A DNA stretch of 64,000 nucleotides from Corallococcus exiguus (GTDB lineage: Bacteria; Myxococcota; Myxococcia; Myxococcales; Myxococcaceae). The notes below the pieces were generated by a model that had not been told where the DNA came from, searched no databases, and worked only from the letters and a program-made list of their open reading frames with translations. The stretch is taken from the NCBI RefSeq assembly GCF_012985275.1, contig NZ_JABEKY010000003.1. The stretch is one strand, 5' to 3'. The translations under genes and the position numbers were made by a program. Shown in pieces: positions 1-64,000 of the stretch. Positions within the stretch are counted from its first letter, which is position 1, and each line of letters begins with the position of its first letter.

Positions 1-17
1 TCTCTGGGGGGTGAACG

Positions 18-416
18 ATGAAGCGAGGCCATTGGAGAGGTGCCTGGGGGTTGGCTGCCGCGCTGCTCGGGCTTCCGGCGGTGGGGCAGATGGAAGGCCC
101 ACCCGAGGGTGCGTCGCAATACTCCTGCTTCGAAGCGGCGCGCCAGGGCAGCTCGGTGAGTGAGAGCATCGCGGCGCAGCTCTGCCAGGGTGCCCGTTCC
201 GACACCCCGGCACAGTGCTTCCTCCGGGTGAAGGAGAAGGGCTTCCTCGCCGACCCGCAGGCGCTCCAGCTCTGCCAGTACGCCCAGCCCTCGGATGATC
301 CCGCGGCATGCTTCTTCAAGGCGCGGACGTCCTCGTTCCTGGACGAGACCCAGCTCCTGGAGCTCTGCCGCCCGCCCATCGCGCAGATGCTGAAGATGTG
401 TCCCTACGGTCCGTGA
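18..416 (+). CDS. hypothetical secreted protein with three internal Cys-containing repeats (each with a C...QLC-type motif)
   Basis: The N-terminus MKRGHWRGAWGLAAALLGLPAVG looks like a signal peptide. Three repeats of about 35 aa each carry paired Cys (CFEAARQ...QLCQ / CFLRVKE...QLCQ / CFFKART...ELCR). The protein composition is coding-like, and an imperfect hairpin lies at 413-440 after the stop. Confidence 0.4.
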   Translation: MKRGHWRGAWGLAAALLGLPAVGQMEGPPEGASQYSCFEAARQGSSVSESIAAQLCQGARSDTPAQCFLRVKEKGFLADPQALQLCQYAQPSDDPAACFFKARTSSFLDETQLLELCRPPIAQMLKMCPYGP

Positions 417-434
417 GGCTTCACGCCGTGGGGC

Positions 435-3119
435 TCACCGGGCGCGGAGGAACGCCTTGACGCTCGGGGACTGGAGCTTCTGGGACTCGATGCACAGCCG
501 GATGGACTCCAGGGCCCGGGTGAGCGCGCGCGGTCCGCCTTCAATCTTGTCCACGCGGGGCGTGAGGAACGTCTCCACCTGCGCCAGGTGGATGTCATCG
601 CAGAGGCTCCCCGTCTGGCCAATCAGCCGGCCCAGCTCATCCGAACGCAGCCGCTGGGTCAGCGCATCGAAGTGCGTCTGGTAGAAGTTCCACGCCAGCG
701 ACTGCGACTCCGGCGACATCAACGCCATCCGGAGGATGATCTGCGAGTCGCGCACGTCGAAGTCCGGAGACACCACGAGCCCCAACGCCCTCCACAACAG
801 CTCCGGGCTCCGGAAGTAGCCCAGCGACATCAGCAGCCGGGAACGCTCGGTGCGGTCCTGTTCCTTCTTCGCCGCTTCCAGCAGCGCGTCGAACAGCGCC
901 GCATCGCCGTGCGTCGCCGCTCGGGGCAGCGCGGCACTGAACGCCTCCGGGTCCACCGACTTGCGGTCCGCCAGCCATGCGCGCACCAGGGGCAGCGCCT
1001 CCTTCACCAGCCGAGGGTCATCGCCCAGACCACCGGCCAGCCGGAGGAACAGGGAGCGTGAATCCTTCACGGAGTCGTCCTCGCCCGGCTTCGGCACCCA
1101 GCCCATGGCCCGCGCGCGCGCCGAGTAGAGCGAGGCCACCCACGCGCGGAAGCGCTGGCGCTCCTCGGGCGTGAGCTGCTCCAGACGCACGAGCTCCAGC
1201 AGCGAGGCGCCGCTCTGCACCACGAGCCGGTTCGTCGACTTCGCGGAGGCAGGCACCGCCTTCAGCGCCTCCCCCAGCGGCAGGTCGCCCCGGCTCACCG
1301 CCGCATCCACATCCGCCCAGAGCGCCATCTGCTCCGCGGGAGTGAAGGCGGCGGCCGGAGTCGCGAGCAGCTTCGTCAACTGCTCGCGGGTGTAACCGCC
1401 GCGGTAGTAACCCGTGCCGCCCGCGTTGAGCAGCACCCACGCCGGGCACTGCTTCGAGGGCAGCGCGACCTCCGTCGAGGGCCCCTGCACCATCGAGCAC
1501 ACCCGCGACGACTGCGTGCCCGTGCCCACGCGAAGACACACGGGCACCTGCCATTCCTGCCGCGAGTCCGCCTTGGAGCCCACGGGCAGGTACCGCTCCT
1601 GCGACAGCTTCACGGACGGAGCACCGCCCGCCGGGCACGACAGCTGCGCGGTGATCCGAGGCGCCCCGCTCCGCTCGATGAACCCGCCGAAGGATTGCGC
1701 CACCTCCGGCCCCGCCGCCTGGGACAGGTCCGCGAGGAAGTCCTCCATCGTCGCGACCTTCCACGCGTGCTTGCGGACATAGCCCCGGAGGAAGTCGCGG
1801 AAGCGCTCCGGTCCCATCCAGGCCTCGTACATGGCGATGACGGACGAGCCCTTGTCATACGTCGTCCCGTTGTCGAACGAGCCCACGATGTCGTCATTGC
1901 TCTCCACCGGCTTGCGCACGGGCAGCGCCGACGCCAGCTCATCCGACGCCAGGGCGGAGCGGGTCGCGGACATGGCGCGCTCCTGCTGGTAGTCCCAGGA
2001 CGGCTCCAGCCGGTCCACGGTCTGCCGGTCCAACCACGCGGTGAAGGATTCGTTCAGCCAGATGTCATTCCACCAGGAGCAGGTGACGACGTCCCCGAAC
2101 CAGTAGTGGCCCAGCTCATGGTTGGCGATGACCGCGTACGACTTGCGGCGAGCCAGCGTCTCCTCGCCGGGCGGAATGAGCGTGAGCGGCTGTCCGAGCG
2201 CGACGATGCCCGGGTGCTCCATGGTGCCCCAGTACCGGGGCACGACCGCCACATCGAGCTTCTCGTACGGATACGGCTGGTCGAAGAAGTCCTCCAGTCC
2301 CTTCACGATGCGAGGCGTGATGCTCGCGGCGAAGCGAGTCTCCGCACCCCGGCCCTTGGGGACGATGAAGCGCAGCGGCACGTTCGTGCGTCCCACGGTG
2401 CCTGCCTCCACCACGTCGAACGGCCCCACCATGAAGGCCACGAGGTAGCTGGGCATCGGCTTGCTTTCCGCGAAGGTGACGCGCTCCAGGCCGTCCGCCA
2501 GCGGTTCGCGCGACACGACGGGATGGTTGGCCAGCGCCACGTGTCCGGCCTTCACGGTGAAGCGCAGGCGCCACGGCACCTTGAAGGTCGGCTCGTCGAA
2601 GCACGGGAAGGCACGGCGCGCGTCGATGGGCTCGAAGAACGTGTAGAGGTAGGGCTCACCGCCCTCCTCCACCCCGTAGATGCCCTGGCTGCGCTCACGG
2701 TCCACCTTGCCCGTGAAGTCGAGCAGGAGCTGGGCCTTGCCCACCGGCAGTTCCTCCGGCAGCAGCAATCCCAGACGTCCTTCGGGCGCGGTGACAGGCT
2801 TCGCGTCGAACGTGCGGCCCGCCACGGTGACACGCGCCCGCGTCACTTCCACGTCCTGCGCATGCAGCCACACCTGGCGCACGGGCTCGCGGACCTCCAC
2901 GTCGATGGTGACGCTCCCCGGGTACGTGTCCTCCTTGGGCACGAGCTTCAGGTCCAGCGCGTAGTGCACGGGCCGCACGGTGTCCGGCAACCGCAGCACG
3001 GGAGGCAGTGCCTCCGGCCACGAGACGGCGGGCGGCGCGGAAGCAGCCGGTGCGGCCTCCGGCGCGTGGGCACAGCGGACGGTCAACACCACCAGGGCGA
3101 GGAGTGGGAGCAGTCGCAT
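435..3119 (-). CDS. M1-family aminopeptidase N-like zinc metallopeptidase, secreted
   Basis: The gluzincin motif HELGHYWFGD followed by WLNESFTAWL (HEXXH...E) is present, preceded by the exopeptidase GTMEH motif. The protein is 894 aa with an N-terminal signal peptide MRLLPLLALVVLTVRCAHAPEAAPA. Confidence 0.9.
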   Translation of the reverse strand: MRLLPLLALVVLTVRCAHAPEAAPAASAPPAVSWPEALPPVLRLPDTVRPVHYALDLKLVPKEDTYPGSVTIDVEVREPVRQVWLHAQDVEVTRARVTVAGRTFDAKPVTAPEGRLGLLLPEELPVGKAQLLLDFTGKVDRERSQGIYGVEEGGEPYLYTFFEPIDARRAFPCFDEPTFKVPWRLRFTVKAGHVALANHPVVSREPLADGLERVTFAESKPMPSYLVAFMVGPFDVVEAGTVGRTNVPLRFIVPKGRGAETRFAASITPRIVKGLEDFFDQPYPYEKLDVAVVPRYWGTMEHPGIVALGQPLTLIPPGEETLARRKSYAVIANHELGHYWFGDVVTCSWWNDIWLNESFTAWLDRQTVDRLEPSWDYQQERAMSATRSALASDELASALPVRKPVESNDDIVGSFDNGTTYDKGSSVIAMYEAWMGPERFRDFLRGYVRKHAWKVATMEDFLADLSQAAGPEVAQSFGGFIERSGAPRITAQLSCPAGGAPSVKLSQERYLPVGSKADSRQEWQVPVCLRVGTGTQSSRVCSMVQGPSTEVALPSKQCPAWVLLNAGGTGYYRGGYTREQLTKLLATPAAAFTPAEQMALWADVDAAVSRGDLPLGEALKAVPASAKSTNRLVVQSGASLLELVRLEQLTPEERQRFRAWVASLYSARARAMGWVPKPGEDDSVKDSRSLFLRLAGGLGDDPRLVKEALPLVRAWLADRKSVDPEAFSAALPRAATHGDAALFDALLEAAKKEQDRTERSRLLMSLGYFRSPELLWRALGLVVSPDFDVRDSQIILRMALMSPESQSLAWNFYQTHFDALTQRLRSDELGRLIGQTGSLCDDIHLAQVETFLTPRVDKIEGGPRALTRALESIRLCIESQKLQSPSVKAFLRAR

Positions 3120-3610
3120 GGGGGCGCAGCGTAGACCAACGTCCGCCAGCGGTCTTCGCAGCCTGGATGCGGCCGGTGACTACACGACTCCGACGTCGGC
3201 CGGGTCCACCATGATGATGTGTCGAGTCCCTCCGAACAGGGGCACGCCAATGCGGGAAACGTTGAGAACAAGGACGCCGTCGCTCTCGATCTCCTCGATC
3301 GTGAAGACCTGACCGACACATGCCAGGAAGAGGCGCTGAATTCCCTACGAGCCATTCGTTCATGCAAGCACCAGGACATCCAGCCACCAGCCATTCCCAG
3401 GCGTGGGCACACGGATGGTTACGACTTTGTTCCGTCCGTACAGTCAAGACCATCGTGGTCCCACGACGGCGGACACGGATCATGCCTCAGGATGCTGCGT
3501 TTCAGCTCGCGTCCAAAGCCATCCTGGGACGTCTCCAATCCATAGCGCCGCAGACACGACGCGCAGAGCCCCACCCCGCCACGGGGTACTCATAGACCCC
3601 GATCGGGTTT

Positions 3611-3646
3611 AGACAGACACCGCAGAACCCCACAACATGTCTGTCT
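3611..3646. promoter_or_regulatory. inverted repeat AGACAGAC-N20-GTCTGTCT in the divergent promoter region between the aminopeptidase and the Kelch lipoprotein
   Basis: A perfect 8-bp inverted repeat was read directly from the sequence about 55 bp upstream of the proposed lipoprotein start, inside a 580-bp intergenic region of slightly lower GC. Confidence 0.25.
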
Positions 3647-3701
3647 TCATGTGTCCAAACTGATAGATCGCCCTTTCCTCTCACTTCGCCAGGAACGTGC
3701 G

Positions 3702-6044
3702 ATGCGCCGACAAGCCACACCGCCTCGGGTTTTGTTTTACGCACTAATCAGCGCTGTCATTTCTGTCATGGCCTGCGACACGGGGGGCGAGCCGGAGCGG
3801 GAAACCGGCAACGTCCGGTTCGTCAGCGCGGTGCCCCAGGCGCTCGCGGGCGATGAGATCACCCGCGTGACCGTCACGCTGACGGCGTCCGGCGTGCCTT
3901 CCGCCACCACCGTGCTCACGAAGGGCACGGATGGCTGGAGCGGCACCATGTACCAAGTGCCCGCCGGCACCCAGCGCACCTTCACCGCGGAGGCCTTCGC
4001 CGCGGACGGCGCCCTGCGCTACCGGGGCGCGGCCTCGGACGTCACCATCACCGCGGGCACGACCTCCATCGTGGCCATCACCCTCCAGGCGCTGAATGGC
4101 CCGGGCCCGTTCGACAACTCGGCCCCGTGCATCGACTCGCTCGTGGCATCCGCGAGCAGCATCCTCCCCGGGGGCTCCATCTCCCTCCAGGCCACGGCGC
4201 ATGATCCGGATGCGTCCGACTCCATCACGTACGCCTGGACGGCGGCGGATGGCACCTTCGGTTCGCCCACGCTCACGTCCACGACCTGGACGGCGCCCGT
4301 GACCCCGGGCGTCTATGGGCTGACGTTGACGGTCACCGACTCGCGCGGCGCCACGGCGACCATCCGCATCGACATCACCGTCATCTCCAAGGACGGCGGC
4401 ACCACGGCCGGCACCGCGGAGGTGTCCGTCACGTTCAACATCTCCCCCGCCGTCACCCGCGTCACCGCGTCCCGGTCCCCCGTGCCCGTGGGCCAGAGCA
4501 CCACCGTCACCGCGGACGTGACGGATCCGGACGGCGACGCGCTGACCTACCAGTGGGCCGCGTCCTGCGCGGGCACCTGGACCGATGACACCTCCAACGT
4601 CGCCTCCTTCACCCCGACCGCCGTGCCCGCTGGCGACTCGTGCGGCAACTGCGCGCTCACCGTCACCGTGAAGGATCCGAAGGGCGGCCAGACGCAGGGC
4701 ACGCTGCGCATCTGCGTGGGCGACGGCGCGACCACCAACGTTCCCCCGCGCATCGTCCTCGCGCACCAGAGCAGCGCGTCCGTGGTGGGCGACATCACCG
4801 TGACGTTCCGCGTCCTCGCCGAGGACGGCAACGGTGGCGCCCTCACCTTCAACTGGGCCTCGAGCACCGGCACGCTCGCGGCGCCCTCGTCCGGGTTCAC
4901 CTCCAGCGAGACCTCCTGGAAGGCCCCCACCTGCGCGCCCACCGGCGGGAACGCGACCGTCACCGCCACCGTCACCAACGCCCAGGGCTTCTCCGCGTCC
5001 CAGGCCTTCACCGTGGCGGTGCAGAACGCCCCCGCGTGCACGCCGCCCACCACGGTCGCGCGGTGGGACCTCACGGCCAGCATGACGCAGCGCCGCTTCG
5101 GTGCGAGCCTCATCCCCCTGGCCTCCGGGAAGATCCTCGTCTTCGGCGGGACGATTTCCTCCACCGCCCTGGGCACCGCGGAACTCTACGATCCCGCGAC
5201 GGGGACCTGGTCTTCCGCTGGAACGCTGGGCACCGCGCACTACAACCCCGCGGTGACACTGCTGCCCTCTGGCAAGGTCATGGTCACGGGCGGCTTCGTG
5301 GCGTACCCGGCCAGCACCCCGCTGCGCGCCGTGGAGTTCTATGATCCCGCGACAAACACCTGGACGGCTGGCCCGCAGATGGGCTTCGCGCGCGGCGCCC
5401 ATACCTCGACGCTACTGCCCAACGGCAAGGTCCTGGTCATCGGCGGCGTCACCACGGGCGACACCGTCAGCAACCGCTCCATCGAGCTCTACGACCCCGC
5501 CACGAACAGCTGGGTGCCGGTGGCGAGCCCGACCTATGCCCGGTCCAACCACCGCGCGGTCCTGCTGCCGTCGGGCAAGGTGCTCACCGTGGGCGGCAAC
5601 CTGCCGTCGGAGATCTACGATCCGTCCAACAACACCTGGAGCACCGCCACCGGCCTGACGACGCGGACCTTCACCGACGCCTTCCTCCAGCCGTCTGGCA
5701 AGGTCGTCCTGGTGGATGGGACGCTGGTCGCGACGTACGACCCGGTGCTCAACGTCCAGGCCACGCTGGGCAACTTCACCTACGAGCGCGCCAGCTCATC
5801 CCTGGTCCGGCTGAACTCCGGGAAGCTGCTGCTCGCGGGCGGGAACTCCACGGTGGGCCTGACGACGGAGGTCTTCGACCTTTCAACCGGTACCTCCGCG
5901 TTCTCCACCAGCATGGCGTCCAACCGCTACCTGATGGCCACCACCGTGCTTCCCAGCGGCAAGGTGCTCTTCATCAGCGGCTATGACCGGGACGACGGAG
6001 CAACCGTCAGCGCCGTCCTCGTCTACACGCCCGCGAGCCCCTGA
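3702..6044 (+). CDS. probable lipoprotein with PKD/Ig-like repeats and a C-terminal Kelch-type beta-propeller
   Basis: An internal Met gives the signal plus lipobox-like MRRQATPPRVLFYALISAVISVMAC; the track ORF starts at 3651. There are repeated Ig/PKD-like segments (TYAWTAADGTF..., TYQWAASCAGTW..., TFNWASSTGTL...). There are also six or more Kelch-like blades (GKILVFGG...ELYDPATGTWS, GKVMVTGG...EFYDPATNTWT, GKVLVIGG...ELYDPATNSWV, and so on). Confidence 0.75.
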   Translation: MRRQATPPRVLFYALISAVISVMACDTGGEPERETGNVRFVSAVPQALAGDEITRVTVTLTASGVPSATTVLTKGTDGWSGTMYQVPAGTQRTFTAEAFAADGALRYRGAASDVTITAGTTSIVAITLQALNGPGPFDNSAPCIDSLVASASSILPGGSISLQATAHDPDASDSITYAWTAADGTFGSPTLTSTTWTAPVTPGVYGLTLTVTDSRGATATIRIDITVISKDGGTTAGTAEVSVTFNISPAVTRVTASRSPVPVGQSTTVTADVTDPDGDALTYQWAASCAGTWTDDTSNVASFTPTAVPAGDSCGNCALTVTVKDPKGGQTQGTLRICVGDGATTNVPPRIVLAHQSSASVVGDITVTFRVLAEDGNGGALTFNWASSTGTLAAPSSGFTSSETSWKAPTCAPTGGNATVTATVTNAQGFSASQAFTVAVQNAPACTPPTTVARWDLTASMTQRRFGASLIPLASGKILVFGGTISSTALGTAELYDPATGTWSSAGTLGTAHYNPAVTLLPSGKVMVTGGFVAYPASTPLRAVEFYDPATNTWTAGPQMGFARGAHTSTLLPNGKVLVIGGVTTGDTVSNRSIELYDPATNSWVPVASPTYARSNHRAVLLPSGKVLTVGGNLPSEIYDPSNNTWSTATGLTTRTFTDAFLQPSGKVVLVDGTLVATYDPVLNVQATLGNFTYERASSSLVRLNSGKLLLAGGNSTVGLTTEVFDLSTGTSAFSTSMASNRYLMATTVLPSGKVLFISGYDRDDGATVSAVLVYTPASP

Positions 6045-6067
6045 AGTCCATCTGAAACTCAGTTGAG

Positions 6068-6099
6068 GAGCGGTCGGACCCACACGGGTCCGGCCGCTC
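6068..6099 (+). terminator. stem-loop GAGCGGTCGGACCC-ACAC-GGGTCCGGCCGCTC after the Kelch lipoprotein gene
   Basis: A 14-bp stem with one G-T wobble lies 24 bp after the stop. There is no U-tract, which is common in high-GC genomes. Confidence 0.5.
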
Positions 6100-6131
6100 C
6101 GGGCATTGCGGCGCCGCGCGATTGAGCGAGG

Positions 6132-6962
6132 ATGCGGCCCATGTCCAACCTCCAAGGCAAGACCCTCTTCATCACCGGCGCCAGCCGCGGCATCGGCAAG
6201 GCCATCGCGCTGCGCGCGGCCCGCGACGGCGCCAACATCGTCATCGCGGCGAAAACCACGGACCCGCACCCCAAGCTGCCCGGCACCATCTACACGGCGG
6301 CGAAGGAGATTGAAGAGGCCGGCGGCAAGGCGCTCCCCTGCGTGGTCGACATCCGCGACGAGGCGCAGATCCACGCCGCCGTCGCCAAGGCCGTGGAGAC
6401 CTTCGGCGGCATCGACATCCTGGTGAACAACGCCAGCGCCATCAGCCTCACCGGCACGCTGGAGACGCCGCTCAAGCGCTTCGACCTGATGCACGGCATC
6501 AACACGCGCGGCACCTTCGCGTGCTCGCAGGCGTGCATCCCGTACCTCAAGAAGTCCTCCAACCCGCACATCCTCAACAACTCGCCGCCGCTCAACATGG
6601 AGCCGCGCTGGTTCGGCCCCCACGTGGCCTACACCATCGCGAAGTACGGCATGAGCCTGTGCGCCCTGGGCATGGCGGAGGAGCTCAAGGACGACGGCAT
6701 CGCCGTCAACACGCTGTGGCCCCGCACCGTCATCGCCACCGCCGCCGTGCAGAACCTGCTGGGCGGCGACGACACCATCAAGGGCAGCCGCACGCCGGAG
6801 ATCATGGCCGACGCCGCCTACACCATCCTCACCAAGCCCAGCCGCTCCTTCACCGGCAACTTCTGCATCGACGATGAAGTGCTGCGCGCCGCCGGCATCA
6901 CCAACCTGGACAAGTACCAGTCCGTCCCCGGCGCGGAGCTCTTGCCCGACTTCTTCCTCTAG
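6132..6962 (+). CDS. short-chain dehydrogenase/reductase (SDR) family oxidoreductase
   Basis: There is a Rossmann motif TLFITGASRGIGKAIALRAA, the SDR motif NNAS, and the catalytic YTIAKYG (YxxxK). Confidence 0.85.
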   Translation: MRPMSNLQGKTLFITGASRGIGKAIALRAARDGANIVIAAKTTDPHPKLPGTIYTAAKEIEEAGGKALPCVVDIRDEAQIHAAVAKAVETFGGIDILVNNASAISLTGTLETPLKRFDLMHGINTRGTFACSQACIPYLKKSSNPHILNNSPPLNMEPRWFGPHVAYTIAKYGMSLCALGMAEELKDDGIAVNTLWPRTVIATAAVQNLLGGDDTIKGSRTPEIMADAAYTILTKPSRSFTGNFCIDDEVLRAAGITNLDKYQSVPGAELLPDFFL

Positions 6963-6977
6963 CGCGCCTTACGCCCC

Positions 6978-7898
6978 ATGCCCCCGCGCAAGCTCCAGCG
7001 ACACCTGGTCTGGCTCGAGTCCTTCACCGCCGCCGTGGAGGCCGGCAGCATTGACGCCGCCGCGGAGCACCTGGGCGTCGCACGCTCCGTCGTGAGCGAG
7101 CACATCCGCGCGCTGGAGGAAGCGCTCGCGGATGGCGCCGCCCTGCTGGAGCGGGGGCCGGGCCGGCGCCTGCAACTGTCCGCGCGTGGAGAGCGCCTCT
7201 ACGCGGGCACCCAGACGCCGCTGCACCAGCTGGACGTGAAGCGGCTGATGGACCTGGCCCGAGTGGAGCCCACCCTGCGCCTGGGCCTCAACCCCACGCT
7301 GTCCATGTCGCTGCTGGGCGGCATCGCGCAGGATGCCGCCGCCGCCGACCTCAAGCTGGTGGTGGGCTTCGGCGGCTCGCACGAACTCATGCGGCAGGTG
7401 CAGACGCGGCAGCAGGACCTGGCGCTCGACTTCACCCCCCTGCCCCCACACGAGGGCGTGGACACCGAGTCCCTGCTGCGCATGTCCTTCGTCGTCATCG
7501 CGGGTCCCGACTCCGCGCTCGCCCGGGAGCACCCCTCCCGCCGCTCGCTGGACGTGAAGGACCTCCAGGGCCAGCGCTTCGTGGACTGGCTTCGAGACGA
7601 CCCCTACGGCGGCGCCAACAGCGCGCGCTTCGCCGCGCACGGCGTGTCCGTCACCGAGGTCGGCCGCGTGGAGAGCTTCCTCCACCTCTACGAGCTGCTG
7701 CGCGCCTACAAGGCCTGCACCATCGCCCCGGACGTGCGCCCCACCCAGCCGTTCCCTCCCGACCTCCACGTCTGGCCCCTGCGCGAACAGGAGCCCCAGG
7801 TCGTGGAGGTGGTGGCCCTGTGGCCCTCTGGCGGCCTCAGCCCCGCCGTCCAGGCCATCCTCGACGGGGTGCGTCGCCGCCTGAACAAACGACGATAA
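6978..7898 (+). CDS. LysR-family transcriptional regulator
   Basis: An N-terminal wHTH (FTAAVEAGSIDAAAEHLGVARSVVSEHIRALEEAL) is followed by a LysR substrate-binding-domain-like region. The protein is 306 aa. Confidence 0.85.
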   Translation: MPPRKLQRHLVWLESFTAAVEAGSIDAAAEHLGVARSVVSEHIRALEEALADGAALLERGPGRRLQLSARGERLYAGTQTPLHQLDVKRLMDLARVEPTLRLGLNPTLSMSLLGGIAQDAAAADLKLVVGFGGSHELMRQVQTRQQDLALDFTPLPPHEGVDTESLLRMSFVVIAGPDSALAREHPSRRSLDVKDLQGQRFVDWLRDDPYGGANSARFAAHGVSVTEVGRVESFLHLYELLRAYKACTIAPDVRPTQPFPPDLHVWPLREQEPQVVEVVALWPSGGLSPAVQAILDGVRRRLNKRR

Positions 7899-7991
7899 TC
7901 CGACGAAGACGTCGAATTCTGCCGGATTTCCGTCTTGCAGTGAGGTGCGTATTCTTCAGGAGTCCTGCATCTCCTGAAGGAGCCGCTCGCG

Positions 7992-9587
7992 ATGACGCCC
8001 ACGGAACGGACCATTGCCCGCCTTCCCGCCCACCTGCGCCGCTACGTGGTGGGCCAGGACTACGCGGCGTACACGCCCAGGGATCAGGCGGTGTGGCGGC
8101 ACATCCTGGGGCAGTTGCGCGAGCACCTGAGCGACAAGGCGCACCCCGTCTACCTGGAGGGCCTGGAGGCCACGGGCATTGGCGCGGAGGCCATCCCCAG
8201 CCTGGACGAGATGAACGAGAAGCTGTCCCAGCTGGGCTGGGCCTGCGTGGCGGTGCGCGGCTTCATCCCGCCGGCCGTCTTCACGGAGCTGCAGGCGCTG
8301 GGCGTGCTGGCCATCGCGGCGGACATCCGCACGCACGAGCACATCCAGTACACGCCCGCGCCGGACATCGTCCATGAGAGCGCGGGCCACGCGCCCATCA
8401 TCGCGAACGCGCGGTACGCCCAATACCTCAAGGCCGTGGGGCTGGTGGGCTTCAAGGCCATCGCCAGCGTGGAGGACCAGGCCGTCTTCGAGGCCATCCG
8501 CAACCTCTCCGTGGTGAAGGAGGACCCCACCGCGACGGAGGAGGAGATTTCCCACGCCCAGGCCCGCCTGGAGGCCGCCAACGCCAGCCACCGCTACATC
8601 AGCGAGAGCACCCGCGCGAGCCGCCTGTACTGGTGGACCGCGGAGTATGGGCTGATTGGCGACCTGAAGCACCCGCGCATCTACGGCGCGGGCCTGCTGT
8701 CCAGCATTGGCGAGGCCCGGCACTGCCTGACGTCCGCCGTGCACAAGCTGTCCCTGGGCGTGGCGTGCGCGGACACGGACTACGACATCACCCGCATGCA
8801 GCCGCAGCTCTTCGTGGCGCGCGACTTCGAGCACCTCTTCGAGGTCCTGGCCGAGTTCGAGTCCACGCTCGCGTGGAAGCGCGGCGGAGACCTGGGCCTC
8901 AACGAGGCGCTGCGCGCGCGCACGGTCAACCACCTGGTGCTCGCGGACGGCCGCGAGGTGACGGGCAAGGTGGTGGAGCTGCTGCCCGCCGCGAAGGACG
9001 TGGCCCCGGGCCTGTCCACCGCGCTGGCCCGGCTGGAGGGCCCCATCCTCACGTCCATGAACGGGCACGCCGTGGACATGCCGTTCAGCGGCGCGGCGCT
9101 GGTCGCCTTTGGCCAGGGCACCCTGCCGGAGCGCGGGAGCTTCACGCTCACGCTCGACAGCGGGCTGGTGCTGGAGGGCTTCGCGGTGGGCGGCGGAGAA
9201 GTGATTGCCCTGCGCGGCACGCTGGCCGGCCAGGAGCTGACGCTGCCGTCCATGGCGCGCCTGTACCTGACGGAGCGGCTGCCGTCCGTGGCGGGCGGCC
9301 CCGCCGACCCGGGCACGTGGGACGAGTGGTTCGGGGAGATGGACGCCTTCACCGCGGGCGACGGCGAGGCCCAGGCGCGCGAGCGCAAGGCGCAGGCCCT
9401 GCCCCCGTCGCTGGCCGCCCTCTACACGGAGGTGCGCCGCATCCGCGAGACGGGGCAGCTGGCCGCCGAGCGGCTGGAGCAGATCGCCCGCGCGTCCACG
9501 GACTTCCCCACCGACTGGCTCCTGCGCGCCGAGGTCGCGGAGCTGCGCGGCGAGGTGCCCGCGCGGCGCGAGGCGGCGCAGGCGTAG
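7992..9587 (+). CDS. phhA: phenylalanine-4-hydroxylase-like aromatic amino acid hydroxylase with a C-terminal extension of about 230 aa
   Basis: The iron-binding motif of pterin-dependent hydroxylases is present as PDIVHESAGHAPII, the PDxxHExxGHxP pattern. Upstream context (EHIQYTPAPD) and downstream context (RLYWWTAEYGLIGD) also fit. At 531 aa it is much longer than typical bacterial PhhA of about 270-300 aa. Confidence 0.8.
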   Translation: MTPTERTIARLPAHLRRYVVGQDYAAYTPRDQAVWRHILGQLREHLSDKAHPVYLEGLEATGIGAEAIPSLDEMNEKLSQLGWACVAVRGFIPPAVFTELQALGVLAIAADIRTHEHIQYTPAPDIVHESAGHAPIIANARYAQYLKAVGLVGFKAIASVEDQAVFEAIRNLSVVKEDPTATEEEISHAQARLEAANASHRYISESTRASRLYWWTAEYGLIGDLKHPRIYGAGLLSSIGEARHCLTSAVHKLSLGVACADTDYDITRMQPQLFVARDFEHLFEVLAEFESTLAWKRGGDLGLNEALRARTVNHLVLADGREVTGKVVELLPAAKDVAPGLSTALARLEGPILTSMNGHAVDMPFSGAALVAFGQGTLPERGSFTLTLDSGLVLEGFAVGGGEVIALRGTLAGQELTLPSMARLYLTERLPSVAGGPADPGTWDEWFGEMDAFTAGDGEAQARERKAQALPPSLAALYTEVRRIRETGQLAAERLEQIARASTDFPTDWLLRAEVAELRGEVPARREAAQA

Positions 9588-9626
9588 GGCCCGGTGCTTC
9601 GAATCACAGACGGATGACGCGCAAAC

Positions 9627-9660
9627 GGCCCGGTCGACCTCTTCACGAGGTCGCCGGGCC
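9627..9660. terminator. bidirectional hairpin GGCCCGGTCGACCTC-TTCAC-GAGGTCGCCGGGCC between the convergent phhA-like and LysM-hydrolase genes
   Basis: A near-perfect 14/15-bp inverted repeat lies in the 104-bp convergent intergenic region, flanked by CGAATCAC on both sides. Confidence 0.55.
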
Positions 9661-9691
9661 GAATCACTTCCAGGGGCTTTCGCCGCCGGGA

Positions 9692-18712: not shown

Positions 18713-19768
18713 ATGCCGATGAAGACCACCGGATACGCGGCGCATTCCGCGGATGCGCCTCTTTCTCCCTATACCTTCGAACGCCGCGAGCTCCGGCACA
18801 ACGACATCGCGATGGAGGTCCTCTATTGCGGCATCTGCCATACGGACCTGCATATGGCGCGCAACGACTGGGGCGCGACCCGGTACCCGTTCGTTCCCGG
18901 TCACGAGTTTGTTGGACGTGTCATCGCCGTTGGCTCGGACGTTTCACGCCACAAGATGGGCGACGCCGTGGCGGTGGGATGCATGCTCGACAGCTGCCAG
19001 CGCTGCGACCAGTGCCGCAAGGGCGAAGAGCAGCTCTGTCGCGAGGGCCATACCCACACGTACAACGGCATGGACCGGGTGACCGGAGATCCAACCTACG
19101 GGGGCTACTCGAAGTTCATGGTGGTCCGGGAGGAGTTCGCGCTCCGCATGCCGGCCGCGCTCGCCCTTTCGAAGGCGGCGCCGCTGCTCTGTGCTGGCAT
19201 CACGACGTACTCCCCGCTACGGACGTGGGGCGTCGGTCCGGGGAGCCGCGTGGGGGTCATTGGACTGGGGGGGCTTGGCCACATGGCGGTCAAGTTCGCC
19301 GTCGCAATGGGCGCCGAAGTCACCGTGCTGAGCCGCAGCGCCGCCAAGGAAGCGGACGCCCTCGCGCTCGGTGCGGATCGCCTGTTGGTGTCGACGGATG
19401 CCAAGGCGATGGCGAAAGCAGGCTCAAGCCTCGATCTCATCATCGACACGGTGCCGACGAAGCACGAGCTCCTCCCCTACCTGCCGCTCCTGGATATCGA
19501 CGGAACGCTCGTCATCGTGGGTCAGGTCGGGCCACTGGCCGAGACGAGCTCGGTGCCACTTCTCTTCGGCCGTCGCCGCATCGCGGGCTCGCCCATCGGC
19601 GGTCTCGCCGAGACCCAGGAGATGCTCGATTTCTGCAGCCGGAAGCAGGTGCTTCCAGATTGCGAGCTGATTCGCATCGATCAGGTGAACGAGGCCTACG
19701 AGCGGCTCGGGCAAGCAGACGTTCGGTACCGCTTCGTCATCGACATGGCCTCGTTGCCACAGCCGTGA
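18713..19768 (+). CDS. zinc-dependent alcohol dehydrogenase (cinnamyl alcohol dehydrogenase / YahK-like, NADP-dependent)
   Basis: The motifs are CGICHTDLH, FVPGHEFVGRV, the structural-zinc Cys cluster CQRCDQCRKGEEQLC, and the Rossmann GVIGLGGLGHMAVKFA. Confidence 0.9.
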   Translation: MPMKTTGYAAHSADAPLSPYTFERRELRHNDIAMEVLYCGICHTDLHMARNDWGATRYPFVPGHEFVGRVIAVGSDVSRHKMGDAVAVGCMLDSCQRCDQCRKGEEQLCREGHTHTYNGMDRVTGDPTYGGYSKFMVVREEFALRMPAALALSKAAPLLCAGITTYSPLRTWGVGPGSRVGVIGLGGLGHMAVKFAVAMGAEVTVLSRSAAKEADALALGADRLLVSTDAKAMAKAGSSLDLIIDTVPTKHELLPYLPLLDIDGTLVIVGQVGPLAETSSVPLLFGRRRIAGSPIGGLAETQEMLDFCSRKQVLPDCELIRIDQVNEAYERLGQADVRYRFVIDMASLPQP

Positions 19769-19791
19769 AGTCACCCAAGGAATCCAACATC

Positions 19792-22093
<2,302 letters not shown>

Positions 22094-22216
22094 AGTGTCC
22101 AAGAACTCCTCCAGCGAAGCGGTTCCGTCTTGGCTCGATCCCCGGCGTTTGTTCGAATGCCTTCCTGTCAGCGGGCCAGGATGCTCTGACCCGGTGGCCC
22201 CCACCCCGGAGGAAGC

Positions 22217-22444
22217 ATGAAGGCATCGCGACTGAAGCAGACGATTCCTGGATTCGCGCTGATCATCGGCATCATGGCGGGCACGGCCCTGGCCATGGTT
22301 CCCGGCTCGACGGCGGAGACGACTGATAGCCAGACGTCCGCTGTCCAGATGATCTGTTCGCGCACCTGCAAGCCGTGCTCGACCCAGATGGAGTGCGGCA
22401 CGAGCGGCGGTTCCTGCGGGGTCTGGCGCTGCACCCAGCCGTAA
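22217..22444 (+). CDS. small secreted Cys-rich peptide (75-aa precursor, 6 Cys in the C-terminal 30 aa)
   Basis: The signal peptide is MKASRLKQTIPGFALIIGIMAGTALA. The mature part is ...ICSRTCKPCSTQMECGTSGGSCGVWRCTQP. A strong hairpin lies 7 bp after the stop. Confidence 0.5.
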   Translation: MKASRLKQTIPGFALIIGIMAGTALAMVPGSTAETTDSQTSAVQMICSRTCKPCSTQMECGTSGGSCGVWRCTQP

Positions 22445-22450
22445 ACACAA

Positions 22451-22480
22451 GCGCCTCCGAGTCCCAGGACCCGGAGGCGC
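22451..22480. terminator. bidirectional hairpin GCGCCTCCG-N12-CGGAGGCGC followed by TCTTCT, between the convergent peptide gene and nadC
   Basis: A perfect 9-bp inverted repeat was read from the sequence. Confidence 0.6.
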
Positions 22481-22513
22481 TCTTCTGCGGATTCGTGAAG
22501 ACCGCTGACCGCT

Positions 22514-23392
22514 TCAGCCCTGCGCGGAGCGGGGCTTGCGCGTGGACTTCTTCGTCGTCGCGATCTCCAGCGACAGGTCCATGGCCCGCGCTGAGTGCGT
22601 CAGCGCGCCCATCGACACGAAGTCCACGCCCAGCTTCGCCAGCCGGGGCAGCCGGTCCAACGTGACGCCGCCCGACACTTCGATGGGCACGCGGCTCGCC
22701 GTCAGCTTCACCGCTTCGCGGATCTGCGCGTCGTCCATGTTGTCCAACATGATGACGTCCGCGCCCGCGGCGATGGCCTCCTCCAGCTGCTTGAAGTTGG
22801 TGACCTCCACTTCAATCTTCACCAGCCGGGGACCGTTCAGCTTCGCGCGGCGCACCGCTTCGGTGATGTCGCCACCTACCGCCGCGATGTGGTTGTCCTT
22901 GATGAGGATGCCGTCGAAGAGGCCGAAGCGGTGGTTGGACGCGCCTCCCATGCGCACCGCGTGCTTCGCGAGGCCTCGCATGCCCGGCGGCGTCTTGCGC
23001 GTGTCCAGCACCCGCAGCTTCGAGCCCCGCACGGAGGTCATCGCCTGCTGGGCCAGCGTCGCGATGCCGGCGGCGCGCTGCACCAGGTTGAGCGCCGTGC
23101 GCTCCGCGGCCAGCAGCGAACGCAGCTTGCCGTGGACGCGCGCGGCGACCACCTTCGGTTTGATCTCCTCGCCGTCGCGCTTGAGGACCTCCACCTCCAC
23201 CTCCGCGTCCACCATGTGGAAGACGCGGACGAAGGCGTCCAGGCCGGCGACGATCATCTGCTCCTTCGCGACCAGCTCACCGCTGCCCTCCGCTTCGGCG
23301 GGGACCACCGCCAGCGAGGTGACGTCCCCCGCAGCACCCAGGTCCTCGTCGAGGGACAGCGCGATGAGCCGATCGAGATAATCCTGCTGCAC
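22514..23392 (-). CDS. nadC: nicotinate-nucleotide pyrophosphorylase (quinolinate phosphoribosyltransferase) with a short K/R-rich C-terminal tail
   Basis: Hallmarks of the NadC family are RVLDTRKTPPGMRGLAKHAVRMGGASNHRFGLFDGILIKDNHI and MLDNM. The gene lies 9 bp downstream of valS on the same strand. Confidence 0.9.
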   Translation of the reverse strand: MQQDYLDRLIALSLDEDLGAAGDVTSLAVVPAEAEGSGELVAKEQMIVAGLDAFVRVFHMVDAEVEVEVLKRDGEEIKPKVVAARVHGKLRSLLAAERTALNLVQRAAGIATLAQQAMTSVRGSKLRVLDTRKTPPGMRGLAKHAVRMGGASNHRFGLFDGILIKDNHIAAVGGDITEAVRRAKLNGPRLVKIEVEVTNFKQLEEAIAAGADVIMLDNMDDAQIREAVKLTASRVPIEVSGGVTLDRLPRLAKLGVDFVSMGALTHSARAMDLSLEIATTKKSTRKPRSAQG

Positions 23393-23401
23393 TTCCGCCT
23401 C

Positions 23402-26400
23402 CTACCGGCGCGCCTTGCGAGCCGGCTTGCCCCGAGTGGTCTTCTTCGCCGCGGCCTTCTTCGCGGCGGTCTTCTTCCCCGCCGCCTTCTTCGCCGAAGC
23501 CTTCTTCGCAGGAGCCTTCTTCACCGCCGCCTTCTTCGCGGCCGTCTTCTTGCCCGCTGCCTTCTTCGCGGAAGCCTTCTTCGCAGGGGCCTTCTTCGCG
23601 GCGGACTTCTTGCTCGCCGCCTTCTTCGCGGAGGCCTTCTTCACCGCCGCCTTCTTCGCGGAGGCCTTCTTCACAGGGGCCTTCTTCACCGCCGCCTTCT
23701 TCGCGGAGGCCTTCTTCGTCGGAGCCTTCTTCACCGGCTTCGCCGAGCCCTCCGGCGCCTCGCGGGCGTCGCCGCCCTCCTTGGCCCGGTCGAACTCGCG
23801 CATCGCGTCGTCCACGAGGCCCATGCTCATGTACGCGACGCCCAGGTCGTGGTGGTCCGCCGGGGACAGCCCTTCCTTGGTGCCCTCGCGCAGCTTGTTG
23901 AGGGCCTCCTCCACCATCGGATCCGCGGCCTGGGGCGCCTGCGAAGCCTCTTCGGCTTCAATCTCGCCCTTCAGCTCCTGGCCCAGGTTCACCGCTTCGT
24001 CCTTCGGTGCCTGCGGCTCGGTGGCCACCTTCACCTGGGCGCTCTCAGGCGCGAGGGACTCGGACGCTTCAGGGGCTTCGGACTCGGTGCTGCCCGGCAA
24101 CGGCGACGGCGTCTCGGACATGGGGGGCTCCGGGGCGATGCGCTGGAGGTGATCCTGCAGCTTGACCGTGCGCTCCTGGAGCTCCGCCACCCGGGCCTTG
24201 TCCTTCTCCACCACGTCCGGCGGAGCACGGGCCACGAAGTTCGGGTTGTCCAGCTTGCGCTGCAAACCGGTGAGTTCCTGCTCGGAGCGGACGATCTCCT
24301 TCTTCAGGCGGTCGCGCTCCGCGTCCAGGTCCACCAGGCCCGCCAGGGGCACGTAGATTTCCAGGTTGCCGCTCACGAACGCCGCCGCCTGCGGAGGCTT
24401 GGCGCCCGGGGGGCCCACCACCACCTCGGACAGGCCCGCGAGCGGCATCAGGTACGCGCGCCAACGCTCCAACAGCTCGCGCGTCGTCGCGTCCGGGCTC
24501 TGCACCACCGCCTTCACCTTGGCGGACGGCGGCAGGTTGCTCTCGCCGCGCAGCGTGCGCAGGCCCTCGATGGCCGCGATGACCGGCGCCATCTCGCCTT
24601 CCGCGGCCGCGTCCACCCACGCCGCCTCCGGCACCGGGTACGCCGCGATGCAGATGCTCTCCGTGGGCCGGGACATCGGCAGCTTCTGCCAGATCTCCTC
24701 GGTGATGAACGGCATGAACGGGTGCATCAGCCGCAGGATGCGGTCCAGGCACGTCACCAGCACCGCGCGCGTGGTGTCCTTGGCCTCCGCGTCGTCGCCG
24801 TACAACGAGCCCTTCGCCAGCTCGATGTACCAATCGCAGAACTCCGCCCACAGGAACTGGTACAGCGTGGACGCGGCCTCCGCGAAGCCGAACGCCTCCA
24901 GCGACGCGCGCGTCTCCTCGGTGGCCTTCTGCAGGCGGGAGAGGATCCACCGGTCCGCCAGCGTCAGCTTGCGGCCCTCCAGCGGCGTCTTGTCCAGGCT
25001 GAAGTCGCCCATGTTCATCAGGGCGAAGCGGCTGGCGTTCCACAGCTTGTTGCAGAACGCCTTGTAGCCACCCAGGCGGTCCATCGACAGCTTGATGTCA
25101 CGGCCCTGCTGCGTGAGCGACGCCAACGTGAAGCGCAGCGCGTCCGCGCCGTGCGCGGGCATGCCCTGCGGGAAGCGGTTGCGCAAGGACGGCTGCAGCG
25201 ACTCCGCCTTCGCGCCGAGGATGACGTCCAGGGGATCGATGACGTTCCCCTTCGTCTTGGACATCTTCTCGCCCTTCTCGTCGCGCACCATCGCGTGCAG
25301 GTACACGGTGCGGAAGGGCACGTCGTTCATGAAATGCAGGCCCATCATCATCATCCGGGCGACCCAGAAGAAGATGATGTCGTGGCCCGTCTCCATCACG
25401 GACGTCGGGTAGAAGGTCTGGAGGTCCGCCGTCTGCTTCGGCCAGCCCAGCGTGGAGAACGGCCACAGCGCGGACGAGAACCAGGTGTCCAGCACGTCCG
25501 GATCCTGCGTCAGCTCCTTGCCGCCGCACTTCGGGCAGGACTCCGGCGCCGTGCGCGACACGATGACGTCCGCCGTGTCCTTCGAGCGCTCTTCCGCCGG
25601 GGTGCACGCCGCGCAGTACCACGCCGGAATCTGGTGGCCCCACCACAGCTGGCGGCTCACGCACCAGTCGTGGATGTTGTTCATCCAGTGGAAGTACGTG
25701 TTCGTCCACGACTCGGGGACGAACTTGGTGCGGCCCTCCTCCACGGCCTGGATGGCCGGCTTCGCCAGGGGTTCGATCTTGATGAACCACTGCGGCGACA
25801 GGCGCGGCTCCACCACCGTGGTGCAGCGCTGGCAGGTGCCCACGTTCAGCTTGTGCGGCTCCTCCTTCTCCAGCAGGCCCAGCTCCGTCAGGTCCGCCAG
25901 CACCTGCGTGCGCGCCTCCCGGCTCTCCAGGCCCGCGTACTTGCCGGTGTCCTTCGTCATCCGCGCCGCTTCGTCCAGGATGGACAGCATCGGCAGCTTG
26001 TGGCGCAGGCCCGTCTGGTAGTCGTTGAAGTCGTGCGCGGGCGTGACCTTCACCACGCCGGTGCCGAACTCCATGTTCACCAGCTCGCCGTCCGCGATGA
26101 CCGGAATCTCACGGTCGGTGAGCGGCAGCGCCACGCGCTTGCCGATGAGGTCCTGGTAGCGCGGATCCTCCGGGTGCACGGCGACGGCCGTGTCGCCCAG
26201 CAGCGTCTCCGGGCGCGTCGTCGCCACGGTGAGGAAGCGCTCCGTGCCCTTCACCGGGTAGCGGATGTGCCAGAGCGAGCCGTTCTTCTCCTCGTGCTCC
26301 ACTTCCAGGTCGGAGAGGGCCGTGCGGCAGGACGGGCACCAGTTGATCAGCTTCTGGGCCCGGTACATCAGGCCCTCTTCGTACAGCCGGACGAACACCT

Positions 26401-26881
26401 CGCGCACCGCGGCCGAGGACTGCTCGTCCATGGTGAAGCGCTCGCGGCTCCAGTCCAGGGACGCGCCCAGGTAGCGGTGCTGCTCACCGATGCGCGCGCC
26501 GAACTTGCCCTTCCACGTCCAGACGCGCTCGAGGAACGCCTCGCGGCCCAGGTCGTGGCGGCTCTTGCCCTCCGTCTTCTTGAGCTCCTTCTCCACCACC
26601 ATCTGCGTGGCGATGCCCGCGTGGTCCGTGCCGGGCAGCCAGAGCGCGTTGAAGCCGCTCATCCGCTTCCAGCGCGTGAGGATGTCCTGGATGGTCGCGG
26701 TGAGCGCGTGGCCGATGTGCAGGCTGCCCGTCACGTTGGGCGGCGGCAGCACGATGCTGAACGGCGGCTTGGAGGAAGGGGCTTCGGCGCGGAAGTAGTC
26801 GCGCTCCAGCCAGTGGTTGTACCACCGCGCCTCCACTTCGGAGGGCTCGTAGGCCTTGGACAGTTCAGTCGTGTCAGTCAT
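23402..26881 (-). CDS. valS: valyl-tRNA synthetase with a C-terminal extension of about 150 aa carrying histone-H1-like AKKA/KKAP repeats
   Basis: The N-terminus [17 protein letters not shown], the HIGH motif ([15 protein letters not shown]), KMSKTKGN (KMSKS), editing and anticodon-binding domains and a coiled-coil C-terminus are all present. It ends with ...[32 protein letters not shown]...GKPARKARR. Confidence 0.9.
23417..23755. repeat. degenerate tandem repeat of about 12-15 bp (GCCTTCTTCGCGG-type) encoding the Lys/Ala tail of ValRS
   Basis: Repeated GCCGCCTTCTTCGC(G/C) units were read on the plus strand. They are responsible for the artefactual FFAAAFF ORF 23415-24152. Confidence 0.75.
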
Positions 26882-26934
26882 TGCAAGCGGCCGGCCCCCG
26901 ACGGGGCCGGCGGGGAATCAGAGGGGACTGCGAA

Positions 26935-28197
26935 TCAATGCTGGGTCTCGCGGTCCTTGATGAGCCGCTCCAGCTCTTCCCGGATGATGGTCTCCGCCAG
27001 CTGCGGAACGACCTCCCAGGCAATCTTCTCGATGACCTCGCGGGACGCCTTCGACAGCGCCTCGCGCAGCAGCGCCTCTCCGCCATCCGCGGCCGGACGG
27101 GCGCGCGCGGGCGGAGTCGCCGGCGAGGGGCCGCCGATGTCCAGGGAGATCTCCTCCGCGCCGCTGGGCTCGGGCAGCGAGTCCTCGATGCGGATGCTCT
27201 CCGTGCGGGCCTGCGCCGCGGGCGGGGCGGCCGGAGCGCCCAGCCCGAACGGATCCCGGGCACGGGCGGCCGGAGGCACCGCGGCGGGCGGGGGCGCGGA
27301 CGGCAGCGGCGCGGCGCCCGGAGGACGCGGGAAGCCGCCCGGGATGTTCGGGGCGCCAGGGCCCGGAGGACGCGCGGCCATGCCCGGAGGCGGCGCACCC
27401 GGAGGACGCGCGCCCGGAGGCACGGCACCCGGAGGAGGACGCGCACCCGGCGGCATGGCGCCCGGAGGCGGCGCACCCGGAGGACGCGCGCCCATGCCCG
27501 GAGGCGGCGCACCCGGCGGAGGACGTGCACCCGGCGGCATGGCGCCCGGAGGCGGCGCACCCGGAGGACGCGCGCCCGGAGGAACAGCGCCCGGCAGCGG
27601 ACGCGCCGCACCCGGAGGAGGAGGCACACCAGCGCCCGGAGGACGCGCGCCCGGAGGCACGGCACCCGGAGGAGGACGCGCACCCGGCGGCATGGCGCCC
27701 GGAGGCGGCGCACCCGCGGGACGCGCACCCGGCGGCACGGCGGCGGCGGGCGGCGCGCTGACTGGAGCGCTCGGGGCGGAGGTCTGGGGCAGAATGCGCG
27801 TCGCGGCGGACGCGGGCATCGTGTTGGACTTCTGGCCCACCAGCGCCTTCACCTTGTCGAGGAGGATCTGGCTCTCGAAGGGCTTGGTGATGTGGTCATC
27901 CGCCCGGGCGGCCTTCGCGCGGTTCTCGTCGAACGCCTCGAAGGTGCCGGCGAGCAGCAGCACCGGGATGGCCTGCGTGGAGGGGTCGCCCTTGAGCGCC
28001 TCGCAGACCTCGTAGCCGCTCTTGCCCGGCATCATCACGTCGGCGAGCACCACGTCCGGACGCAGCTCGCGCGTGCGGGAGATGGCGTCCAGCCCGTTGT
28101 CCACCGCGGTCACCTGGAAGTCTTCCGTCGCGAAGATCATCCCGATCACCTTGCGGATGGTGAGCGAGTCGTCGGCGATCAGTAGATTCTTGGGCAT
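26935..28197 (-). CDS. romR: RomR-like polarity response regulator: N-terminal receiver, long proline-rich linker, conserved acidic C-terminal tail
   Basis: The receiver begins MPKNLLIADDSLTIRKV...DVVLADVMMPGKSGYEV...ITKPF, with an internal Met chosen as the start to give about 420 aa. A 250-aa PPGARPPGAPPPGAMPPGARPP repeat region follows. The C-terminus is EISLDIGGPSP...EVIEKIAWEVVPQLAETIIREELERLIKD. The domain order matches my recollection of M. xanthus RomR; no alignment was done. Confidence 0.65.
   Translation of the reverse strand: MPKNLLIADDSLTIRKVIGMIFATEDFQVTAVDNGLDAISRTRELRPDVVLADVMMPGKSGYEVCEALKGDPSTQAIPVLLLAGTFEAFDENRAKAARADDHITKPFESQILLDKVKALVGQKSNTMPASAATRILPQTSAPSAPVSAPPAAAVPPGARPAGAPPPGAMPPGARPPPGAVPPGARPPGAGVPPPPGAARPLPGAVPPGARPPGAPPPGAMPPGARPPPGAPPPGMGARPPGAPPPGAMPPGARPPPGAVPPGARPPGAPPPGMAARPPGPGAPNIPGGFPRPPGAAPLPSAPPPAAVPPAARARDPFGLGAPAAPPAAQARTESIRIEDSLPEPSGAEEISLDIGGPSPATPPARARPAADGGEALLREALSKASREVIEKIAWEVVPQLAETIIREELERLIKDRETQH
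27250..27750. repeat. proline-codon-rich tandem repeats (about 27-45 bp units) encoding the PPGARPPGAxPPG linker of the RomR-like protein
   Basis: Repeated GGCGCACCCGGAGGACGCGCGCCCGGAGG-like units were read directly. They are the source of several antisense artefact ORFs (26874-27728, 26881-28185, 27525-27761). Confidence 0.8.
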
Positions 28198-28314
28198 CGG
28201 CTCCGGCCTCGGGGGGCGCATACCCCCCTGAATTCGTTTGAGATTTCGGGCGAGCAAGCCTGCCTGCACGCCCTGTGTCAATCGGAGAAGCTTAGGATTC
28301 GCGCGTTGGGCCGA

Positions 28315-29181
28315 TCAAGAAAACATGCGCTGCAGGTCCAGTAACATCACCGGATCCGGCAGCCCCGGCGCCCGGAACGTTCCGGGAAGCTCGGCCGGCT
28401 TGAACTTCTGCAGCACACCCAGCACCCGGTTGGCCGCCAGCCCCACGTTCCGCCCCGCCATTTCCGTGAGGACGAACAACTCCTCCGCCTGGGCCGGCGC
28501 ACCCAGCAGCGCTGGAATCGAACAGATGGGCCATAGCGCCTGCGCGTGGGGATAGACGCCCGCCACCGGCCCGCTCTGCACCGGGAGGACGCTGAACGCC
28601 TCGCCCCGGGGTACCACCTGGGAGACGCAACCCAGCGGGACGCCGAACAGCACCCCCTGGGACTCCAGCACCAGCGCCCGCTCAGGGGGCTCGTCCGCAT
28701 AGTGCACGGGCCGGGGCTCTGGCGGGGTCGCCCGGGGGCCCGCCCGGTGCGGCAGCGCCTCCACGATGAGCTCCAGGTACAGCCGGTCCTTGTGCAGCAC
28801 CGCGCCCCGGCTCAGCGGCGCCAGCGAGTCCGCCAGTCCCGGAGGCAGCAGGAAGAACGGATCCCTCGCGACGTCCGCGACCTCCACCACTGCGCGCACC
28901 CGCACCGCGAGCGTGGGGCTGACGTCCAGGACCACCACCATGCCCGGCACTTCCTCAGGCAGGCCGCCGAGCAACGCGGCGAGGTCCTTCACTTCCAGTA
29001 CGCCGCGCAGACTCGCGCCGCGAGCGCCCGGCATCGCGACCTCGATGACGGAGGTGGCCTCCACCGCGTAGCGCGTCTCTCCGGCCTCCACCAGCAGGCA
29101 GAGCCGCCGTCCGCTTTCAAAGGGCACGGCCCGGGACCCTAGCAGCCTTCCAGCGTTGGGTGCTAAGCCCTGAACAGTCAT
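28315..29181 (-). CDS. CheW-like coupling protein with two tandem CheW-like domains
   Basis: Two segments resemble CheW domains (RLCLLVEAGETRYAVEATSVIEVA...MVVVLDVSPT... and ALVLESQGVLFGVPLGCVSQVVP...VGLAANRVLGVL). Choosing Met15 as the start makes its ATG (29179-29181) overlap the divergent GGDEF gene's ATG (29180-29182). The track ORF starts at 29223. Confidence 0.65.
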   Translation of the reverse strand: MTVQGLAPNAGRLLGSRAVPFESGRRLCLLVEAGETRYAVEATSVIEVAMPGARGASLRGVLEVKDLAALLGGLPEEVPGMVVVLDVSPTLAVRVRAVVEVADVARDPFFLLPPGLADSLAPLSRGAVLHKDRLYLELIVEALPHRAGPRATPPEPRPVHYADEPPERALVLESQGVLFGVPLGCVSQVVPRGEAFSVLPVQSGPVAGVYPHAQALWPICSIPALLGAPAQAEELFVLTEMAGRNVGLAANRVLGVLQKFKPAELPGTFRAPGLPDPVMLLDLQRMFS

Positions 29182-30568
29182 GGCGCGACTGCTCCTCGTC
29201 GACGACGAAAAGATCGCCCGCAATCTCTACGGCGACTACCTCACGGCCGCGGGACACCTGGTCACGGCGGTGCCCACCGTGGCGGACGCGAAGGCCGCCC
29301 TCTCCGCGGCGCGGTTCGACGCGGTGGTGACGGACCTCATCCTCCCCGGCGGCGACGGCATGGAGGTGCTTCGCCACGTGCGCGAGCGCTACCCCGGCGT
29401 GGAGGTGCTGGTCATCACCGGCCTGGACAAGGTGGCCCCCGCGGTGCGCGCCATCAAGAGCGGCGCGGCGGAGTACCTGGTCAAGCCCGTGGCGCCGGAG
29501 GCCCTGGAGCACGCGCTGCGCCGCGCGCTCACCACGCGCGACCTGATGCGTGAGAACGCGTCCCTGCGCCAGCACGTCGCGCTGCTGGAGGCGGGCCAGC
29601 GCATCGCCACCACGCTCGACCGCGAGCGGCTGTCCACGGCCGCGTCCGACGCGCTGGAGTCCATGGCCAACGCCTCCGCGGTGATGCTCCTGGAGCGGGA
29701 CCCTGGCGGCACGGGCTTCCGCTCGCACGGCATGCGCGGGCTGCCGGTGGACCTGCACGAGGCGCTCGTCCCGCTGCTCATCGAGCGGCTTTCGGGCACG
29801 CGCACGCAGGTGGAGCTCGACGGACTTCAAGTTCCCTGGCCGCGCACCCTCTCCTTCCCCGCCGTGGACGGCGAGCTGGTGCTGGGCCACGCGGTGCTCT
29901 TCCACGACAACGCGCCCGCGGAGCACCACGCGGAGACCGTGGGCTTCCTCGTGCGCAACTGGGCGCTGGCCCTGCGCAACCTGGGCCGCTTCGCCGCCGT
30001 GGAGGACCTGGCCTACGTCGATGATCTCACCCGCCTGTTCAACACGCGCTACCTGCACCTGGTGCTGGACCGCGAGGTGAACGAGGCCCTCCAGACGGAG
30101 CGCCCCTTCTCCCTGCTGTTCCTGGACCTGGACCGCTTCAAGGCCATCAACGACACGCACGGGCACCTGGTGGGCTCGCGGGTGCTGGTGGAGGCCGCGC
30201 GCGTGCTCAAGGGCTGCGTGCGCGACCCGGACGTGGTGGCGCGCTTCGGCGGCGACGAGTACGTGGTGCTCCTGCGCGGCACGGACTCCGGCGGGGCCCT
30301 CAAGGTCGCCGAGCGCATCCGCCGCACCATGGAGACCCATCAGTTCCTGGGCCGCGAGGGGCTGGCGCTCAAGCTCACCACCTGCATCGGCGTGGCCAGC
30401 TTCCCGGAGCATGCCCAGGACAAGGACCACCTGCTGGACCTGTCCGACCGGGCCATGTACCGGGGCAAGCGCGGCACCCGGAACGTCGTCTACATGGCGG
30501 CGCAGGACCTGGAAGCCACCCCGGCCGAGCGCCGTCAGAATCCCCCGCCCCCGCAGGGCCAGGGCTGA
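29180..30568 (+). CDS. response regulator receiver + GAF-like middle + GGDEF diguanylate cyclase
   Basis: The receiver is MARLLLVDDEKIARN...VTDLILPGGDGMEV...YLVKP. The GGDEF domain has RLFNTRYLH...LLFLDLDRFKAINDTHGH...RFGGDEYVVLL, with an intact GGDEY active site. Confidence 0.85.
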   Translation: MARLLLVDDEKIARNLYGDYLTAAGHLVTAVPTVADAKAALSAARFDAVVTDLILPGGDGMEVLRHVRERYPGVEVLVITGLDKVAPAVRAIKSGAAEYLVKPVAPEALEHALRRALTTRDLMRENASLRQHVALLEAGQRIATTLDRERLSTAASDALESMANASAVMLLERDPGGTGFRSHGMRGLPVDLHEALVPLLIERLSGTRTQVELDGLQVPWPRTLSFPAVDGELVLGHAVLFHDNAPAEHHAETVGFLVRNWALALRNLGRFAAVEDLAYVDDLTRLFNTRYLHLVLDREVNEALQTERPFSLLFLDLDRFKAINDTHGHLVGSRVLVEAARVLKGCVRDPDVVARFGGDEYVVLLRGTDSGGALKVAERIRRTMETHQFLGREGLALKLTTCIGVASFPEHAQDKDHLLDLSDRAMYRGKRGTRNVVYMAAQDLEATPAERRQNPPPPQGQG

Positions 30569-30582
30569 ACGCCGGACGCGCG

Positions 30583-30972
30583 CTACTTGCGCAGGCTGCC
30601 CACGGTGAGGTGCTTGGGCAGCTCCACTTCCGCGGGCACGCCGCCGCCGCCCTCGCCCACCGCCTCCACCTCTTCGTGAGACGCGCCGGTGGTGATGAGG
30701 CGGTACTTCTGCGACGCCTCGCGGTCGTGCTGGGCCTGCTCCGGATCCAACCGCGCGATGAGCTGCCAGAAGAGGGCCGCGTGCTCGCGCTCCTCGTCCA
30801 TGACGTGCCGCAGGATGGCCTTCGCCTCCTCGTTGTCCGTCGCGTCCAGGTGCGCGGCGTAGAGGTTGATGGCGTCCAGCTCCGCCTCGATGTTGAGCCG
30901 GATGGAGCGGGCCAGTTCGGAGTCCGTCAGCTTCCGGGGCACCAGCGAGTGGAACGGGTTCGTCTGCGGCAT
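30583..30972 (-). CDS. encC: ferritin-like encapsulin cargo protein (EncC-like) with a C-terminal targeting peptide
   Basis: It is the 129-aa C-terminal part of track ORF 30583-32100, starting at MPQTNPFHSL. The ferritin-like diiron ligands are IEAELDAINLYAAH and DEEREHAALF (E...ExxH x2). There is a Gly-rich linker GEGGGGVPAEVELPKH and a terminal LTVGSLRK, matching encapsulin cargo-loading peptides. The gene-symbol assignment relies on recollection of M. xanthus EncC. Confidence 0.7.
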   Translation of the reverse strand: MPQTNPFHSLVPRKLTDSELARSIRLNIEAELDAINLYAAHLDATDNEEAKAILRHVMDEEREHAALFWQLIARLDPEQAQHDREASQKYRLITTGASHEEVEAVGEGGGGVPAEVELPKHLTVGSLRK

Positions 30973-31128
30973 GAGGACCTCAGCGACAGGGAGGGTTTCC
31001 AGCAAGCGAGCGGGCAACGACGTTCCGTCAGGCCGGGCTGGAGGACGTGCGCGAGCATCCGTTCGGTCGCGAGCGCGGTCAACCGAATCCCGCTGGGGGT
31101 GCGTTGCGCGTGAACACCTGCCTCCGCC

Positions 31129-32658
31129 ATGCTCCCGTGCATGGAGACCCCCTCGCCGCTCGCGCAGCTGCTCCAGGCCCTGGACGCGGGGGACCTGGAG
31201 AAGGCACGGGTCGCGGCCGTGGCGCTGCAACGCGCCAACGCCCATACCCATCAGGTCGCCGCGGAGGTCCTCCATGAGCTGCGTCAGCCCCTCCTGGGCG
31301 CGAAGGCCTACGCCCAGCTGCTGGCCGAGGAAGGAGGCTCCAGCGGCCCGCTGAAGCTGCTGCTCGCGCAGGTGGAGCGGATGGAGCAGATTGTCTCCGA
31401 CTTCATCCGCCTGGCCAGCGAGCGGCCGGCCCCGCAGCAGCGGCTGTCCCTGGCCGCGCCCATCTGGGCGGCGGCGAAGGTGTTCAGCGTCAACCCGGAC
31501 TCGGCGCGCATCTCGCTGGAGGTGGAGGCCCCCGAGGACCTCACCATCCAGGGCAACGCGCGGCTGATTGAGCAGCTCACGCTCAACCTGCTCAACAACG
31601 CCCGCGACGCCATGTCCGGCCGGGGCCGCGTGAAGGTGACGCTCACGCGCGATGGCGCCTCCGCGGCCCTCTACGTTTCCGACTGGGGACCGGGCATCCC
31701 GGACGAGCTGAAGACGCGCATCTTCGAGCCCTACGTCTCCGCCAGCAAACGCGGCACGGGCCTGGGGCTCGCCGTCTGTCGTCGCATCGCGCAGGAGCAC
31801 CACGCGCAGGTTGCCCTGGTGCCGCCCACGACGCTGCGCGAGGTGCCGCCCCCGGCCACGGTGTTCCGCGTGCTCTTCCCGCCCACGGACGCGCCGCGCC
31901 CGCCGCGCAAGCGCCTGCTGGTGGTGGACGACGAGGGCATCATCCGGATGGTCTTCAAGGACCTGATGGACAAGGAGTGCGAAGTCATTGAAGCGGCCAC
32001 GGGCGAGGCCGCGCTCGAAATCCTCCGCTCGTCGCGCGTGGACCTCATCGTCACGGACAAGAACCTGCCCGGAATCTCCGGCCTGGAGCTGGCCCAGCAC
32101 GCGAGGAAGCTGGACCCCGCGTCGCGCGTCATCCTGATGACGGGCTACCCCTCGCTGGTGACGACGCAGCAGGCGCTGCAGCTGGGCCTGGTGGACTACC
32201 TGCTCAAGCCCTTCGACGACATCCGACAGGTGCGCGCGCTGCTGCGGCAGGCGCTGTACACGCCGGCCGCGCCGCCTGTCCCCGCCCCCAGCGCTGGCGT
32301 GCGCCGGGTGGACGTGCTGGAGGACAACCCGGCCACCGCGCGGCTGATTTCAGAGGCGCTGACGCTGCTGGGCCTGGAGGCGCGCGTCGTCGCGGGCGCG
32401 GAGGTGGCCACCATGGATCCGCCCGTGGGCGTGGTGGTGTCTTGGGACTTCGCGCCGGCCTACGGCAAGAAGGCGCTGGAGCTGGCCCGGGCCCTGAGCC
32501 AGGGCGCGCCCTTCGTCGTCCTGGCCGAGCACCTCACCATGGACACGGCGCTGGCGTCGCTGCGCGCCGGGGCCGCCGCGTGCCTGCCCAAGCTGCTCTC
32601 CGACACCACTGCGCTCAGCCGCGAGCTGGGCCTGGCCTTCAAGAAGACCGCTTCCTGA
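31129..32658 (+). CDS. hybrid sensor histidine kinase / response regulator (HisKA-HATPase + receiver + C-terminal receiver-like domain)
   Basis: The H-box is EVLHELRQPLLGAKAYAQLL. The N/G boxes are LNLLNNARDAM, SDWGPGIP and GTGLGLAVCRRI. The receiver is RLLVVDDEGIIR...VTDKNLPGISGLEL...LLKPF. A second degenerate receiver-like region follows. Confidence 0.8.
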   Translation: MLPCMETPSPLAQLLQALDAGDLEKARVAAVALQRANAHTHQVAAEVLHELRQPLLGAKAYAQLLAEEGGSSGPLKLLLAQVERMEQIVSDFIRLASERPAPQQRLSLAAPIWAAAKVFSVNPDSARISLEVEAPEDLTIQGNARLIEQLTLNLLNNARDAMSGRGRVKVTLTRDGASAALYVSDWGPGIPDELKTRIFEPYVSASKRGTGLGLAVCRRIAQEHHAQVALVPPTTLREVPPPATVFRVLFPPTDAPRPPRKRLLVVDDEGIIRMVFKDLMDKECEVIEAATGEAALEILRSSRVDLIVTDKNLPGISGLELAQHARKLDPASRVILMTGYPSLVTTQQALQLGLVDYLLKPFDDIRQVRALLRQALYTPAAPPVPAPSAGVRRVDVLEDNPATARLISEALTLLGLEARVVAGAEVATMDPPVGVVVSWDFAPAYGKKALELARALSQGAPFVVLAEHLTMDTALASLRAGAAACLPKLLSDTTALSRELGLAFKKTAS

Positions 32659-32743
32659 AAAAGACTCCGGCCCCGGGCGCCCCGCTTTCGCGGAGCCCAC
32701 CGGGGCCGGAAACCCTACGAAGCTACGGAGCCGTCAAGTCGGC

Positions 32744-34435
<1,692 letters not shown>

Positions 34436-34462
34436 TTAGCACTCGGCCATGTCGAGCGCCAA
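34436..34462. promoter_or_regulatory. CIRCE-like inverted repeat TTAGCACTC-N9-GAGCGCCAA upstream of groEL
   Basis: It matches the CIRCE consensus TTAGCACTC-N9-GAGTGCTAA at 16/18 positions, with the left arm perfect. It lies about 50 bp upstream of the groEL start in the 180-bp gap. Confidence 0.5.
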
Positions 34463-34566
34463 CATAAGGGCCGCATCGACGATGTCAACGGAAAGGGGCA
34501 GACGTGTGGGCCTGAGGACGCCTACTGGCCCGCCCGGGTGGGGGGCCCGGGCTGCCCGGGAAGGCC

Positions 34567-34923
34567 CTACTCCGCGAAGCGCACGAGGTTGAGCAGCTGC
34601 CCCATGTCCAGGGGCTTCTGCAGGGTGATGGCGACGCCCTTGCGCAGGCCCCGGTCGGAGATGTTGGCGTCCGTGCTGGCGGTCATCATCAGGACGGAGA
34701 TGCGCTGGAAGCGGGGATCCGCCTTCAGCATCTCCGTGAAGTGGATGCCGTCCAGGTGGGGCATCAGGTAGTCGGTGATGACCAGCCCCACGGGGTGACG
34801 CTCCATGATGTCCAGGGCCTGGAGCGCGTCCGACGCCGAGAACACGGTGTAGCCATGCATCTCCAGGTAGCGAGAGAGCATGGTGCACAGCTCGTAATCG
34901 TCGTCGACGACCAGGATGTTCAC
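34567..34923 (-). CDS. single-domain response regulator (CheY-like receiver)
   Basis: The receiver motifs are MNILVVDDDYELCTML...VITDYLMPHLDGIHF...TAS...KPLDM. The protein is 118 aa. Confidence 0.85.
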   Translation of the reverse strand: MNILVVDDDYELCTMLSRYLEMHGYTVFSASDALQALDIMERHPVGLVITDYLMPHLDGIHFTEMLKADPRFQRISVLMMTASTDANISDRGLRKGVAITLQKPLDMGQLLNLVRFAE

Positions 34924-35011
34924 GGGGTTCGGGCCGAAACGGGGCGCTGGAAGGTAACAGCGACGCCGGTCGTTGACAACGCGAAGGACGGCTTCTTAGC
35001 TGCCGGCCCGA

Positions 35012-36085
35012 ATGGCGAAGCGCATGGCGAAGCAAGGGGAGGCGCGGGACATGGACGCGCGGCTGGAGGGAGTCGCGGACGCCTTCGAGGCGAGGGACTT
35101 CGAGGCCGCGCTCACCAGCGCCGACGCCCTGCTCCGGGACGTTCCGGACTCACCAGAAGCCCTGCACTACCGGGCCGCCGCGCTGGTGGAGGTGGGACGC
35201 CTGGAGGACGCGGGCAAGGCCTATGGCGCCGCCCTCAAGATGGCCCCGGAAGACCTGGAGATCCTCTTCGGCGCGGCGGAATTCCTCGTGTGCCGCACCG
35301 GCGAGGACCGCGAGGCGGTGGAGGAAGGGCTGGAGTGGTGCGGCCGCGGGCGGAAGCTGGCGCAGCGGGCCGATGACGTGGAACTCGTCTACGAGTTCCT
35401 CCTCCTGGAGGGCATGGGCCTCAACCAGCTGGGGGAATGTGAGTCCGCGCTGAAAATCCTGGACCAGGCGCTGACGCACATGCCGCGCTCGACGGACGCG
35501 CAGCTGGAGCGGGGCATCGCGCTGTTCGAGTTGTGCCGCTTCGCGCCCGCGCAGGAGGCCTTCGAGCGGGTGTTGAAGGACGCGCCGGACGAGGCCTGGG
35601 CGCACCACTACCTGGGGCTGGTCGCGGAGCGGCGCCAGGATGCGAAGGAGGCGAAGAAGCGCTTCTCCCGGGCGCAGGCGCTGGCCCCGGAGGAGCTGCC
35701 GCCGCCGGTGGCACTGGAGGAGGCGGCGTTCGACCGCGCGGTGGAGGACGCGATGCGCGCCCTGCCCTCCCAGGTGAAGCAGTACATGGACAACGTGACG
35801 CTGGCGGTGGAGGACCTGCCGTCGGATGAGGACCTGCTGGGTCAGCAGCCGCCACTGTCACCGTGCATCCTGGGGGTGTTCCGGGGCACGCCCGTGGGCG
35901 AGCGCAGCGTGATGGACGCGGCGGATCACTTCCCGCCCTCCATCGTGCTGTACCAGAAGAACCTGGAGCGCTTCGCGCGCACCCGCGAGGAACTCATCGA
36001 ACAGATTGGCATCACGGTGATGCACGAAGTCGGTCACTTGATGGGTCTGGATGAAGACGACCTGTGGGAGCGGGGGCTGGACTAG
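35012..36085 (+). CDS. TPR-repeat protein fused to a C-terminal zincin-like metallopeptidase domain (DUF1025-like, HEVGHxxG)
   Basis: There are several TPR-like helical pairs (EALHYRAAALVEVGRLEDAGKAYGAALKMAP...). The C-terminus is ITVMHEVGHLMGLDEDDLWERGLD. Confidence 0.65.
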   Translation: MAKRMAKQGEARDMDARLEGVADAFEARDFEAALTSADALLRDVPDSPEALHYRAAALVEVGRLEDAGKAYGAALKMAPEDLEILFGAAEFLVCRTGEDREAVEEGLEWCGRGRKLAQRADDVELVYEFLLLEGMGLNQLGECESALKILDQALTHMPRSTDAQLERGIALFELCRFAPAQEAFERVLKDAPDEAWAHHYLGLVAERRQDAKEAKKRFSRAQALAPEELPPPVALEEAAFDRAVEDAMRALPSQVKQYMDNVTLAVEDLPSDEDLLGQQPPLSPCILGVFRGTPVGERSVMDAADHFPPSIVLYQKNLERFARTREELIEQIGITVMHEVGHLMGLDEDDLWERGLD

Positions 36086-36105
36086 CGCCGTTCTCCCCTG
36101 CCCTG

Positions 36106-36408
36106 ATGCGCGCCATGCATGCATGGACGAAGCTGGGGCTGATGGCGGTGCTGGGTCTGACGGGCTGTCTGGGCGACGACGACGAGGAGCCGCGCACGTG
36201 TCCGCAGGTGGTGGTGTTCGCGCGCTCGGACAGCGAGACGTGCCAGTCCTTCCCGACGCCGTGTGACGTGCCGGAGGGGTACGTCGAGTGCTGCGGCGGC
36301 CTCTTCGGGGGCTGCGCGGGGAACGTGTCCGGGAACACCTGCGTGGATGATCCGTCCGACACGTGCCAGCCCGGGGGCAGCGCGGACTGCCCGGGCATCT
36401 GCCAGTAG
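36106..36408 (+). CDS. small Cys-rich lipoprotein
   Basis: The lipobox is MRAMHAWTKLGLMAVLGLTGCLGDDDEE. There are 11 Cys in about 80 mature residues (CCGGLFGGCAGN...CPGICQ). The track ORF starts at 36064. Confidence 0.45.
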   Translation: MRAMHAWTKLGLMAVLGLTGCLGDDDEEPRTCPQVVVFARSDSETCQSFPTPCDVPEGYVECCGGLFGGCAGNVSGNTCVDDPSDTCQPGGSADCPGICQ

Positions 36409-36413
36409 GCGTC

Positions 36414-38816
36414 TCAGGCGGCGCGCGAGCCCTTGTCCTCGAAGTAGGCGCGGCGGGCGCGGGCGCAGGTGGGGCACTGCCACTGCACCAGGGTGAGGTG
36501 GCGGTCGCCCAGGACGACGGCCTCGTGGCGGAGCGACTCCCGTGGGGCCTCGCTGGTGGCTCCGCAGGCGCAGCGCAGCCGGCCCAGCGTGGAGAGCAGC
36601 TCCTGAGGGCTGGTGATGGGGATGGCGGACCCGGCGCTGTCGCCCCGGTGGTCCGCGTCGAACTTGCGTGCGAAGGCGCGGCGCCGGCCCCAGGCGCGGC
36701 CCTTTCGCCAGAGCGCCACCGGGCCGCCCTGCGCGATGACGAACCACAGCACGAGGCACGTCGCGATGACGCCCAGGAGGATGGCACCCGCCTCGCCGGA
36801 CGGAACGGACGAGGCCTGGTGGCGGGCGGCCCGGCTCCTGAGTTGGATGGCGTAGCCGCGCTGGGCCTCGGTGGCGCGCACGGCCTTCACGTACTCGGCG
36901 ATGCGCTCGGGCGGGACCGAGTCCGCGGTGCTGCGGTAGCTGTAGTCGAGCAGCAGCGTCTTGCCTTCGGCGCGGGTGTCGGCCACGAAGCGGAAGGCCG
37001 GACCGTCCACGACCTCGTACTCCGTTTTGACAGGGGGCAGCTCGCCGGCCTTCAGCGTGATGCGGTGGCGGGCGAAGACGGGGTGCTCCACCTCCAGCGG
37101 GAAGGCGCGGTGGGAGTAGTTCGGCACGGCGAGGTGCTGGCGGAGGCCATGCGCGCGGAACTCCCGGCGACCGTCCGAGGTCCAGAAGTCCTCGATGCGG
37201 TAGTGCTCTTGCGTGACGAGCACGTTCGTCACGGTGTCGTCGTCCACCGACATGGGCTTCGCGATGGAGATGTCCGCGTCCGTCTTCGCGTAGTAGTTGA
37301 AGTAGAGGCGGGACACCTCGGACAGGGACGTGCCCGCGAGCGCGCGGCGCATGGAGTTGGCGTCCGCCCCCGTGCGCGTGGTGACGACGTCGAGTGTCGC
37401 GGCCCCGTCGCGGCCCATCGCGACGTAGGTCTCGTCCACGAAGAGGGAGGGCTCCGTCAGCGTGGGCGTGGGGATGACGGAGAGCGCCGTGGTGGCGGGG
37501 GCGACAAGGAGGGCCCGGCCGTAGGAGGGCGGTTCGTAGCTTTCCAGCCCGCCGCGCTCCAGCGTCGCCGTGGGGTCCACCCACAGCTCGCGGCCGGCCA
37601 CGGTGGCGTGGACGATGACGTGGTTGAACGCGGTGGCGGTGGGACGCAAGCCGTCCAGCAGCTGCGTGAGGTCCGTGCTCACGAGCGCCGGCTGCGCGTC
37701 GATGCCCAGCCCCTTGAGGAGCGATACCAAGAGGAGCGACTTGTCCTTGCAGTCGCCGAAGCGGCGCTGGAGGACCTCGTCGGGCGGATGGGGCTGGTGG
37801 GAGTTGGGGCCCATCTCGATGCCCAGGTAGCGCACCTCGTCCTGGACGAAGCGAAGCGCGGCGAGGAAGCGCGCCTCAGGGGTCGGCTCCTTCGACAGCC
37901 GGCGGACCTCCTGTTCCAGCGACTTCGAGCGGGCGGGCACCTGGAACAGCGTGGAGGCCCAGCGCGCGACGTCGTTCCAGTCCTTGTATTCGCTGAACTG
38001 GATCCACGGGTAGACGGGCTGCCAGCCGGGGACGTTGTCCTCGTGGCGGACCGCGGGCACGTGGCGGCGCTCCAGGATGATTTCACGCTCGCCGTTCAGC
38101 ATCGACTCCGAGCGCGACAGGCCCGGCGCGGCGAAGTCCCGGATGAAGAGCGTGCGCCCCCGCCCTTCCGGCCACAGCAGCCGGTAGGCGAAGTGGACCA
38201 CGGGATAGGAGTGGCCCACGCCGACGACGTCGGAGAAGCGTCCGCCAAAGACGGGGTTGGCGCCTTCGAAGGAGTACGCGACCTCCACCGTGTCGCCCAC
38301 GCGCACGTCGCGGAGGAAGGGCACCACGGAGAGGTTGCCGTTGTAGAGCCGGTTCTGGAACTCGGTCTCCTGCTGGATGACCCGGGCCTCGGCGGGCTGG
38401 AAGACGTCCTCGCGGCGGCCGTCGCGGATGCGCCAGATGCCGTGGACGGTGAGCTTCTGGTACGTCGGATCGAAGCGGAACTGGATGTCCGTGACGCGGT
38501 CGATGCCCCGCGGCGAGAGGACCTTCTGGGCCGAGTGCAGGTAGTGCACGCGCGATGGGCCGGACACGCGCACCTGTTCCTCGATCAGCAGCTGGGAGAC
38601 GCTGGTCTCCTCCTCGCCCTCGGGAGTCGGGCCGGGGTCTGGAGGAATGGGAAGCGGCTTCACCCACGCGGCGGGAGGCCCGACGCGGAACGGCCTGGCG
38701 TTCGTCGCCGCCGGTGCCGCCCCGGCGCTCAAGGACAGACACAGACACAGCAGCAGGACGGGCACCGGAAAGAAGCCCGGTGCCAGGAGGACGGAACGGA
38801 AGGTTCGGCGCATGGC
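36414..38816 (-). CDS. transglutaminase-like superfamily protein (DUF3857/DUF3858-type) with a signal peptide, C-terminal TM helix and cytoplasmic Cys4 zinc-ribbon
   Basis: The signal is MRRTFRSVLLAPGFFPVPVLLLCLCLSLSAGAAPA, using an internal start. The transglutaminase core is RRFGDCKDKSLLLVSLLKGLGIDAQPALV, with Cys, and later His/Asp. The TM is AGAILLGVIATCLVLWFVIA. The C-terminal tail is CACGA...WQCPTCARAR. Confidence 0.7.
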   Translation of the reverse strand, partial: AMRRTFRSVLLAPGFFPVPVLLLCLCLSLSAGAAPAATNARPFRVGPPAAWVKPLPIPPDPGPTPEGEEETSVSQLLIEEQVRVSGPSRVHYLHSAQKVLSPRGIDRVTDIQFRFDPTYQKLTVHGIWRIRDGRREDVFQPAEARVIQQETEFQNRLYNGNLSVVPFLRDVRVGDTVEVAYSFEGANPVFGGRFSDVVGVGHSYPVVHFAYRLLWPEGRGRTLFIRDFAAPGLSRSESMLNGEREIILERRHVPAVRHEDNVPGWQPVYPWIQFSEYKDWNDVARWASTLFQVPARSKSLEQEVRRLSKEPTPEARFLAALRFVQDEVRYLGIEMGPNSHQPHPPDEVLQRRFGDCKDKSLLLVSLLKGLGIDAQPALVSTDLTQLLDGLRPTATAFNHVIVHATVAGRELWVDPTATLERGGLESYEPPSYGRALLVAPATTALSVIPTPTLTEPSLFVDETYVAMGRDGAATLDVVTTRTGADANSMRRALAGTSLSEVSRLYFNYYAKTDADISIAKPMSVDDDTVTNVLVTQEHYRIEDFWTSDGRREFRAHGLRQHLAVPNYSHRAFPLEVEHPVFARHRITLKAGELPPVKTEYEVVDGPAFRFVADTRAEGKTLLLDYSYRSTADSVPPERIAEYVKAVRATEAQRGYAIQLRSRAARHQASSVPSGEAGAILLGVIATCLVLWFVIAQGGPVALWRKGRAWGRRRAFARKFDADHRGDSAGSAIPITSPQELLSTLGRLRCACGATSEAPRESLRHEAVVLGDRHLTLVQWQCPTCARARRAYFEDKGSRAA

Positions 38817-38991
38817 GGAAGGGCGCTCATCATGGAGCCCGGATGACGCGCCGGGCAAGGCGCCCCCTGGGACACCGGGCGAGCGGCCCCGCTTCATTCA
38901 CCAGTGAAAACCGTCATGCAGGCCAAGCCTGGAATCGCCGTGACACGGGCTAGGGTTCCGGCCATCGGGTGGACGGCCCAGGAGGCTGGCG

Positions 38992-39960
38992 ATGGTCAAC
39001 GTGAGGCAGGTCGCGACGCGGCTGAAGAGTGCGTTCCTGGCGGACCCGGAGCGCTTCTATACGAACGAGACAGGAGCCTGGGTGGCGGGGATGCCGGCGC
39101 CGAGCGACATCCGGGTGACGACGGGCCGGGAGCCCTTCTGGATCAACCTGGGCTACTGGAAGCACGTGGAGAAGGTGGACGACTCCAACGTGGAGCGCGT
39201 GGGGGAGCTGTTCCGGTCCGCCCAGGCGGAGATGGCGCGCCTCCTGGCGAGGACCGCGAAGCTGGGGCCCGGGGATGCCGTCTTGGACTGCGGCTTCGGG
39301 TACGCGGACCAGGACCTGCTGTGGGCGGAGGAGTTCAAGCCCGCGAGCATCGTCGGGGTGAACATCACGCCGAACCAGGTGAAGGTGGGCCGGGAGCGCG
39401 TGAAGCTGACGGGGCTGGAGGGCGTGGTCCGGCTGGAGGTGGGGAGCGCGACGGCGCTGCCGGGACCGGAGGGAGCGTTCGACGGGGTGTTCGCGCTGGA
39501 GTCCGCGATGCACTTCCGGATGCGGCAGGACTTCCTGCGCGAGGCCTTCCGGGTGCTGAAGCCGGGAGGCCGGCTGGTGATGGCGGACATGGCGCAGAAG
39601 ACGGACCGTGAGGCTGGAGCAGGACTCCGAGCGCGGCTGCGCTACCGCTACTGGCGGGGGCTGATTGCCTTCCCGGAGGAGAACGTCTGGTCGACGGAGC
39701 GCTACCGGGAGGAGCTGCGGCGGGCGGGGTTCCAGGACGTGAAGGTGGAGTCCATCGCGGAGGATGTGTACCCGGCGGTGAACACGGCAATGGTGGCGCT
39801 GCGGGGCATGACGCAGCTGGAGCGCAATCCAGGGAGCACGTCCCTGCACCAGGTGCGCGCGGACGTGCACAAGGCGATGCGGATGACACCGGAGCAGCTC
39901 CAGTGGCCCGCGCTGTTCAACTGCGATGAGTACGCCGTGGTGTCCGCGCGCAAGCCGTGA
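38992..39960 (+). CDS. class I SAM-dependent methyltransferase
   Basis: Motif I is VLDCGFGYAD. The post-I acidic residue and motif II are VNITPN...ALESAMHF. There is also LKPGGRLVMADM. Confidence 0.8.
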   Translation: MVNVRQVATRLKSAFLADPERFYTNETGAWVAGMPAPSDIRVTTGREPFWINLGYWKHVEKVDDSNVERVGELFRSAQAEMARLLARTAKLGPGDAVLDCGFGYADQDLLWAEEFKPASIVGVNITPNQVKVGRERVKLTGLEGVVRLEVGSATALPGPEGAFDGVFALESAMHFRMRQDFLREAFRVLKPGGRLVMADMAQKTDREAGAGLRARLRYRYWRGLIAFPEENVWSTERYREELRRAGFQDVKVESIAEDVYPAVNTAMVALRGMTQLERNPGSTSLHQVRADVHKAMRMTPEQLQWPALFNCDEYAVVSARKP

Positions 39961-40002
39961 CCGTGGTTGACGGACTGGGGCGGAGCGGCGGTAATCGGAA
40001 GC

Positions 40003-40101
40003 GGTAGGGCCTCCGGACCTGGTGGCCGGCCCGGTCTTCAAAACCGGTGAGGGGCTGCGAGAGCAGTCCCTGGCGAGTTCGATTCCCGTGCCCTACCGCC
40101 A
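40003..40101 (+). tRNA. selC: tRNA with anticodon UCA and long variable arm: tRNA-Sec (selC)-like
   Basis: There is an 8-bp acceptor stem (GGTAGGGC / GCCCTACC), a D arm CCGG-ACCTGGTGG-CCGG, an anticodon stem CCGGT/ACCGG with loop cTTCAaa (U33, anticodon TCA, A37), an 8-bp variable-arm hairpin GGGGCTGC-GAGA-GCAGTCCC, a T loop TTCGATT, a discriminator G and an encoded CCA. The T-stem has one A-C mismatch. The 3' 58 nt are duplicated 6 kb downstream, typical of tRNA genes used as integration sites. Confidence 0.6.
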
Positions 40102-40104
40102 ATA
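40047..40104 (+). repeat. attL-like 58-bp direct repeat (3' half of the tRNA-Sec gene); second copy at 46076-46133
   Basis: GTGAGGGGCTGCGAGAGCAGTCCCTGGCGAGTTCGATTCCCGTGCCCTACCGCCAATA is identical at both positions by direct reading. Confidence 0.85.
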
Positions 40105-40212
40105 CTTCCGAGGGGTTACGCCCCCGTACTGCCACCTTGGCAGTACCGGACTCGTCCACACGCGTCCGCATGAGTCTACCCGACGTCGTTAGCGTGTCGT
40201 TAGCGGACGGCG

Positions 40213-41127
40213 CTATGGGAACGTCACATTCCCGAGTGTAACTGTGCGGGGGCCGGCCTCCTCCCATAGCTTCAGGGCGAAGGTTGCTCGGGATGACGCC
40301 AGAGTGGATTCGGCCTCCACAACGACAAGGCCTGAAACGCCGGGCGTGATGGGCTCCCTCTGCCACACTCGCAAAACCTTCAGCTCCTCACCTGTCTTGC
40401 TCTTAAGCGTCGCGCCTATTGCCGACCACGGCGGGGCACCAGCTTTCACGGAGAGCCAGACCTCCACCGCCACCCGCCAAGTAGATCGGTAGGCCTGGAG
40501 CTTGGTTGCCTCGACGCCACTGCCAGACACCTGGGAGATTGCCTTGCTCAAGATGCGTACTGACACGCCCTCAGCATCCATGGCCCCTGTAGAAATGAGC
40601 CCTGTCAGCCCACCGGGCGCAGCACGCTCAGCAATCAGTCGGGCATTCTCTTCTTGGTAACGCAACGCAACCGCGCGAGCTTCCCGCGCTTCCTGCTGAT
40701 ACGTCTCTATTGTCCTCTTCTCGCGATACACCTCGACTAGAGGCTCTGCTCTCGCGGGATGCACCTTCAGCAGGAACGACGCGTTCGCAGGCGCTGCACC
40801 ATCTCGGAAGCGAACCGTCAGAAGAAACCGTTCGCCCGGGGCAACCTTCGATGATGGCATCACACGAATTACGGTTTGCCCTGCATCCAAAATGGAAAAG
40901 GACTCACGGCCCTCTAGCGTCACCGCATCGCGCACAAGCTCAGCGTCGAAGAACAGACCGGTTGAGAGGCCAGGGCTAACAATAATCTCCGGCGCTGCCT
41001 GAACACCTTCCGGCAGCAGCTCAATGCGGCGGATCGCCTGCACTGAAACCGCGGAATCGGCCTCTGCGAGGGCGACTCCACTCCGCAGCACGAACCCCAG
41101 GAGAAGAACCCAGATACGCGAAGACAC
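40213..41127 (-). CDS. DUF2381 / TIGR02268-like myxobacterial paralogous-family protein (secreted), immediately downstream of a Ser/Thr kinase
   Basis: It has a signal peptide MSSRIWVLLLGFVLRSGVALA, is 304 aa, and sits directly after a kinase gene, which is the known context of this family in M. xanthus. The family assignment is by recollection of family features, not alignment. Confidence 0.6.
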   Translation of the reverse strand: MSSRIWVLLLGFVLRSGVALAEADSAVSVQAIRRIELLPEGVQAAPEIIVSPGLSTGLFFDAELVRDAVTLEGRESFSILDAGQTVIRVMPSSKVAPGERFLLTVRFRDGAAPANASFLLKVHPARAEPLVEVYREKRTIETYQQEAREARAVALRYQEENARLIAERAAPGGLTGLISTGAMDAEGVSVRILSKAISQVSGSGVEATKLQAYRSTWRVAVEVWLSVKAGAPPWSAIGATLKSKTGEELKVLRVWQREPITPGVSGLVVVEAESTLASSRATFALKLWEEAGPRTVTLGNVTFP

Positions 41128-41153
41128 GCTGCGGTTACTCCTGAGTGGACATG

Positions 41154-43004
41154 CTATTCGAATTCACTAACGGCTCTCACATCAGCAACGGAGAAAATAC
41201 GAGCACGAATCGAAGAGTCATCACCAGCTTCACGTTCCATCCCTTTGACACCCTCTTCACTGAGCAGTTCAAAGCACACCGGGAAGCTATCCCCCTGCGG
41301 AGGCGTAGCCCAGGTGAGCCGGCCATAAACGCGGTCGCTCACGACAGCACGGCCCGACAGCACCGTGTTAGCAGGCATGCCTCCCCATCCACCTAGGAGA
41401 TGAATTTCAATGGGTCCATCTCCCACGGAAACTGTTCTAGGGCGGCCTTTGACAAAAACAGCAGGGAGCCTGCGTCCTATCTCAACTTCACGTTTCGCCA
41501 TGGCCTTCACTGACCCTGCAGGGCACGGCTCAGGAGGCGGAGCCGGACGCACCTGCGGACCAGGACAACCCATGAGCGCTGAGCAAGCCGCCACCGTGCC
41601 GACAGCACGGGCCATGACGCTCATGCCCTTCTTCGCGGGCTTCGAGGGGAGCTGAAGGGGCTGCGTCTCTTTGGGCTGCATCGTCACGGTGGCTGAAACC
41701 TCCTGGAGCGTCGCAGGGAGAGCGACGGCCGCAGCGGTGGCCTCCGGCCCGGTAGGAGCTGCGGCGCGGTCAGCTTGAGTCGACTTGCCAGAGGGCGCTA
41801 CTTCCTGACGGGTGGGGACAGGCCGCGCGACGCGCGACGTCCCGAGGCCCCACGCTGCCCCCGTCAGGACGAGCACCACTGCGAGCGCCACCCAGGCAAG
41901 GAAGGCCCCACGCTTCTCGGGCGACACACGCACGGTCGTCGCGGGAGGTGGCATCTCGCTCGCCGCAGCATCCGCGTCCACCGCTGGCATCTGTTTCCGG
42001 GGAATGCGTTTGCCTCGACGAGGGCGGTGCCGGGGTTGGTGCCGCCACTGCTCGAAGCTGTCGATGTCCTCCCCCTCTGTCGTCGCGGAGTCCTCGGCAT
42101 ACGCGTCGCAGAGCGGCACGTCCCACGTCGCGTCCGCGCCGCGCAGCGCCTGCTCCAGCGACTCGCAGAGAGTCTGGGCGCTGGGCGTGCGCGCCTCGGG
42201 GGTCTTCTCCAGCAACCGCAGGCACACGTCGCTCAGCGCCCGAGGCACCCGCTCGTTCTCCTCGTGCGGCGGCGTGGGCGCGCTGGAGAGAATCGCCTCC
42301 GTCAAGCTGGCACCGTCCTCGCCATCGAAGGGGAAGCGCCCCGTCAGCAGCCGGTAGGAGACGAGGCCCAGCGCCCACAAGTCGTCCGCCGGCCCCGCTG
42401 TGTAACGAGCGTCCGGCGCCTCGCGGTGGGCCCGCAGGAAGCGCCACGCCTCCGGGGAGCGGTAGTCCACCGTCCCGGGTGGGAGGATGTCCGCCGTCAG
42501 CTCGCGCGCGCCCGTGTAGTCGCCGATGCCGAAGTCCACCAGCTTGGCCAGGCCGTCCGAGGCGCGCACCATGACGTTGGCCTCCTTCACGTCCCGGTGC
42601 ACCACCCCGTCCCCATGGGCAGCCGCGAGCGCCCGCGCCACGCCCAGCAGCGCGCGCGCCGCCTGCCTCGCCGTGGGGTTCTCCGCGTCGGCCCAGGCGT
42701 CCAGCTGACGCCCTTCCACGTACTCCATGACGATGACGATGAATTGCGGCTGGGGCACCGGCCAGTAGCCATGGCCCAGAATCCGCACCACGTTGGGGTG
42801 ATGCAGGCGAGTGAGGATGGAGACTTCGCGCTCCGCCCGCTCCCCCACGCGAGGCACGTGCAGCAGCTTCAGGGCGAAGCGCTGACCCTCGCAATGCGCG
42901 AGATACACCGTGCCGAAGCCGCCCTGCCCCAGCTGGCGATCCACCGTGTAGCCCAGCACCTGGGCCCCAGGAGACAGCACGGCCGGAGGTGGCCCCCGCA
43001 TCAT
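41154..43004 (-). CDS. Ser/Thr protein kinase (Hanks-type) with a TM segment and a C-terminal extracytoplasmic domain
   Basis: The motifs are LGQGGFGTVY, ALKLL, HRDVKEANVMV, DFGI and SPE. The TM is AFLAWVALAVVLVLTGAAWGL. A C-terminal domain of about 200 aa is unassigned. Confidence 0.85.
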   Translation of the reverse strand: MMRGPPPAVLSPGAQVLGYTVDRQLGQGGFGTVYLAHCEGQRFALKLLHVPRVGERAEREVSILTRLHHPNVVRILGHGYWPVPQPQFIVIVMEYVEGRQLDAWADAENPTARQAARALLGVARALAAAHGDGVVHRDVKEANVMVRASDGLAKLVDFGIGDYTGARELTADILPPGTVDYRSPEAWRFLRAHREAPDARYTAGPADDLWALGLVSYRLLTGRFPFDGEDGASLTEAILSSAPTPPHEENERVPRALSDVCLRLLEKTPEARTPSAQTLCESLEQALRGADATWDVPLCDAYAEDSATTEGEDIDSFEQWRHQPRHRPRRGKRIPRKQMPAVDADAAASEMPPPATTVRVSPEKRGAFLAWVALAVVLVLTGAAWGLGTSRVARPVPTRQEVAPSGKSTQADRAAAPTGPEATAAAVALPATLQEVSATVTMQPKETQPLQLPSKPAKKGMSVMARAVGTVAACSALMGCPGPQVRPAPPPEPCPAGSVKAMAKREVEIGRRLPAVFVKGRPRTVSVGDGPIEIHLLGGWGGMPANTVLSGRAVVSDRVYGRLTWATPPQGDSFPVCFELLSEEGVKGMEREAGDDSSIRARIFSVADVRAVSEFE

Positions 43005-43317
43005 GGCGACCTTCTTTCGGGCTCCCAGGCCTCTCGCATGCGGCGTCCTCCCAGCGGGGCGCGGACCCTACCAGAAGCGTGAGAAGCCCGGGAATCCCTC
43101 CCTCTGGCTGCCCCCTCCAGAAAGGACTCATGGAGTCTATCCAACTCCACAGGACCTCCAGCATTCACCCTTGGCCGACCTTTGTAGGGCACGAAGCCCA
43201 AGCCCAAGGAAGAGGACGCTCCAGAGTTGCGGCGTCTCCTCCACCTCGCGCGCAAGCTGGACGCGGAGGACCTCGCGGCCCTCCTCCACGTCGCCTCGGC
43301 CCTGGCGCGCTGAAGCC

Positions 43318-44487
43318 CTACTCCCGCTTCAAGCCCTCCAGTTCGTGGGACTCCAACCCCTCGGGGAAGAAGCCCTCCTCACCGAACTCCACCTCGTCGC
43401 GAAGGACGCTGCCCTCCGCCAGCACCTGGGCCCACTCCGCTGCGGCTTCCTGCCGGCCGTAGCCCGGGTGGCGCCTCGCCAGGGCGACGCGCATCGCATC
43501 ACGCATGTCCGCCGCCGTGGCGAATCGCTGCTCGGGTTTGGCGCGCAGCGCGACATGCAGCATCGCCTTCACGTCCGGGGAGAGTGAGTCCACGGCCTCC
43601 TCGACGTCCTCCGGCCCGAAGCTGGCCAGCAGCACCTGCATTTGCGTCAGCGGCAGGGAGGGGATGATTTCCGGCTGGAGGTGGACCATCCCCTTGAGCG
43701 GGCCCGGCACGTCCTCCACGTCGAAGAGGTGCTTTCCGGTGAAGAGTTCCACCAGCAGCACGCCCAGGCCGAAGACGTCGGAACGCGGCGTCAATGGTTT
43801 ACGTGTCAGGTACTCCGGCGAGGCGTAGGCCACGTCTCCACGCACGAGGCTGGCGGGTGACTCCTCGCGCCCCACCACCAGCGAGTACGCCGCGCCGAAG
43901 TTCGTCAGCTTCACCTCGCCTTGCGTCCCTACGTAGACATGCCGGGGGTTGACGTCGCGGTGGATGACGCCCAGCGACTTGCCGTCCACGTCCGTCAGCG
44001 TGTGCGCGTGGTGCAAGGCCTCCGCGATTTCCGCGCCGACATAGAGGGCGAAGGACTCGGAGACGGGCCGGCCACGCGCCACGCCCGCACTCACCAGCGT
44101 CTCCAGCGAGGGACCGTCCACGTACTCCATGACGGCGTGCAGGGCGCCTTTGTGCACCTTGCGGTGGAACACCGTGGCGATGGCCGGGTGGCGCAGACGG
44201 AAGGCCAGCTGAATCTCCTCCCCCAGCCGCGTGCGCTGCATGAAGGTGGAGGGGTTCGCCAGCCGCCGCACGAAGCAGTAACCGGGCAGCTTGTTGCCGC
44301 GCTCCGTGAAGCGCTGGGCCATCATCAGCACCTCGCCCGTCTCCATCCGCACCAGTTCGCGGACGGCCTCGTAGCGGATGCCGTCGATGGTGAAGAGGTG
44401 CAGCGGGCGCTCAGGCGTCGGCGGGAGCTGCCTGCGGCGCGCGGAGGCTTCGGTGCGCGCCAGGTTATCGGTTGTCGTGTCGGGCAT
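43318..44487 (-). CDS. Ser/Thr kinase-like protein, possibly a pseudokinase
   Basis: The motifs HRDVNPRHV, NFG and SPEY are present, but there is no recognisable GxGxxG loop. The protein is 389 aa. Confidence 0.7.
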   Translation of the reverse strand: MPDTTTDNLARTEASARRRQLPPTPERPLHLFTIDGIRYEAVRELVRMETGEVLMMAQRFTERGNKLPGYCFVRRLANPSTFMQRTRLGEEIQLAFRLRHPAIATVFHRKVHKGALHAVMEYVDGPSLETLVSAGVARGRPVSESFALYVGAEIAEALHHAHTLTDVDGKSLGVIHRDVNPRHVYVGTQGEVKLTNFGAAYSLVVGREESPASLVRGDVAYASPEYLTRKPLTPRSDVFGLGVLLVELFTGKHLFDVEDVPGPLKGMVHLQPEIIPSLPLTQMQVLLASFGPEDVEEAVDSLSPDVKAMLHVALRAKPEQRFATAADMRDAMRVALARRHPGYGRQEAAAEWAQVLAEGSVLRDEVEFGEEGFFPEGLESHELEGLKRE

Positions 44488-44489
44488 GG

Positions 44490-44535
44490 CTCCTCGGGAG
44501 GCGGGAGAAGTGGCGCGGCGGCGCCTCCCGAGGAG
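44490..44535. promoter_or_regulatory. perfect 11-bp inverted repeat CTCCTCGGGAG-N24-CTCCCGAGGAG abutting the start codon of the kinase-like gene
   Basis: Read from the sequence. It lies in the 5' leader and RBS region of the minus-strand gene, so it could sequester the RBS or act as a terminator for upstream transcription. Confidence 0.35.
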
Positions 44536-44914
44536 TTTGGGTCCAATTGACTTTTAAAGTCCATAATCTTGGACTCTAAAGGGCAATCACCTCACCTGGG
44601 CGAGGGCGAAGCCTGCCCCGGCGCCGAGCACCACCGCCATCACCACAACCAGGACAGGGACAGAGCGCGGCTGTTGGCGTAGCACCTCGTTCTCCGCCTG
44701 GTGTAACGGACCGGGGTAGTGGATCGCAGGCGGGTCACCCAAGCAGTTCGTAGCGGGGTCGGCCAAGCGGATCGCCCCCGGGTCGGCCAAGCGGACCTTG
44801 AGTCGGAGCAGTCGGGACGGCGGTCCGTTCCCCCGGAAGACAGTTGGAAGAAACACGGCTGGGAGGTGGAGTGAGCGCCTACCCGGCCAGGCATCCCGTG
44901 CATCTTCGCGAGTC

Positions 44915-45139
<225 letters not shown>

Positions 45140-45648
45140 CACCTGGCGGAGCCCCTGCCGGACCGGTTTGGCCGAACCCGCGCGGTCCACGCCGTCACGC
45201 TTCCCGGGCTCCTCACGTCCGGACCTCATTGGCCGGACCGAACAGCGACCTGATTAGCCGAGCCTTGACACGAAGGCGGAGCGGGCCACCACGTTTGACG
45301 AACTCCGCGAGGCGGGTGAGCGCTACGGCAAGGTCATGGGCCGCAACGCGGCGCGCGCGTTCGCCATGTTGGCAACGGCCGCCCTTGGGAACACGGCGGC
45401 GGGGCTGGGGTCGAAGGTGCCAATGCTCCCAGGCGCCGCGCAGGCGGCGGTCCAGGCCTCCACAACACCGAGAACCTCATCCCACTGGACAAGAGCCTGC
45501 ACAGCGACGTCAGCGCGTTCTTCTCGTCGATTCGACGCGATATCACCGGCTCGCCATTGACCGTACGGCAATGGTTGAGCACGCAGTCCTACGAGGACCA
45601 ACGTGACTTCGGGCTTCTGGCCATTGAGAACGTCGGAAAGGGGCTCTG

Positions 45649-46002
45649 GTGATGAAGTTGCAGGACCTTGTCGAGCAGTTCGTCGAGGACGTAGTCGCGC
45701 AGAACGAGGCCATCTTCCGGGGAGACGCCAAGACGGGAAACAAGCACGCCAGGAAGTACGGTGCCGCCGTCGATAAGCTCCTGGCCCACGGCAATGCCGG
45801 ACGTGACGCTCTCGCCGTACTGCTCAAGCATGAGCGCATGGACGTGCGCGTGATGGCTGCCGCGCATCTGCTCCGCTATCGGACGGCCGAAGCCAAAGCG
45901 GTCCTGGAGGAAGCGGCCAAGGGGCAGGGGCTGGTCCCGTTCGGAGCGCAGCAGGCATTGAAACGCTGGGAAGAAGGAACCTGGGCGCTCGATCCTGAGT
46001 AG
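45649..46002 (+). CDS. small hypothetical protein, predominantly helical (immunity-protein-like; family not recognised)
   Basis: It is 117 aa with coding-like composition. A GTG/ATG start overlaps the stop of an upstream frameshifted ORF (45336-45650), which suggests a degraded two-gene module. Confidence 0.4.
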   Translation: MMKLQDLVEQFVEDVVAQNEAIFRGDAKTGNKHARKYGAAVDKLLAHGNAGRDALAVLLKHERMDVRVMAAAHLLRYRTAEAKAVLEEAAKGQGLVPFGAQQALKRWEEGTWALDPE

Positions 46003-46075
46003 TTCTGATCGTGGCTGAGGAGGCCATGGCGCGCGCGGGCATCTCCGGCGCGCAGTTCACGGCTTTCACCGGTCC

Positions 46076-46133
46076 GTGAGGGGCTGCGAGAGCAGTCCCT
46101 GGCGAGTTCGATTCCCGTGCCCTACCGCCAATA
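46076..46133 (+). repeat. attR-like 58-bp direct repeat (partial tRNA-Sec 3' end, no 5' half)
   Basis: This is the second identical copy of the 58-mer. The upstream sequence does not form the 5' half of a tRNA. Confidence 0.85.
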
Positions 46134-46260
46134 TCAACGCGAGACAGATTGACGTCTCAAAATGAGACAGCGGCGGCTGGCAACCGGCCGTGAATCCGGG
46201 AAGCGTGGCGCACGATATCTGCATACAGGGCGTGTCCTCCGTTGAGGACTCCGGCCTGCC

Positions 46261-46812
46261 ATGCTCACGCTCCCTGACGTACCCACTGAAACGCGCGTTG
46301 CACGGGTTCGCAAGGCGCTCTCCGAGGAACTGTTCTTCGTCCGCGGCGTCAGCCTGCTGCTCGTGGTGCTGGTCCATGTGATTGGCGTGGAGCCCTTCCA
46401 GGGGTTGCGCAAGCTCTTCGCTCCGGAACGCGCGGAGCTGCGGTTCGCGGCGGAGCTCATCCACAGCTTCAACATGGCGGTGATGATCATTGGCTCGGGA
46501 GCGGCGGTGTCACTCTTCGGCGCGCCGGACTCGTCCTTCCGGGAGTTCGCGCACAAGAAGCTGCGCAAGCTCGTCATCCCCATGGTGGTGTGGGCTCCGG
46601 TCTTCCTCTACGCCCATGAACTCTCCCAGGCGCGCCCGCGAACGCTTGGAGGATGGCTGGCGCTGCTGGGCCAGTTCCCTGCCGCGTGGTTCCCTCCGTA
46701 CGCCATCTTCTGGTTCATTCATGCCCTGGTGGGCTGTACCTGTCTGTCGTGGGCGTATCAGCGCAGTGTTCCCGCCCGGTGCCACTGGAACGGGCTGAGC
46801 TACCTGGGCCTG
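46261..46812 (+). pseudogene. acyltransferase-3 family (membrane O-acyltransferase) N-terminal fragment, interrupted by the IS insertion
   Basis: There are multiple TM helices (VSLLLVVLVHVIG, FNMAVMIIGSGAAVSLF, VIPMVVWAPVFLY, PYAIFWFIHALVG). It is only about 185 aa, whereas the family is typically 350 aa or more. The reading frame runs into the IS at about 46815. Confidence 0.5.
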
Positions 46813-46814
46813 TC

Positions 46815-48138
46815 CCATCCGCTTCCGGTTTAGCCGCCGCTCCCGAGGGAAGCCTCTCGCTTCCGGCGTTCGCGCTCTCGGCGCTGCTGGCGTGAACGCG
46901 CCGTCACCTCCGCGATGAGCAGAATGCGCTCCTCCAACTGCTCCAGCGTCACGCCCCGGCTCATCATCGCATGAGACAGTAGCAACGGGGCGCAGCGAGC
47001 CAGTGCCAGTACCAGCGCGAGCCGCCCCGTCGCCTGCTGCGAGTCCGGCTCGCCTGCCTTCTGCCGCAGCGACAGTTCCAGCAGGCGCGAGAGGGCCAGG
47101 GCAATCACCTTGGCGTACACCAGCGAGAGCACCGCGCCAGGCCGGGTGGCGCGCAGCGCCGACATCCCCACGCCGGATTTGAGGGCCTTGAAGAGCAGCT
47201 CCACTCTCCAGCGCAACCGGTAGGCCTCGGCCACCTCGTGTGCCGTCAGCACCTCGCGGCCCACCGTCGTCAGGTACCAGCGCCGCTCGCCCTGCGGCCC
47301 TTCCACGGCCACCACGCGCGCGCAGGCCGTGCGCCCGTGCTTCTCCAACCGCACGTCCACGTCGATGACGCCGCCCTCCTCCTTGAGGACACCTTGCAGG
47401 AGTGCGTCAGTCAGGCGCATGCCACGCGCCCGGACGCGCTCGCCCTTGCCCACGTGCACCCGCAGCACCTTCGGGTCATGCTGGGCCTTCAGCCGCACCA
47501 GGAAGTGGGCCCCGGCCTCGATGGCGTCGAGGTAGCGGCCCGTGTCCGTGTACCCCAGGTCCATGAAGGTGAGCGTGCCGGGCGCCAGCGCCTCCTCGGG
47601 CAGGGCGCGCGTGTCCTGGGTGCGCTGGGACGTCACGTCATCGGCCACCGGTAACTCGTCGCGCAGCGACACCAGTGCGTGCCACTTGAAGGCGGCCGGC
47701 CGTGCCTCGCTGGTGGACGGGGCCCAGTCCGCTGCCAGCCGCCGCAGCAGTTGGCACGTGGAGTCGGCCACCTGCACGTCCGTGAACTCGTCCAGCAGTG
47801 CCCCCAACTCGTTGAAGGGCTTGTCCTCGCCGACGGCCTCTCGTACGGCACGGATGGCCCGGCTCGCCACCTCGCGCATCAACTGCCCGAAGGCGTCGCT
47901 GAAACGCTCGAAGAAGGCGCTGGGCGACAGCTTCTGCCCGGTGAGCGCGCGGCCTCCAGAATGTCCTCGGCCGACACCAGCGCGCGCAATCCCTCAGCCA
48001 CCTTCGTCCTCGGCGTGCTCTTCTTCATATCGACAAAGTGTTCCTGGCACCCCGTTCCCGAGAACCTGTCTGCTCGGCTGCCCTTATGTCTTTGATTCTG
48101 CTCGGCTTTTCCCCATCACGCGAAGCGGACGCGGATGG
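46815..48138. mobile_element. IS4-family insertion sequence, about 1.3 kb, with a frameshifted transposase. Boundaries are approximate.
   Basis: A DDE transposase ORF spans 46830-47882 on the minus strand. Its N-terminal 48 codons (MKKSTPRTKVAEGLRALVSAEDILEAAR...) lie in another frame at 47885-48028. A short CCATCCGC inverted match at 46815 and 48131 is a tentative end marker; no TSD was identified. Confidence 0.6.
46830..47882 (-). CDS. IS4-family DDE transposase (main ORF; N-terminus in a different frame up to 48028)
   Basis: Sequences typical of the IS4/IS231 transposase family are ...FMDLGYTDTGRYLDAIEAGAHFLVRLK...GERRWYLTTV...AEAYRLRWRVELLFKALKSG. There is an arginine-rich C-terminus. 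Confidence 0.7.
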   Translation of the reverse strand: MMREVASRAIRAVREAVGEDKPFNELGALLDEFTDVQVADSTCQLLRRLAADWAPSTSEARPAAFKWHALVSLRDELPVADDVTSQRTQDTRALPEEALAPGTLTFMDLGYTDTGRYLDAIEAGAHFLVRLKAQHDPKVLRVHVGKGERVRARGMRLTDALLQGVLKEEGGVIDVDVRLEKHGRTACARVVAVEGPQGERRWYLTTVGREVLTAHEVAEAYRLRWRVELLFKALKSGVGMSALRATRPGAVLSLVYAKVIALALSRLLELSLRQKAGEPDSQQATGRLALVLALARCAPLLLSHAMMSRGVTLEQLEERILLIAEVTARSRQQRRERERRKREASLGSGG

Positions 48139-48434
48139 CACTGGGTAGACATGCTCTGTCAGGACCTTGAAGGCATCATCGAGTTCTTCCACCGACCAAG
48201 GCGATCCCTGCGCATAAGTGGAAGTACGCCAGAACCGTGGCTCAAACCACTGTCCGGTGCGCTGGACCTCTTGCCTCCAGGTATGACTGAGTCTCTGCTC
48301 CATACGGTGAATACCCTTGGGCTGTGGCGGAGTCCTCAGTGGCGCCAGGCATTGGAGGCGGCGTCCAGCTTTGCACTTCATCGTGGGCAGGGCGCCGGTG
48401 AGCGCCCCAGGCCCGTTGGGAAGAACGCCGGGAA

Positions 48435-49523
48435 CTACCCGTTGCGCTTCGCGAAGTCGTCCATGAATGAGACCAGCGTCTTCACGTGATCCACGGTCAC
48501 CGCGTTGTAGAGGGACACGCGGATGCCGCCCGTGATGCGGTGGCCCTTCATACCCACCATGCCGGCCTTGGCGCCTTCGGCCACGAAAGCCTCTTCCAGC
48601 TTTTCGTCCGGCAGGCGGAACACCACGTTCATGTACGAGCGCGACGCCTTCTCCACCGGGGCCCGGTAGAAGCCCGCGTTGCGGTCGATGGCCGTGTACA
48701 GCAGTTCGCCCTTCTCGCGGTTCCAGGCCTCCACCTGCTTCAGACCGCCCACACCCTTGATCCACGCGAGCACGTTGCGGCAGAGGTAGATGGAGAAGGT
48801 GGGCGGCGTGTTGTAGAGCGAGTTGTTCTCCGCGTACGTCGTGTAGCGGAAGATCTTCGGGATGTCCTTGCGGCCCTTCGCCATGAAGGATTTCTCCACC
48901 AGCACCAGGACGATGCCCGACGGCCCGATGTTCTTCTGGGCTCCCGCGTAGATGAGCGCGAAGCGGCTCACGTCGATGGGCTTCCACAGGATGTCGGAGC
49001 TCATGTCCGCCACCAGGGGCACCTGCCCCACTTCCGGGAAGGTGTGCCATTGCGTCCCGAAGAGCGTGTTGTTGCTCGTCATGTGGACGTAGGCGGCCTT
49101 CGGATCCAACTGGAGCTCGGCCTGGGTGGGGACCCGCGTGAAGCGCTTGTCCTTGTCCACCGTGTTCGCGGCGATGCGCGGCGTGCCGTAGTAGCGCGTC
49201 TCGTCCACCGCCTTCTCGCTCCAGCCTCCCGTCACCACGTAGTCCGCGGAGCCGCCCTGGGGCATGAAGTTCATGGGCACCTGCGCGAACTGCTGCGAGG
49301 CGCCGCCCTGGAGGAAGAGGATCTCGTGGGTGTCCGGAACGGCCAGCAGCTCCTTCACGAGGGCGAGGGTCTCGTTGTGGACGGCCTCGAACGCCTTGCC
49401 CCGGTGGCTGTGCTCGATGATCGACATCCCCGTGCCCTGGAAGTCGAGCAGCTCGTCCCGCGCCCGCTCCAGCGCTGCCGTGGGGAGACCGGCCGGGCCG
49501 GGATTGAAGTTGATGACGCGCAT
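48435..49523 (-). CDS. serC: phosphoserine aminotransferase
   Basis: [14 protein letters not shown]...HRGKAF...[10 protein letters not shown]...[13 protein letters not shown]...NTPPTF...[16 protein letters not shown] aligns along the full length of E. coli SerC by eye. The track ORF begins 6 codons earlier. Confidence 0.9.
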
Positions 49524-49650
49524 GGCAGTGTCCTCTGGCAAGTGAACCGCTCCGGCATTCTCGCCGGTGGAACTCCGGGGGTCACGAGCAACGTGGGCTC
49601 AAGCGGACGGGGGCCTTCGTCCGCCCGGTGGGGGTGGTAGCGTCCCAGGC

Positions 49651-50556
49651 GTGTCCCCTGCGCCCACTCCTTTGGCCTCCGCCTTTCTCGCGGCTTCTGG
49701 CCACGCGCCTGCTTCGCTTGCGGAGCCCACGCGCTTGGAGGAGCTGCTCCGCGCGTCGCTCGAGCGCGCCCGGTCGCGCTGGCCCGGGCTGGAGCTGGAG
49801 GCGCTCGCCTTCGTGGTGTTCGTCGCTGAGCGATTGACGTCTCCGAAGGGGCTGCTGGAGGCGCTCGAAGGGGCCTCGCCTGCCTTCTCGGAGTTGTACC
49901 TGGCCTTCGGGTGCCTGCGGCACGACCGCGCCGCGCTCCAGTTCTTCGAGGACGGCTACCTCCGCGATGTCGGCGCGTTCGTGTCCGGCGTGGACCGCTC
50001 GCCCGCTTTCGTCGCGGAGGTGCGGCAGGTGCTCCGGGAGAAGCTGTTCACGGCTGCCGCTGGCTGTGAGCCGAAGATTTCGGAGTTCACCGGCGGCGGC
50101 GCGCTGGGCGGATGGGTGCGGGTGGCGGCGCTGCGCATCGCGCTCAACCTCAAGCGCTCCGAGACCCGGGCCGACACCGCCGCGCAGGACTCCGTTGAGT
50201 CCGCGTTCGGCGAGCAGCTGGGGCCAGAGCTCGAACACCTGCGCTCGCGGTACCGCGAGGCCTTCACGGAGGCCGTGCGCACGGCGCTGGGTGAGCTGTC
50301 CGACCGGGACCGCACGCTGATGCGCCTGTACCACGTGGAGTCGCTGTCGCTGGACGCCATCGCGGCGCTCTACCGCGTCCACATGTCCACGGTGTCGCGG
50401 TGGCTCAGCCGCGCGCGGGAGCAGGTGGCGGAGGCCACGACGCGGCGGCTCTGCGAACGCCTGGGGGTGGGCGCGTCCTCGGTGGACAGCATCGCGGCGC
50501 TGGTCGTGAGCCAGGTGGACCTCAGCCTGACGCGGCTGCTCGGTCCGGGGGGCTGA
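49651..50556 (+). CDS. ECF-type RNA polymerase sigma-70 family factor
   Basis: A sigma region 2-like segment (ELYLAFGCL...FFEDGYLRDV) and region 4 (DRTLMRLYHVESLSLDAIAALYRVHMSTVSRWLSRAREQV) are present. The start is uncertain: GTG 49651 was chosen, and the track ORF starts at 49567. Confidence 0.65.
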   Translation: MSPAPTPLASAFLAASGHAPASLAEPTRLEELLRASLERARSRWPGLELEALAFVVFVAERLTSPKGLLEALEGASPAFSELYLAFGCLRHDRAALQFFEDGYLRDVGAFVSGVDRSPAFVAEVRQVLREKLFTAAAGCEPKISEFTGGGALGGWVRVAALRIALNLKRSETRADTAAQDSVESAFGEQLGPELEHLRSRYREAFTEAVRTALGELSDRDRTLMRLYHVESLSLDAIAALYRVHMSTVSRWLSRAREQVAEATTRRLCERLGVGASSVDSIAALVVSQVDLSLTRLLGPGG

Positions 50557-50633
50557 ACTTTCGCTGCAAGGGATTTCCCGGCCGGTGTCAGGGCGTCGAA
50601 AGGCCCCTTCCGGGCCTCACCGAGGAAAGCCCC

Positions 50634-51596
50634 ATGCGCGTCTCTTCCTGGCTGTCCGTCGTCACCCTCGCCGCCACCGTCTCCGCCTGCGAGCCGTTCC
50701 CCGACGATGCCCCCTCCATCCCCACCGAGGTGCAGTGGCCCGGCGAGGCCTTCTTTCCAGAGGGCATCGCGGCCTCGAAGGACGGCACGCTCTACGCGGG
50801 CAGCCTGGGCACCGGCGCCATCGCGCGCGCCAAGCCGGGCTCGCTGGGGGCCGAGGTCTTCGTCCCGGGCCGGGCCTCATTCGGCGTCTACGGGCTCGAG
50901 GTGGATGAGGCCCACGACACGCTCTGGGCCTGCACCTACGACGACCTGCTGCTGCCCGCGCAGGCCTCGTACCTGAACGGGTATGCGCTCTCCTCGGGTG
51001 CCCTGAAGGCCAGCCATGCCATGCCCAGCCAGGTCAGCTTCTGCAACGACGTCGCCGTCGATGCCGCGGGCAACGTGTACGTGACGGACTCGTTCGGGAA
51101 CGCGGTCTTCCGGCTGGCCGTGGGTGGGACGGCGCTCGACACGTGGTCCTCGGATGCCGCGTACGAGCCCTCCGAGCCGGGCCTCATCACGCTCAACGGC
51201 ATCGCCTACGACGGGGCGAACCGGCTCTACGTCGTGAAGAGCGACACGGGCGCGCTGTTCTCCATCGATATCCAGCCGGATGGCAGCGCGGCGGCGCCCG
51301 TGAACATCCCGGTGACGCCGGCGCTGGAGACGCCGGACGGGGTCGAGTGGGTGGATTCGGGCCGGCTGTTCGTCGTGGAGAACACGGTGGGGCGGGCTTC
51401 GCTGGTGACGCTGGGTGAAGGCGCTGGCGCGAAGGAGGTGCTCGCCAACGGCTTCGTGGAGCCGACCGCCGCCGCGATCACGAAGGACGGCGCGTGGGTG
51501 CTGGAGTCGCAGATGGGGTTCTTCTTCGGCACGCCGGGGACCCCGGCCCTGCCCTTCCGCGCGTACCGGGTCGCCGTCCCCCCTCTTCTGCCCTGA
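50634..51596 (+). CDS. lipoprotein with an SMP-30/gluconolactonase/strictosidine-synthase-like beta-propeller
   Basis: The lipobox is MRVSSWLSVVTLAATVSAC. Repeated blades include DGTLYAGSLGTG, NVYVTDSFGNAVFRL, NRLYVVKSDTGALFSI and DGAWVLESQMG. The track ORF 50400-51596 starts further upstream in a Gly/Arg-rich stretch that looks non-coding. Confidence 0.6.
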   Translation: MRVSSWLSVVTLAATVSACEPFPDDAPSIPTEVQWPGEAFFPEGIAASKDGTLYAGSLGTGAIARAKPGSLGAEVFVPGRASFGVYGLEVDEAHDTLWACTYDDLLLPAQASYLNGYALSSGALKASHAMPSQVSFCNDVAVDAAGNVYVTDSFGNAVFRLAVGGTALDTWSSDAAYEPSEPGLITLNGIAYDGANRLYVVKSDTGALFSIDIQPDGSAAAPVNIPVTPALETPDGVEWVDSGRLFVVENTVGRASLVTLGEGAGAKEVLANGFVEPTAAAITKDGAWVLESQMGFFFGTPGTPALPFRAYRVAVPPLLP

Positions 51597-51626
51597 GCGC
51601 GAACAATCCTAGAGTCGCGTCCCACC

Positions 51627-54359
51627 ATGTCGGGATGTCCCTCCGAGGAAACGATTCTCGCCTTCGTGGAGGACCGCCTGCCGCATGAGCAGCGCGCCCT
51701 CGCGGAGGCGCACCTGTCCCGCTGCGATTCCTGCGGGTCGCTGCTCGCGGCCGTCGCGGCGACGTGGCACGCGGAGGGCCGGTTCGTGGAGGCGGCTCCG
51801 CCCCGCTCGTTCGCTCCTGGGGAGCGGGTGGGGCCGTACGTCATCGTCGCCCATGCGGGCAGTGGCGCGATGGGGGACGTGTACCGGGCTCGCGATGGGC
51901 GGCTGGGACGGGACGTGGCCTTGAAGGTGCTCCCGCTCCGGTTCGCGCAGGACGCGGAGCGCCTGGCCCGTTTCCGACAGGAGGCCCGCGCGGCGGGCGC
52001 GCTGTCCCATCCCCACCTGCTCACGCTGTTCGACGTGGGGACCCACGAGGACGTGCCGTACCTCGTCACCGAGTGGCTGGAGGGCGTCACCCTGCGGGCT
52101 CGGCTGATGCGTGGGCCGCTGCCACCGGAGCAGGCGCTGCGGCTGGGCATCCAGTTGTCCCAGGGGCTCGCGGCCGCGCACGCGCGTGGCGTCATCCACC
52201 GCGACCTCAAGCCCGCGAACATCTTCCTGTGCTCGAACGGCAGCGCGCGGGTCCTCGACTTCGGGCTGGCCCGGCTCACCGAGCGCGTCGAGCACACCGG
52301 GGACGCCTCGCTCACCCAGAGCGGCGCGGTGGTGGGCACCGCCGGGTACATGGCTCCGGAGCAGATCCGCGGCCAGGGCGTGGATGCTCGCGCGGATGTG
52401 TTCTCGCTCGGCGCGGTGCTCTACGAGGCCGTGAGCGGCCGTGCTCCCTTTGGCGGTGACAGCCCGGTGGAGCGGATGAGCGCCGCGCTCCGCGATGCGC
52501 CTCCCGTGCTGCCGGGAGAGATGGGGACGGTGATTGCTCGCTGTCTGGCGAAGGATCCAGGCGAACGGTTCCAGTCCGCGCAGGACCTGGCCTTCGCCCT
52601 GGAGTCCATCGCGGCTCGTGGTGCGCCCCTGGCCTTGCGGCGCGGAGTGTTCCCACGCCCTGCCCTGTGGGTGGCCGCGGCGGCCGTGCTGCTGTCTGTC
52701 GTGGGTGGCTTCCTGGCGTTCGGACACAGGCCGGCGACTGCGGCGGTGCCAACGGCGCAGTCCTCACGCCCGACGTACCGCCCCGTCACGTTCCGCCGGG
52801 GCCACGTGCTCAACGCCCGGTTCTCCGCGGACGGACACACGTTGCTCTATGGCGCGGCGTGGGAGGGAGGACCCGCGGAGCTCTACAGCGCGCGCACGGA
52901 GCGTCCGCTGTCACAACCGCTGGGGCAGCACGCGGATGTGCTCGCCGCGTCCTCGAAGGGGGAGCTGGCGGTGCTGCTCGAGCCCCGGTTCTTCGACGCC
53001 GAGCATGGCAGCGGGACGCTCGGCTTGATGCCGCTCGCGGGCGGCGCGCCCCGGGCCGTGCTCGATGGCGTGCTGGAGGCGGACTGGGGACGTGCGGATG
53101 GACCGCTCGCGGTGGTGCGCCGCGTGGGCGAGAACTTCCGGCTGGAGCAGCCCCCCGGCACGGTGCGCTTCGAATCCCAGGGATGGATCAGCCACGCACG
53201 CGTCTCCCCCGACGGAGCGCGGATCGCCTTCCTGTTCCATGCACATCCCAAGGACGACCGGGGCGGGGTCTGGGTGCTGGAGAAGGACGGTCCGCCCCGC
53301 GAGCTTTCGTCGGACTGGGCGAGCATCCGGGGCCTGGCGTGGTCTCCCGATGGAAGCGAGGTGTGGTTCACCGCCTCGCGTACAGGCGCGGACTCCGAGC
53401 TGTTCGCGGTCGACCTGCGCGGCACGACGCGGCCGGTGGATCGGATCGCCGGGCGGATGGTGCTGCATGACATCTCCCAGGACGGCTCCATCCTGGTGGA
53501 TCACCCGGTGATCCGCACGGGGCTGGCGTTCGGGCACGCGGGCACGGAGCGGGACCTGACGTGGTCGGACTCGTCGTTCATGACGGACATGTCCCGCGAT
53601 GGCCGGACCTTCCTCTTCACCGAGGGCGCGGAGGTGGAGGGCCCCACCTACGGCGCCTATCTGCGCACCTCCGATGGCGCACCACCGATCCGCCTGGGCG
53701 ACGGCATCCCCATGGCGCTGTCTCCGGACGGCAAGCAGGTGCTGCTGGTGCGCTACGGCGAACAGATGGAGTTCCTGCTGCTGCCCACGGGCGCGGGCGA
53801 GCCTCGGTCGCTGTCGCTCGCTCCTGTCACCACGGTGCTCACGGCGCGCTGGTTCCCGGATGGGAAGCGGTTGCTCCTTCGCGCGCACGAAGAGGGACGT
53901 CCTGCCCGGCTCTGGGTCTTCGAACCCGGCTCCGGAGCCCCCAGGCCCATCACAGAGGAAGGCACGGGCTTCCACACGGTCATCTCACCCGATGGCCTCC
54001 GCCTCGCGACCGTGGACGCGGAGGGAAGCCTCCGCCTGTTCTCCCAGACGGGTGAGGCGCAAGGCACCGTCCCCGGCCGGTTCACGAATCAATGGGTGGC
54101 GGGCTGGGACGCGAGCGGAACGGCGCTCTATCTGCGAAGCGTCTCGCTCCCGGTGCGCGTCTCCAGGGTCGACGTGAAGACTGGCGCGAGCACGCCACAC
54201 CTGACCCTTCCGGCGGGGGGCGTCATGCCGGGCCTCATCTCCGTGATGACGCTGGCGATCTCCGAGGACGGAAAGTTCTACACATACAGTTACAACGAAG
54301 CGCTTTCCCGGCTGTATCTGGTGAAAGGATTGGTGGGAGCCCGGTCTTCCCCGCAATAA
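51627..54359 (+). CDS. zf-HC2 anti-sigma-like N-terminus + Ser/Thr protein kinase + TM helix + periplasmic PD40/TolB-like beta-propeller
   Basis: The zinc-finger is CPSEETILAFVEDRLPHEQRALAEAHLSRCDSCGSL, the H-x3-C-x2-C type. The kinase motifs are GSGAMGDVY, ALKVL, HRDLKPANIFL, DFGLA and APE. The TM is ALWVAAAAVLLSVVGGFLAF. Seven or more PD40-like repeats are present (FSADGHTLLY, VSPDGARIAF, WSPDGSEVWF, MSRDGRTFLF, LSPDGKQVLL, WFPDGKRLLL, ISPDGLRLAT). Confidence 0.85.
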   Translation: MSGCPSEETILAFVEDRLPHEQRALAEAHLSRCDSCGSLLAAVAATWHAEGRFVEAAPPRSFAPGERVGPYVIVAHAGSGAMGDVYRARDGRLGRDVALKVLPLRFAQDAERLARFRQEARAAGALSHPHLLTLFDVGTHEDVPYLVTEWLEGVTLRARLMRGPLPPEQALRLGIQLSQGLAAAHARGVIHRDLKPANIFLCSNGSARVLDFGLARLTERVEHTGDASLTQSGAVVGTAGYMAPEQIRGQGVDARADVFSLGAVLYEAVSGRAPFGGDSPVERMSAALRDAPPVLPGEMGTVIARCLAKDPGERFQSAQDLAFALESIAARGAPLALRRGVFPRPALWVAAAAVLLSVVGGFLAFGHRPATAAVPTAQSSRPTYRPVTFRRGHVLNARFSADGHTLLYGAAWEGGPAELYSARTERPLSQPLGQHADVLAASSKGELAVLLEPRFFDAEHGSGTLGLMPLAGGAPRAVLDGVLEADWGRADGPLAVVRRVGENFRLEQPPGTVRFESQGWISHARVSPDGARIAFLFHAHPKDDRGGVWVLEKDGPPRELSSDWASIRGLAWSPDGSEVWFTASRTGADSELFAVDLRGTTRPVDRIAGRMVLHDISQDGSILVDHPVIRTGLAFGHAGTERDLTWSDSSFMTDMSRDGRTFLFTEGAEVEGPTYGAYLRTSDGAPPIRLGDGIPMALSPDGKQVLLVRYGEQMEFLLLPTGAGEPRSLSLAPVTTVLTARWFPDGKRLLLRAHEEGRPARLWVFEPGSGAPRPITEEGTGFHTVISPDGLRLATVDAEGSLRLFSQTGEAQGTVPGRFTNQWVAGWDASGTALYLRSVSLPVRVSRVDVKTGASTPHLTLPAGGVMPGLISVMTLAISEDGKFYTYSYNEALSRLYLVKGLVGARSSPQ

Positions 54360-54401
54360 CGGTGCTAGACTTCCATTGCGGTCCAAACCCAACCGGAGGT
54401 C

Positions 54402-54614
54402 GTGATGAAGCTCAAGATGGCGCTGGCGGCGATGGCGGCATGTCTGGGATTCGCGGCGGGATTCACCAACACCCAGGCCGAGGCGGCAGGTCCCTGTCCG
54501 TACTGTATCGACATGCGCGCCCGGTGCATGCGCAACGCGACGACTCCGGCGCAGGAAGAGGCCTGCTACGTCCAGTTCGACAAGTGCCGCATTGACTGGT
54601 GCGAGCCGCGCTGA
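54402..54614 (+). CDS. small secreted Cys-rich peptide (70-aa precursor, 6 Cys)
   Basis: The signal peptide is MMKLKMALAAMAACLGFAAGFTNTQAEA. The mature part is AGPCPYCIDMRARCMRNATTPAQEEACYVQFDKCRIDWCEPR. A strong hairpin follows. Confidence 0.5.
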   Translation: MMKLKMALAAMAACLGFAAGFTNTQAEAAGPCPYCIDMRARCMRNATTPAQEEACYVQFDKCRIDWCEPR

Positions 54615-54624
54615 ACGCATCCGA

Positions 54625-54668
54625 GAACCGCGCCGCTCCGGACCGTGCCGAGCCGGGCCGCGCGGTTC
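54625..54668. terminator. bidirectional hairpin GAACCGCGC-N26-GCGCGGTTC between the convergent peptide gene and sodB
   Basis: A perfect 9-bp inverted repeat with an internal CCGG..CCGG sub-stem was read from the sequence. Confidence 0.55.
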
Positions 54669-54686
54669 CCGTCACTTCACTTCACA

Positions 54687-55271
<585 letters not shown>

Positions 55272-55316
55272 CGGGTGCGTCCTTTCCGGGTTCAGTGAGA
55301 TTCGGCTACTCGTTCG

Positions 55317-55817
55317 CTACTTCGGGGCGGGCCCTGGCTCCGGGTGCGCCGTCAGCGCGCGATAGGCCCGGTTCCAGTAGAGCAACGGTTCTTCGTCCAC
55401 TCCCCGCTGGATGCGCTCCACACGGCCCACCAGCAACAGGTGATCGCCGTAACGGTGCACATCCAACAGAGCGCACGCCAGACCCACCAGGCTGTCCTGC
55501 ACGAAGGCACCTTCGTCGAACATCCGGCCTTCGGCCTCCCCCTTCGCGCAGCGGACCGACACGTCGCGTTGGATGGTGGACAGCACGCTCACACTGAAGC
55601 GGCGGGCGGCCTCCACGCGCTTGAGCGTGCGGGAGGACTGCTGCAGCGCCAGGGCAATCAGCGGAGGCGTCAGGGAGAGGGAGCTGAAGGAGCTGACCGT
55701 CGTCGCCGCGATCCCGTCCGCGTCACGGACGGAGACCACCGCCACCCCGCTCGCCCACCGGGACATCGCCTCCCGGAAGTCCAGGGCCGACACCCCTTCA
55801 GTACCACTCTGAGTCAT
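55317..55817 (-). CDS. flavin reductase-like domain protein (NAD(P)H:FMN oxidoreductase family)
   Basis: FREAMSRWASGVAVVSVRDADGIAATTVSSFSSLSLTPPLIALAL is a typical flavin reductase N-terminal signature. The protein is 166 aa. Confidence 0.8.
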   Translation of the reverse strand: MTQSGTEGVSALDFREAMSRWASGVAVVSVRDADGIAATTVSSFSSLSLTPPLIALALQQSSRTLKRVEAARRFSVSVLSTIQRDVSVRCAKGEAEGRMFDEGAFVQDSLVGLACALLDVHRYGDHLLLVGRVERIQRGVDEEPLLYWNRAYRALTAHPEPGPAPK

Positions 55818-55870
55818 GTGCCGGTCTCTACCACCCGCCCCGCCACCCGGTCAGCACTTCCTCCAATCCA

Positions 55871-58312
55871 TTGGCGGAATACCAACGCAGTGGAACCTGC
55901 CCTCCGGGCCCGTCCATGGCCGGATCCACCCGCCCTCCGTATGCTGGCCGGCTGGAGGCGCCCATGGATCCGTTGTGGGGGGAGACGCTGAGGCGTCTGG
56001 ATGCGCTGCTCGTCCAGGTGTGTGACCTGGAGGAGGCCCGCGCTTCGAAGCTCCGGGGGGAACAGGAGAATGGCTGGGATGCCGTGCGCACCACCGTGCG
56101 CCCTTCCACCGCCGAGCTCGCCTTCAGCTCGGCGCTCACGGAGACGCCGCTCCTGGGGACTTCGCCTCCCCTTCCCTTCGCGCGGCTGCGGGCTTCGCTT
56201 CGCGTGGACACCGTGGAGGAGGAGGCGCTGTTGCTCCTGCTCGCGACATGGCTGGAGCCCCGGTATTCGCGCCTGTTCGCCGTGCTCCAGGACGAGACCG
56301 CGCAGGGATGGAACGTGGAGCGGTTGCTGCTCACCGTCCTGGGCCGCACGCCTGCTCGCGCGCAGCGCTTGCTGGCGTCACTGACCGACAGCGGACTCCT
56401 GGTGGGCGGTGGACTGCTGCAGACGGGCGCCGGCGCTTTTCCTCCCATGCTCCGGCCCGTGGACCTGGCTCCGGAGGTCCGCGAGGCCCTGCTGGAACTG
56501 CCCCGGCCGTCCGTGATGGGCGAGCTCTCGCTGGAATGGCATGGACCGGAGGTGCCGCCTTCTTCGTCACTCGGGACGTTCGCTGTCGTGCATGGCGAGG
56601 GGGAGCGGCTGGGCGTGGCGATGCGCCTCGCTGACGAAGCCGGTGTGCCGCTGGTCGTCGCTCGGTGGGCGGGGGCTCCGGAGCCGGTTTCCATGGCCCG
56701 GGCCCTTTGGCGTCTGGCGTCCGTGCGCGGCGCGATGCTGGCCGTGGACATGTCCGGTGGTGAGCGGGGGCTGGCACTCTCCGTCACGGAGACGCTGTCT
56801 GGATTGTGCCAACGGTTTGGCGGGCGGGCCCTGGTGCTCGCGGACTCCGCGCAGCCCTTCGCCGTGCCGCACCATGAGGCACCCGCTCCAGGCTTCGTCC
56901 AGCGGCGGACCCTGTGGCTGGAGGAGGCCCAGGTTCGGGGACTGTCATTGACGGAGGCGGATGCGGGACGGCTGGCGTCTGGCTTTCGGGGCGGGCTTCA
57001 GGAGATCCGCCGCGTGTTCGACTCGGCTCCGGGCGGTGACGCGGATGCGCTTCGTGCCGCTGCCTCTCGGCTTGTCCAGGTGCCTTTGCGCCATGGCTAC
57101 CGGCTGGAGACGTCGCGGACCTTCGCGGACCTCGTGGTGCGTGACACCACTCGCGCGGCCTTGGAGCGACTGCTGTTCTACGTGGCCCAGCGCGACCGTG
57201 TCGCCGAAGAGCGTGGCCTGTCTCGTCGCTTCCGGATGCACACGGGCCCGGTGGCACTGTTCTCTGGACGCTCCGGCACTGGCAAGACCTTGGCCGCGGA
57301 GGTCATCGCCCATGCGGTGGGCCGGCCGATGTATGTCATCGACCTGTCCCGGCTCGTCAGCAAGTACGTGGGCGAGACGGAGAAGAACATCGACGAGGTG
57401 CTGTCCCACGGCGAGCGCTCCGGCGCCGTGCTGTTCTTCGACGAGGCGGACTCGCTGTTCTCCGCGCGCACGGAGGTCAGCAACGCCAATGACCGCTTCG
57501 CCAACCTGGAGGTCGGCTTCCTCCTCCAGCGCATCGAACGTCACGACGGGCTGATCATCCTCGCCACCAACCTGCAGACGGCCATCGATGAAGCCTTCCT
57601 GCGGCGCTTCCACGCGCGCATCGAGTTCCCCTTCCCCGAGGTCGACGAGCGCCGCCGCATCTGGGAGCTGATGCTTCCGGAGGGTGTGCCTCGCGCGGGG
57701 GCTCTCGACCTGGCGGGACTGGCGCAGCGGCACCGGCTGGCGGGCGGCGACATCCGCAACGCCGCGCTCAAGGCCATCTTCCTCGCCGAACAGGCGGGTG
57801 CTCCGCTGGCCCAGGAGCACCTGGAGCGCGCCGTCGCGCTGGAGTTGTATGAACTGGGCCGGCTCTCGCGGCGTCCGGAGGCGGAGGCTCCCTCGGACGC
57901 GGGCACACGCTTGCGCCGCGTGGCGGAAGTGTTCCAGGAGGCACTGGATTCGCAGCTCAGACAACACTTCCTCAAGGAGGTCCACATCCTCCACGGCTCC
58001 CCCACCCGGGAGGCGCTCGCGGGGAAGCGGCCGGCCGTGTCGCTCGCGCTCTACCGGCTGGCTGTCACCCAGAACGGTGCGCTGCGGCTTGGGCTCATCG
58101 TCTCCGCGTGGTCCCACCGCGCGGAGGAGGAACATGAGCTGCTTGGCGTGTTGCATGGGTTGCTCTCCCGTGGACTCCCGCACGAGCTGGATGGCCGCAA
58201 GCTCACACCTCGCGTCCAGGAGAGTTATGACTTTGACCTGCTCCATCGCTTCTGGAGCAGTCATGGACATCCCATCCGGGCCTCGCTGGTCCTCGATGTG
58301 GAGATGACCTAG
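55871..58312 (+). CDS. AAA+ ATPase (classical AAA clade) with an N-terminal region of about 500 aa of unknown function
   Basis: The C-terminal AAA module has Walker A GRSGTGKT, Walker B LFFDEADSLF, a second region of homology with arginine finger, ILATN and AFLRRF, and a lid domain. The start is TTG in the track; an alternative is ATG at 55964 (MDPLWGETL). Confidence 0.8.
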   Translation: MAEYQRSGTCPPGPSMAGSTRPPYAGRLEAPMDPLWGETLRRLDALLVQVCDLEEARASKLRGEQENGWDAVRTTVRPSTAELAFSSALTETPLLGTSPPLPFARLRASLRVDTVEEEALLLLLATWLEPRYSRLFAVLQDETAQGWNVERLLLTVLGRTPARAQRLLASLTDSGLLVGGGLLQTGAGAFPPMLRPVDLAPEVREALLELPRPSVMGELSLEWHGPEVPPSSSLGTFAVVHGEGERLGVAMRLADEAGVPLVVARWAGAPEPVSMARALWRLASVRGAMLAVDMSGGERGLALSVTETLSGLCQRFGGRALVLADSAQPFAVPHHEAPAPGFVQRRTLWLEEAQVRGLSLTEADAGRLASGFRGGLQEIRRVFDSAPGGDADALRAAASRLVQVPLRHGYRLETSRTFADLVVRDTTRAALERLLFYVAQRDRVAEERGLSRRFRMHTGPVALFSGRSGTGKTLAAEVIAHAVGRPMYVIDLSRLVSKYVGETEKNIDEVLSHGERSGAVLFFDEADSLFSARTEVSNANDRFANLEVGFLLQRIERHDGLIILATNLQTAIDEAFLRRFHARIEFPFPEVDERRRIWELMLPEGVPRAGALDLAGLAQRHRLAGGDIRNAALKAIFLAEQAGAPLAQEHLERAVALELYELGRLSRRPEAEAPSDAGTRLRRVAEVFQEALDSQLRQHFLKEVHILHGSPTREALAGKRPAVSLALYRLAVTQNGALRLGLIVSAWSHRAEEEHELLGVLHGLLSRGLPHELDGRKLTPRVQESYDFDLLHRFWSSHGHPIRASLVLDVEMT

Positions 58313-58384
58313 CGTCCCTCGCGCTGATGGTGCGGGGGGACCGTGCGCATCCGTGACCAGGGCCCGAAGGCCTCCGCCAAGGCC

Positions 58385-61300
58385 ATGCTCCGGAAGAACT
58401 CCGGGCGCACTCCCTCGTCCTCCGCGGCCCTTCCTCGTGCTCCGGGTGTCGTTCCCCGGGGCCCTTCCTCGTCCAATCCCGCGCGTGAGCTGGCGGCGCG
58501 GCTCGCGTCACTGAAGGGCGCGGCCCCTGCTCTCCACGGGCCTGTGCTCCGTGATGCCGCTCGCGACATGGAGCGCCGGTGGAGCGACCCAGCGTGGCGG
58601 ATGCTGGGCGGTCCGCGCTCGCATCTTTTCGAGCCTTGCCCGGTCCACCCGCCGGAGGTCGCGCTGCTCTCCACTCCCGGCGCCGTCGAGGCGGAGCTGG
58701 GCATCCATGGGCTCGCGCCACAGCCGAACACCGGGCTCGCGCAGGCGGCTGGCGCGTCCCAGCCCGCGACCCTCGCGCAGCAGGAGGAGGATGCTCGACG
58801 GCGTGATGCGGCGCGCATGGCCGTCCTGCCGATGGGCTCCGCTGAGCAGCTCGGAGACACCGCCGCGCGGCTCGCCGAGGCCCGTGCTTCAGACCTCGAA
58901 CCCTCTACGGTCACTGAGGAGTCGGAAGCAGCGGGACTCGGGGGCAGCACTTCTCCAGCGCCTGATGCCATTGCAGCAACCACCGTCGAAGCGCCCAGCG
59001 CGGGCGGCGACGTGGCAACGCCTGAGCAAGCTCCCGCGCCGGCATCCATCCCCACGGGGGCCGCTCCCGGCGGCATGGACGACGCCGCGCGCATCGACAC
59101 GCGGGTGTCCACGCTGTCGAGCCAGAGCGATGTCCACATCGTCGTCCGTCAGGCCTCCCCTGGCGCAGGGCCCCAGGAGCCTCCTCCCATCCAGACGGCT
59201 GCCACGGTCGACACAGGCCCCAGGGTGCCCGTGCCTCCGGCCGCGATGGAGTGGCAGAAGGAGTTGGCCGCGGCCCATGCGCAGGGCGTCCAAGGCATCA
59301 AGCACGGTCTCGAAACCGCTCCGGATCCGACGGGTGCCATCACGGCGGTGGAGCCCCCTGCCAGCCTTCCCGCGCCGCCTCCTGCTCCGGCAGCACCTGT
59401 CACGGCGGGGCCCATCCCCGCTGCGCCAGCGGTAGGCGCGGACGCGGATCCGGTCGCCGCATGGAAGGGCCGCATCGCCAGCAGCACGGCGCAGGTCCCG
59501 GAGCCACAGCTTCCTCCGGCGCCCCGCTACACGTTCAAGATCACCCAGGCCGCCGTGGACCCCAACGCGGTCCGTGCCGCGCGCCTCAAGCAACTGGAGG
59601 ACGAAGGCAAGAAGGCCATCACCCCGGCGAAGCAGCCGAAGGACCTTCCGGCCATCCCGGACGATCCCACCGGCAAGGCCTCCTCGCTGGTGGATGCGAA
59701 GTGCGAACGGAAGCTGGACGTCAAGGACGCCAAACTCCCCGACCTGCAGAAGAGCCCGCTGGGCCACGTGCCGGAGATTGGCGCGCAGCTCATGCGCGAC
59801 GACGGCGGGCACATGCTCATCAAGGGCCCGCTCGGCGACCTCGTCTACAAGCCCGGCGGTCCCAAGCCCACCGACCCGGAGAAGCTCAAGGACTGGACGC
59901 GCCTCCAGAAGAAGATCACCGCCGAGGCCGACAAGCAGAAGAAGGCGAAGGTCCAGCCCAAGGAACCCGCGAAGGGCATCACCGTCCTCGAACAGGCCGC
60001 CCCCGCGCCCATCAACGTCCCGGACTTCGCCCGCGTGGACATTGGCGACGTGCTGGCTCGGCTGCTCGCCGCTCCGGATAAGTACGCCGACGCCTCCGTC
60101 CAGAAGGCCCGCGAAGCCTATGTCCCGGGCGGCCTGGATGCGTCCTGGGGCGTTGCTCTCATCACCGCTGAGCGTCCCATCTTCGCCGCGGAGCTCCAGC
60201 GCGTCGCGGACGCCGCACAGATCAAGAAGGAGGACCTGGACGCGAAGGTGGAAGCCCGCCGCAAGCAACTGGTGGACTCGCACGTCGCAACCACCGGCAC
60301 GCTCAGCAAGGCGCACGAGGACGCGAAGAAGAGCCTGGAGGAGGGCGGCAAGTCGTTCGCTGATTCCCTGTCGCGCATGCGCGCCTCGCTCGACGCGCAG
60401 TCCGAGGCGAAGGCCGCCGCCATCAAGGGCGGCGTCGACCTGACCGAGGCCCGGCGCAAACGCGACGCGCTCATCGCGGCCGTCGACACCAAGGTGAGCA
60501 ACTGGGTCGTCCGGTACGACCAGAACGGCAAGCGCCTCAAGGAAGCCTTCGCGAAGGCCGCGAGCGACCAGATGCACGCCTACGAGCTCGCCGCCCTCCA
60601 GGACGAGTGGGAGCTCAAGAAGGACGCCGGCGATGATCCGGTGAAGCTCAAGGCCGCCACGGAGGCGTACCGCCCCACCAAGAAGTGGATGGACGACCGC
60701 CGCAAGGAGATTGGCGCCGTCGTCACGAAGGCGAAGCGCGACATCGACCAGAGCGTGGATCGCTATCAGCAGGAGCTGCGCGACGCGGGCAGGGAGGCCC
60801 GGGACGTCATCCGCGACTGGCACGCGAAGCAGATCGGCTACGAGCGCGGCTTCTGGGACCGGCTGCTCGGGTGGATCATCGACTGGCTGGAGGCCGCCCA
60901 CGACGAGAGCCGCGCGTGGGAGACCGCTCGCGCGGCGGAGAACAAGACGTCGCTGGATCAGAACATGCTGTTCCTCGCGGAGGTGCGCCTGCGCCAGGGC
61001 GAGGAGCTGGACGCGGAGACCATCAAGGGGAACAACGCCCTCAGCGAGGAGCAGAAGGCCATCCTGCTCTCCTACTACGGCAAGGGGGGCAAGGACGCGG
61101 TGCAGGCGCTCGCGGAGGGCCTGGCCGTGCGCATCATCGGCCAGCGCCGCAAGCCGCTCATGGAGTCCCTGGAGAAGGAGCTGCTCGCGTCCACGGACCT
61201 GGAGCGGCTGAAGACCGTCGTCGACCAGCAGGAGCCCCTCTTCAGCAACCGCGCGCGCAACATCTCCCTCAAGGTCTGGGAGGGCGTGGACCAGTGGGGC

Positions 61301-64000
61301 ACGGACGAGAAGAAGATCTTCGACGCGCTCGCCAACCTCAACCCGCTCCAGGGTCACTACATCGAGGTCCTCTACCAGCAAGAGCACAACGAGAACCTGC
61401 GCGAGCGGCTCAAGAGCGAGCTGGACGACTTCTTCAGCACCACCACGCACGACTGGGACAAGGCGGAGGCGCTGCTCTCCGGCAACGCATCCAAGGCCGC
61501 CGCCGTCGAGCTGAACGACGCCATGGAGGGCACCTTCTTCGGCTTGGGCTGGGGCACGGACGAGGCCGCCATCCTCACCCTGCTTCGCGGCAAGACGCCG
61601 GAGCAGATTGAAGCCATCAAGAAGGCCTACCAGCAGAAGTACGGCAAGGACCTGGTCGTCCAGATGGACGACGAGCTGCGCAGCGGCGCGCTCAAGACAC
61701 ACGACGTGGACGAGATGCACGCCCTGGTGGAGGGCCGCACCGAGGACGCTCGCGCCATCGAGATGGACCGCGCCATGCGCGGCGGGTGGTTCTTCGGTCT
61801 GGGCACCGACCGCAAGGCCATGGAGGACGTCTACGACCGCATCCGCAAGGAGACGGAGGCCGACGCGCAGCAGTACGGCTGGGACACCAAGACGTTCCGC
61901 GCGGAGCTGCTCAAGCGCAACCAGGCCATCGACGCGTCGTATGAGCAGCAATACGGCACGGATTGGACCCAGCGCACCGCGGGCGAGAGCGCGCTCAGCG
62001 CCGCGTTCCACGACGAGATGAAGGGCGAGGACCTCAAGCTCATTGAGGGCCTTCGCGACGACAAGGGACTCCAGGTGGATGCCGCGCGCATCCGCATCGA
62101 GCACACCAGCGTCTTCTACGCGGACGACAAGGTCATCCGCGACGCCATGTCCGCGCAGGGCAAGCGGCAGATCGCCGACGCGCGCCGCGACGGCTACCTG
62201 GACATCCAGGAGCGGATGGACATCGAGCGCACGCTGGACGAGGCGAAGGTCAAGCCCGCCAGCGAGGGCCCGCTCACCGAGGAGGACCGCCGCAAGGGCC
62301 GCATCAGTGAATTGGAGTTCCTGGACAAGTGGAGCCCGGAGAAGGTCCAGGCCCGCATCGCGAAGGAACACAAGGAGGTGGACGTCAAGGCGAAGGCCCA
62401 GGCCCAGGCCGACGCCATGGCGAACATGAAGGCGCTGGCGGCCGAGTACGACAGCGCCTACGTGGAGGGCACGCACCTTCAGGCGAGCTTCGAGCAGGCC
62501 GTCCTGATGGACACGTCCGGCGCGGACCGGGACGCCGTCGCGGCGATGCTGAAGAAGGGCTACCTCACCGACGCGGAAGTCGTTCAGTACGCCGTGCAGG
62601 GCGTGGGCACGGACGAGGACGCGCTCAAGGAGGTCTTCGCCGGGAAGACGAAGGCGGAGATCCAGGCCATGGCCGAGGAGTGGGCCAAGGACCACCCCGC
62701 CGACCCTGGCGACACGCGCACGCCCTTCGAGCGCTTCCGCGCGCGCATCGACGAGGAGCTGAGCGGACGCGAGGCCTTCGACATCCTCGACATGGTGGAC
62801 TACGGCGAGCCCGTCACGCCCCGCGAGAAGGCGGACCGCGCCTGGCGCCGGGTGCACTTCGAGGCGAGCTCCACCAACAGCATGGCGTCCTCGGAGTACC
62901 AGCTGGTGCTGGACCAGGCGTCCGCGCTCGACGCCGAGGTGAGCGCGCTGGAGCTGCACGAGCGGATGCGCCCCAAGCCCGGGGACAAGAACTACACCGC
63001 CGACGGGCTGCGCAAGTGGCAGGAGGACTGGGAGAAGAAGTCCGAGCGCGTGCAGCGCCAGGGTGATTACGCCGACGAGTCGGTGCAGATGCACCGCGAG
63101 CAGGTGGACTTCATCACCGACCGGCTGGTGATGGTCCTCACCGCGGTGGTGATGGCGGTGGTGGTCATCATCGGCGTCATCGTCAGCATCTTCGCTCCGC
63201 CCGTGGGCGCGGGGTTCTGGGCCGCGTTCGGCGCATTCATGGCCAGCACGCCGGTGCTGGTGGGCACGGCGGTGGCGACGGCCGCCGTGACGATGCTGAC
63301 CAAGGCCGCCATGAAGGGCAGCGCCTACGGCTGGGAGGAGGCCGCCACCGACGCGGGCGTGGGTGCCGTGGACGCGCTCACTGCCGCGGCCACCGCCGGC
63401 ATGGGCACGAAGCTGCTCAAGCTGGGGTTCCTGGCGCGCATGGCGGAGGAAGGCGGGATGCTGGCGCGGGTCACTGCGCACGGCCTGGCCCAGGGCGCCG
63501 AAGGCCTGGTCCAGTCCGTGCCCTCCGCGTTCCTGGGCAACGTCCTCAACGACCAGAACTACAAGGGCGGCAACGCGCTCTTCAACGTGCTGGCGGGCAC
63601 CGCGATGCAGGCGGCGCCGGGCGCGGTGATGGCCGGGGCCTTTGGCGCGCTGGGCGGCATCTCCAAGCCTCACGTGCCGCCGCGCACCCAGGACCTGCTC
63701 CACTTCCGGGGCACGCCGAAGGAGCGGCTGACCCTCTTCAAGAAGTGGAAGGCGGAGAACCCCGCCGGGAACATGAAGGAGTTCCTGCGCGAGTTCGACG
63801 ACGGCCTGCTCAAGCAGATGTCGGGCGACTTCGACCGGCAGCAGCTCCAACGCGCCATGCGCAAGGAGCTGCTGGAGCACATCCCGCCCGCGCAGCGAAA
63901 GGCGTTCGCGAACACGCCCATCGAGCTGATCTCCGAGGCGGACTTCGAGGCGCTCACCGACAGCAAGTCCGCCCAGGCCGTCGCGATGTTCCGGCGGGGC
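58385..64000 (+). CDS. giant protein (more than 1870 aa, 3'-truncated by the window end) with a Pro/Ala-rich N-terminus, coiled coils, at least four annexin-type repeats, a cluster of C-terminal TM helices and a further C-terminal domain
   Basis: It is not in the ORF track because it has no in-window stop. Frame 2 is open from the stop at 58325-58327 to position 64000; by my manual translation ATG 58385 and GTG 58343 are candidate starts. Annexin-repeat matches are GLGWGTDEAAILTLLRGKTPEQIEAIKKAYQQKYGKDLVVQMDDELRSGALK, WFFGLGTDRKAMEDVYDRI...YGWDTKTFRAELLKR, VWEGVDQWGTDEKKIFDALANL...LRERLKSELDDFF, and QGVGTDEDALKEVFAGKTKAEIQAMAEEW...IDEELSGREAFDILDM. The TM block is LVMVLTAVVMAVVVIIGVIVSIFAPPVGAGFWAAFGAFMASTPVLVGTAVATAAV. 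The opposite-strand 1663-aa ORF is R/L/H-rich and looks antisense. Confidence 0.6.
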   Translation, partial: MLRKNSGRTPSSSAALPRAPGVVPRGPSSSNPARELAARLASLKGAAPALHGPVLRDAARDMERRWSDPAWRMLGGPRSHLFEPCPVHPPEVALLSTPGAVEAELGIHGLAPQPNTGLAQAAGASQPATLAQQEEDARRRDAARMAVLPMGSAEQLGDTAARLAEARASDLEPSTVTEESEAAGLGGSTSPAPDAIAATTVEAPSAGGDVATPEQAPAPASIPTGAAPGGMDDAARIDTRVSTLSSQSDVHIVVRQASPGAGPQEPPPIQTAATVDTGPRVPVPPAAMEWQKELAAAHAQGVQGIKHGLETAPDPTGAITAVEPPASLPAPPPAPAAPVTAGPIPAAPAVGADADPVAAWKGRIASSTAQVPEPQLPPAPRYTFKITQAAVDPNAVRAARLKQLEDEGKKAITPAKQPKDLPAIPDDPTGKASSLVDAKCERKLDVKDAKLPDLQKSPLGHVPEIGAQLMRDDGGHMLIKGPLGDLVYKPGGPKPTDPEKLKDWTRLQKKITAEADKQKKAKVQPKEPAKGITVLEQAAPAPINVPDFARVDIGDVLARLLAAPDKYADASVQKAREAYVPGGLDASWGVALITAERPIFAAELQRVADAAQIKKEDLDAKVEARRKQLVDSHVATTGTLSKAHEDAKKSLEEGGKSFADSLSRMRASLDAQSEAKAAAIKGGVDLTEARRKRDALIAAVDTKVSNWVVRYDQNGKRLKEAFAKAASDQMHAYELAALQDEWELKKDAGDDPVKLKAATEAYRPTKKWMDDRRKEIGAVVTKAKRDIDQSVDRYQQELRDAGREARDVIRDWHAKQIGYERGFWDRLLGWIIDWLEAAHDESRAWETARAAENKTSLDQNMLFLAEVRLRQGEELDAETIKGNNALSEEQKAILLSYYGKGGKDAVQALAEGLAVRIIGQRRKPLMESLEKELLASTDLERLKTVVDQQEPLFSNRARNISLKVWEGVDQWGTDEKKIFDALANLNPLQGHYIEVLYQQEHNENLRERLKSELDDFFSTTTHDWDKAEALLSGNASKAAAVELNDAMEGTFFGLGWGTDEAAILTLLRGKTPEQIEAIKKAYQQKYGKDLVVQMDDELRSGALKTHDVDEMHALVEGRTEDARAIEMDRAMRGGWFFGLGTDRKAMEDVYDRIRKETEADAQQYGWDTKTFRAELLKRNQAIDASYEQQYGTDWTQRTAGESALSAAFHDEMKGEDLKLIEGLRDDKGLQVDAARIRIEHTSVFYADDKVIRDAMSAQGKRQIADARRDGYLDIQERMDIERTLDEAKVKPASEGPLTEEDRRKGRISELEFLDKWSPEKVQARIAKEHKEVDVKAKAQAQADAMANMKALAAEYDSAYVEGTHLQASFEQAVLMDTSGADRDAVAAMLKKGYLTDAEVVQYAVQGVGTDEDALKEVFAGKTKAEIQAMAEEWAKDHPADPGDTRTPFERFRARIDEELSGREAFDILDMVDYGEPVTPREKADRAWRRVHFEASSTNSMASSEYQLVLDQASALDAEVSALELHERMRPKPGDKNYTADGLRKWQEDWEKKSERVQRQGDYADESVQMHREQVDFITDRLVMVLTAVVMAVVVIIGVIVSIFAPPVGAGFWAAFGAFMASTPVLVGTAVATAAVTMLTKAAMKGSAYGWEEAATDAGVGAVDALTAAATAGMGTKLLKLGFLARMAEEGGMLARVTAHGLAQGAEGLVQSVPSAFLGNVLNDQNYKGGNALFNVLAGTAMQAAPGAVMAGAFGALGGISKPHVPPRTQDLLHFRGTPKERLTLFKKWKAENPAGNMKEFLREFDDGLLKQMSGDFDRQQLQRAMRKELLEHIPPAQRKAFANTPIELISEADFEALTDSKSAQAVAMFRRG

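Follow-up and report, generated by a model that had tools for sequence, protein, structure and literature searches.

Background

What does a 75-codon reading frame on the plus strand of Corallococcus exiguus DNA, at positions 22217-22444 of the 64,000-nucleotide stretch analysed here (hereafter the window), encode, and can its product be assigned to any known class of cysteine-rich secreted proteins? An earlier note on this DNA had proposed a small peptide of this kind, possibly knottin-like, bacteriocin-like or antimicrobial, expressed from a gene with its own terminator. In eukaryotes, defence, venom and signalling depend centrally on small secreted proteins rich in cysteine; few bacterial families have been described, the main precedent being the myxobacterial cis-defensins. 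These proteins of the CS-alpha-beta type occur in Myxococcaceae, with xanthusin-1 (PDB 7UNX) and a class I rich in Corallococcus as representatives, and the five bacterial classes are defined by the pattern C-X(2,18)-C-X3-C-X(2,12)-C-X(4,17)-C-X-C (PMC11561630). The literature consulted on the locus tag, on myxobacterial cysteine-rich secreted peptides, on Corallococcus secretomes and on bacterial knottins does not describe the six-cysteine family presented below.

Results and discussion

Coding status of the reading frame

The frame extends from an ATG to a TAA stop codon over 75 codons, and its product is identical to the RefSeq entry WP_121778328.1, a "hypothetical protein" of Corallococcus. 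Genes of this type had been said to be usually unannotated, which does not apply here since the exact protein is already in RefSeq. Conservation of the frame and its dN/dS in related genomes had been suggested as a check, and both speak for a gene. Over a set of 16 loci, comprising 12 orthologs and four distant or paralogous members, the sense frame is the sole one open throughout (16/16). The indels among homologs are whole codons, third-position GC reaches 0.84, and dN/dS is 0.43 in the coding frame versus 0.9-1.5 in the out-of-phase frames. Judged from these comparisons, the frame is shown to be a real protein-coding gene with a scaffold under purifying selection.

Two antisense frames were rejected. 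The one at 22019-22450(-) contains stop codons in homologs and has a third-position GC of only 0.56. The other, at 22168-22434(-), is in phase with the gene and displays values close to those of the sense frame (third-position GC 0.83, omega 0.49), but this likeness arises because wobble positions are common to both frames, and stop codons interrupt it in eight of the 12 loci checked. These values are what could be put forward for a chance frame in GC-rich DNA, conserved for another purpose or for the antisense frame 22168-22434(-). Such a reading conflicts with the sense frame being open everywhere, with the whole-codon indels, with six cysteines invariant in 31 homolog clusters, with a Shine-Dalgarno sequence at the correct distance and with a three-part protein layout kept in homologs of only 25-40% identity; it is extremely improbable and, at the level of sequence, already refuted.

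A self-contained gene unit in a variable context

The upstream gene stops at 22093, leaving 123 nt before the ATG, in agreement with the separation of about 120 bp from the oxidoreductase genes given in the earlier note. Promoter prediction in this interval, which had been recommended, gave a mixed outcome: the consensus promoter and terminator scan of 21900-22700 (sigma-70, E. coli rule) returned no sites, but conservation among orthologs delineates candidate hexamers. The putative -35 element TTGGCT (22130-22135) has its TTGG kept in 10 of the 12 ortholog upstream regions, and the putative -10 element TCGAAT (22153-22158) is identical in nine of 12 and reads TCGACT in locus L001; the 17-nt spacer separating them is variable. 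As TCGAAT is devoid of the consensus A at position 2, it may be a weak sigma-70 element or be recognized by another sigma factor. It is followed by a conserved 5' leader (22159-22207), with blocks GGATGCTC and TGGC(A/C)CCCACC, which is kept in orthologs regardless of the upstream gene. A structured leader was considered and set aside, a weak consensus hairpin of -6.3 kcal/mol being all that was predicted, and Rfam gave no match over 22000-22600 at E <= 1. The Shine-Dalgarno sequence GGAGG (22208-22212) is separated from the ATG by 4 nt and conserved in 11 of 12 orthologs (AGAGG in L001), and its place is occupied by purine-rich GGGAG, GGAAGG or GGGAA in the four distant or paralogous members.

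On the other side of the gene, a stem-loop at 22450-22481(+) probably forms the 3' end of the transcript or a terminator structure, as suggested by its fold energy and covariation. The perfect hairpin reported close after the frame is real and slightly better than described, with a 5-nt spacer after the stop codon and a perfect 10-bp stem (22450-22459 with 22472-22481), extended inwards by an A/C mismatch, three further pairs and a 4-nt loop. It folds at -25.9 kcal/mol (z = -3.7 versus shuffles), a value equalled by one of 200 shuffles. Over 10 orthologs, 94% of the cells of the alignment pair, falling to 28-49% in slid controls, and two stem pairs have changed on both sides (A:U, G:C, U:A). 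The distant members L006, L008 and L010 carry hairpins of other sequence at the same place, and the stem-loop accompanies the peptide gene both where nadC follows in convergent orientation and where a co-directional DUF6310 gene follows. By the E. coli rule, no U-tract is recognized in the tail after the hairpin, CUCUUCUGCGG in the window, which explains the silence of the consensus terminator scan; better tails, for instance CUUUUCA or CUUUCUUC, are seen in several orthologs. The designation "strong terminator" goes too far, a strong stem with compensatory changes being combined with a weak U-tail. U-poor terminators have been reported for GC-rich bacteria.

The stretch running from about -90 to the end of the hairpin moves together with the frame, though the flanking genes vary among genomes. 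The gene is best explained as a self-contained monocistronic unit composed of a candidate promoter, a conserved leader, a Shine-Dalgarno sequence, the 75-codon frame and the stem-loop. Its location at the end of an oxidoreductase operon, stressed in the earlier note, carries no functional meaning: the island of a LysR gene and four oxidoreductase genes (ADH, SDR, AKR and NmrA-like, 17741-22093) is missing at the same position in the eight other Corallococcus loci that retain the MVP neighbour. A functional link with this strain-specific island was rejected, its proximity being an accident of this strain given its absence from the relatives examined. The MVP gene itself adjoins the peptide gene in nine ortholog loci; a functional link with this homolog was considered and is not supported, the intervening slot being variable and L001, L004, L006 and L008-L011 having no MVP nearby. 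No recurrent maturase or transporter gene lies beside the members in the 16 contexts examined, nor was bacteriocin or RiPP machinery found near the gene in these contexts, showing that the family members have no conserved partner gene.

Three-part organization of the protein

The overall proposal of a small cysteine-rich protein gene with a Sec-type N-terminus and its own ribosome-binding site is borne out by the protein layout, the GGAGG and the conserved flanks. Residues 1-26 (MKASRLKQTIPGFALIIGIMAGTALA, 22217-22294) form a Sec-type signal segment, whose regions were assigned by rules: an n-region MKASRLKQTIP of net charge +3 (+1 to +4 in the family), an h-region FALIIGIMA and a c-region GTALA, with cleavage predicted after A24-L25-A26, before M27. 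Small residues occupy -3 (A/T/S) and -1 (A/S/G) in 31/31 members, +1 is M, Q, G, V or I, Gly is invariant at -5 and Pro nearly invariant at +3. With its positive n-region, an h-region in the range of about 7-15 residues, small neutral side chains at -3 and -1 and a residue other than Pro at +1, the segment has the features expected for Sec export and signal peptidase I. The invariant G12 followed by F, L, I or M gives a superficial likeness to a class III signal; a type IV pilin-like protein was discarded, as +5 is I, L, V, F, M or G and never Glu, and the hydrophobic stretch ends after 17 residues.

The signal segment is followed by a variable linker (MVPGSTAETTDSQTSAVQM, residues 27-45, 22295-22351), possibly a pro-region. 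A, P, S and T are abundant in it, its length ranges from 15 to 38 residues in the family with in-frame indels, and its net charge is negative in 23 of 31 members. The positive n-region and the acidic linker on either side of the hydrophobic segment favour an N-in, C-out topology.

The remaining residues, 46-75 (ICSRTCKPCSTQMECGTSGGSCGVWRCTQP, 22352-22441), constitute a module recognized by its invariant cysteines and their spacing. The six cysteines, at positions 47, 51, 54, 60, 67 and 72, are exactly as claimed in number and spacing (C-x3-C-x2-C-x5-C-x6-C-x4-C). This 3/2/5/6/4 spacing is kept in 27 of 31 members, the other four differing only in the third gap (4 or 6), and G65 is as invariant as the cysteines across the 31 clusters. 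No pattern of cysteine loss that would betray the pairing, which is I-IV, II-V and III-VI in knottins, was observed among family members. The AlphaFold2 model of the module (mean pLDDT 82) contains a small beta-bridge and a short helix. Its net charge lies between -3 and +2 with a mean around 0, and the module not being cationic counts against a classical membrane-active antimicrobial peptide.

The six cysteines and the many Ser/Thr of a short C-terminal core, placed after a conserved N-terminal "leader", could also evoke a RiPP precursor (sactipeptide, SCIFF-like ranthipeptide or lanthipeptide) in which these residues would be cross-linked by a maturase. However, radical-SAM, LanB/C/M, YcaO and peptidase-ABC genes are absent nearby in 16/16 contexts, the N-terminus is a hydrophobic Sec-type segment rather than a cytoplasmic leader, and the query has no match at E <= 10 in Pfam and NCBIfam, SCIFF models included, so that a RiPP precursor is highly improbable and close to refuted.

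Distribution of the family

The 31 homolog clusters all belong to Corallococcus, Pyxidicoccus or other Myxococcaceae, showing a six-cysteine family restricted to the Myxococcaceae. An exhaustive profile search of 1.84 billion representatives yielded nine hits, from which P0017 and P0020 were discarded as repeat-driven false positives. A second small cysteine-rich frame of the window (54405-54614) is not a member (hmmsearch E = 5). Scanning all 31 members against Pfam produced scattered noise only, the best being DUF6520 (three members, E = 0.014). A sequence-profile search of the PDB at E <= 10 gave no match, and the fold comparison of the AlphaFold2 module model with the PDB retrieved no structural match either.

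Contrasted evolutionary rates along the protein

Calculated over the same genomes, omega is 0.43 for the peptide gene versus 0.059 for the adjacent MVP gene, about 7-fold higher, and the dN of the peptide gene is 10-27 times that of this neighbour. By these substitution rates, the peptide is shown to evolve quickly relative to the neighbouring gene product. Changes are concentrated in the linker and loops: omega is highest in the linker (0.61-0.72), against 0.37 in the signal segment and 0.29 in the module, within which the inter-cysteine loops reach 0.50; scaffold and signal segment are both preserved. Pooled omega is below 1 everywhere, so that the data do not establish positive selection as a source of hypervariability. 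The comparison of the window with L005 (omega 2.2) is the sole one in which dN exceeds dS and is not significant (Fisher p = 0.07); omega is 0.9 between the window and L013. The association of a rigid scaffold and a conserved signal segment with fast loops is the pattern of secreted inhibitors, toxins and recognition peptides.

Predicted export or possible membrane anchoring

We favour, with somewhat better than even confidence, a mini-protein that is exported by Sec, contains three disulfides and binds a target outside the cytoplasm. The N-terminal signal segment would direct the pre-protein to the Sec pathway, and signal peptidase I would probably cut it after Ala-Leu-Ala26, so that a product of 49 residues reaches the oxidising periplasm. 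In this compartment, the C-terminal module of 30 residues would adopt a compact fold held together by three disulfides, the mildly acidic, A/P/S/T-rich linker acting as a flexible spacer or a removable pro-piece, and the mature module would most likely bind its target through the variable inter-cysteine loops. All of these steps, from Sec export and the cleavage site to disulfide formation and a binding or antagonistic role, are inferred here from sequence features. Since myxobacteria have two membranes, Sec export alone would bring the product to the periplasm and not to the medium.

The signal segment itself provides a counterpoint to this model. G12, A14, L15, G18, G22 and L25, which include a GxxxG motif (G18-x3-G22), are invariant in the 31 clusters down to about 30% identity, which is unusual for a plain signal peptide; a membrane anchor or a recognition element would fit these six residues equally well. 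The protein may accordingly be pictured as a small regulator held by an uncleaved type II anchor (N-in, C-out), its cysteine module tethered in the periplasm and its GxxxG helix packed against another membrane protein, for example a sensor kinase, a protease or a transporter. An N-terminal omega of 0.37, to be compared with 0.29 in the module, points to a conservation beyond the needs of Sec targeting alone, the charge distribution suits the required topology and the 15-38 residue linker resembles a tether. By contrast, the 17 residues available between Pro/Ser11 and Pro29, three of them Gly, are short for a stable membrane span, the small-x-small cleavage motif with its Gly at -5 is kept in 31/31 members, and no conserved membrane protein gene neighbours the family in the contexts examined. 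On balance, such a regulator is rather unlikely.

A precedent for such a function can be found in Escherichia coli, where PhoQ is inhibited by MgrB, a single-pass protein of 47 aa whose periplasmic cysteines are important for its function. The protein described here would share with MgrB-type regulators its very small size, an N-terminal hydrophobic helix in N-in/C-out orientation, conserved cysteines predicted to be periplasmic and a stand-alone gene. It departs from MgrB by its six cysteines instead of two, its signal-peptidase motif and its long flexible linker, and displays neither sequence similarity to MgrB nor a linked two-component system.

Comparison with known cysteine-rich peptides

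As a sub-case of the Sec-exported mini-protein, the module could be an antagonistic peptide, that is a defensin- or knottin-like antimicrobial or toxic effector deployed in predation or competition. The host is a predatory myxobacterium and the genome region around the gene is variable; signal segment and cysteine scaffold are conserved while loops and linker change fast, and the amino-acid substitution rate of the protein is 10-27 times that of the neighbour. Myxococcaceae are moreover known to encode secreted cis-defensins (PMC11561630), with which the protein shares a length below 130 aa, a stand-alone gene, the bacterial family, a signal peptide, a six-cysteine C-terminal module and the lack of a dedicated maturase. 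By rule-based assignment, its 75 aa and N-terminal signal peptide fall within the size and signal range of cis-defensins (30-130 aa). However, its cysteine pattern departs from theirs, with a second gap of 2 instead of 3 and a last pair C-x4-C instead of C-X-C. The module is not cationic and, with no sequence or structure match in the PDB, where defensins and knottins are represented, a CS-alpha-beta fold was not recovered. The near-zero net charge, omega values below 1 and the absence of linked immunity, transporter or secretion genes in the contexts examined also weigh against an antagonistic peptide, which we regard as distinctly unlikely.

Two other groups offer partial likenesses. With knottins (inhibitor cystine-knot peptides), the module has in common its size of about 30 residues, six cysteines allowing three disulfides, variable loops on a fixed framework and the order of signal, pro-region and mature peptide, but no similarity was found by Pfam scanning of the 31 members, noise aside, or by PDB sequence and fold comparison. 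Conotoxin-type superfamilies likewise combine a conserved signal, a variable pro-region, a fixed cysteine framework and rapidly changing loops; they differ by the absence of homology, by the bacterial host of the present family and by its omega below 1.

Conclusions

The gene found at 22217-22444 belongs to a compact family of 31 clusters whose domain model is confident yet matches no solved structure, and defines a second scaffold, unrelated to cis-defensins, in the same predatory lineage. A more ambitious proposal, possible but well short of probable, is that it represents the founding member of an unrecognised bacterial family of mini-proteins that are rich in disulfides and adopt a new fold, a family specific to Myxococcaceae and comprising at least two paralogous Corallococcus lineages. 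The conserved signal segment with its GxxxG motif and the fast loops would then reflect an arms-race function, as an effector of predation or competition, a protease inhibitor or a strain-recognition signal delivered via the periplasm or vesicles.

The existence of such a family comes as no great surprise, since 10-Mb myxobacterial genomes can be expected to encode small secreted proteins specific to a lineage. Should the protein turn out to be an effector or an inhibitor, peptide engineering would gain a novel disulfide framework of some 30 residues, and the study of predation or kin interactions in myxobacteria would gain a point of entry; should it instead be a regulator tethered to the membrane, the few bacterial small proteins that modulate envelope signalling would be joined by another.

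Identification and coding status of the peptide gene

The gene (22217-22444, + strand) starts with ATG, ends with TAA and encodes in 75 codons the product MKASRLKQTIPGFALIIGIMAGTALAMVPGSTAETTDSQTSAVQMICSRTCKPCSTQMECGTSGGSCGVWRCTQP, whose cysteines at residues 47, 51, 54, 60, 67 and 72 form the pattern C-x3-C-x2-C-x5-C-x6-C-x4-C; the reading frame and the cysteine spacing described in the earlier note are thus borne out. A Shine-Dalgarno motif, GGAGG (22208-22212, +), lies 4 nt ahead of the ATG, which is separated from the end of the upstream gene by 123 nt. Because the window has a GC content of 69%, long spurious ORFs are common in it. The third-position GC of the peptide frame (0.84, compared to 0.82-0.95 in neighbouring genes) is similar to that of an antisense ORF (22168-22434, -), the two sharing the same wobble positions.

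The comparative data settle the coding question: this is a real gene, annotated but uncharacterised. Conservation and dN/dS, the check proposed in the earlier note, both support it: the sense frame is open in all 16 loci for which DNA was retrieved (12 orthologs and four distant or paralogous members), and its dN/dS is 0.43 (Nei-Gojobori, 12 orthologs). The 88-codon antisense frame is broken by stop codons in 8 of the 12 loci scored. An initial set of eight orthologs gave dN/dS values of 0.41 for the sense frame and 0.49 for its in-phase antisense shadow, with 0.9-1.5 for the four frames out of phase. Eleven of the 12 orthologs have GGAGG ahead of the start codon and the remaining one, L001, has AGAGG; a purine-rich equivalent replaces it in the four distant or paralogous members. 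The first homolog alignment displayed six invariant cysteines, every indel being of whole codons and confined to the linker between the N-terminal segment and the cysteine module. Such genes had been thought usually unannotated, but RefSeq lists an identical protein that carries C. exiguus locus tags (WP_121778328.1, “MULTISPECIES: hypothetical protein [Corallococcus]”).

Flanking signals and transcription unit

Upstream of the gene, the hexamers TTGGCT (22130-22135, +) and TCGAAT (22153-22158, +) are conserved among orthologs and the 17-nt spacer between them is variable, a pattern expected of a promoter, which makes them a candidate one; TCGAAT is a poor match to a sigma-70 -10 element. The whole block from about 90 nt upstream to past a 3' stem-loop accompanies the ORF across genomes. 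Codons 1-30 (22217-22306) have a dS of 0.25, about half that of the cysteine module (0.53); constraint on the nucleotides themselves at the mRNA 5' end may account for this, or it may be no more than small-sample noise.

The stem-loop (22450-22481, +) begins 5 nt past the stop codon, with a perfect 10-bp stem (22450-22459 with 22472-22481) followed by an A/C mismatch, another three base pairs and a loop of 4 nt (-25.9 kcal/mol; z = -3.7 against dinucleotide shuffles). In 10 orthologs, pairing is kept at 94% of positions, compared to 28-49% once the partner strand is slid as a control, and two base pairs are changed on both sides (A:U, G:C, U:A). In more distant family members the equivalent position is taken by hairpins unlike it in sequence. 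The gene had been credited with its own strong terminator built on a 9-bp hairpin: the strong stem stands, with one more base pair, but a simple terminator scan made no call there because the tail, CUCUUCUGCGG, is low in U. The hairpin accompanies the peptide gene irrespective of the orientation of the downstream gene, convergent or co-directional, which places it on the predicted peptide-gene transcript and points to an autonomous, monocistronic unit.

Genomic neighbourhood

In the window, as the earlier note has it, an oxidoreductase operon ends upstream of the peptide gene, with five genes spanning 4.4 kb (17741-22093, +): a LysR regulator (17741-18643, +), then a zinc alcohol dehydrogenase, a short-chain dehydrogenase, an aldo-keto reductase and an NmrA-like NAD(P)H-binding protein. 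This island is nevertheless strain-specific, being absent from all eight other Corallococcus loci that keep a neighbouring homolog of the eukaryotic Major Vault Protein (MVP) (L002, L003, L005, L007, L012-L015), two C. exiguus strains included. In these eight loci the peptide gene lies 0.25-1.1 kb from the divergent MVP homolog, which is its ancestral neighbour. The window copy of the latter (15230-17506, -; 758 aa) matches Pfam MVP_shoulder (8.7e-45) together with Vault and Vault_2/3/4 repeats; bacterial MVP homologs have been reported earlier (bioRxiv 10.1101/872010; PMC3762200).

The slot between the two genes is a hotspot of gene gain and loss. Occupied by the island in the window, it is empty in L002, L003, L012 and L013, and holds a gene for a cysteine-rich lipoprotein of about 240 aa in L005 (5195-5908), L007 (5139-5888) and L015 (5157-5906), of which L014 retains a 71-codon remnant of the C-terminal part (5692-5907). 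This lipoprotein (237-249 aa, lipobox LLGGVGC) has no Pfam match, and its last codons are apparently retained upstream of the peptide gene in L003. Downstream, C. exiguus has nadC and valS; L005, L007 and L013 have DUF6310/DUF5953, and the other loci differ again. Contexts are unrelated in L001, L004 and L006, which have ortholog-type sequences, and around the distant or paralogous members (L008-L011). On the far side of MVP, the stretch at about 12.5-15.2 kb of the window is likewise missing from L002 and L003, and a gene for a LysM-domain protein with a T6SS VgrG3-like C-terminal domain (9692-11410, -; Pfam 2.8e-53) is conserved upstream of MVP in several Corallococcus genomes.

Extent and architecture of the family

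A first database search retrieved 12 homolog clusters (66-99% identity) from Corallococcus or from metagenome and sequencing-run contigs, and Myxococcus sp. Y35 was added by a genome scan. When 1.84 billion representative proteins were searched exhaustively with a HMMER profile, nine matched, six of them true distant relatives (73-95 aa); the clusters P0017 and P0020 were rejected as repeat artefacts. With the enlarged profile, a second indexed search brought the number of family clusters to 31 (73-103 aa), the named members belonging only to Corallococcus species, Pyxidicoccus parkwayensis and a Myxococcaceae MAG. At least two paralogous lineages exist, as Corallococcus sp. CA054B has both an ortholog (P0006) and P0019, the latter of the lineage of COCOR_03148 from C. 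coralloides DSM 2259.

All members share a three-part layout: an N-terminal segment with a positive stretch followed by G-x-A-L-x-x-G-x-x-x-G-x-x-L-[ASG], an A/P/S/T-rich, mostly acidic linker of 15-38 residues, and a module of 27-31 residues with cysteine gaps of 3/2/5/6/4, of which the third alone varies, from 4 to 6. G12, A14, L15, G18, G22, L25, the six cysteines and G65 are invariant family-wide.

The window holds a single copy. The other cysteine-rich gene previously proposed there (54405-54614, +; 69 aa, signal peptide, six cysteines as C-x2-C-x7-C-x13-C-x7-C-x4-C, no Pfam match) is unrelated (hmmsearch E = 5). A scan for cysteine-rich ORFs also found one of 100 aa (36106-36408, +) with a lipoprotein-type signal (LTGC) and a cysteine-rich C-terminal half. 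In the Myxococcaceae MAG (L011), a 77-aa gene of unrelated sequence (6344-6577, +) lies directly 3' of the family member and encodes a lipoprotein signal (LSAC) with four more cysteines in the C-terminal 26 residues; the pair may hint that small exported cysteine-rich genes cluster.

Evolutionary rate

Over the same genome pairs, MVP has a dN/dS of 0.059 and 96-99% protein identity among Corallococcus, and the peptide gene 0.43 and 72-91%, its dN being 10-27 times that of MVP at comparable dS. Between the window and C. exiguus strains dS is 0.06-0.08, as expected if the window derives from C. exiguus or a very close relative. By region, residues 1-30 have a dN/dS of 0.37, the linker 0.61 and the whole module 0.29, rising to 0.50 in the inter-cysteine loops taken without the cysteines. 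These values show a fast-evolving protein on a rigid scaffold, without proving positive selection: for the window and L005, dN (0.19) exceeds dS (0.087) on small counts (Fisher p = 0.07).

Predicted export and possible role

In a rule-based check, the N-terminus agrees with every rule for a Sec signal peptide and signal peptidase I: an n-region of net charge +1 to +4, a hydrophobic core of 9 residues, Gly at -5, small residues at -3 (A/T/S) and -1 (A/S/G) in all 31 members, and no Pro at +1. Since charge is positive before the hydrophobic segment and negative after it, the C-terminus is predicted to be periplasmic, and the periplasm is where disulfides form. The pre-protein would thus be exported by Sec and cut after Ala26, giving a 49-residue product whose last 30 residues would form a mini-protein with three disulfides.

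The hydrophobic segment is conserved far beyond the needs of Sec targeting, with six invariant residues including G18-x3-G22, at family distances over which little else but the cysteines is retained. This would fit the main alternative, an uncleaved anchor whose helix contacts a partner protein in the membrane, in the manner of MgrB and similar small regulators. We consider that reading unlikely, as the segment is short (17 residues between flanking Pro/Ser and Pro) and Gly-rich and terminates in a cleavage motif retained without exception, features that favour cleavage. Signal sequences of venom-peptide superfamilies are conserved for reasons other than targeting, and the same may apply here.

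If the protein is cleaved and exported, the linker would serve as a flexible spacer or pro-piece. In 26 of the 31 members, but not in the window protein, a basic residue is present 1-3 positions before the residue preceding Cys1 and might indicate another processing site. The combination of a fixed frame and variable loops suggests a role for the module in target binding. The net charge of the module, close to zero, speaks against a membrane-disrupting peptide of the classical cationic type and would favour an inhibitor, a ligand or a specific toxin. Myxobacteria have two membranes, so release past the periplasm would need vesicles or another route.

Comparison with known families

The query had no match in Pfam and NCBIfam at E <= 10, the 31 members scanned singly against Pfam gave nothing beyond scattered noise, and neither a profile search of all PDB sequences nor an Rfam search of the locus returned a match. 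AlphaFold2 modelled the isolated module as a small beta-bridge pair with a short helix (mean pLDDT 82; module residues at 76-88 in the full-length model), for which no fold match was found. Bacterial cis-defensins, many from Corallococcus, are defined by C-X(2,18)-C-X3-C-X(2,12)-C-X(4,17)-C-X-C (PMC11561630); the present family fails this pattern at two points. No radical-SAM enzyme, lanthionine synthetase, YcaO, peptidase-ABC exporter or immunity-like gene adjoins a family member in 16 contexts, making a RiPP or the bacteriocin suggested earlier, in its classical form, very unlikely. Literature searches found no description of the family, which has no curated counterpart and for which relatives were detected within Myxococcaceae only.

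Large myxobacterial genomes can be expected to encode small secreted proteins peculiar to particular lineages. Secreted cysteine-rich mini-proteins are already known from bacteria, and the present family, real, well delimited and cheaply testable, adds a new scaffold to them.

Follow-up and report, generated by a model that had tools for sequence, protein, structure and literature searches.

[quoted passage not shown] Eukaryotic appended domains, of which that of ValRS is a classic example, raise the affinity of the enzyme for tRNA while being dispensable for chemistry (PMC3306390, PMC6213541), and lysine-rich domains of this kind tend to be described as an invention of eukaryotes, missing in bacterial relatives (PMC3306390). 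In bacteria, the lysine repeats of actinobacterial TopA have been shown experimentally to stabilise the enzyme-DNA complex (PMC5714199), and the KPAA tail of AlgP binds DNA as well as polyphosphate (polyP) granules, its repeat region being a mutational hot spot (PMC9239181). In myxobacterial CarD, the HMGA-like C-terminal domain consists of an acidic and then a basic disordered segment. Histone H1, or its C-terminal region alone, can take its place, and for CarD to function a generic disordered domain of basic character is enough (PMC8156234, PMC4374960). Finally, the type IV pilus activator SgmX of Myxococcus xanthus contains 14 tetratricopeptide repeats (TPRs), which work in triads (PMC9811614). 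In the literature, we found no study of a myxobacterial ValRS extension, nor of a link between romR and valS.

The window analysed here is a stretch of 64,000 nucleotides of Corallococcus exiguus DNA (contig NZ_JABEKY010000003.1). From the list of open reading frames (ORFs) and its translation, valS spans 23402..26881 on the minus strand and encodes 1159 aa followed by a stop codon, in agreement with the original prediction of a ValRS at these coordinates. The protein is a complete bacterial-type class Ia valine--tRNA ligase. Its catalytic domain with the editing insertion (aa 20-599, 25085..26824, minus strand; Pfam tRNA-synt_1, E = 1.2e-150) is modelled by AF2 with pLDDT mostly >85, and is followed on the same strand by the anticodon-binding domain (aa 643-792, 24506..24955; Pfam Anticodon_1, E = 5.9e-42) and by the C-terminal coiled-coil tRNA-binding arm (aa 851-915, 24137..24331; Pfam Val_tRNA-synt_C, E = 1.2e-18), in which AF2 places helices at 852-878 and 888-915. 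The HIGH-type motif LHIGHAL and KMSKTKGN are both seen. The sequence is ~99% identical to the deposited C. exiguus ValRS, with 5 residue differences from P0428, and passes the valS equivalog models over the full length (TIGR00422, 1136 vs 612; PRK05729, 1253 vs 704). It also passes the model for long-form ValRS (NCBIfam NF011492/PRK14900, 1044 positions), with 1817.9 bits vs a cut-off of 1783. Residues 1-1111 align with profile positions 3-1027, and the tail alone with positions 885-1022: the NCBI long-ValRS model already spans part of the tail.

Ordinary bacterial ValRS ends with the coiled-coil arm, where the non-myxobacterial and the tail-less orthologues terminate. In the C. exiguus protein, the frame continues for 244 aa (916-1159), and not for ~150 aa as first estimated. 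This extension is composed of three parts, an acidic linker (916-984), a helical core (985-1035) and a polycation (1050-1159), the last two being separated by a short variable spacer (aa 1036-1049, 23735..23776, minus strand; identity 0.33) that AF2 models as disordered. It had been thought to open with a helix pair; instead, it opens with ~70 aa of acidic, Pro/Ser/Glu-rich linker, delineated by composition and AF2 (23930..24136, minus strand), a segment absent from the first description. The linker is disordered, with pLDDT <50 over 920-986, and its mean identity to orthologues is 0.31 with 24% gaps. One sub-element, VKVA..P...V(D/N)L..ELK.E, is conserved in the alignment and holds a predicted helix (966-979). 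Taken over the whole tail, the acidic part carries a net charge of about -20.

At the other end of the extension, the histone-H1-like polycationic tail (aa 1050-1159, 23405..23734, minus strand), delineated by composition, Pfam HC2 and AF2 (pLDDT ~30), consists of 20 xKKxx pentapeptides in perfect register, in line with the roughly 20 repeats anticipated, followed by [10 protein letters not shown]. The K/A part contains 38% K and 35% A and has a net charge of +46, far beyond chance in a genome of 68% GC. The DNA repeats of 12-15 bp predicted beneath it correspond to a 15-bp tandem repeat (23441..23736; TRF period 15, 19.7 copies, 75% matches), for which a repeat search returned 18 copies at exact 15-nt spacing. 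With a GC3 of 0.91, vs 0.97 in the enzyme body, the repeat region behaves as normal coding sequence. The proposed histone-H1/AlgP-like composition was recovered by Pfam HC2 (PF07382), with 41.5 bits vs a gathering score of 40, and by the name of a UniRef fragment, "histone H1-like repetitive region-containing protein", but the NCBIfam models for Hc2 (NF038052, 31.5 vs 135) and for hist_H1_lk_Burk (NF038053, 45.9 vs 80) remained below their cut-offs. Since the K/A composition drives these scores, the H1 and Hc2 matches show resemblance and do not establish homology. The tail does not belong with AlgP/PhaF, as its unit is a pentapeptide and its N-terminal partner is ValRS.

Between the charged segments lies the three-helix core (aa 985-1035, 23777..23929, minus strand), delimited by conservation and AF2 and made of a leading helix and one TPR-like helix pair. 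AF2 places its helices at 988-1000, 1007-1019 and 1023-1035, and in a core-only model the pLDDT of the core reaches 96. The helix pair noticed at first, [22 protein letters not shown] (residues 1010-1031), is thus part of a larger conserved unit of ~50 aa and three helices, to which a conserved upstream helix is added. Mean identity of the core over 77 orthologues is 0.72, the level of the anticodon-binding domain, vs 0.31-0.33 for the flanking segments. Of the 30 loci found by pattern, which represent several genera, 28 carry the 21-residue helix-pair motif unchanged, and the remaining two have changes at M/S and L/V positions only. This strong conservation, like the existence of tail-less and split relatives, was missing from the original prediction.

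The evidence favours a TPR-like assignment of this unit, in the sense of one unit and not of a TPR domain. Foldseek of the core against the PDB returned TPR proteins as top matches (~30 residues at 0.6-1.6 A, every E at least 1), the core profile matches the TPR unit of MamA (E = 2.6e-4), and the sequence has the TPR consensus residues L, G, Y, A, F and A; Pfam TPR_2 scored 14.2 bits vs 27 (E = 0.051). With its leading helix, the core shares 51% identity over 47 aa with the first TPR that follows the disordered linker of an SgmX-like protein. The 14-TPR SgmX model (NCBIfam NF052243) gave 32.4 bits vs a cut-off of 1800, as a local match to positions 813-925. We found no tandem array of at least three repeats forming a superhelical groove: the tail has one hairpin (1007-1035), with one or two further helices ahead of it and disordered flanks. 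A six-frame scan of the whole window revealed no second core motif and no further K/A-rich tail. A word-indexed homolog search with the 60-aa core returned a single protein, P0091; this search seems biased to matches of query length and could therefore not expose other hosts of the motif. We weighed P0091 (94 aa, with the core motif) as a candidate free protein made of the core and a basic tail, and rejected it because its contig (L076) is a frameshift-ridden assembly in which all neighbour genes are fragmented, valS is in three pieces and nadC is truncated.

One reading takes the main function of the tail to be the docking of ValRS, through the core, on a protein partner. Candidates for this partner are a second TPR protein, a receiver-type domain of the kind seen in the SgmX-FrzS pair, or a multi-synthetase or ribosome-associated complex, and the charged segments would then be no more than spacers and aids to solubility. 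Such a role would account for a core that is conserved like the anticodon-binding domain, whose motif is nearly invariant and which folds confidently. It would fit the likeness to the SgmX-like protein, given that SgmX TPR triads bind FrzS-CheY and MglA (PMC9811614), and some yeast synthetase appendages do make protein-protein contacts (PMC3306390). However, the tail has a single TPR-like unit, while about three repeats are normally needed for a binding site (PMC9811614), and the partner is hypothetical. Moreover, the core is lost in the Archangium/Melittangium branch and absent in P0092-type and split-ORF forms, all of which keep the basic tail, and the synteny of romR and valS also holds in lineages where the tail is missing. 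We consider docking as the main function distinctly unlikely.

The original prediction asked for a check of whether the tail is conserved and variable in length across Myxococcales, and in the myxobacterial alignment it is both. The basic tail is found in every cultured-genus orthologue examined, all tail-bearing orthologues retain a basic end, and total tail length ranges from 130 to 402 aa in the aligned set and reaches 447 aa in M. vastator. In the 74 tail-bearing orthologues that were scored, the basic part measures 45 to 280 aa, with an identity of 0.41, a net charge of +17 to +69 (median +41.5) and a charge density of 0.19 to 0.54, suggesting that selection acts on charge and less on sequence, positive charge being kept throughout. 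Acidic and basic charges are correlated among orthologues (rho = -0.77, a statistic that ignores phylogeny). The length polymorphism expected from the DNA repeats was also observed: C. exiguus and close Corallococcus, which form one 90% cluster, have ValRS of 1150 to 1165 aa, and M. xanthus has ValRS of 1294 to 1302 aa. Among the closest Corallococcus, most of the length differences come in steps of 5 aa, which fits slippage or recombination of the 15-bp repeat.

These data bear on two dismissive readings of the tail. In the first, a sequencing or assembly error deleted the true stop codon after the coiled-coil, and the tail is a translated intergenic repeat. Some relatives do end at the coiled-coil, and one public assembly (L076) is visibly frameshifted. 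However, the same 1159-aa protein, with 5 residue differences, is encoded in independent C. exiguus genomes, the curated PRK14900 model takes in the tail, the GC3 and codon usage match coding sequence, and >70 orthologues, from independent genomes and metagenome-assembled genomes (MAGs), retain the long frame and its ...ARR/KKR end. The comparative data thus already refute an artefact, whose probability we regard as negligible. The original prediction had named tail-less orthologues and a frameshift as findings that would speak against the tail: true orthologues without it exist, but no frameshift accounts for a tail that so many relatives hold in frame. In the second reading, the tail is a near-neutral low-complexity expansion, driven by slippage, functionless, and tolerated on a robust enzyme. 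The large variation in length, the slippage of the repeat, the repeated loss and the low identity of the linker and of the K/A region are what such drift would produce. Yet the frame and the basic end persist over deep divergence, down to ~60% identity of the ValRS body, a high charge density is maintained, the folded core is strongly conserved, and two lineages in which the tail is a separate ORF retain a ribosome-binding site for it. We therefore find neutrality highly improbable.

The lineages that lack the tail, or encode it apart, are found in conserved loci. Directly downstream of valS, nadC (22514..23392, minus strand; TIGR00078, E = 1.5e-90) has a GGAGG ribosome-binding site that overlaps the valS stop codon. 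The K/R tail ascribed to nadC amounts to 5 basic residues in the last 14, and is non-repetitive and unremarkable. The upstream gene is named RomR-like by architecture, since NCBIfam has no RomR-specific model. The tail-less orthologues P0330, P0337, P0322 and P0346 share the same CheW / receiver / valS / nadC neighbourhood, and in tail-less uncultured relatives nadC comes straight after the coiled-coil. In two further lineages (L065-67 and L074), the gene is split: a stop codon is followed by a GGAGG ribosome-binding site, an ATG and a small ORF, acidic at its N terminus and basic at its C terminus, that lies between valS and nadC and whose relative frame differs among the split lineages. NCBIfam and Pfam scans of these small ORFs returned no family. 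Since several syntenic orthologues lack it and two lineages carry it as a small gene of its own, the tail is best described as a dispensable fused module. These comparisons show that essential aminoacylation does not depend on it. A rough neighbour-joining tree (Kimura distance, without support values) places the fused forms at the clade base, from which we infer an ancestral tail followed by repeated loss.

The junction itself carries a trace compatible with two genes. The codon for Met921 is preceded by GGAG with a 6-nt spacer (24119..24131, minus strand). In the orthologue alignment, a methionine occupies this position in 42 of the 58 aligned sequences, the arrangement ccGGAGcc.(c/g)ccATG recurs in nine pattern-matching loci from several genera, and it is here that the free-standing ORF of the split lineages begins, with MSE(E)RTPEE. 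This element may be what is left of an earlier boundary between genes, or it may serve as an internal start. The former would suit a tail derived from a small H1-like nucleoid or polyP protein, fused to valS when the stop codon between two adjacent and co-translated genes was lost. Its role, in binding DNA or polyP and organising the chromosome or granules, would be independent of aminoacylation, the fusion merely ensuring co-expression or tethering some ValRS to the nucleoid. The homologous free-standing ORFs with their own ribosome-binding site, the composition, which fits HC2/H1-like models, the DNA- and polyP-binding precedents of the CarD and AlgP tails and the several lineages that manage without a tail would all follow. 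Nevertheless, the fusion is kept in all cultured genera sampled and in many MAG lineages, while irrelevance to ValRS predicts more splits; the fused forms are basal in the rough tree; and expression of the small ORF and DNA binding remain predictions. We view this origin and role as possible but rather unlikely. It shares polyanion binding with the tether proposed below, and differs from it in the ligand and in the benefit to ValRS.

If the element were an internal start, valS would be two genes in one, encoding ValRS and an internally initiated H1-like protein of ~239 aa. The GGAG-N6-ATG at Met921 may drive synthesis of a product comprising the linker, the TPR-like unit and the polycation, and this product, if made, would be the counterpart of the separate gene product of the split lineages. 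More speculatively, its TPR-like unit might dock on a receiver-type domain of the polarity and motility network, an idea prompted by the closeness of the core to the first post-linker TPR of the SgmX-like protein and by the conserved romR-like/valS neighbourhood. We rate this two-in-one scheme a long shot. Docking of this kind, if it occurs, would tie an enzyme of translation, or the tail detached from it, to the organisation of the cell pole or nucleoid in a social bacterium.

On balance, we lean towards the tail being a fused, separable module that acts as a polycationic tether for ValRS, by analogy with the lysine-rich domains of yeast ValRS and GlnRS, with the lysine repeats of Streptomyces TopA and with the CarD and AlgP tails. 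An accessory module would have been joined to a complete ValRS after its tRNA-binding coiled-coil. Its polycation would bind polyanions non-specifically, most likely tRNA or ribosomal RNA, with DNA or polyP as further candidates, and the flexible tether would raise the local concentration of tRNA, or hold ValRS near the translation machinery or the nucleoid, the acidic linker giving reach and partly balancing the charge. Within this scheme, the conserved helical core would probably make contact with a protein or with itself. Three observations weigh against such a tether. Repeated loss and the split form suggest that strict capture of tRNA in cis is not required, and would fit a function apart from aminoacylation just as well; pure electrostatics leave the conservation of the 50-aa folded core unexplained; and some of the positive charge could be cancelled by the acidic linker.

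Taken together, the tail is real, yet an optional addition whose general kind is already well known, common to most relatives and lost or split off in others. Tails of such composition are common in high-GC bacteria. Here, a whole bacterial lineage has a ValRS appendage of the general type regarded as eukaryotic, and a much larger one. The fused, split and deleted versions in syntenic loci offer comparisons for what a polycationic disordered tail does, be it to capture tRNA, to tether the enzyme to ribosome or nucleoid, to associate with polyP or to form condensates. The locus also illustrates clearly how a coding 15-bp repeat in an essential gene can differ in length from strain to strain.

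Compared with described systems, the resemblance to SgmX is at the level of the motif, with one unit in the tail, and does not amount to family membership. The domains of eukaryotic synthetases (the N-terminal domains of yeast ValRS and GlnRS, the extensions of LysRS and AspRS) are, like the tail, lysine-rich, largely disordered and located outside the catalytic core. They differ in being mostly N-terminal, described as absent from bacterial relatives and without sequence homology to the tail, whereas the Corallococcus tail is C-terminal, far longer, built of 5-aa repeats and equipped with an acidic linker and a TPR-like unit. The likeness is one of composition and position. AlgP/PhaF and chlamydial Hc2 share with the tail a K/A/P-rich, tandem-repeat disordered polycation with a net charge of ~+50; this likeness is compositional, as the 4-aa KPAA contrasts with the 5-aa xKKxx and the host of the tail is an enzyme. 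TopA, like ValRS, is an essential bacterial nucleic-acid enzyme with a lineage-specific lysine-repeat tail of variable length, but it is a different enzyme, from another phylum and with DNA as its substrate. CarD of M. xanthus differs by its RGRP AT-hooks, its AT-rich promoter DNA, its RNAP-binding transcription factor host and the lack of a TPR-like unit, but it is a myxobacterial protein in which, as in ValRS, a disordered C-terminal acidic-then-basic module is carried by a folded domain.

The valS ORF, located in the ORF list at 23402..26881 on the minus strand, translates into a protein of 1159 aa in which Pfam delineates tRNA-synt_1 (residues 20-599), Anticodon_1 (residues 643-792) and Val_tRNA-synt_C, the ValRS coiled-coil arm (residues 851-915). 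The protein is a class Ia ValRS that passes the NCBIfam valS equivalogs by wide margins, shares 99% identity with P0242, a Corallococcus exiguus 'valine--tRNA ligase', and differs by 5 residues from P0428, a deposited C. exiguus protein of equal length. The ORF runs 244 residues past the coiled-coil, well beyond the extension of about 150 aa of the original prediction. This tail comprises an acidic, Pro/Ser/Glu-rich linker (residues 916-984), a conserved helical core containing the motif initially noted (residues 985-1035) and, after a short spacer, a polycation (residues 1050-1159; 38% Lys, 35% Ala, net +46). The polycation indeed contains the roughly 20 Lys/Ala repeats that had been anticipated, as 20 xKKxx pentapeptides in perfect register followed by 10 further residues. 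At the DNA level, TRF detected a 15-bp tandem repeat of 19.7 copies at 23441-23736, and a repeat search found 18 copies at exact 15-nt spacing. GC3 is 0.91 in the repeat versus 0.97 in the enzyme body, so that the repeat resembles ordinary coding DNA. The valS stop codon overlaps the GGAGG of nadC (23392-23404, minus strand; CGG TAG GAGGCGGAA GTG, where GTG is the nadC start), suggesting translational coupling between the two genes. NadC, for which a K/R tail had also been proposed, does end in a basic stretch, TTKKSTRKPRSAQG, but this is only mildly basic and non-repetitive.

The coiled-coil is the usual end of bacterial ValRS. Of the best 150 matches in an exhaustive search over 1.84 billion representatives, nearly all have an alignment that ends at about residues 899-921 of the query. 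Among 25 longer sequences inspected, internal insertions account for the extra length of the bacterial-looking ones, and non-myxobacterial ValRS translated from the genome scan have their C-terminus at the coiled-coil. By contrast, the K/A-rich tail, with an ...ARR or ...KKR terminus, was present in all 33 loci with a 3'-complete ORF in a scan of 35 myxobacterial loci (Corallococcus, Myxococcus, Pyxidicoccus, Citreicoccus and Archangiaceae/Myxococcaceae MAGs), and L013 and L024, two loci cut by contig ends, still show tail sequence. A set of 120 close homologs added Stigmatella, Hyalangium, Melittangium, Aggregicoccus and Archangium to the named tail-bearing genera.

The segments of the protein are unequally conserved. 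Mean identity to the window protein over 77 tail-bearing orthologues is 0.80 for the catalytic domain, 0.72 for the anticodon-binding domain, 0.67 for the coiled-coil, 0.31 for the linker, 0.72 for the core, 0.33 for the spacer and 0.41 for the K/A tail. A 21-residue core motif is invariant in 28 of 30 pattern-matched loci from several genera, the other two differing at M/S and L/V positions only. Tails are 130 to 402 aa long in the aligned set, and that of M. vastator (L022) reaches 447 aa; the basic part varies from 45 to 280 aa and from net +17 to +69, always at high charge density (0.19-0.54 charges per residue). It thus seems to be charge and disorder that selection maintains in the tail, and the exact sequence that it maintains in the core. 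Among 74 tail-bearing orthologues, the more negative the net charge of the acidic part, the more positive that of the basic part (Spearman rho = -0.77, uncorrected for phylogeny), which hints at charge balancing.

Length also varies between close relatives. Within a single 90%-identity cluster, ValRS of C. exiguus and close Corallococcus measure 1150, 1152, 1154, 1159, 1164 or 1165 aa; those of M. xanthus strains, clustered likewise, measure 1294, 1297, 1298 or 1302 aa, with up to 1377 aa in related Myxococcus species. Gaps between the closest Corallococcus tails are mostly multiples of 5 aa, confirming the predicted length polymorphism; such a pattern is what slippage of the 15-bp repeat, or unequal recombination within it, should leave.

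An AlphaFold2 model built from an 84-sequence alignment (mean pLDDT 78) displayed a confident ValRS body, predicted disorder at residues 920-986 (pLDDT < 50), predicted helices at 966-979, 988-1000, 1007-1019 and 1023-1035 (pLDDT 63-85), and full predicted disorder at 1037-1159 (pLDDT about 30). In a core-only model, the last two helices reached a pLDDT of 96. Foldseek returned no significant PDB match for the core, as expected for so small a unit; its top matches were mostly TPR proteins (consensus TPR, MamA, APC/C), over about 30 residues at 0.6-1.6 Å. The core sequence profile matched a MamA TPR unit (E = 2.6e-4), and Pfam TPR_2 matched below threshold. Thus, the TPR-like helix pair initially described corresponds to a single TPR-like hairpin preceded by a helix, but not to a TPR domain. 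The closest relative of the core outside ValRS, with 51% identity over 47 aa, leading helix included, lies in a Polyangiaceae MAG, at residues 740-786 of a 908-aa SgmX-like multi-TPR protein (L064, 327-3053, plus strand), where it forms the first TPR, plus leading helix, beyond some 390 aa of disordered linker.

Conservation of the tail is nevertheless incomplete: kept with variable length in many genera, it is absent or encoded separately in several uncultured relatives. About 20 of the 120 close homologs (about 70% identity, 910-934 aa) end at the coiled-coil and, where named, come from uncultured 'Myxococcaceae bacterium' MAGs. They share the neighbourhood CheW-like, receiver protein, valS, nadC and phosphodiesterase, and are therefore orthologues. 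The same order is kept in tail-bearing, split and tail-less lineages (L065-L074), with no CheW-annotated gene in L068 and L073. In the window, the CheW-like gene (28315-29223, minus strand) lies upstream of the receiver gene (26935-28281, minus strand), itself directly upstream of valS. The 448-aa receiver protein consists of a receiver domain, some 190 aa of Pro/Gly/Ala-rich repeats, where local GC rises to 0.85, and a helical acidic C-terminus. This architecture is that of the polarity regulator RomR and makes the protein a candidate RomR; NCBIfam has no RomR-specific model. Separately, in L076 (ENA contig_27554), valS and nadC, like the genes around them, are fragmented into several short ORFs apiece, and P0091, a 94-aa 'protein' from this evidently frameshift-rich assembly, was discarded as spurious.

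In four lineages, nadC directly follows valS and the tail is absent altogether. In two others (P0353, and P0358 with 21 contigs of independent assemblies), valS has a stop codon after the coiled-coil, and a GGAGG(A) ribosome-binding site then leads into the ATG of a small ORF (136 aa in P0358). This ORF shares the valS frame in L065 (6758-7180) and is shifted to +1 in L074 (4083-4404), each with its own GGAGG site. Both small ORFs begin with MSE(E)RTPEE, have an acidic, Gly/Met-rich N-terminus and a K/R/A-rich C-terminus, and matched no Pfam or NCBIfam family. These split genes back the main rival to the flexible tether that we favour: the tail would be a small H1-like protein of the nucleoid or of polyP that became joined to valS and whose function has nothing to do with charging. 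Met921, at the position matching the first residue of the split ORF, is the commonest residue at its column (42/58 aligned orthologues), and in nine pattern-matched loci a GGAG and a 6-nt spacer stand before its codon (24119-24131 in the window, minus strand); both are conserved within an otherwise variable linker. The fusion point therefore still bears a gene-start footprint, either left over from a former boundary between genes or a candidate internal start of translation. In a rough neighbour-joining tree of the enzyme body, forms with core and K/A tail are basal, tail-less groups are nested at three or four places, and the core was lost once, in the Archangium/Melittangium branch, which carries poly-acidic stretches instead. 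This suggests that fusion came first, followed by losses and a fission. The more distant P0092 clade (Myxococcales MAGs, 51% identity) has a different extension, made up of a (PKSQPP)n linker, a GMGGG stretch, a single helix and a tail rich in K/R/A/G, and lacking the TPR-like core.

Taken together, these comparisons and models show that the tail is real, translated, lineage-wide and dispensable for the essential role of ValRS, a tripartite, mostly disordered polyampholyte with a strongly conserved small unit modelled as folded. Pfam names the coiled-coil a tRNA-binding arm, and in the T. thermophilus ValRS-tRNA complex this arm reportedly touches the tRNA elbow; T. thermophilus ValRS chains (1gax) were among the PDB sequence matches. 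Because the tail begins at the end of this arm, we favour a flexible tether that would capture tRNA or hold ValRS on RNA-rich or nucleoid surfaces. Non-specific polyanion binding by the polycation would follow four precedents: the Lys-rich appended domains of yeast GlnRS and ValRS, auxiliary tRNA binders in cis (PMC3306390); the lysine repeats that stabilise the enzyme-DNA complex of Streptomyces TopA (PMC5714199); the disordered C-terminal domain of myxobacterial CarD, which has the same acidic-then-basic layout as the ValRS tail and for which the C-terminal region of histone H1 can substitute (PMC8156234, PMC4374960); and the KPAA tail of AlgP, which binds DNA and polyP granules (PMC9239181). 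The tether and the fused H1-like protein have this physical mechanism in common; what sets them apart is the ligand and the beneficiary. Neither electrostatic model explains the conserved core, which points to self-association or to a specific contact with a protein. We consider improbable a reading in which translation also starts internally at Met921, yielding a free H1-like protein, and in which the TPR-like unit connects ValRS or the tail to the adjoining receiver-domain polarity network.

The feature is already in databases, since the window ValRS belongs to the curated NCBI long-form family NF011492/PRK14900 (1044 positions; 1817.9 against a cut-off of 1783), with the tail aligned to profile positions 885-1022, and UniRef names one C-terminal fragment a 'histone H1-like repetitive region-containing protein'. 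A literature search for discussion of the myxobacterial ValRS extension found no paper. We conclude that the tail is a solid and evolutionarily informative feature, of familiar composition and existing annotation. By analogy, it may work like Hc2, but falls short of the defining cut-offs of that family, save for a marginal, composition-driven Pfam HC2 pass. It may likewise resemble AlgP/PhaF, TPR-domain and SgmX proteins in its working, while lying outside the defining criteria of each of these families. We see it as a new bacterial form of two familiar designs, the Lys-rich synthetase appendages and the H1-like tails carried by bacterial proteins.

What the first reader, a model, noticed from the sequence alone, without database searches (positions are those of the whole stretch)
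26935..34923. Polarity/chemosensory-type signalling cluster: RomR-like regulator, tandem-CheW protein, REC-GGDEF, hybrid kinase, orphan groEL with CIRCE-like site, CheY-like regulator
Seven consecutive genes encode signalling proteins plus a groES-less groEL and the encapsulin cargo. The RomR-like gene and the tandem-CheW gene are on the same strand 33 bp apart. The CheW-like and GGDEF genes are divergent, with start codons that appear to overlap at a CATG palindrome (29179-29182), an unusual head-to-head arrangement that would force each promoter into the other's coding region. The groEL copy has an imperfect CIRCE (16/18). This looks like a conserved motility/development control locus; the arrangement of starts deserves verification.
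Basis: partly seen in the sequence, partly recalled or inferred. Interest (0 to 1): 0.5.

Follow-up and report, generated by a model that had tools for sequence, protein, structure and literature searches.

The report
Known myxobacterial romR–gacA–groEL2 gene neighbourhood
This stretch is the Corallococcus copy of a well-studied Myxococcus xanthus gene neighbourhood (romR, a double-CheW gene, the cGAMP synthase gacA, encapsulin cargo encC, a hybrid kinase, groEL2 with its HrcA operator, and the groEL regulator MXAN_4468), and the supposedly overlapping divergent start codons are an ORF-calling artefact.

Summary
The genes, domains, CATG and 16/18 CIRCE are all present as described. The window comes from a Corallococcus. 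The locus matches M. xanthus MXAN_4460–4469 gene for gene, and most members are already published: romR, the two-CheW gene MXAN4462, gacA (MXAN_4463), encC (MXAN_4464), groEL2 with its CIRCE, and MXAN_4468.

- **cheW2 start.** The double-CheW gene starts at a GTG (29127..29125), not at the ATG in the CATG. Of 47 related junctions, 45 carry GTG at that position. The CATG-ATG is open and in frame in only 9. Most homologues are 270–271 aa. This leaves a normal 52-bp intergenic region.
- **romR start.** romR starts at ATG 28197, giving 420 aa as in M. xanthus. It therefore lies 117 bp, not 33 bp, from cheW2.

The 52-bp spacer carries two conserved back-to-back "TGnTA…" extended −10-like elements, each 6–11 nt from its start codon. 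Published M. xanthus Cappable-seq data place the gacA transcription start 2 nt before the ATG, exactly 7 nt after TAAGCC. I therefore read them as two overlapping divergent promoters producing near-leaderless mRNAs.

The "REC-GGDEF" gene is a Hypr GGDEF, a cGAMP synthase. The only mildly new point is that gacA, cheW2 and romR stay linked down to 39–50% CheW2 identity, while encC, the kinase and groEL2 do not.

The parts
26935..28197 (-). romR orthologue, 420 aa: REC domain with D53, Pro-rich linker, conserved C-terminal RomR-C
   Evidence: Pfam Response_reg. REC is 93% identical to M. xanthus RomR. The 4-species alignment shows an invariant C-terminal 47 aa and a shared MPKNLL start.
28198..28314 (-). 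cheW2-romR spacer (117 bp). It holds conserved TTGATC-N17/18-TAAGCT (candidate romR promoter, inferred), an invariant TTGACA, and a G/C hairpin running into the GAGG Shine-Dalgarno sequence.
   Evidence: Sequence. Conservation across Corallococcus, Citreicoccus, Myxococcus, Stigmatella and Archangium. RNAalifold predicts a stem but finds no compensatory pairs. A romR allele with its native promoter complements a romR mutant in M. xanthus (PMC2034494).
28315..29127 (-). cheW2: stand-alone protein of two CheW domains, 270 aa, orthologue of MXAN_4462, starting at a GTG
   Evidence: Each half passes the Pfam CheW cut-off. The AF2 model has pLDDT 90, and the 18 significant PDB matches (E<=0.001) are all CheW or CheA chains. 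The start is conserved. Homologues are mostly 270-271 aa.
29128..29179 (.). 52-bp divergent intergenic region. On the minus strand, TGC-TAGGGT (29144..29136) lies 8 nt before the cheW2 GTG. On the plus strand, TGC-TAAGCC (29161..29169) lies 10 nt before the gacA ATG. Together they form the inverted repeat TTAGCA-N16-TGCTAG (29139..29166).
   Evidence: The repeat is unique in the window with 0 expected by chance. It is present in 18 of the first 21 loci. Spacer sequence and length vary (46-56 bp) while the hexamers are kept. The M. xanthus gacA TSS is at -2 (PMC8844925 Table S2).
29180..30568 (+). gacA orthologue: REC plus Hypr GGDEF (3',3'-cGAMP synthase), 462 aa
   Evidence: Pfam REC + GGDEF. 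The best solved-structure match is 6d9m, the Geobacter Hypr GGDEF, at 169 bits against 121 for PleD. Ser333, Asn324 and GGDEY are present. It is 78% identical to MXAN_4463, which is named MxGacA in bioRxiv 10.1101/600031.
30583..30972 (-). encC orthologue: ferritin-like encapsulin cargo, 129 aa, ending in the targeting peptide HLTVGSLRK
   Evidence: Pfam EncFtn-like. NCBIfam EncB_fam 111.9 bits against a cut-off of 90. 82% identical to the M. xanthus gene. EncC = MXAN_4464 with targeting peptide RLTVGSL (PMC11202242).
31129..32658 (+). Soluble hybrid histidine kinase (HisKA-HATPase_c-REC plus a C-terminal extension), orthologue of MXAN_4465; uncharacterised
   Evidence: Pfam. 76% identical to the M. 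xanthus gene. No paper in the library mentions MXAN_4465.
32744..34387 (-). groEL2 orthologue (547 aa) with no adjacent groES
   Evidence: Pfam and NCBIfam GroEL. 90% identical to M. xanthus groEL2. No groES anywhere in the window.
34436..34488 (-). groEL2 promoter and operator: TTGACA (34488..34483), 16-nt spacer, TATGTT (34466..34461), overlapping by 2 nt the CIRCE variant TTGGCGCTC-N9-GAGTGCTAA (34462..34436)
   Evidence: The same 16/18 variant occurs in M. xanthus, Archangium, Stigmatella and Citreicoccus. In M. xanthus the groEL2 CIRCE overlaps the -10/-35 region and is the HrcA site (PMC9040617).
34567..34923 (-). Single-domain response regulator, orthologue of MXAN_4468 (negative regulator of the groELs); D51 corresponds to M. 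xanthus D61
   Evidence: Pfam REC. 76% identical to the M. xanthus gene and in the same position upstream of groEL2. Function from PMC9040617. The D51/D61 correspondence is my inference from the 10-residue offset in the M. xanthus annotation.

Best explanation
The region is the Corallococcus orthologue of the M. xanthus MXAN_4460-4469 neighbourhood. It is a syntenic mosaic of separately transcribed genes, not one system.

By orthology, each gene does what its M. xanthus counterpart does:
- RomR is the polar response regulator acting with MglA/MglB.
- GacA is a receiver-controlled Hypr GGDEF that makes 3',3'-cGAMP.
- EncC is a ferritin-like protein loaded into the EncA encapsulin through its C-terminal peptide.
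- GroEL2 is the stand-alone second chaperonin. HrcA represses it at a CIRCE overlapping its -10, and the upstream single-domain regulator (MXAN_4468 orthologue) helps.
- The double-CheW protein and the hybrid kinase are uncharacterised.

cheW2 begins at GTG 29127, so cheW2 and gacA are separated by 52 bp. That spacer holds two back-to-back extended -10-type elements, TGCTAGGGT facing cheW2 and TGCTAAGCC facing gacA. From them RNA polymerase starts transcription at or within a few nucleotides of each start codon, giving leaderless or near-leaderless mRNAs. Because the two core promoters overlap, they probably compete for polymerase.

Shown: gene identities, the conserved start, conservation of the elements, and the M. 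xanthus gacA TSS. Inferred: the cheW2 TSS, leaderless translation from GTG, and promoter competition.
For: Orthology and synteny:
- Every gene is 76-93% identical to, and in the same order as, its counterpart in M. xanthus, Archangium and Stigmatella.
- Published descriptions of the M. xanthus genes: PMC2034494 Fig. 1A for MXAN4460-4463; bioRxiv 10.1101/600031 and PMC8844925 for GacA; PMC11202242 for EncC; PMC9040617 for groEL2, CIRCE and MXAN_4468.

Start of cheW2:
- A start codon 18-21 nt before the RRLCLL motif is present in 22/22 genome loci. Across 47 junctions it is GTG in 45.
- The CATG-ATG is in frame and open in only 9/47. Single-base indels break the frame in six other Corallococcus-group loci (five named species or strains and one MAG), and stop codons interrupt it in more distant loci.
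- The 18-codon extension has GC3 0.61 against 0.87 for the gene body, and 8 of its 18 codons are rare.
- Most homologues are 270-271 aa, including the M. xanthus protein.

Promoters:
- TAGnnT lies 6-9 nt before the cheW2 start. TAAGCC, or GATAAT/TATGAG in distant loci, lies 6-11 nt before the gacA start. Spacer sequence and length vary.
- Cappable-seq places the M. xanthus gacA TSS at -2 at the four time points fully shown in the table excerpt (0-18 h; the 24 h row is cut off). That puts TAAGCC at -12..-7 and TGC at -15..-13 (read against L019).
- tmoK has a TSS at -3 in the same table, so near-leaderless starts occur in this organism.
Against: - No TSS data for cheW2 were accessible. A promoter inside gacA that produces a leader across the spacer is not excluded.
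- The gacA-side hexamer TAAGCC lacks the usual T at -7.
- With a spacer of 18-19 nt, TTAGCA is poorly placed to act as a -35 for cheW2.
- In L037 gacA is absent but TTAGCA is still kept upstream of cheW2, with a 14-nt gap. TTAGCA may therefore serve cheW2 as a -35 or as a regulator site, not only as the gacA -10.
- Leaderless translation from GUG has not, to my knowledge, been shown in myxobacteria.
- The M. xanthus TSS was mapped in DK1622. I read it on the sequence of another M. xanthus strain (L019), assuming the spacer is identical.
Confidence: 0.85

Rival explanations
1. cheW2 starts at the ATG within CATG 29179-29182 (288 aa), so the two divergent start codons overlap and each promoter lies inside the other gene.
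For: The ATG is in frame and open in the window and in 8 other loci. At least one public annotation uses the 288-aa form (P0001, Corallococcus sp. NCSPR001).
Against: The frame is broken or closed in 38/47 junctions, including several Corallococcus species. The extension has non-coding composition and rare codons. The region varies in length by non-multiples of 3. It carries conserved promoter-like hexamers, and a mapped gacA TSS in M. xanthus fits them.
Confidence: 0.04
2. The conserved inverted repeat TTAGCA-N15/16-TGCTAG is mainly the operator of a dimeric transcription factor that co-regulates cheW2 and gacA. It loosely resembles CIRCE arms (TTAGCA...TGCTAA), so HrcA or a similar protein could bind. 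It would not be, or not only be, a pair of -10 elements.
For: The two halves are near-perfect reverse complements. They are kept from Corallococcus to MAGs with 51-63% CheW2 identity. TTAGCA persists upstream of cheW2 in L037, where gacA is absent. A true CIRCE lies 5 kb away.
Against: In the ~50% identity group the left half becomes TTATCGCA, which read in the gacA direction is TGCGATAAT, a better -10. This breaks the palindrome while keeping the distance to the start codon. The position that varies (G or C in TTAGCA/TTACCA) is the free 'n' of TGnTA. The arm spacing is one base longer than in CIRCE, and the inner CTC/GAG of CIRCE is absent. gacA is not regulated by MrpC, the one regulator tested (PMC8844925). 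This rival does not exclude the promoter reading.
Confidence: 0.2
3. The whole seven-gene stretch is a single co-regulated motility/development control locus, with the kinase, the CheW protein and the three receiver proteins wired together.
For: The order of all nine genes is conserved across Myxococcaceae and Archangiaceae. It holds three 'orphan' receiver proteins, one kinase and one orphan CheW-type adaptor. MXAN4462 is reported (as unpublished data) to be needed for fruiting body formation (PMC2034494). MXAN_4468 is reported to be phosphorylated by CheA kinases (PMC9040617).
Against: The genes alternate in strand and have separate promoter regions. EncC and GroEL2 have unrelated, established functions. 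In relatives with about 50% CheW2 identity, encC, the kinase and groEL2 are no longer next to gacA-cheW2-romR. gacA mutants have no growth or development phenotype (PMC8844925). None of MXAN_4461-4465 appears in the supplementary files held for the MXAN_4468 paper, which reports the pull-down in its Table S2.
Confidence: 0.08

Closest known systems
M. xanthus romR locus, MXAN_4460-4463 (Leonardy et al. 2007, PMC2034494, Fig. 1A)
   Same: Same order and orientation: valS, romR, a two-CheW-domain gene, then a divergent REC-GGDEF gene. RomR is 420 aa with identical domain layout and an identical C-terminal 47 aa. The cheW2-romR gap is 117 bp here and 116 bp in M. xanthus.
   Different: Different genus (Corallococcus). 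The Pro-rich linker differs in repeat number and sequence. ValRS is 1159 aa here and 1297 aa in M. xanthus.
Hypr GGDEF cGAMP synthases: GacA of Geobacter (PDB 6d9m; PMC6456294) and MxGacA, MXAN_4463
   Same: REC-GGDEF architecture. Ser at the specificity position (GHLVGS), Asn at the sugar-face position, and a GGDE[F/Y] motif with central Asp. The closest solved structure is the Geobacter Hypr GGDEF domain.
   Different: Thr289 replaces the 'cross-dimer' Tyr304 of Geobacter GacA. M. xanthus GacA has the same Thr. Enzyme activity was not tested for the Corallococcus protein.
M. xanthus groEL2 / CIRCE / MXAN_4468 module (Zhuo et al. 2022, PMC9040617)
   Same: A stand-alone groEL with a single-domain response-regulator gene upstream. 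The spacer is 179 bp here and 169 bp in M. xanthus. The CIRCE variant is identical and overlaps the -10.
   Different: M. xanthus has one extra 367-aa gene without Pfam domains between the kinase and groEL2; it is absent here. The response regulator is annotated 10 residues longer in M. xanthus.
M. xanthus EncC, MXAN_4464 (PDB 7s8t)
   Same: 129-130 aa ferritin-like cargo, 82% identical, with a C-terminal LTVGSL targeting peptide.
   Different: No encapsulin shell gene is adjacent. This is also true in M. xanthus, where encA (MXAN_3556, number from my own knowledge) lies elsewhere.
Divergent back-to-back overlapping promoters and leaderless mRNAs, as common in Actinobacteria (general knowledge, not checked here)
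   Same: An extended -10-type element 6-11 nt upstream of the start codon, no conserved Shine-Dalgarno sequence, and a mapped TSS 2 nt before the gacA ATG in M. xanthus.
   Different: The cheW2 start codon is GTG. The gacA-side hexamer lacks the T at -7. The cheW2 TSS is not mapped.

Membership tests
RomR (Keilberg et al. 2012 definition: RomR-REC plus RomR-C) | N-terminal receiver domain with the phosphorylatable Asp (D53) | tested here: met
   Pfam Response_reg 77.5 bits. 93% identical to M. xanthus RomR residues 1-135, and D53 is invariant. The role of D53 is from PMC2034494.
RomR (Keilberg et al. 2012 definition: RomR-REC plus RomR-C) | Pro-rich linker between REC and the C-terminus | tested here: met
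   Residues ~140-330 are PPGA/RPPG repeats that align with the linkers of the M. xanthus, Archangium and Stigmatella proteins.
RomR (Keilberg et al. 2012 definition: RomR-REC plus RomR-C) | Conserved Glu-rich C-terminal region (RomR-C) | tested here: met
   The last 47 residues (GGEALLREALSKASREVIEKIAWEVVPQLAETIIREELERLIKDRETQH) are identical to M. xanthus.
RomR (Keilberg et al. 2012 definition: RomR-REC plus RomR-C) | Polar localisation and action with MglA/MglB | not testable with these tools
   Needs cell biology. Inferred from orthology only.
CheW-like adaptor, tandem | Two CheW/P5 folds in one polypeptide, with no kinase domains | tested here: met
   Each half passes the Pfam gathering score. 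AF2 gives pLDDT 90 and pTM 0.87, and the 18 significant PDB hits (E<=0.001) are all CheW or CheA chains. No other Pfam domain was found.
CheW-like adaptor, tandem | Binding to a chemoreceptor and a CheA kinase | not tested
   No interaction data. No che genes are adjacent.
Hypr GGDEF (GMP-AMP cyclase, GacA type) | Ser/Thr instead of Asp at position 348 (Geobacter numbering) | tested here: met
   GHLVGS with Ser333 aligns column for column with GHLVGS of 6d9m. The feature is defined in PMC6456294.
Hypr GGDEF (GMP-AMP cyclase, GacA type) | GGDE[F/Y] motif with central Asp, plus the catalytic Glu and Asn339 | tested here: met
   GGDEY (D359, E360) and N324.
Hypr GGDEF (GMP-AMP cyclase, GacA type) | Signature cross-dimer Tyr304 | tested here: not met
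   Thr289 occupies this position. The M. xanthus, Archangium and Stigmatella orthologues also lack Tyr here: Thr, Thr and Met. MxGacA is nevertheless reported as a cGAMP synthase, so this residue does not decide membership.
Hypr GGDEF (GMP-AMP cyclase, GacA type) | Produces 3',3'-cGAMP | not testable with these tools
   Needs an enzyme assay. Reported for the M. xanthus orthologue (PMC8844925).
CIRCE / HrcA operator | TTAGCACTC-N9-GAGTGCTAA inverted repeat in a chaperone gene promoter | tested here: met
   16/18 match with exact 9-nt spacing, 48 nt upstream of groEL and overlapping the -10. The same variant occurs in M. xanthus.
CIRCE / HrcA operator | Bound by HrcA | not testable with these tools
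   The CIRCE in the M. xanthus groEL2 promoter is described as the HrcA binding site (PMC9040617). The element has the same sequence in the M. xanthus locus examined here.
Encapsulin ferritin-like cargo (EncB/EncC family) | Ferritin-like domain plus the C-terminal targeting peptide LTVGSL | tested here: met
   NCBIfam EncB_fam 111.9 bits against a cut-off of 90. Pfam EncFtn-like. C-terminus HLTVGSLRK here, RLTVGSL in EncC.

The most novel reading that the evidence does not exclude
gacA, cheW2 and romR form a conserved three-gene functional module. The stand-alone double-CheW protein would dock one or both 'orphan' receiver proteins (RomR, whose kinase is unknown, and GacA) to a CheA-type kinase array such as Frz. 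That would link chemosensory input, cGAMP synthesis and cell polarity. The overlapping back-to-back promoters would set the ratio of GacA to CheW2/RomR expression.
Probability: 0.12. Interest if true: 0.55.

Novelty: already known. Interest (0 to 1): 0.15.

Why it matters
As it stands this is an annotation clean-up of a known locus in a close relative of M. xanthus.

Practical value:
- It corrects two start codons. cheW2 is 270 aa, not 288 or 302. romR is 420 aa, not 448.
- It identifies the REC-GGDEF gene as a cGAMP synthase, not a c-di-GMP synthase.

Modest biological points:
- The two divergent genes appear to be expressed as leaderless or near-leaderless mRNAs from two overlapping promoters packed into about 50 bp.
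- gacA, cheW2 and romR stay together in relatives where the rest of the neighbourhood has dispersed.

This linkage would only matter if it reflects a functional link between the polarity regulator RomR, whose kinase is still unknown, a CheW-type adaptor, and cGAMP signalling.

Tried and rejected
- **CheW ORF starting at the longest TTG (29223) or at the CATG ATG (29181).** Rejected on comparative frame analysis and composition.
- **Intergenic palindrome as a second CIRCE.** Arm spacing is 16 rather than 15, the inner CTC/GAG is absent, and the palindrome breaks in distant loci while the -10-like hexamers persist. Kept only as a minor rival.
- **LexA-box-like GTTCAGG next to the CATG.** It is specific to Corallococcus and, by eye, the rest of the box does not match. 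The box consensus was recalled from memory, so I dropped it.
- **Sigma-54 -24/-12 reading of GGCTTAGCA.** The GG/GC spacing is wrong.
- **Hybrid kinase as the cognate kinase of GacA on grounds of proximity.** The adjacency is lost in the ~50% identity group, so synteny gives no support. Not tested further.
- **romR 5'-UTR hairpin as a structured RNA.** RNAalifold finds an invariant stem with no compensatory changes, and there is no Rfam hit. Left as a side note.
- **Experimental links within the cluster.** None of MXAN_4461-4465 appears in the supplementary files held for the MXAN_4468 paper, which include its pull-down table. MXAN_4462 is not in the Cappable-seq tables of PMC8844925, which list only c-di-GMP genes.

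Full report
**What is in the sequence**

The window has about 70% G+C, so ORF lists are full of shadow ORFs. I therefore used a third-position GC frame plot together with Pfam. These give the following genes:
- a receiver protein at 26935..28281(-), as the longest ORF;
- a CheW protein at 28315..29223(-), as the longest ORF;
- REC-GGDEF at 29180..30568(+);
- a small EncFtn-like/rubrerythrin-like gene at 30583..30972(-);
- HisKA-HATPase_c-REC at 31129..32658(+);
- groEL at 32744..34387(-);
- a single receiver domain at 34567..34923(-).

ValRS lies on one flank (23402..26881) and a TPR/Zincin_1 gene on the other. CATG is at 29179-29182. A CIRCE-like repeat, TTGGCGCTC-N9-GAGTGCTAA, lies at 34462..34436 on the minus strand. 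It matches the consensus at 16/18, is unique in the window, and none is expected by chance. No groES-like sequence exists in the 64 kb. The raw observation is therefore real.

**Where it comes from and what it matches**

A genome scan with the CheW protein returned 18 loci. The closest is Corallococcus coralloides (97% identity), followed by other Corallococcus species, Citreicoccus and Myxococcaceae MAGs. The loci around the M. xanthus, Archangium violaceum and Stigmatella homologues have the same genes in the same order and orientation.

A tblastn table gives these identities to M. xanthus:

| Gene | Identity to M. xanthus |
|---|---|
| RomR (REC domain) | 93% |
| CheW2 | 78% |
| GGDEF protein | 79% |
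| EncC | 81% |
| Kinase | 76% |
| GroEL2 | 90% |
| Single receiver | 76% |

The M. xanthus genes are published.
- Leonardy et al. 2007 (PMC2034494, Fig. [quoted passage not shown] They state that MXAN4462 is needed for fruiting body formation, citing unpublished data.
- MXAN_4463 is MxGacA, a Hypr GGDEF.
- MXAN_4464 is EncC.
- groEL2 (MXAN_4467), its CIRCE and the upstream orphan regulator MXAN_4468 are described in PMC9040617.

**romR**

The M. xanthus, Archangium and Stigmatella proteins all start MPKNLL. The window protein from ATG 28197 is 420 aa, the same length as M. xanthus RomR. D53 is invariant, a Pro-rich linker is present, and the last 47 residues are identical to M. xanthus. The assignment holds.

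The TTG at 28281, which gives the 448-aa ORF and the "33 bp" gap, is part of an invariant TTGACA in the spacer. The real gap to cheW2 is 117 bp, against 116 in M. xanthus.

**The divergent starts**

- A start codon 18-21 nt upstream of the conserved RRLCLL motif is present in all 22 genome-derived sequences: GTG in 21 and ATG in one.
- After adding 41 metagenomic loci, 47 junctions could be analysed. The conserved position carries GTG in 45. The CATG-ATG is in frame and open in only 9: the window, seven Corallococcus loci and one MAG.
- In six other Corallococcus-group loci (C. interemptor, C. llansteffanensis, C. sicarius, C. carmarthensis, strain CA053C and the MAG PMG_225) single-base indels break the frame. 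In more distant loci TAG stops intervene.
- The 18 extra codons have GC3 0.61 against 0.87 for the gene body. Eight of them are codons used at 5 per 1000 or less in neighbouring genes, including TTA and CTA.
- Most of the 120 listed database homologues are 270-271 aa, including the M. xanthus protein.

I conclude that cheW2 runs 28315..29127 (270 aa) and that the intergenic region is 29128..29179, 52 bp. In relatives the region is 46-56 bp, with length differences that are not multiples of three.

**What the 52 bp contain**

Two blocks are conserved while everything between and around them varies.
- GCTTA(G/C)CA is the first block.
- TGCTAGnnT follows 15-16 nt later.

Read towards cheW2, the second block is TGn-TAGnnT, an extended -10 form, ending 6-9 nt before the GTG. 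Read towards gacA, the first block is TG(C/G)-TAAGCC, ending 6-11 nt before the ATG. The one variable base in that block is the free "n" of TGnTA.

In the group with about 50% CheW2 identity, the gacA-side block becomes TGCGATAAT. This is a better -10 and it breaks the palindrome.

Table S2 of PMC8844925 lists the Cappable-seq TSS of M. xanthus gacA at 5525822, two bases before the ATG at 5525824. The rows for 0, 6, 12 and 18 h show this in full, with high scores; the 24 h row is cut off in the excerpt. On the M. xanthus spacer that puts TAAGCC at -12..-7 and TGC at -15..-13. The same table has a -3 TSS for tmoK, so near-leaderless starts occur in this organism.

I therefore read the spacer as two overlapping, back-to-back core promoters that give leaderless or near-leaderless mRNAs. 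The gacA half rests on experimental data from the orthologue. The cheW2 half is inferred from symmetry and position.

Caveats:
- TAAGCC lacks the usual T at -7.
- In one metagenomic contig (L037) gacA is absent but TTAGCA is still kept, now 14 nt from TGCTAC. TTAGCA may also act as a -35 or as a regulator site for cheW2.

**The GGDEF protein**

Its best solved-structure match is 6d9m, the Geobacter Hypr GGDEF domain, at 169 bits against 121 for PleD. It carries the signature Ser (GHLVGS, Ser333), Asn324 and GGDEY. These features are defined in PMC6456294. Thr289 replaces the cross-dimer Tyr304, as it does in M. xanthus GacA. It is therefore a GacA orthologue, expected to make 3',3'-cGAMP.

PMC8844925 reports that gacA is about 2-fold up in development, is not MrpC-regulated, and is dispensable for growth and development.

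**CheW2**

Each half passes the Pfam CheW threshold. An AlphaFold model built from 38 homologues has pLDDT 90 and pTM 0.87. Its 18 significant PDB matches (E<=0.001) are all CheW or CheA chains. No curated NCBIfam model covers it.

**groEL2 and its regulator**

The promoter is TTGACA-16-TATGTT. The CIRCE left arm overlaps the -10 by 2 nt. This matches the published statement that the CIRCE and the -10/-35 region overlap at groEL2. The same two deviations from consensus are shared by Corallococcus, Citreicoccus, M. xanthus, Archangium and Stigmatella. The regulator-groEL2 spacer is 179 bp here and 169 bp in M. xanthus.

**Is it one system?**

Gene order is conserved through Myxococcaceae and Archangiaceae, but those genomes are broadly collinear, so this says little. 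In the metagenomic loci, gacA-cheW2-romR stay together in every contig with enough flank, down to 39-50% CheW2 identity. The one exception is L037. In contrast, encC, the kinase and groEL2 are absent from the 4-5 kb beside gacA in the ~50% group. There, romR follows cheW2 after only about 35 nt.

The conserved unit is therefore the triad, not the seven genes. I found no paper in the library that notes this linkage. It is a lead, not a demonstrated functional link.

**Verdict**

This is an already known locus in a new genus. Interest is low.

Noticed in passing
window 28198..28314 (minus strand): The cheW2-romR spacer holds conserved TTGATC (overlapping the cheW2 stop codon), a 17-18-nt variable spacer, then TAAGCT: a candidate romR promoter. 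It also holds an invariant TTGACA, and a hairpin (AAUUC-A-GGGGGG / CCCCCC-GAGG) whose 3' arm includes the romR Shine-Dalgarno sequence. M. xanthus (GGGGAG/CTCCCC) and Citreicoccus (GGGGGT/ACCCCC) look compensatory by eye, but RNAalifold counts no compensatory pairs.
   Followed up: partly
window 23402..23750 (minus strand; ValRS residues ~1042-1156): The valine-tRNA ligase carries a Lys/Ala-rich C-terminal tail that weakly matches histone H1-like DNA-binding protein models (45.9 bits, below the cut-off of 80). ValRS length varies among relatives: 1159 aa here, 1297 aa in M. xanthus.
   Followed up: no
window 40003..40097 (+): A selenocysteine tRNA (Rfam tRNA-Sec, 70.5 bits) is the only Rfam hit above gathering score in the window.
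   Followed up: no
L019 3414..4517 (M. xanthus) versus window 32659..32743: M. xanthus has an extra 367-aa gene with no Pfam domain between the hybrid kinase and groEL2. Corallococcus, Archangium and Stigmatella have only a short convergent gap there (85 bp in the window).
   Followed up: no
L037 530..650: In this metagenomic contig, cheW2 is preceded by a same-strand gene for a putative secreted protein with a CxxCH motif, not by gacA. TTAGCA-N14-TGCTACGGT is still present upstream of the cheW2 GTG, and the TTAGCA-to-TACGGT spacing becomes 17 nt.
   Followed up: partly
L017 853..1125: In this more distant Myxococcaceae MAG, tblastn finds no match to the single-domain regulator (MXAN_4468 orthologue), and only 272 bp separate groEL2 from the TPR/Zincin gene. 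Its CIRCE is closer to consensus (17/18).
   Followed up: no
window 27000..27800: The RomR Pro-rich linker raises G+C to 0.77-0.80 and creates long spurious ORFs in other frames, for example the 1806-aa ORF at 22595..28015(+). Linker length and repeat pattern differ markedly between species, while REC and RomR-C are almost invariant.
   Followed up: partly
window 32275..32658 (kinase residues ~383-509): The hybrid kinase has a C-terminal extension of about 125 aa after its receiver domain, with no Pfam match. It begins RRVDVLEDNPATARL, which resembles the start of a second, degenerate receiver.
   Followed up: no

Follow-up and report, generated by a model that had tools for sequence, protein, structure and literature searches.

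The window analysed here, a 64-kb stretch of Corallococcus DNA, carries in order of coordinates nadC, valS, a RomR-type gene, a CheW-domain gene, a REC-GGDEF response regulator gene (plus strand), encC (minus strand), a hybrid histidine kinase gene (plus), groEL (minus) and a gene for a single-domain REC protein (minus); the features are collected in Table 1. At positions 30583–30972 the first-pass annotation had placed a gene for a 129-aa protein ending in a Gly-rich linker and the peptide LTVGSLRK. The ORF and its translation bear out the gene, and both the linker and the terminal peptide are present in its product, which reads MPQTNPFHSLVPRK...GEGGGGVPAEVELPKHLTVGSLRK, the latter being the C-terminus before the stop codon. 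The neighbours listed in that annotation (a REC-GGDEF regulator, a hybrid kinase, a groEL without groES and a RomR-type protein) were all recovered by Pfam. The active-site motif of the REC-GGDEF neighbour is GGDEY (..RFGGDEYVVLL..), not GGDEF. The valyl-tRNA synthetase has a C-terminal extension of ~110 residues (about 1060–1170) that resembles low-complexity sequence of the histone H1-like HC2/extensin kind and is also found in sister strains.

Table 1. Features of the 64-kb window, in order of coordinates.
Feature	Position	Strand	Basis and remarks
LysM protein with VgrG3-like C-terminal domain	9695–11440	-	181 bits
HmuY-like (haem-binding family) protein	14113–15186	-	
Bacterial major vault protein homologue	15233–17509	-	759 aa; Vault, Vault_2/3/4 repeats, MVP_shoulder; 152 bits
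4.4-kb stretch missing from six close assemblies	17682–22143		GC 0.63–0.66
SDR-type reductase (in the 4.4-kb stretch)	18826–20628	+	
Aldo/keto reductase (in the 4.4-kb stretch)	20628–21494	+	
NmrA-like NAD(P)H-binding protein (in the 4.4-kb stretch)	21494–22090	+	
Valyl-tRNA synthetase (valS)	23405–26917	-	Pfam scan
RomR orthologue	26938–28197	-	Pfam, architecture; 420 aa, REC residues 6–116, Pro-rich middle, acidic tail
REC-GGDEF response regulator (MXAN_4463 position)	29180–30568	+	Pfam; convergent with encC, stop codons 14 bp apart
encC CDS	30583–30972	-	ATG start, ORF and translation; 129 aa plus stop (130 codons)
C-terminal targeting (cargo-loading) peptide LTVGSLRK	30586–30609	-	Residues 122–129; six-frame motif scan, homologue conservation
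Poorly conserved flexible linker, including GEGGGG	30613–30687	-	Residues about 96–120; translation, conservation profile
Ferroxidase-centre ligand segment, one set per chain	30781–30882	-	E31 30880–30882, Y38 30859–30861, E61 30790–30792, H64 30781–30783
Shine-Dalgarno-like GAGG	30978–30981	-	6–9 nt 5' of the encC ATG; direct sequence reading
Candidate encC promoter	31054–31082	-	TTGACC 31077–31082, 17-nt spacer, GATGCT 31054–31059; 24-species footprint, ends 81 nt 5' of the ATG
Conserved non-coding words GCAACGC, GGAWTCCGTTGACC, CGGATGCT	31054–31107	-	24 species
Hybrid histidine kinase HisKA-HATPase_c-REC	31129–32658	+	Pfam; divergent from encC
groEL2-type orphan chaperonin (Cpn60), no adjoining groES	32747–34387	-	Pfam; equivalent to MXAN_4467
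Single-domain response regulator upstream of groEL2	34570–34923	-	Pfam; equivalent to MXAN_4468
End of collinearity with sister strains	40101–40124		
Variable region	about 40100–48000		
DUF2381 protein (in the variable region)	40216–41127	-	
Ser/Thr kinase (in the variable region)	41157–43004	-	
Ser/Thr kinase (in the variable region)	43321–44487	-	
DDE_Tnp_1 transposase (IS; in the variable region)	46833–47882	-	
Fe/Mn superoxide dismutase	54690–55316	-	Adjoins flavin reductase
Flavin reductase	55320–55850	-	
ORF of at least 1890 aa	58328–64000	+	Runs past the window end; sole Pfam match Annexin repeat, residues 1074–1117, 74 bits

Several observations concern other parts of the window. The vault homologue is conserved beside nadC in six other Corallococcus assemblies. 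The 4.4-kb stretch that follows it, a strain-specific oxidoreductase insert with a slightly lower GC content, is missing from six close assemblies, which are 98–99.5% identical to the window on both of its flanks. Past the end of collinearity with the sister strains, the genes differ by strain (GmrSD, DUF2381, phage integrase). The long ORF at the window end contains an annexin repeat, and annexin domains are uncommon in bacteria. The pair of superoxide dismutase and flavin reductase genes, together with the HmuY-like gene, forms a theme of oxidative stress and iron 16–24 kb away from encC, but no link to encC is evident. No other type VI secretion genes accompany the gene for the LysM/VgrG3-like protein among the window ORFs scanned.

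In a search of all PDB chains, the closest match of the window protein was M. xanthus EncC (7S8T, E = 1.8e-64); the alignment takes in all of residues 1–129, and 106 of 129 residues are identical (82% over the full length). Further matches, all more distant, were the EncFtn proteins of Pyrococcus, Nitrosomonas and Rhodospirillum, and EncB. The protein scores above the cutoff of the curated NCBIfam model NF058679 (EncB_fam; 111.9 bits vs. 90), named [quoted passage not shown] with residues 1–127 covering all 117 profile positions, and above that of Pfam PF22277 EncFtn-like (36.6 bits vs. 27). It stays below the thresholds of the older, narrower TIGR04535 (77.8 vs. 125) and of the EncB “exception” model (28.3 vs. 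210), as is expected because the protein is EncC and not EncB. Full-length high identity and a conserved gene neighbourhood place it in the orthologous group of EncC (MXAN_4464), and, judged from its sequence, the window gene is a direct orthologue of M. xanthus EncC. The first-pass annotation had cited EncB and EncC as precedents and proposed an alignment to both; it had missed that the gene is EncC itself, at the MXAN_4464 position. Databases list the identical 129-aa sequence under Corallococcus (sp. AB004 and “MULTISPECIES Corallococcus”), and it is encoded in six NCBI assemblies, which show 98.3–99.5% DNA identity to the window over ~18 kb.

The Corallococcus protein and M. xanthus EncC (MXAN_4464, UniProt Q1D3Y8) are alike in length (129 vs. 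130 aa), in the shared N-terminus MPQTNPFHSLVPRK, in the ferroxidase-centre ligands, in the linker followed by the LTVGSLR(R/K) peptide, in the MXAN_4460 to MXAN_4468 neighbourhood and in the position of the gene apart from encA-encB. They differ in the last residue, Lys in Corallococcus for Arg in M. xanthus, and in the linker, which is Gly-rich in Corallococcus (GEGGGGVPAEVELP) and reads GKEGAAPSPADVTPE in M. xanthus; furthermore, of the two, M. xanthus EncC is the experimentally characterised one. EncB of M. xanthus (MXAN_3557, PDB 7S5C) and its Corallococcus counterpart share with EncC the EncFtn half-ferritin core and a similar targeting peptide (PLTIGSLRR). However, EncB, at 162 aa, is the longer protein; its linker is Pro-rich, a Gly/Ser tail extends past the peptide, and its gene adjoins encA on the upstream side. 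Only 38 positions match in a global alignment of the window EncC with the Corallococcus EncB-like protein. The prototype encapsulated ferritin, R. rubrum EncFtn (Rru_A0973, PDB 5DA5), belongs to the same two-helix fold family and decamer-forming family, and likewise has a C-terminal localisation sequence and, at the dimer interface, a ferroxidase centre of the E32/Y39/E62/H65 type. Its relationship to the window protein is only a distant one (E = 2e-07; the reported identity to MXAN_4464 is 33%), and it differs in its peptide, SLGIGSLK, and in the position of its gene directly upstream of its own shell gene (PMC11202242).

The first-pass annotation had described two E...ExxH diiron motifs, and this proved to be wrong. 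Each EncC chain has one set, with exactly one ExxH, at residue 61 (E61-R-E-H64), an upstream ligand Glu (E31) and Tyr38, and these four residues (E31, Y38, E61 and H64) are invariant in the 120 homologues, the best cluster representatives, that were used for the conservation analysis. Residues 26–85 of EncC align to residues 27–86 of R. rubrum EncFtn in the PDB-chain search, and with this offset of +1 E31/Y38/E61/H64 stand opposite E32/Y39/E62/H65. The EncFtn proteins have been described as “half-ferritins” with two main helices, in which the di-iron centre is made up of Glu32, Glu62 and His65 (with Tyr39) from two adjacent chains (PMC5012862). The single Glu...Glu-x-x-His set with a Tyr per EncC chain agrees with such a half-ferritin. 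The classical four-helix bundle of ferritin, bacterioferritin or rubrerythrin was rejected because there is one E...ExxH set per chain and not two; the Rubrerythrin match in Pfam (26.0 bits) covers half of the profile (positions 5–69 of 137). A COQ7/demethoxyubiquinone hydroxylase was rejected in view of the single ExxH and of the score of 14.2 bits against the NCBIfam equivalog NF033656, whose cutoff is 180; the Pfam COQ7 match (25.5 bits) spans 58 positions (2–59 of 169). Thus, with the equivalog score far under its threshold and the Pfam matches partial, “demethoxyubiquinone hydroxylase family protein,” the commonest public name of the EncC group (besides “rubrerythrin” and “ferritin”), is a misnomer.

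The core of the protein is followed by a variable Gly/Pro-rich stretch, in which conservation among the 120 homologues dips across residues about 105–119, and then by the targeting peptide. The first-pass annotation had allowed for the case that this motif is not conserved in orthologues; it is kept in about 115 of the 120 homologues, with conservation values of 0.90 for L, 0.93 for T, 0.93 for V, 0.98 for G and 0.87 for the penultimate R128. The window EncC therefore carries a targeting peptide behind a flexible linker. Its final Lys is rare (5% of homologues, vs. Arg in 84%) and represents a conservative variant; EncD lacks the last Arg and yet still loads (PMC11126975). In M. xanthus, the EncC peptide PEKRLTVGSLRR was resolved on the inner face of EncA by cryo-EM (PMC10402063; PMC11126975), and its arginines contact Asp39, Asp214 and Tyr217 of EncA (PMC11126975). 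A six-frame scan of the 64 kb with the degenerate motif [LMF][TS][VIM]G[SNTGA][LFM] gave one occurrence, in encC, two residues before the stop codon, and no second protein with a targeting peptide.

The shell gene itself is absent from the window, as had been noted before: tblastn of M. xanthus EncA (a query 100% identical to PDB 4PT2) against the 64 kb gave a best E of 2.8, and a Pfam scan of about 47 window ORFs returned no match to Linocin_M18 or any other capsid family. A genome without any shell gene, which the first-pass annotation had also considered, is not what the sister assemblies present. The exact EncC is encoded on VEWR01000015.1 of GCA_006376655.1 and on RAWR01000021.1 of GCA_003986945.1, and in both assemblies encB (162 aa, ...PLTIGSLRR...) followed by encA (290 aa, Linocin_M18) lies on another contig (VEWR01000267.1 and RAWR01000008.1, respectively). 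A 290-aa EncA annotated as C. exiguus is encoded on 22 contigs, VEWR01000267.1 and RAWR01000008.1 among them, and EncA is annotated across Corallococcus species; in every encA locus the gene for a 162-aa EncFtn-like EncB with PLTIGSLRR and a Gly/Ser tail lies directly upstream of encA, and downstream lies a gene for a response regulator of the sigma-54 activator type. Corallococcus EncA is identical to M. xanthus EncA at 272 of 287 residues (95%) and retains D39, D214 and Y217. The shell gene of a Family 1 encapsulin is thus at hand in GCA_006376655.1 and GCA_003986945.1, and from these sister strains, which have an identical EncC protein and 98.7–99.5% DNA identity, we infer that encA is also present in the genome of the window strain. 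The longest contig on which either protein is recorded is in both cases 1,290,592 bp, which suggests that encC and encA may lie on a single contig in GCA_003668955.1.

All 66 encC loci lack an encA less than 10 kb from encC; these loci come from a scan of one genome per species in Corallococcus, Myxococcus, Pyxidicoccus, Citreicoccus, Hyalangium, Vitiosangium and Archangium. The same holds for the published layout of M. xanthus, where encA-encB are MXAN_3556/3557, and encC, as MXAN_4464, lies about 900 locus tags from encA (MXAN_3556), with MXAN_2410 at a further site (PMC11126975; PMC11202242; PMC5959871). The “orphan” encC is therefore a known and ordinary arrangement and no surprise.

Because encC converges with the GGDEF gene and diverges from the kinase gene, it forms a monocistronic unit. 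The divergent intergenic region between encC and the kinase gene has 156 bp, and when the upstream regions of 24 species loci (Corallococcus, Myxococcus, Pyxidicoccus, Hyalangium, Archangium and Vitiosangium) were aligned, GTTGAC and GATGCT proved to be present throughout, with other conserved words, GCAACGC and GGAWTCCG, farther upstream. TTGACC and GATGCT with their 17-nt spacer apparently constitute a sigma-70-type promoter of encC, and the conserved words taken together may represent a promoter and an operator for some regulator. A scan of positions 30300–31300 with strict promoter and terminator consensus patterns gave zero matches of either kind, hence the promoter proposal draws only on conservation across species. 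No sigma-54-type element was seen by eye upstream of encC. The conserved words are absent upstream of encB (locus L007), so that no shared co-regulation motif of the two cargo genes was found.

The gene order of the window is identical to that of MXAN_4460 to MXAN_4468 in M. xanthus and is held by M. xanthus AM003 (locus L042) and by most of the 66 loci. In M. xanthus, MXAN4460 is a Val-tRNA synthetase, 4461 is RomR (420 aa; REC, Pro-rich and Glu-rich regions), 4462 is a protein with a pair of CheW domains, and 4463 is a response regulator of the GGDEF type (PMC2034494); MXAN_4464 is EncC (PMC11202242; PMC5959871); and MXAN_4467 is groEL2, which has no groES nearby and lies downstream of the orphan regulator MXAN_4468 (PMC9040617). 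The REC-GGDEF and kinase genes flank encC in 57 of the 66 loci; the corresponding counts are 56 for the CheW gene, 53 for groEL2 and 43 for valS. RomR scored zero, since its Pro-rich region did not pass the coverage filter of the tblastn scan, and this score is not taken to mean that the gene is missing. The kinase gene is missing in more divergent loci. Three divergent Myxococcota MAGs (L062, 8045–10384; L079, 8187–10258; L081, 112–2174) have no hybrid kinase gene, and there groEL2 is immediately followed by encC in the same orientation, with about 80–140 bp between the two genes. This suggests that the ancestral order was REC-groEL2-encC. The most divergent homologues occur in unrelated context, among ATP synthase genes (L077) or cyclase/CBS genes (L068). 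The pattern of signalling neighbours agrees better with an ancestral synteny in decay than with a functional module.

A functional coupling of encC to its surroundings, by which the REC-GGDEF and kinase neighbours would control its expression and the cargo stoichiometry, or GroEL2 would aid the assembly of cargo or shell, appears unlikely to us. It could draw on the frequency with which these genes accompany encC and on the kinase-less divergent lineages with encC directly behind groEL2. However, the whole block from nadC/valS to REC is conserved, which looks like inherited synteny rather than selection on one gene pair, and the context of the most divergent homologues is a different one. In addition, the gene orientations and the promoter-like element of its own argue against an operon of encC with its neighbours, and no motif is shared with the region upstream of encB. 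The suggestion in the first-pass annotation of a regulation of iron storage by the signalling neighbours has in its favour the inherited synteny, which decays in distant lineages, and no more than that. That the placement of encC reflects a dedicated control of cargo supply, separate from shell expression, is in our opinion quite improbable; if it were true, two-component, c-di-GMP or chaperonin pathways would tune the amount of ferroxidase per iron-storage shell in starvation or development.

It is very unlikely that EncC is the cargo of a shell other than EncA, such as a second encapsulin or another compartment. The vault homologue 13 kb away in the window might be put forward as such a compartment, but the peptide is the LTVGSLR motif of the EncC/EncB/EncD type that binds EncA, and Corallococcus EncA retains the residues that contact the peptide. 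No MVP match occurs within 10 kb of encC in the 66 species loci, and the vault gene lies outside the wider conserved block. LTVGSLR-type peptides are not known to have a role in vault loading. That the protein acts free in the cytosol, as the di-iron enzyme or ferritin that the public names and the weak COQ7 and Rubrerythrin matches would make it, has next to no probability, given the partial COQ7 match and the low equivalog score, the single ExxH where a four-helix di-iron enzyme needs two, the conserved C-terminal peptide that would then serve no role, and the purification of the 82%-identical EncC inside native M. xanthus encapsulins, where it made up 52% of the cargo (PMC10402063).

We are thus highly confident that the gene encodes the Corallococcus (C. 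exiguus group) orthologue of M. xanthus EncC, which is the principal ferritin-like cargo in the iron store formed by the EncA encapsulin. The observations made here comprise the gene, its orthology, the conservation of ligands and peptide, the synteny and the encB-encA pair in sister assemblies with identical EncC; among them, the orthology, the conserved peptide and the shell gene support the core of the first-pass reading, a ferritin-like encapsulin cargo loaded in trans. Assembly into decamers, ferroxidase activity and encapsulation have been demonstrated for the orthologue in M. xanthus (PMC11126975; PMC10402063), and in native particles EncC is the main cargo, at 52% (PMC10402063) or about 92 copies (PMC11126975). 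From this 82%-identical orthologue, and from the 95%-identical shell with its conserved contacts, we infer that the Corallococcus EncC probably behaves in the same way.

By analogy, two-helix monomers would pair, with E31, E61 and H64 (and Y38) of two chains building a symmetric di-iron ferroxidase centre, and five such dimers would close into a decameric ring. LTVGSLRK, presented by the disordered Gly-rich linker, is predicted to dock at the lumenal surface of EncA during the assembly of the shell, in hydrophobic pockets and at acidic residues (D39, D214, Y217). Within the T=3 shell, EncC would oxidise Fe2+ arriving via the pores, and Fe3+ would be laid down as a mineral core; such iron storage would guard the cell against Fenton chemistry. 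With encA and the second cargo gene encB located together elsewhere in the genome, and with encC as a monocistronic gene under its own, apparently sigma-70-type promoter, cargo and shell would come together in trans, with the peptide as their sole link.

Work published in 2014–2024 has already described EncC together with its targeting peptide, crystal structure and in-trans loading into EncA, and a curated NCBI family model already captures the window protein, so the gene has little weight as a discovery. Its practical value lies in the correction of the two-motif description, since the active site of a half-ferritin forms only in the dimer, and in the demonstration that the EncC orthologous group commonly goes under a misnomer in public annotation. 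Furthermore, the conserved promoter-like element upstream of encC could serve the study of cargo regulation. Overall, our analysis documents the dispersed layout, with encC apart from encB-encA, and the encC neighbourhood as ancestral across the families Myxococcaceae and Archangiaceae.

Follow-up and report, generated by a model that had tools for sequence, protein, structure and literature searches.

A myxobacterial ECF sigma factor gene paired with a receptor kinase that carries a predicted zinc-binding anti-sigma domain

In a 64-kb window of Corallococcus exiguus DNA (64,000 nucleotides, the whole stretch that we analysed), three genes on the + strand (49651-54359) encode an ECF-type sigma factor, a propeller lipoprotein, and a receptor kinase that begins with a predicted zinc-binding anti-sigma (ZAS) domain. 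The arrangement of such a sigma factor beside a ZAS-kinase is widespread in myxobacteria, and the cassette merges two known forms of sigma control, phosphorylation of the ECF43 type and binding by a ZAS anti-sigma factor. We think it rather probable that it works as a self-contained transmembrane unit, in which the ZAS domain tethers the sigma factor to its own kinase and phosphorylation releases or activates it; within this scheme we infer the binding of sigma factor and zinc, as well as the ligand, the phospho-acceptor, and whichever direction the effect takes. The initial annotation had called three co-directional genes here, and they are found on the + strand as described. Their starts at 49651, 50634, and 51627 are supported because GC3, which is 0.86-0.93 within the three genes, drops to 0.57-0.63 in the upstream ORF extensions. 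No separate anti-sigma gene is present, and the only sigma-adjacent ZAS motif in the window lies within the kinase. Neither outcome that the initial annotation had named as refuting it was encountered, and its overall interpretation is supported. A sodB gene is located just downstream of the cassette, a neighbour that is not kept at other loci.

The kinase gene (51627-54359, +) encodes 910 aa in the order ZAS domain, linker, Hanks kinase, transmembrane (TM) helix, and PD40 propellers. Residues 1-50 (51627..51776, +) constitute a CHCC domain with putative zinc ligands C4, H29, C33, and C36, which are the only invariant columns in an alignment of 18 kinase N-termini and which supply the ZAS signature, H-x3-C-x2-C with a Cys or His about 25 residues ahead. 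Pfam zf-HC2 scores 17.6 bits on the whole protein from the window against a cut-off of 22.2, equals that cut-off (22.2) on the isolated N-terminus, and matches 16 of the 18 orthologous or paralogous N-termini (best 2.6e-7). A profile of the 18 sequences retrieved only anti-sigma domains from the PDB: DdvA (1.1e-6), RslA (1.9e-6), RsiW (0.008), and ChrR (0.12). An AF2 model places helices at residues 7-14, 20-32, and 34-50 (pLDDT 65-76), with boundaries that match those of DdvA, whose NMR structure has alpha1 at 5-14, alpha2 at 19-29, and alpha3 at 33-46, with C6, H28, C32, and C35 as its CHCC centre, and which binds both sigma2 and sigma4 of its partner DdvS (PMC11506125). Because the profile matches sigma-binding ZAS domains, and because sigma factor and ZAS-kinase show a near-obligate, two-way co-occurrence, the N-terminal module is, on the evidence of its sequence, a real anti-sigma domain, as was proposed when it was first noted as an anti-sigma-type zf-HC2 finger.

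This co-occurrence is apparent from either partner. A Hanks kinase is adjacent to the sigma gene, or within a few kb of it, at 26 of 28 sigma-family loci, a trait also of ECF43, and the two exceptions, L018 and L023, are without a kinase out to 8 kb; in nearly all of the sigma-linked kinases, C-x(24-27)-H-x3-C-x2-C precedes the kinase domain, with PD40-type and TPR-type C-termini alike. Starting from the kinases, a sigma gene of the TIGR03001 family adjoins six of the seven ZAS-kinases examined. Three orthologues (P0016, P0022, and P0025) retain the three-gene order, and three distant ZAS-kinases picked by their N-terminus alone (P0323, P0294, and P0220) adjoin sigma-family genes (5.5e-87, 6e-68, and 1.9e-86, respectively); for P0260 (locus L035), no sigma gene lies within 5 kb. 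PD40-kinase homologues outside the Myxococcota (n = 95) begin directly at the G-loop, and none of three ZAS-less PD40 kinases examined has a TIGR03001-type sigma beside it: two are without any sigma nearby, and the third has a classical ECF nearby with its own separate zf-HC2 anti-sigma. The three-gene order, whose conservation the initial annotation had set as a check, is found again, amid unrelated flanking genes, in eight Corallococcus species, Aggregicoccus, a Polyangiaceae MAG, Pendulispora, and a JGI contig. Sigma factor and ZAS-kinase also co-diversify: distance matrices are correlated for sigma versus anti-sigma domain (ASD) and for sigma versus kinase (Mantel r 0.86-0.95, p 2e-4), in part through shared phylogeny.

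The sigma factor (301 aa; 49651..50556, +) belongs to the TIGR03001 'Myxococcales family 1' (Sig-70_gmx1, 235 bits against a cut-off of 154.6, model positions 1-243 of 244). As in the ECF superfamily, sigma2 and sigma4 are its only sigma domains; TIGR02937 scores above its cut-off, in fold the protein matches true ECF sigmas best, and the nearest relatives are AlgU and RpoE. A Pfam search reported Sigma70_r4_2 and r4 but did not detect Sigma70_r2. Region 2 is divergent, yet profile and fold comparisons still recover it as a Sigma2-like domain (49891..50175, +), and the Sigma4 helix-turn-helix domain (50218..50451, +; Sigma70_r4_2, 4.7e-10) has conserved S246, T247, R250, and W251. An N-terminal helical extension (residues 1-80; 49651..49890, +), with AF2 helices at 8-72 and pLDDT up to 94, is conserved in the alignment and includes an invariant W44-P45; a 229-aa orthologue from Pendulispora is without it. 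The conserved C-terminal extension (residues 268-301; 50452..50553, +), modelled by AF2 as a helix at 275-297, is rich in conserved Ser (S280, S287, and S292), and the S292 position is Ser or Thr in 99% of 83 sigma sequences. These three residues and S117 are candidate phospho-acceptors simply as conserved serines.

In the ECF43 pairs EcfP/PknT of Vibrio parahaemolyticus and EcfK/PknS of Xanthomonas citri, a neighbouring Hanks kinase phosphorylates the sigma factor directly (PMC8999054, PMC13147305), and surveys find that kinase-linked ECF groups are typically without anti-sigma factors (PMC7826278). Like these pairs, the cassette joins a sigma gene to a Hanks kinase that spans the membrane once and has a large sensor outside the cytoplasm, does so without a separate anti-sigma gene, and shows a reduced acidic patch in region 2.2. 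Across the sigma family (consensus A-F-[AV]-D-E-V-R-Q), the first acidic residue of DxxDxxQE is gone (Ala in 71%) and RQ replaces QE; the protein in the window reads DRSP-AFVAEVRQ, with Ala at both DxxD positions (A119 and A122). These altered acidic positions would fit a weakened intrinsic core binding of the sigma factor. Control could then be purely ECF43-like, the sigma factor being unable to bind core RNAP until phosphate supplies the missing charge, with the ZAS domain as a docking site that does not sequester. EcfP and EcfK provide the precedent (PMC8999054, PMC13147305), and PknS likewise has a helical N-terminus, of 81 residues. We nevertheless regard this as unlikely. D122-E123 is retained in most family members, and the family motif of region 2.2 contains no Ser or Thr and has no counterpart of the conserved ECF43-type Thr, whereas in ECF43 the uncharged QTTA, with its conserved phospho-acceptor Thr, replaces DAED. 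The N-terminal module of the cassette kinase has homologues that hold sigmas sequestered at nanomolar affinity (PMC11506125), and the ZAS profile does not retrieve PknS at E values up to 10. Further differences from ECF43 are the TIGR03001 ancestry and terminal extensions of the cassette sigma factor and, by comparison with PknS, the recognisable CHCC ZAS domain of its kinase.

The ZAS domain is joined by a flexible linker (residues 51-66; 51777..51824, +; pLDDT ~55 in the AF2 model), variable in length and sequence in the alignment, to a Hanks-type Ser/Thr kinase domain (51825..52616, +; Pfam Pkinase at residues 72-318, E 2e-45). Its catalytic motifs are complete (GSGAMGDV at 78, VALK at 97, HRDLKPAN at 191, DFG at 211, and APE at 243), the G-loop, VAIK Lys, alphaC Glu, HRDxKxxN, DFG, and APE elements of Hanks kinases are all represented, and PknB is the best solved relative (1e-58). 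The sole segment with Kyte-Doolittle hydropathy above 1.6 is a single TM helix at residues 346-366 (52662..52724, +). The remainder (residues 367-910 plus the stop codon; 52725..54359, +) is a periplasmic propeller region of the PD40/Tricorn_N type and the putative sensor, matched by Pfam PD40 and, on homologues, by precomputed Tricorn_N and Tricorn_2nd hits. The complete kinase and TM helix claimed in the initial annotation are thereby borne out; of its 'TolB-like PD40 propeller' the PD40 repeats stand, and 'TolB-like' is too loose a label. TIGR02800 gives 31.2 bits against a cut-off of 343, which led us to reject a TolB orthologue.

The cassette kinase was compared with the class I ZAS factors of the DdvA-DdvS, RslA-SigL, RsiW-SigW, and ChrR-RpoE pairs. 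It shares with DdvA of Myxococcus xanthus, the top profile match, the absence of a fourth ZAS helix and the presence of a single TM helix and large periplasmic sensor downstream. Unlike DdvA and the other class I factors, it has a complete Hanks kinase inserted between anti-sigma domain and membrane, its partner sigma comes from a different family, and proteolytic release is not implied. A classical anti-sigma mechanism would have site-1/site-2 cleavage free the sigma factor, as for DdvA, RsiW, and RseA, and would leave the kinase to act on other substrates or to tune stability. The single-pass topology and large periplasmic sensor would suit it, and DdvA, the closest solved relative, does use RseP-dependent intramembrane proteolysis (PMC11506125). 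We consider it very unlikely here, since between the ASD and the membrane stands a folded kinase of 280 residues that has kept its catalytic motifs and is strictly conserved in the PD40, TPR, and short variants, among which the TPR and 445-470-aa forms may have no periplasmic sensor. Also very unlikely is a redox or zinc switch in which the CHCC centre would do the sensing, on the model of RsrA and RslA, with oxidants or zinc loss freeing the sigma factor and the kinase and propellers serving as a second, independent input. The four putative ligands are all invariant, some ZAS domains are known to be labile to oxidants, DdvA binds DdvS less tightly once zinc is lost (PMC11506125), and sodB lies next to the cassette. 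However, zinc is purely structural in many ZAS domains, sodB is not a conserved neighbour at other loci, and the constant kinase fusion would be left unexplained.

Between the sigma and kinase genes lies the gene for a 320-aa lipoprotein (50634..51596, +; GC3 0.931) with a six-bladed beta-propeller of the NHL/SGL type. An SD-like GAGGAAAG precedes its ATG, and the signal peptide and lipobox V16-S17-A18-C19 (50634-50690, +), read from the sequence as MRVSSWLSVVTLAATVSAC, conform to [LVI][ASTVI][GAS]C. Pfam SGL matches at 27.3 bits (cut-off 26.3) with about half of the model covered, and NHL matches too. The earlier label 'SGL-like' is correct at the clan level only, because the closest solved relatives in the PDB are NHL-type six-bladed propellers, namely the 'Pizza' designs and the PknD sensor. 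At 50565..50590 (+), 44 nt ahead of the lipoprotein start codon, is a bipartite promoter-like motif, TGCAAG-N15-TGTCA (consensus TGCAAR-N15-GTGTC, with invariant TGCA ... GTGTC). The motif has no second occurrence in the 64-kb window (expected matches, 0.2), and each of the 17 PD40-type loci has a single copy in the corresponding place; these copies align without gaps. The 17 loci include some in which the lipoprotein is a non-homologous 430-aa protein, and at locus L005 the motif has remained with the lipoprotein gene after an insertion; TPR-type loci are without it. Because the motif is unique and occupies the same site in all 17 PD40-type loci, the lipoprotein-kinase pair is likely a regulated target, and the earlier suggestion that the lipoprotein may be the regulated target gains support from it. 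The usual ECF autoregulation is not evident, since the putative promoter motif follows the sigma gene rather than preceding it. That conserved motif beside the gene, the conserved recognition-helix residues of sigma4 and residues of region 2, the TIGR02937 score, and the fold matches also make it extremely improbable that the protein is no transcription factor but a sigma mimic, which in a PhyR-style partner switch would titrate the ZAS domain and so free a true sigma from another locus, despite the failure of Pfam to detect region 2 and the unusual extensions at both ends.

We return to the tethering of the sigma factor to its own kinase, which could proceed as follows. The sigma gene would be driven by its own upstream promoter, and its product captured by the three-helix, zinc-bound ZAS domain at the cytoplasmic N-terminus of the kinase, which would hold it at the membrane and off RNA polymerase. 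The captured sigma factor would then sit a flexible tether of 15-20 residues away from the catalytic centre of the kinase that holds it or of that kinase's dimer partner. A periplasmic cue, sensed by the PD40 propellers and possibly also by the secreted NHL-propeller lipoprotein, would activate the Hanks kinase, and phosphorylation of the sigma factor, of the kinase's own anti-sigma domain or linker, or of both would release or activate the sigma factor. Sigma-RNAP would transcribe the lipoprotein and kinase genes from TGCAAR-N15-GTGTC, and probably be active at other, unseen promoters too, so that the output protein would rise and the anti-sigma-kinase would be replenished as feedback. Against this scheme count the missing ECF43-type Thr in region 2.2, the ZAS-kinase P0260 and the sigma loci L018 and L023 that stand without a partner, and the absence of the motif from TPR-type loci.

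Anti-sigma factor and serine kinase are united in one protein in RsbW and SpoIIAB, which are soluble GHKL-type (HATPase_c) kinases without a zinc domain that phosphorylate anti-anti-sigma (STAS) proteins and serve group 3 sigmas; they share this duality with the cassette kinase and are not homologous to it. In Mycobacterium tuberculosis, PknB phosphorylates the ZAS-type anti-sigma factor, and SigH as well, in the RshA-SigH and RseA-SigE systems, freeing or modulating the ECF sigma (PMC8999054, PMC13147305). There, kinase and anti-sigma are separate and unlinked and the kinase has many substrates, whereas the cassette has one polypeptide beside its sigma. A further parallel, by description only, is ECF267 of the Casas-Pastor 2021 classification, a small, Proteobacteria-only group (the Myxococcales then being counted within) that falls in the clade of ECF02 (RpoE) and whose neighbourhood is reported to hold a protein kinase as well as an anti-sigma-like, TPR-containing protein, its regulator being stated as unclear (PMC7826278). 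The cassette sigma factor is likewise nearest AlgU and RpoE, and its paralogues pair with ZAS-kinase-TPR proteins; in ECF267, a 'FecR-like' anti-sigma and a kinase are described as two features and not as a fusion (PMC7826278).

We found no published description of a sigma factor paired with a fusion of anti-sigma domain and Hanks kinase. More tentatively than for the cassette itself, we suggest that ZAS-Hanks fusions may represent a general and so far undescribed form of ECF control in the Myxococcota, in which a single receptor polypeptide would both sequester and phosphorylate its cognate TIGR03001-type sigma and the ZAS domain would act as the docking module that determines specificity. 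If this is true, ZAS docking would explain how a particular sigma factor is addressed by just one Hanks kinase among the dozens to hundreds that a genome encodes, and the many paralogous pairs, whether their sensors are PD40, TPR, or short, would form an insulated family of circuits of one kinase and one sigma, with a separate promoter motif for each.

The 910-aa product of the kinase gene (51627–54359, + strand), which shares 99% identity with a Corallococcus sp. AB038B protein, contains a Pkinase domain (2e-45) in which all motifs are present, with the G-loop at residue 78, VALK at 97, HRDLKPAN at 191, DFG at 211 and APE at 243. This bears out the complete Hanks kinase of the initial annotation, and the closest solved relative of the domain is PknB. 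The transmembrane helix proposed there corresponds to one hydrophobic segment at residues 346–366. Its "TolB-like PD40" domain survives in part: the 545-residue C-terminal region carries PD40/Tricorn_N-type repeats, but it falls far under the TolB equivalog cut-off.

The N-terminus, originally read as a zf-HC2 anti-sigma-type zinc finger, was compared with known anti-sigma domains, and that reading holds. Pfam zf-HC2 scores 17.6 bits on the whole kinase against a threshold of 22.2, and the isolated N-terminus lies exactly at threshold; the same model matches 16 of 18 related-kinase N-termini (best 2.6e-7), and PF13490 is noted on some kinase homologues by automated annotation. In an alignment of the 18 N-termini, which share 20–75% identity, only C4, H29, C33 and C36 are invariant. 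Against all PDB sequences, a profile of these N-termini matched anti-sigma domains only: M. xanthus DdvA (1.1e-6), M. tuberculosis RslA (1.9e-6) and full-length DdvA, with weaker matches to RsiW (0.008) and ChrR (0.12). The AF2 model has helices at residues 7–14, 20–32 and 34–50, followed by a low-confidence linker (51–66) and the kinase domain. By NMR, the DdvA N-terminal domain, which binds sigma2 and sigma4 of its partner ECF, consists of α1 (5–14), α2 (19–29) and α3 (33–46) with no fourth helix, and C6, H28, C32 and C35 make up its CHCC zinc centre (PMC11506125). The predicted helix layout and the CHCC arrangement of the kinase N-terminus are essentially those of DdvA. By homology, then, the "zinc finger" is a genuine class I domain of the zinc-binding anti-sigma (ZAS) type (ASD; residues 1–50), carried on the same polypeptide as a Hanks kinase.

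The gene models on which this fusion rests are consistent with base composition. Three co-directional genes fill the interval exactly as first described, the sigma factor gene (49651–50556) and the lipoprotein gene (50634–51596) preceding the kinase gene with spacers of 77 nt (sigma/lipoprotein) and 30 nt (lipoprotein/kinase). GC at third codon positions is 0.86–0.93 within the three genes and falls to 0.57–0.63 in the longer upstream ORF extensions, which supports starts at 49651 (GTG), 50634 and 51627; an SD-like GAGGAAAG lies ahead of the lipoprotein gene. The neighbors bear no relation to the cassette: upstream lie genes for a serC-like aminotransferase and an IS4-type transposase, and downstream convergent sodB and genes for a flavin reductase and an AAA+ ATPase. 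The IS4-family DDE transposase gene (46830–47882, − strand) adjoins a region of lower G+C (0.62–0.65) between a DUF2019 gene and serC. Two more Hanks kinases, at 41157–43067 and 43321–44553 (− strand), lie 6–10 kb upstream; they have neither the ZAS motif nor an adjacent TIGR03001-family sigma gene.

Association of the fusion with one sigma family was examined in a genome scan using an 8-sequence sigma alignment of close relatives rather than a divergent 18-sequence one. The scan returned 28 loci, all from Myxococcota, and a Hanks kinase is adjacent or within a few kb in 26. Nearly all kinases at those 26 loci carry C-x(24-27)-H-x3-C-x2-C 55–90 residues before the kinase domain, and the motif is retained with either C-terminus, a transmembrane segment with PD40 propellers or long TPR arrays. 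Gene order is likewise conserved, since Aggregicoccus, Pendulispora and a JGI contig retain sigma, propeller and kinase within wholly different flanks. Of four distant ZAS-kinases picked by the N-terminus alone in a search covering 1.84 billion cluster representatives, three directly adjoin a sigma-family gene (P0323, 5.5e-87; P0294, 6e-68; P0220, 1.9e-86); the fourth, P0260, has none within 5 kb. Sigma distances correlate with those of the ASD (Mantel r = 0.93) and of the kinase domain (0.95) overall, and without the close Corallococcus set (0.86 and 0.85, respectively; p = 2e-4 throughout). These correlations, to which shared phylogeny contributes, are consistent with co-diversifying cognate pairs.

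Among the best 120 whole-kinase homologues, the ZAS domain is present in the 25 closest, and those with names are all Myxococcota; the other 95 begin at the G-loop, with names that include Acidobacteriota and Thermoanaerobaculia MAGs. Two of three ZAS-less kinases examined have no sigma nearby. The third, PD40 kinase P0108 (L033:5001-9165), is encoded ~400 nt upstream of the gene for a classical 179-aa ECF sigma (Sigma70_r2 and r4_2), and a zf-HC2 anti-sigma of 211 aa is encoded separately after that sigma. This arrangement may show the ancestral locus as it was before ZAS domain and kinase were fused. In 33 of the best 150 50%-identity cluster representatives, the ZAS motif is followed by the kinase G-loop. 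Named carriers belong to Myxococcaceae or Myxococcota, and the architectures comprise zf-HC2, Pkinase and PD40, zf-HC2, Pkinase and TPR, and short forms.

Several loci depart from the common plan. The L020 kinase (5441-8128, − strand), which lies beside a sigma paralogue, keeps the CHCC of the ZAS domain but reads HGDFRADN for HRDxKxxN and has no clear APE region; judged by these residues, it may be a pseudokinase retaining anti-sigma function only. At some MAG loci (L010:5555-12250; L016), two sigma paralogues share a 15-kb stretch with two ZAS-kinases, which points to tandem duplication of whole sigma-kinase pairs. At metagenomic locus L034 (417-4964), a sigma/ZAS-kinase-PD40 pair without an interposed lipoprotein follows a chaperone-usher (SCPU/PapD/Usher) cluster, a context that hints at a different regulated output.

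A candidate site of sigma action lies in the sigma-lipoprotein spacer. Its "translation" is conserved between very distant loci, and at the DNA level this reflects a bipartite motif, TGCAAR, 15 nt, (G)TGTC(A/G), often with a T-rich stretch on its 5′ side and with the SD and start codon 20–45 nt downstream. TGCARR-N15-TGTCR has a single match on either strand of the 64-kb window, at 50565–50590, where 0.2 would be expected. The motif occurs once, at the same position, in 17 of 17 loci whose kinase is of the PD40 type (L001–L009, L012, L024–L030), and the TGCA and GTGTC blocks are invariant in an ungapped alignment of ten diverged loci; it is absent from TPR-type loci. Matches in L018 and L023 were set aside as off-position, ~1.4 chance matches being expected over all loci. 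The motif stays with the downstream gene and not with the sigma gene: in C. interemptor (L005) it remains ahead of the lipoprotein gene after insertion of a DUF6178 gene behind sigma, and Kofleriaceae-type loci keep it though their downstream lipoprotein (~430 aa) is non-homologous. In form the motif is reminiscent of ECF promoters, whose −35 element is AAC-like and whose −10 element is CGT/GTC-like. We infer that it is the promoter from which sigma transcribes the lipoprotein and kinase genes as one unit. Simple scans of 49300–54800 for sigma-70 promoters and for intrinsic terminators gave no match.

The interposed lipoprotein (lipobox VSAC, Cys19) was initially called SGL-like and proposed as a possible co-sensor or regulated target. 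It is a six-bladed propeller of the NHL/SGL clan, with Pfam SGL barely over its cut-off and NHL-type solved relatives, the best being "Pizza" proteins and the M. tuberculosis PknD sensor propeller. The promoter-like motif favors the second half of the functional proposal, a regulated output, and the lipoprotein may alternatively act as a co-sensor with the PD40 domain. Insertions are tolerated by the cassette, as with the DUF6178 gene of C. interemptor (L005:8878-10566, − strand) and a PlsC-type acyltransferase between lipoprotein and kinase in C. carmarthensis (L002:10000-10743). The Kofleriaceae-type interposed gene (L012:8820-10121, L024:8733-10025, also L025 and L027) encodes a lipoprotein-like protein with a GFS[RH]GG motif; an alpha/beta hydrolase assignment drawn from GFSRGG was dropped, Pfam giving no match. 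A kinase-SGL propeller fusion, suggested by the JGI label "sugar lactone lactonase YvrE" on P0323, was rejected as a Rosetta-stone link because Pfam gives PD40 and DPPIV_N on that protein, not SGL.

The sigma factor (301 aa) matches TIGR03001, "RNA polymerase sigma-70 factor, Myxococcales family 1", at 235 bits (cut-off 154.6) and the ECF superfamily model at 57.4 bits (cut-off 42.9). Outside the ECF core are a conserved helical N-terminal extension of ~80 residues and a conserved C-terminal helix of ~35 residues. The Pendulispora orthologue (L029:3306-3995; 229 aa) does not have the N-terminal extension, which is therefore not essential to the cassette. No autoregulatory promoter is evident ahead of the sigma gene: TGCAAR-N15-GTGTC is absent there, and upstream regions are unconserved among Corallococcus species save for GGTGGTAGCGT (49633–49643), 8–18 nt 5′ of the GTG, which is kept in Corallococcus loci despite a differing upstream gene and could serve as the −10 element if the sigma transcript has a short leader or none.

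The best-supported reading of the sigma/ZAS-kinase unit is tethering followed by phosphorylation. The ZAS domain would capture sigma, as its homologues do, and hold it at the membrane, where a flexible linker would keep it close to the kinase; once activated by a periplasmic signal, the kinase would phosphorylate sigma and/or the ASD or linker and so free or activate sigma for transcription from the motif promoter. Each element has a precedent: sigmas are sequestered by DdvA-type ZAS domains (PMC11506125), neighboring Hanks kinases phosphorylate ECF43 sigmas, and PknB phosphorylates the ZAS anti-sigma RshA (PMC8999054, PMC13147305). It is possible, if rather unlikely, that the ZAS domain only docks sigma and that activation by phosphorylation is ECF43-like; among 83 sigma-family sequences, the region 2.2 motif has no ECF43-type Thr. 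Ser/Thr is conserved in these sequences at S117 (80%), within DRSP directly ahead of helix 2.2, at S280, S287 and S292 of the C-terminal extension (87–99%), and also in the 4.2 recognition helix and at T263. We consider proteolytic release of sigma from the ZAS protein improbable, and a redox switch at the ZAS centre very improbable. Pfam detects region 4 alone in sigma, not region 2. In the register that alignment to AlgU and the hydrophobic pattern of the helix support, the counterpart of the core-binding DxxDxxQE motif of region 2.2 is A119-F-V-A122-E-V-R125-Q126. Over the 83 sequences, Ala fills the first position in 71% and Asp the second in 71%, where the window sigma has Ala, and RQ stands in place of QE. 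This pattern leaves the acidic patch reduced, not abolished. That the protein is a sigma mimic seems to us very improbable.

To our knowledge, direct phosphorylation of ECF sigmas has been demonstrated in only a few cases, and we know of no account of how a Hanks kinase recognizes its sigma. The 2021 reclassification lists ECF43, ECF59-62, ECF217, ECF267 and ECF283 as kinase-linked, typically without anti-sigma factors. ECF267 is the exception: this small "Proteobacteria" group, placed in the RpoE clade, has both a kinase and an anti-sigma-like protein with TPR repeats in its neighborhood, and its regulation was called unclear (PMC7826278). Compared by description only, ECF267 could correspond to the present family. 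A 2026 paper notes that PknS, an ECF43 kinase, has a helical N-terminus of 81 residues and leaves it unexplained; the ZAS profile search did not detect this N-terminus. We found no description of an anti-sigma-kinase fusion in the literature searched, key subscription papers being outside its coverage and an earlier mention possible. What appears to be new is that a ZAS domain and a Hanks kinase are fused in a single protein that serves one sigma family.

Because the anti-sigma domain here sits inside the kinase, the statement that kinase-linked ECF groups typically lack anti-sigma factors would have to be qualified. Tethering and then phosphorylation is a concrete mechanism that is easy to test. 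With its sigma, regulator and predicted promoter, the cassette could be used directly as a reporter system and might provide an orthogonal part for synthetic circuits. As the fusion is common (33 of the best 150 cluster representatives), it may explain in part why kinases and ECF sigmas have expanded in parallel in myxobacteria.
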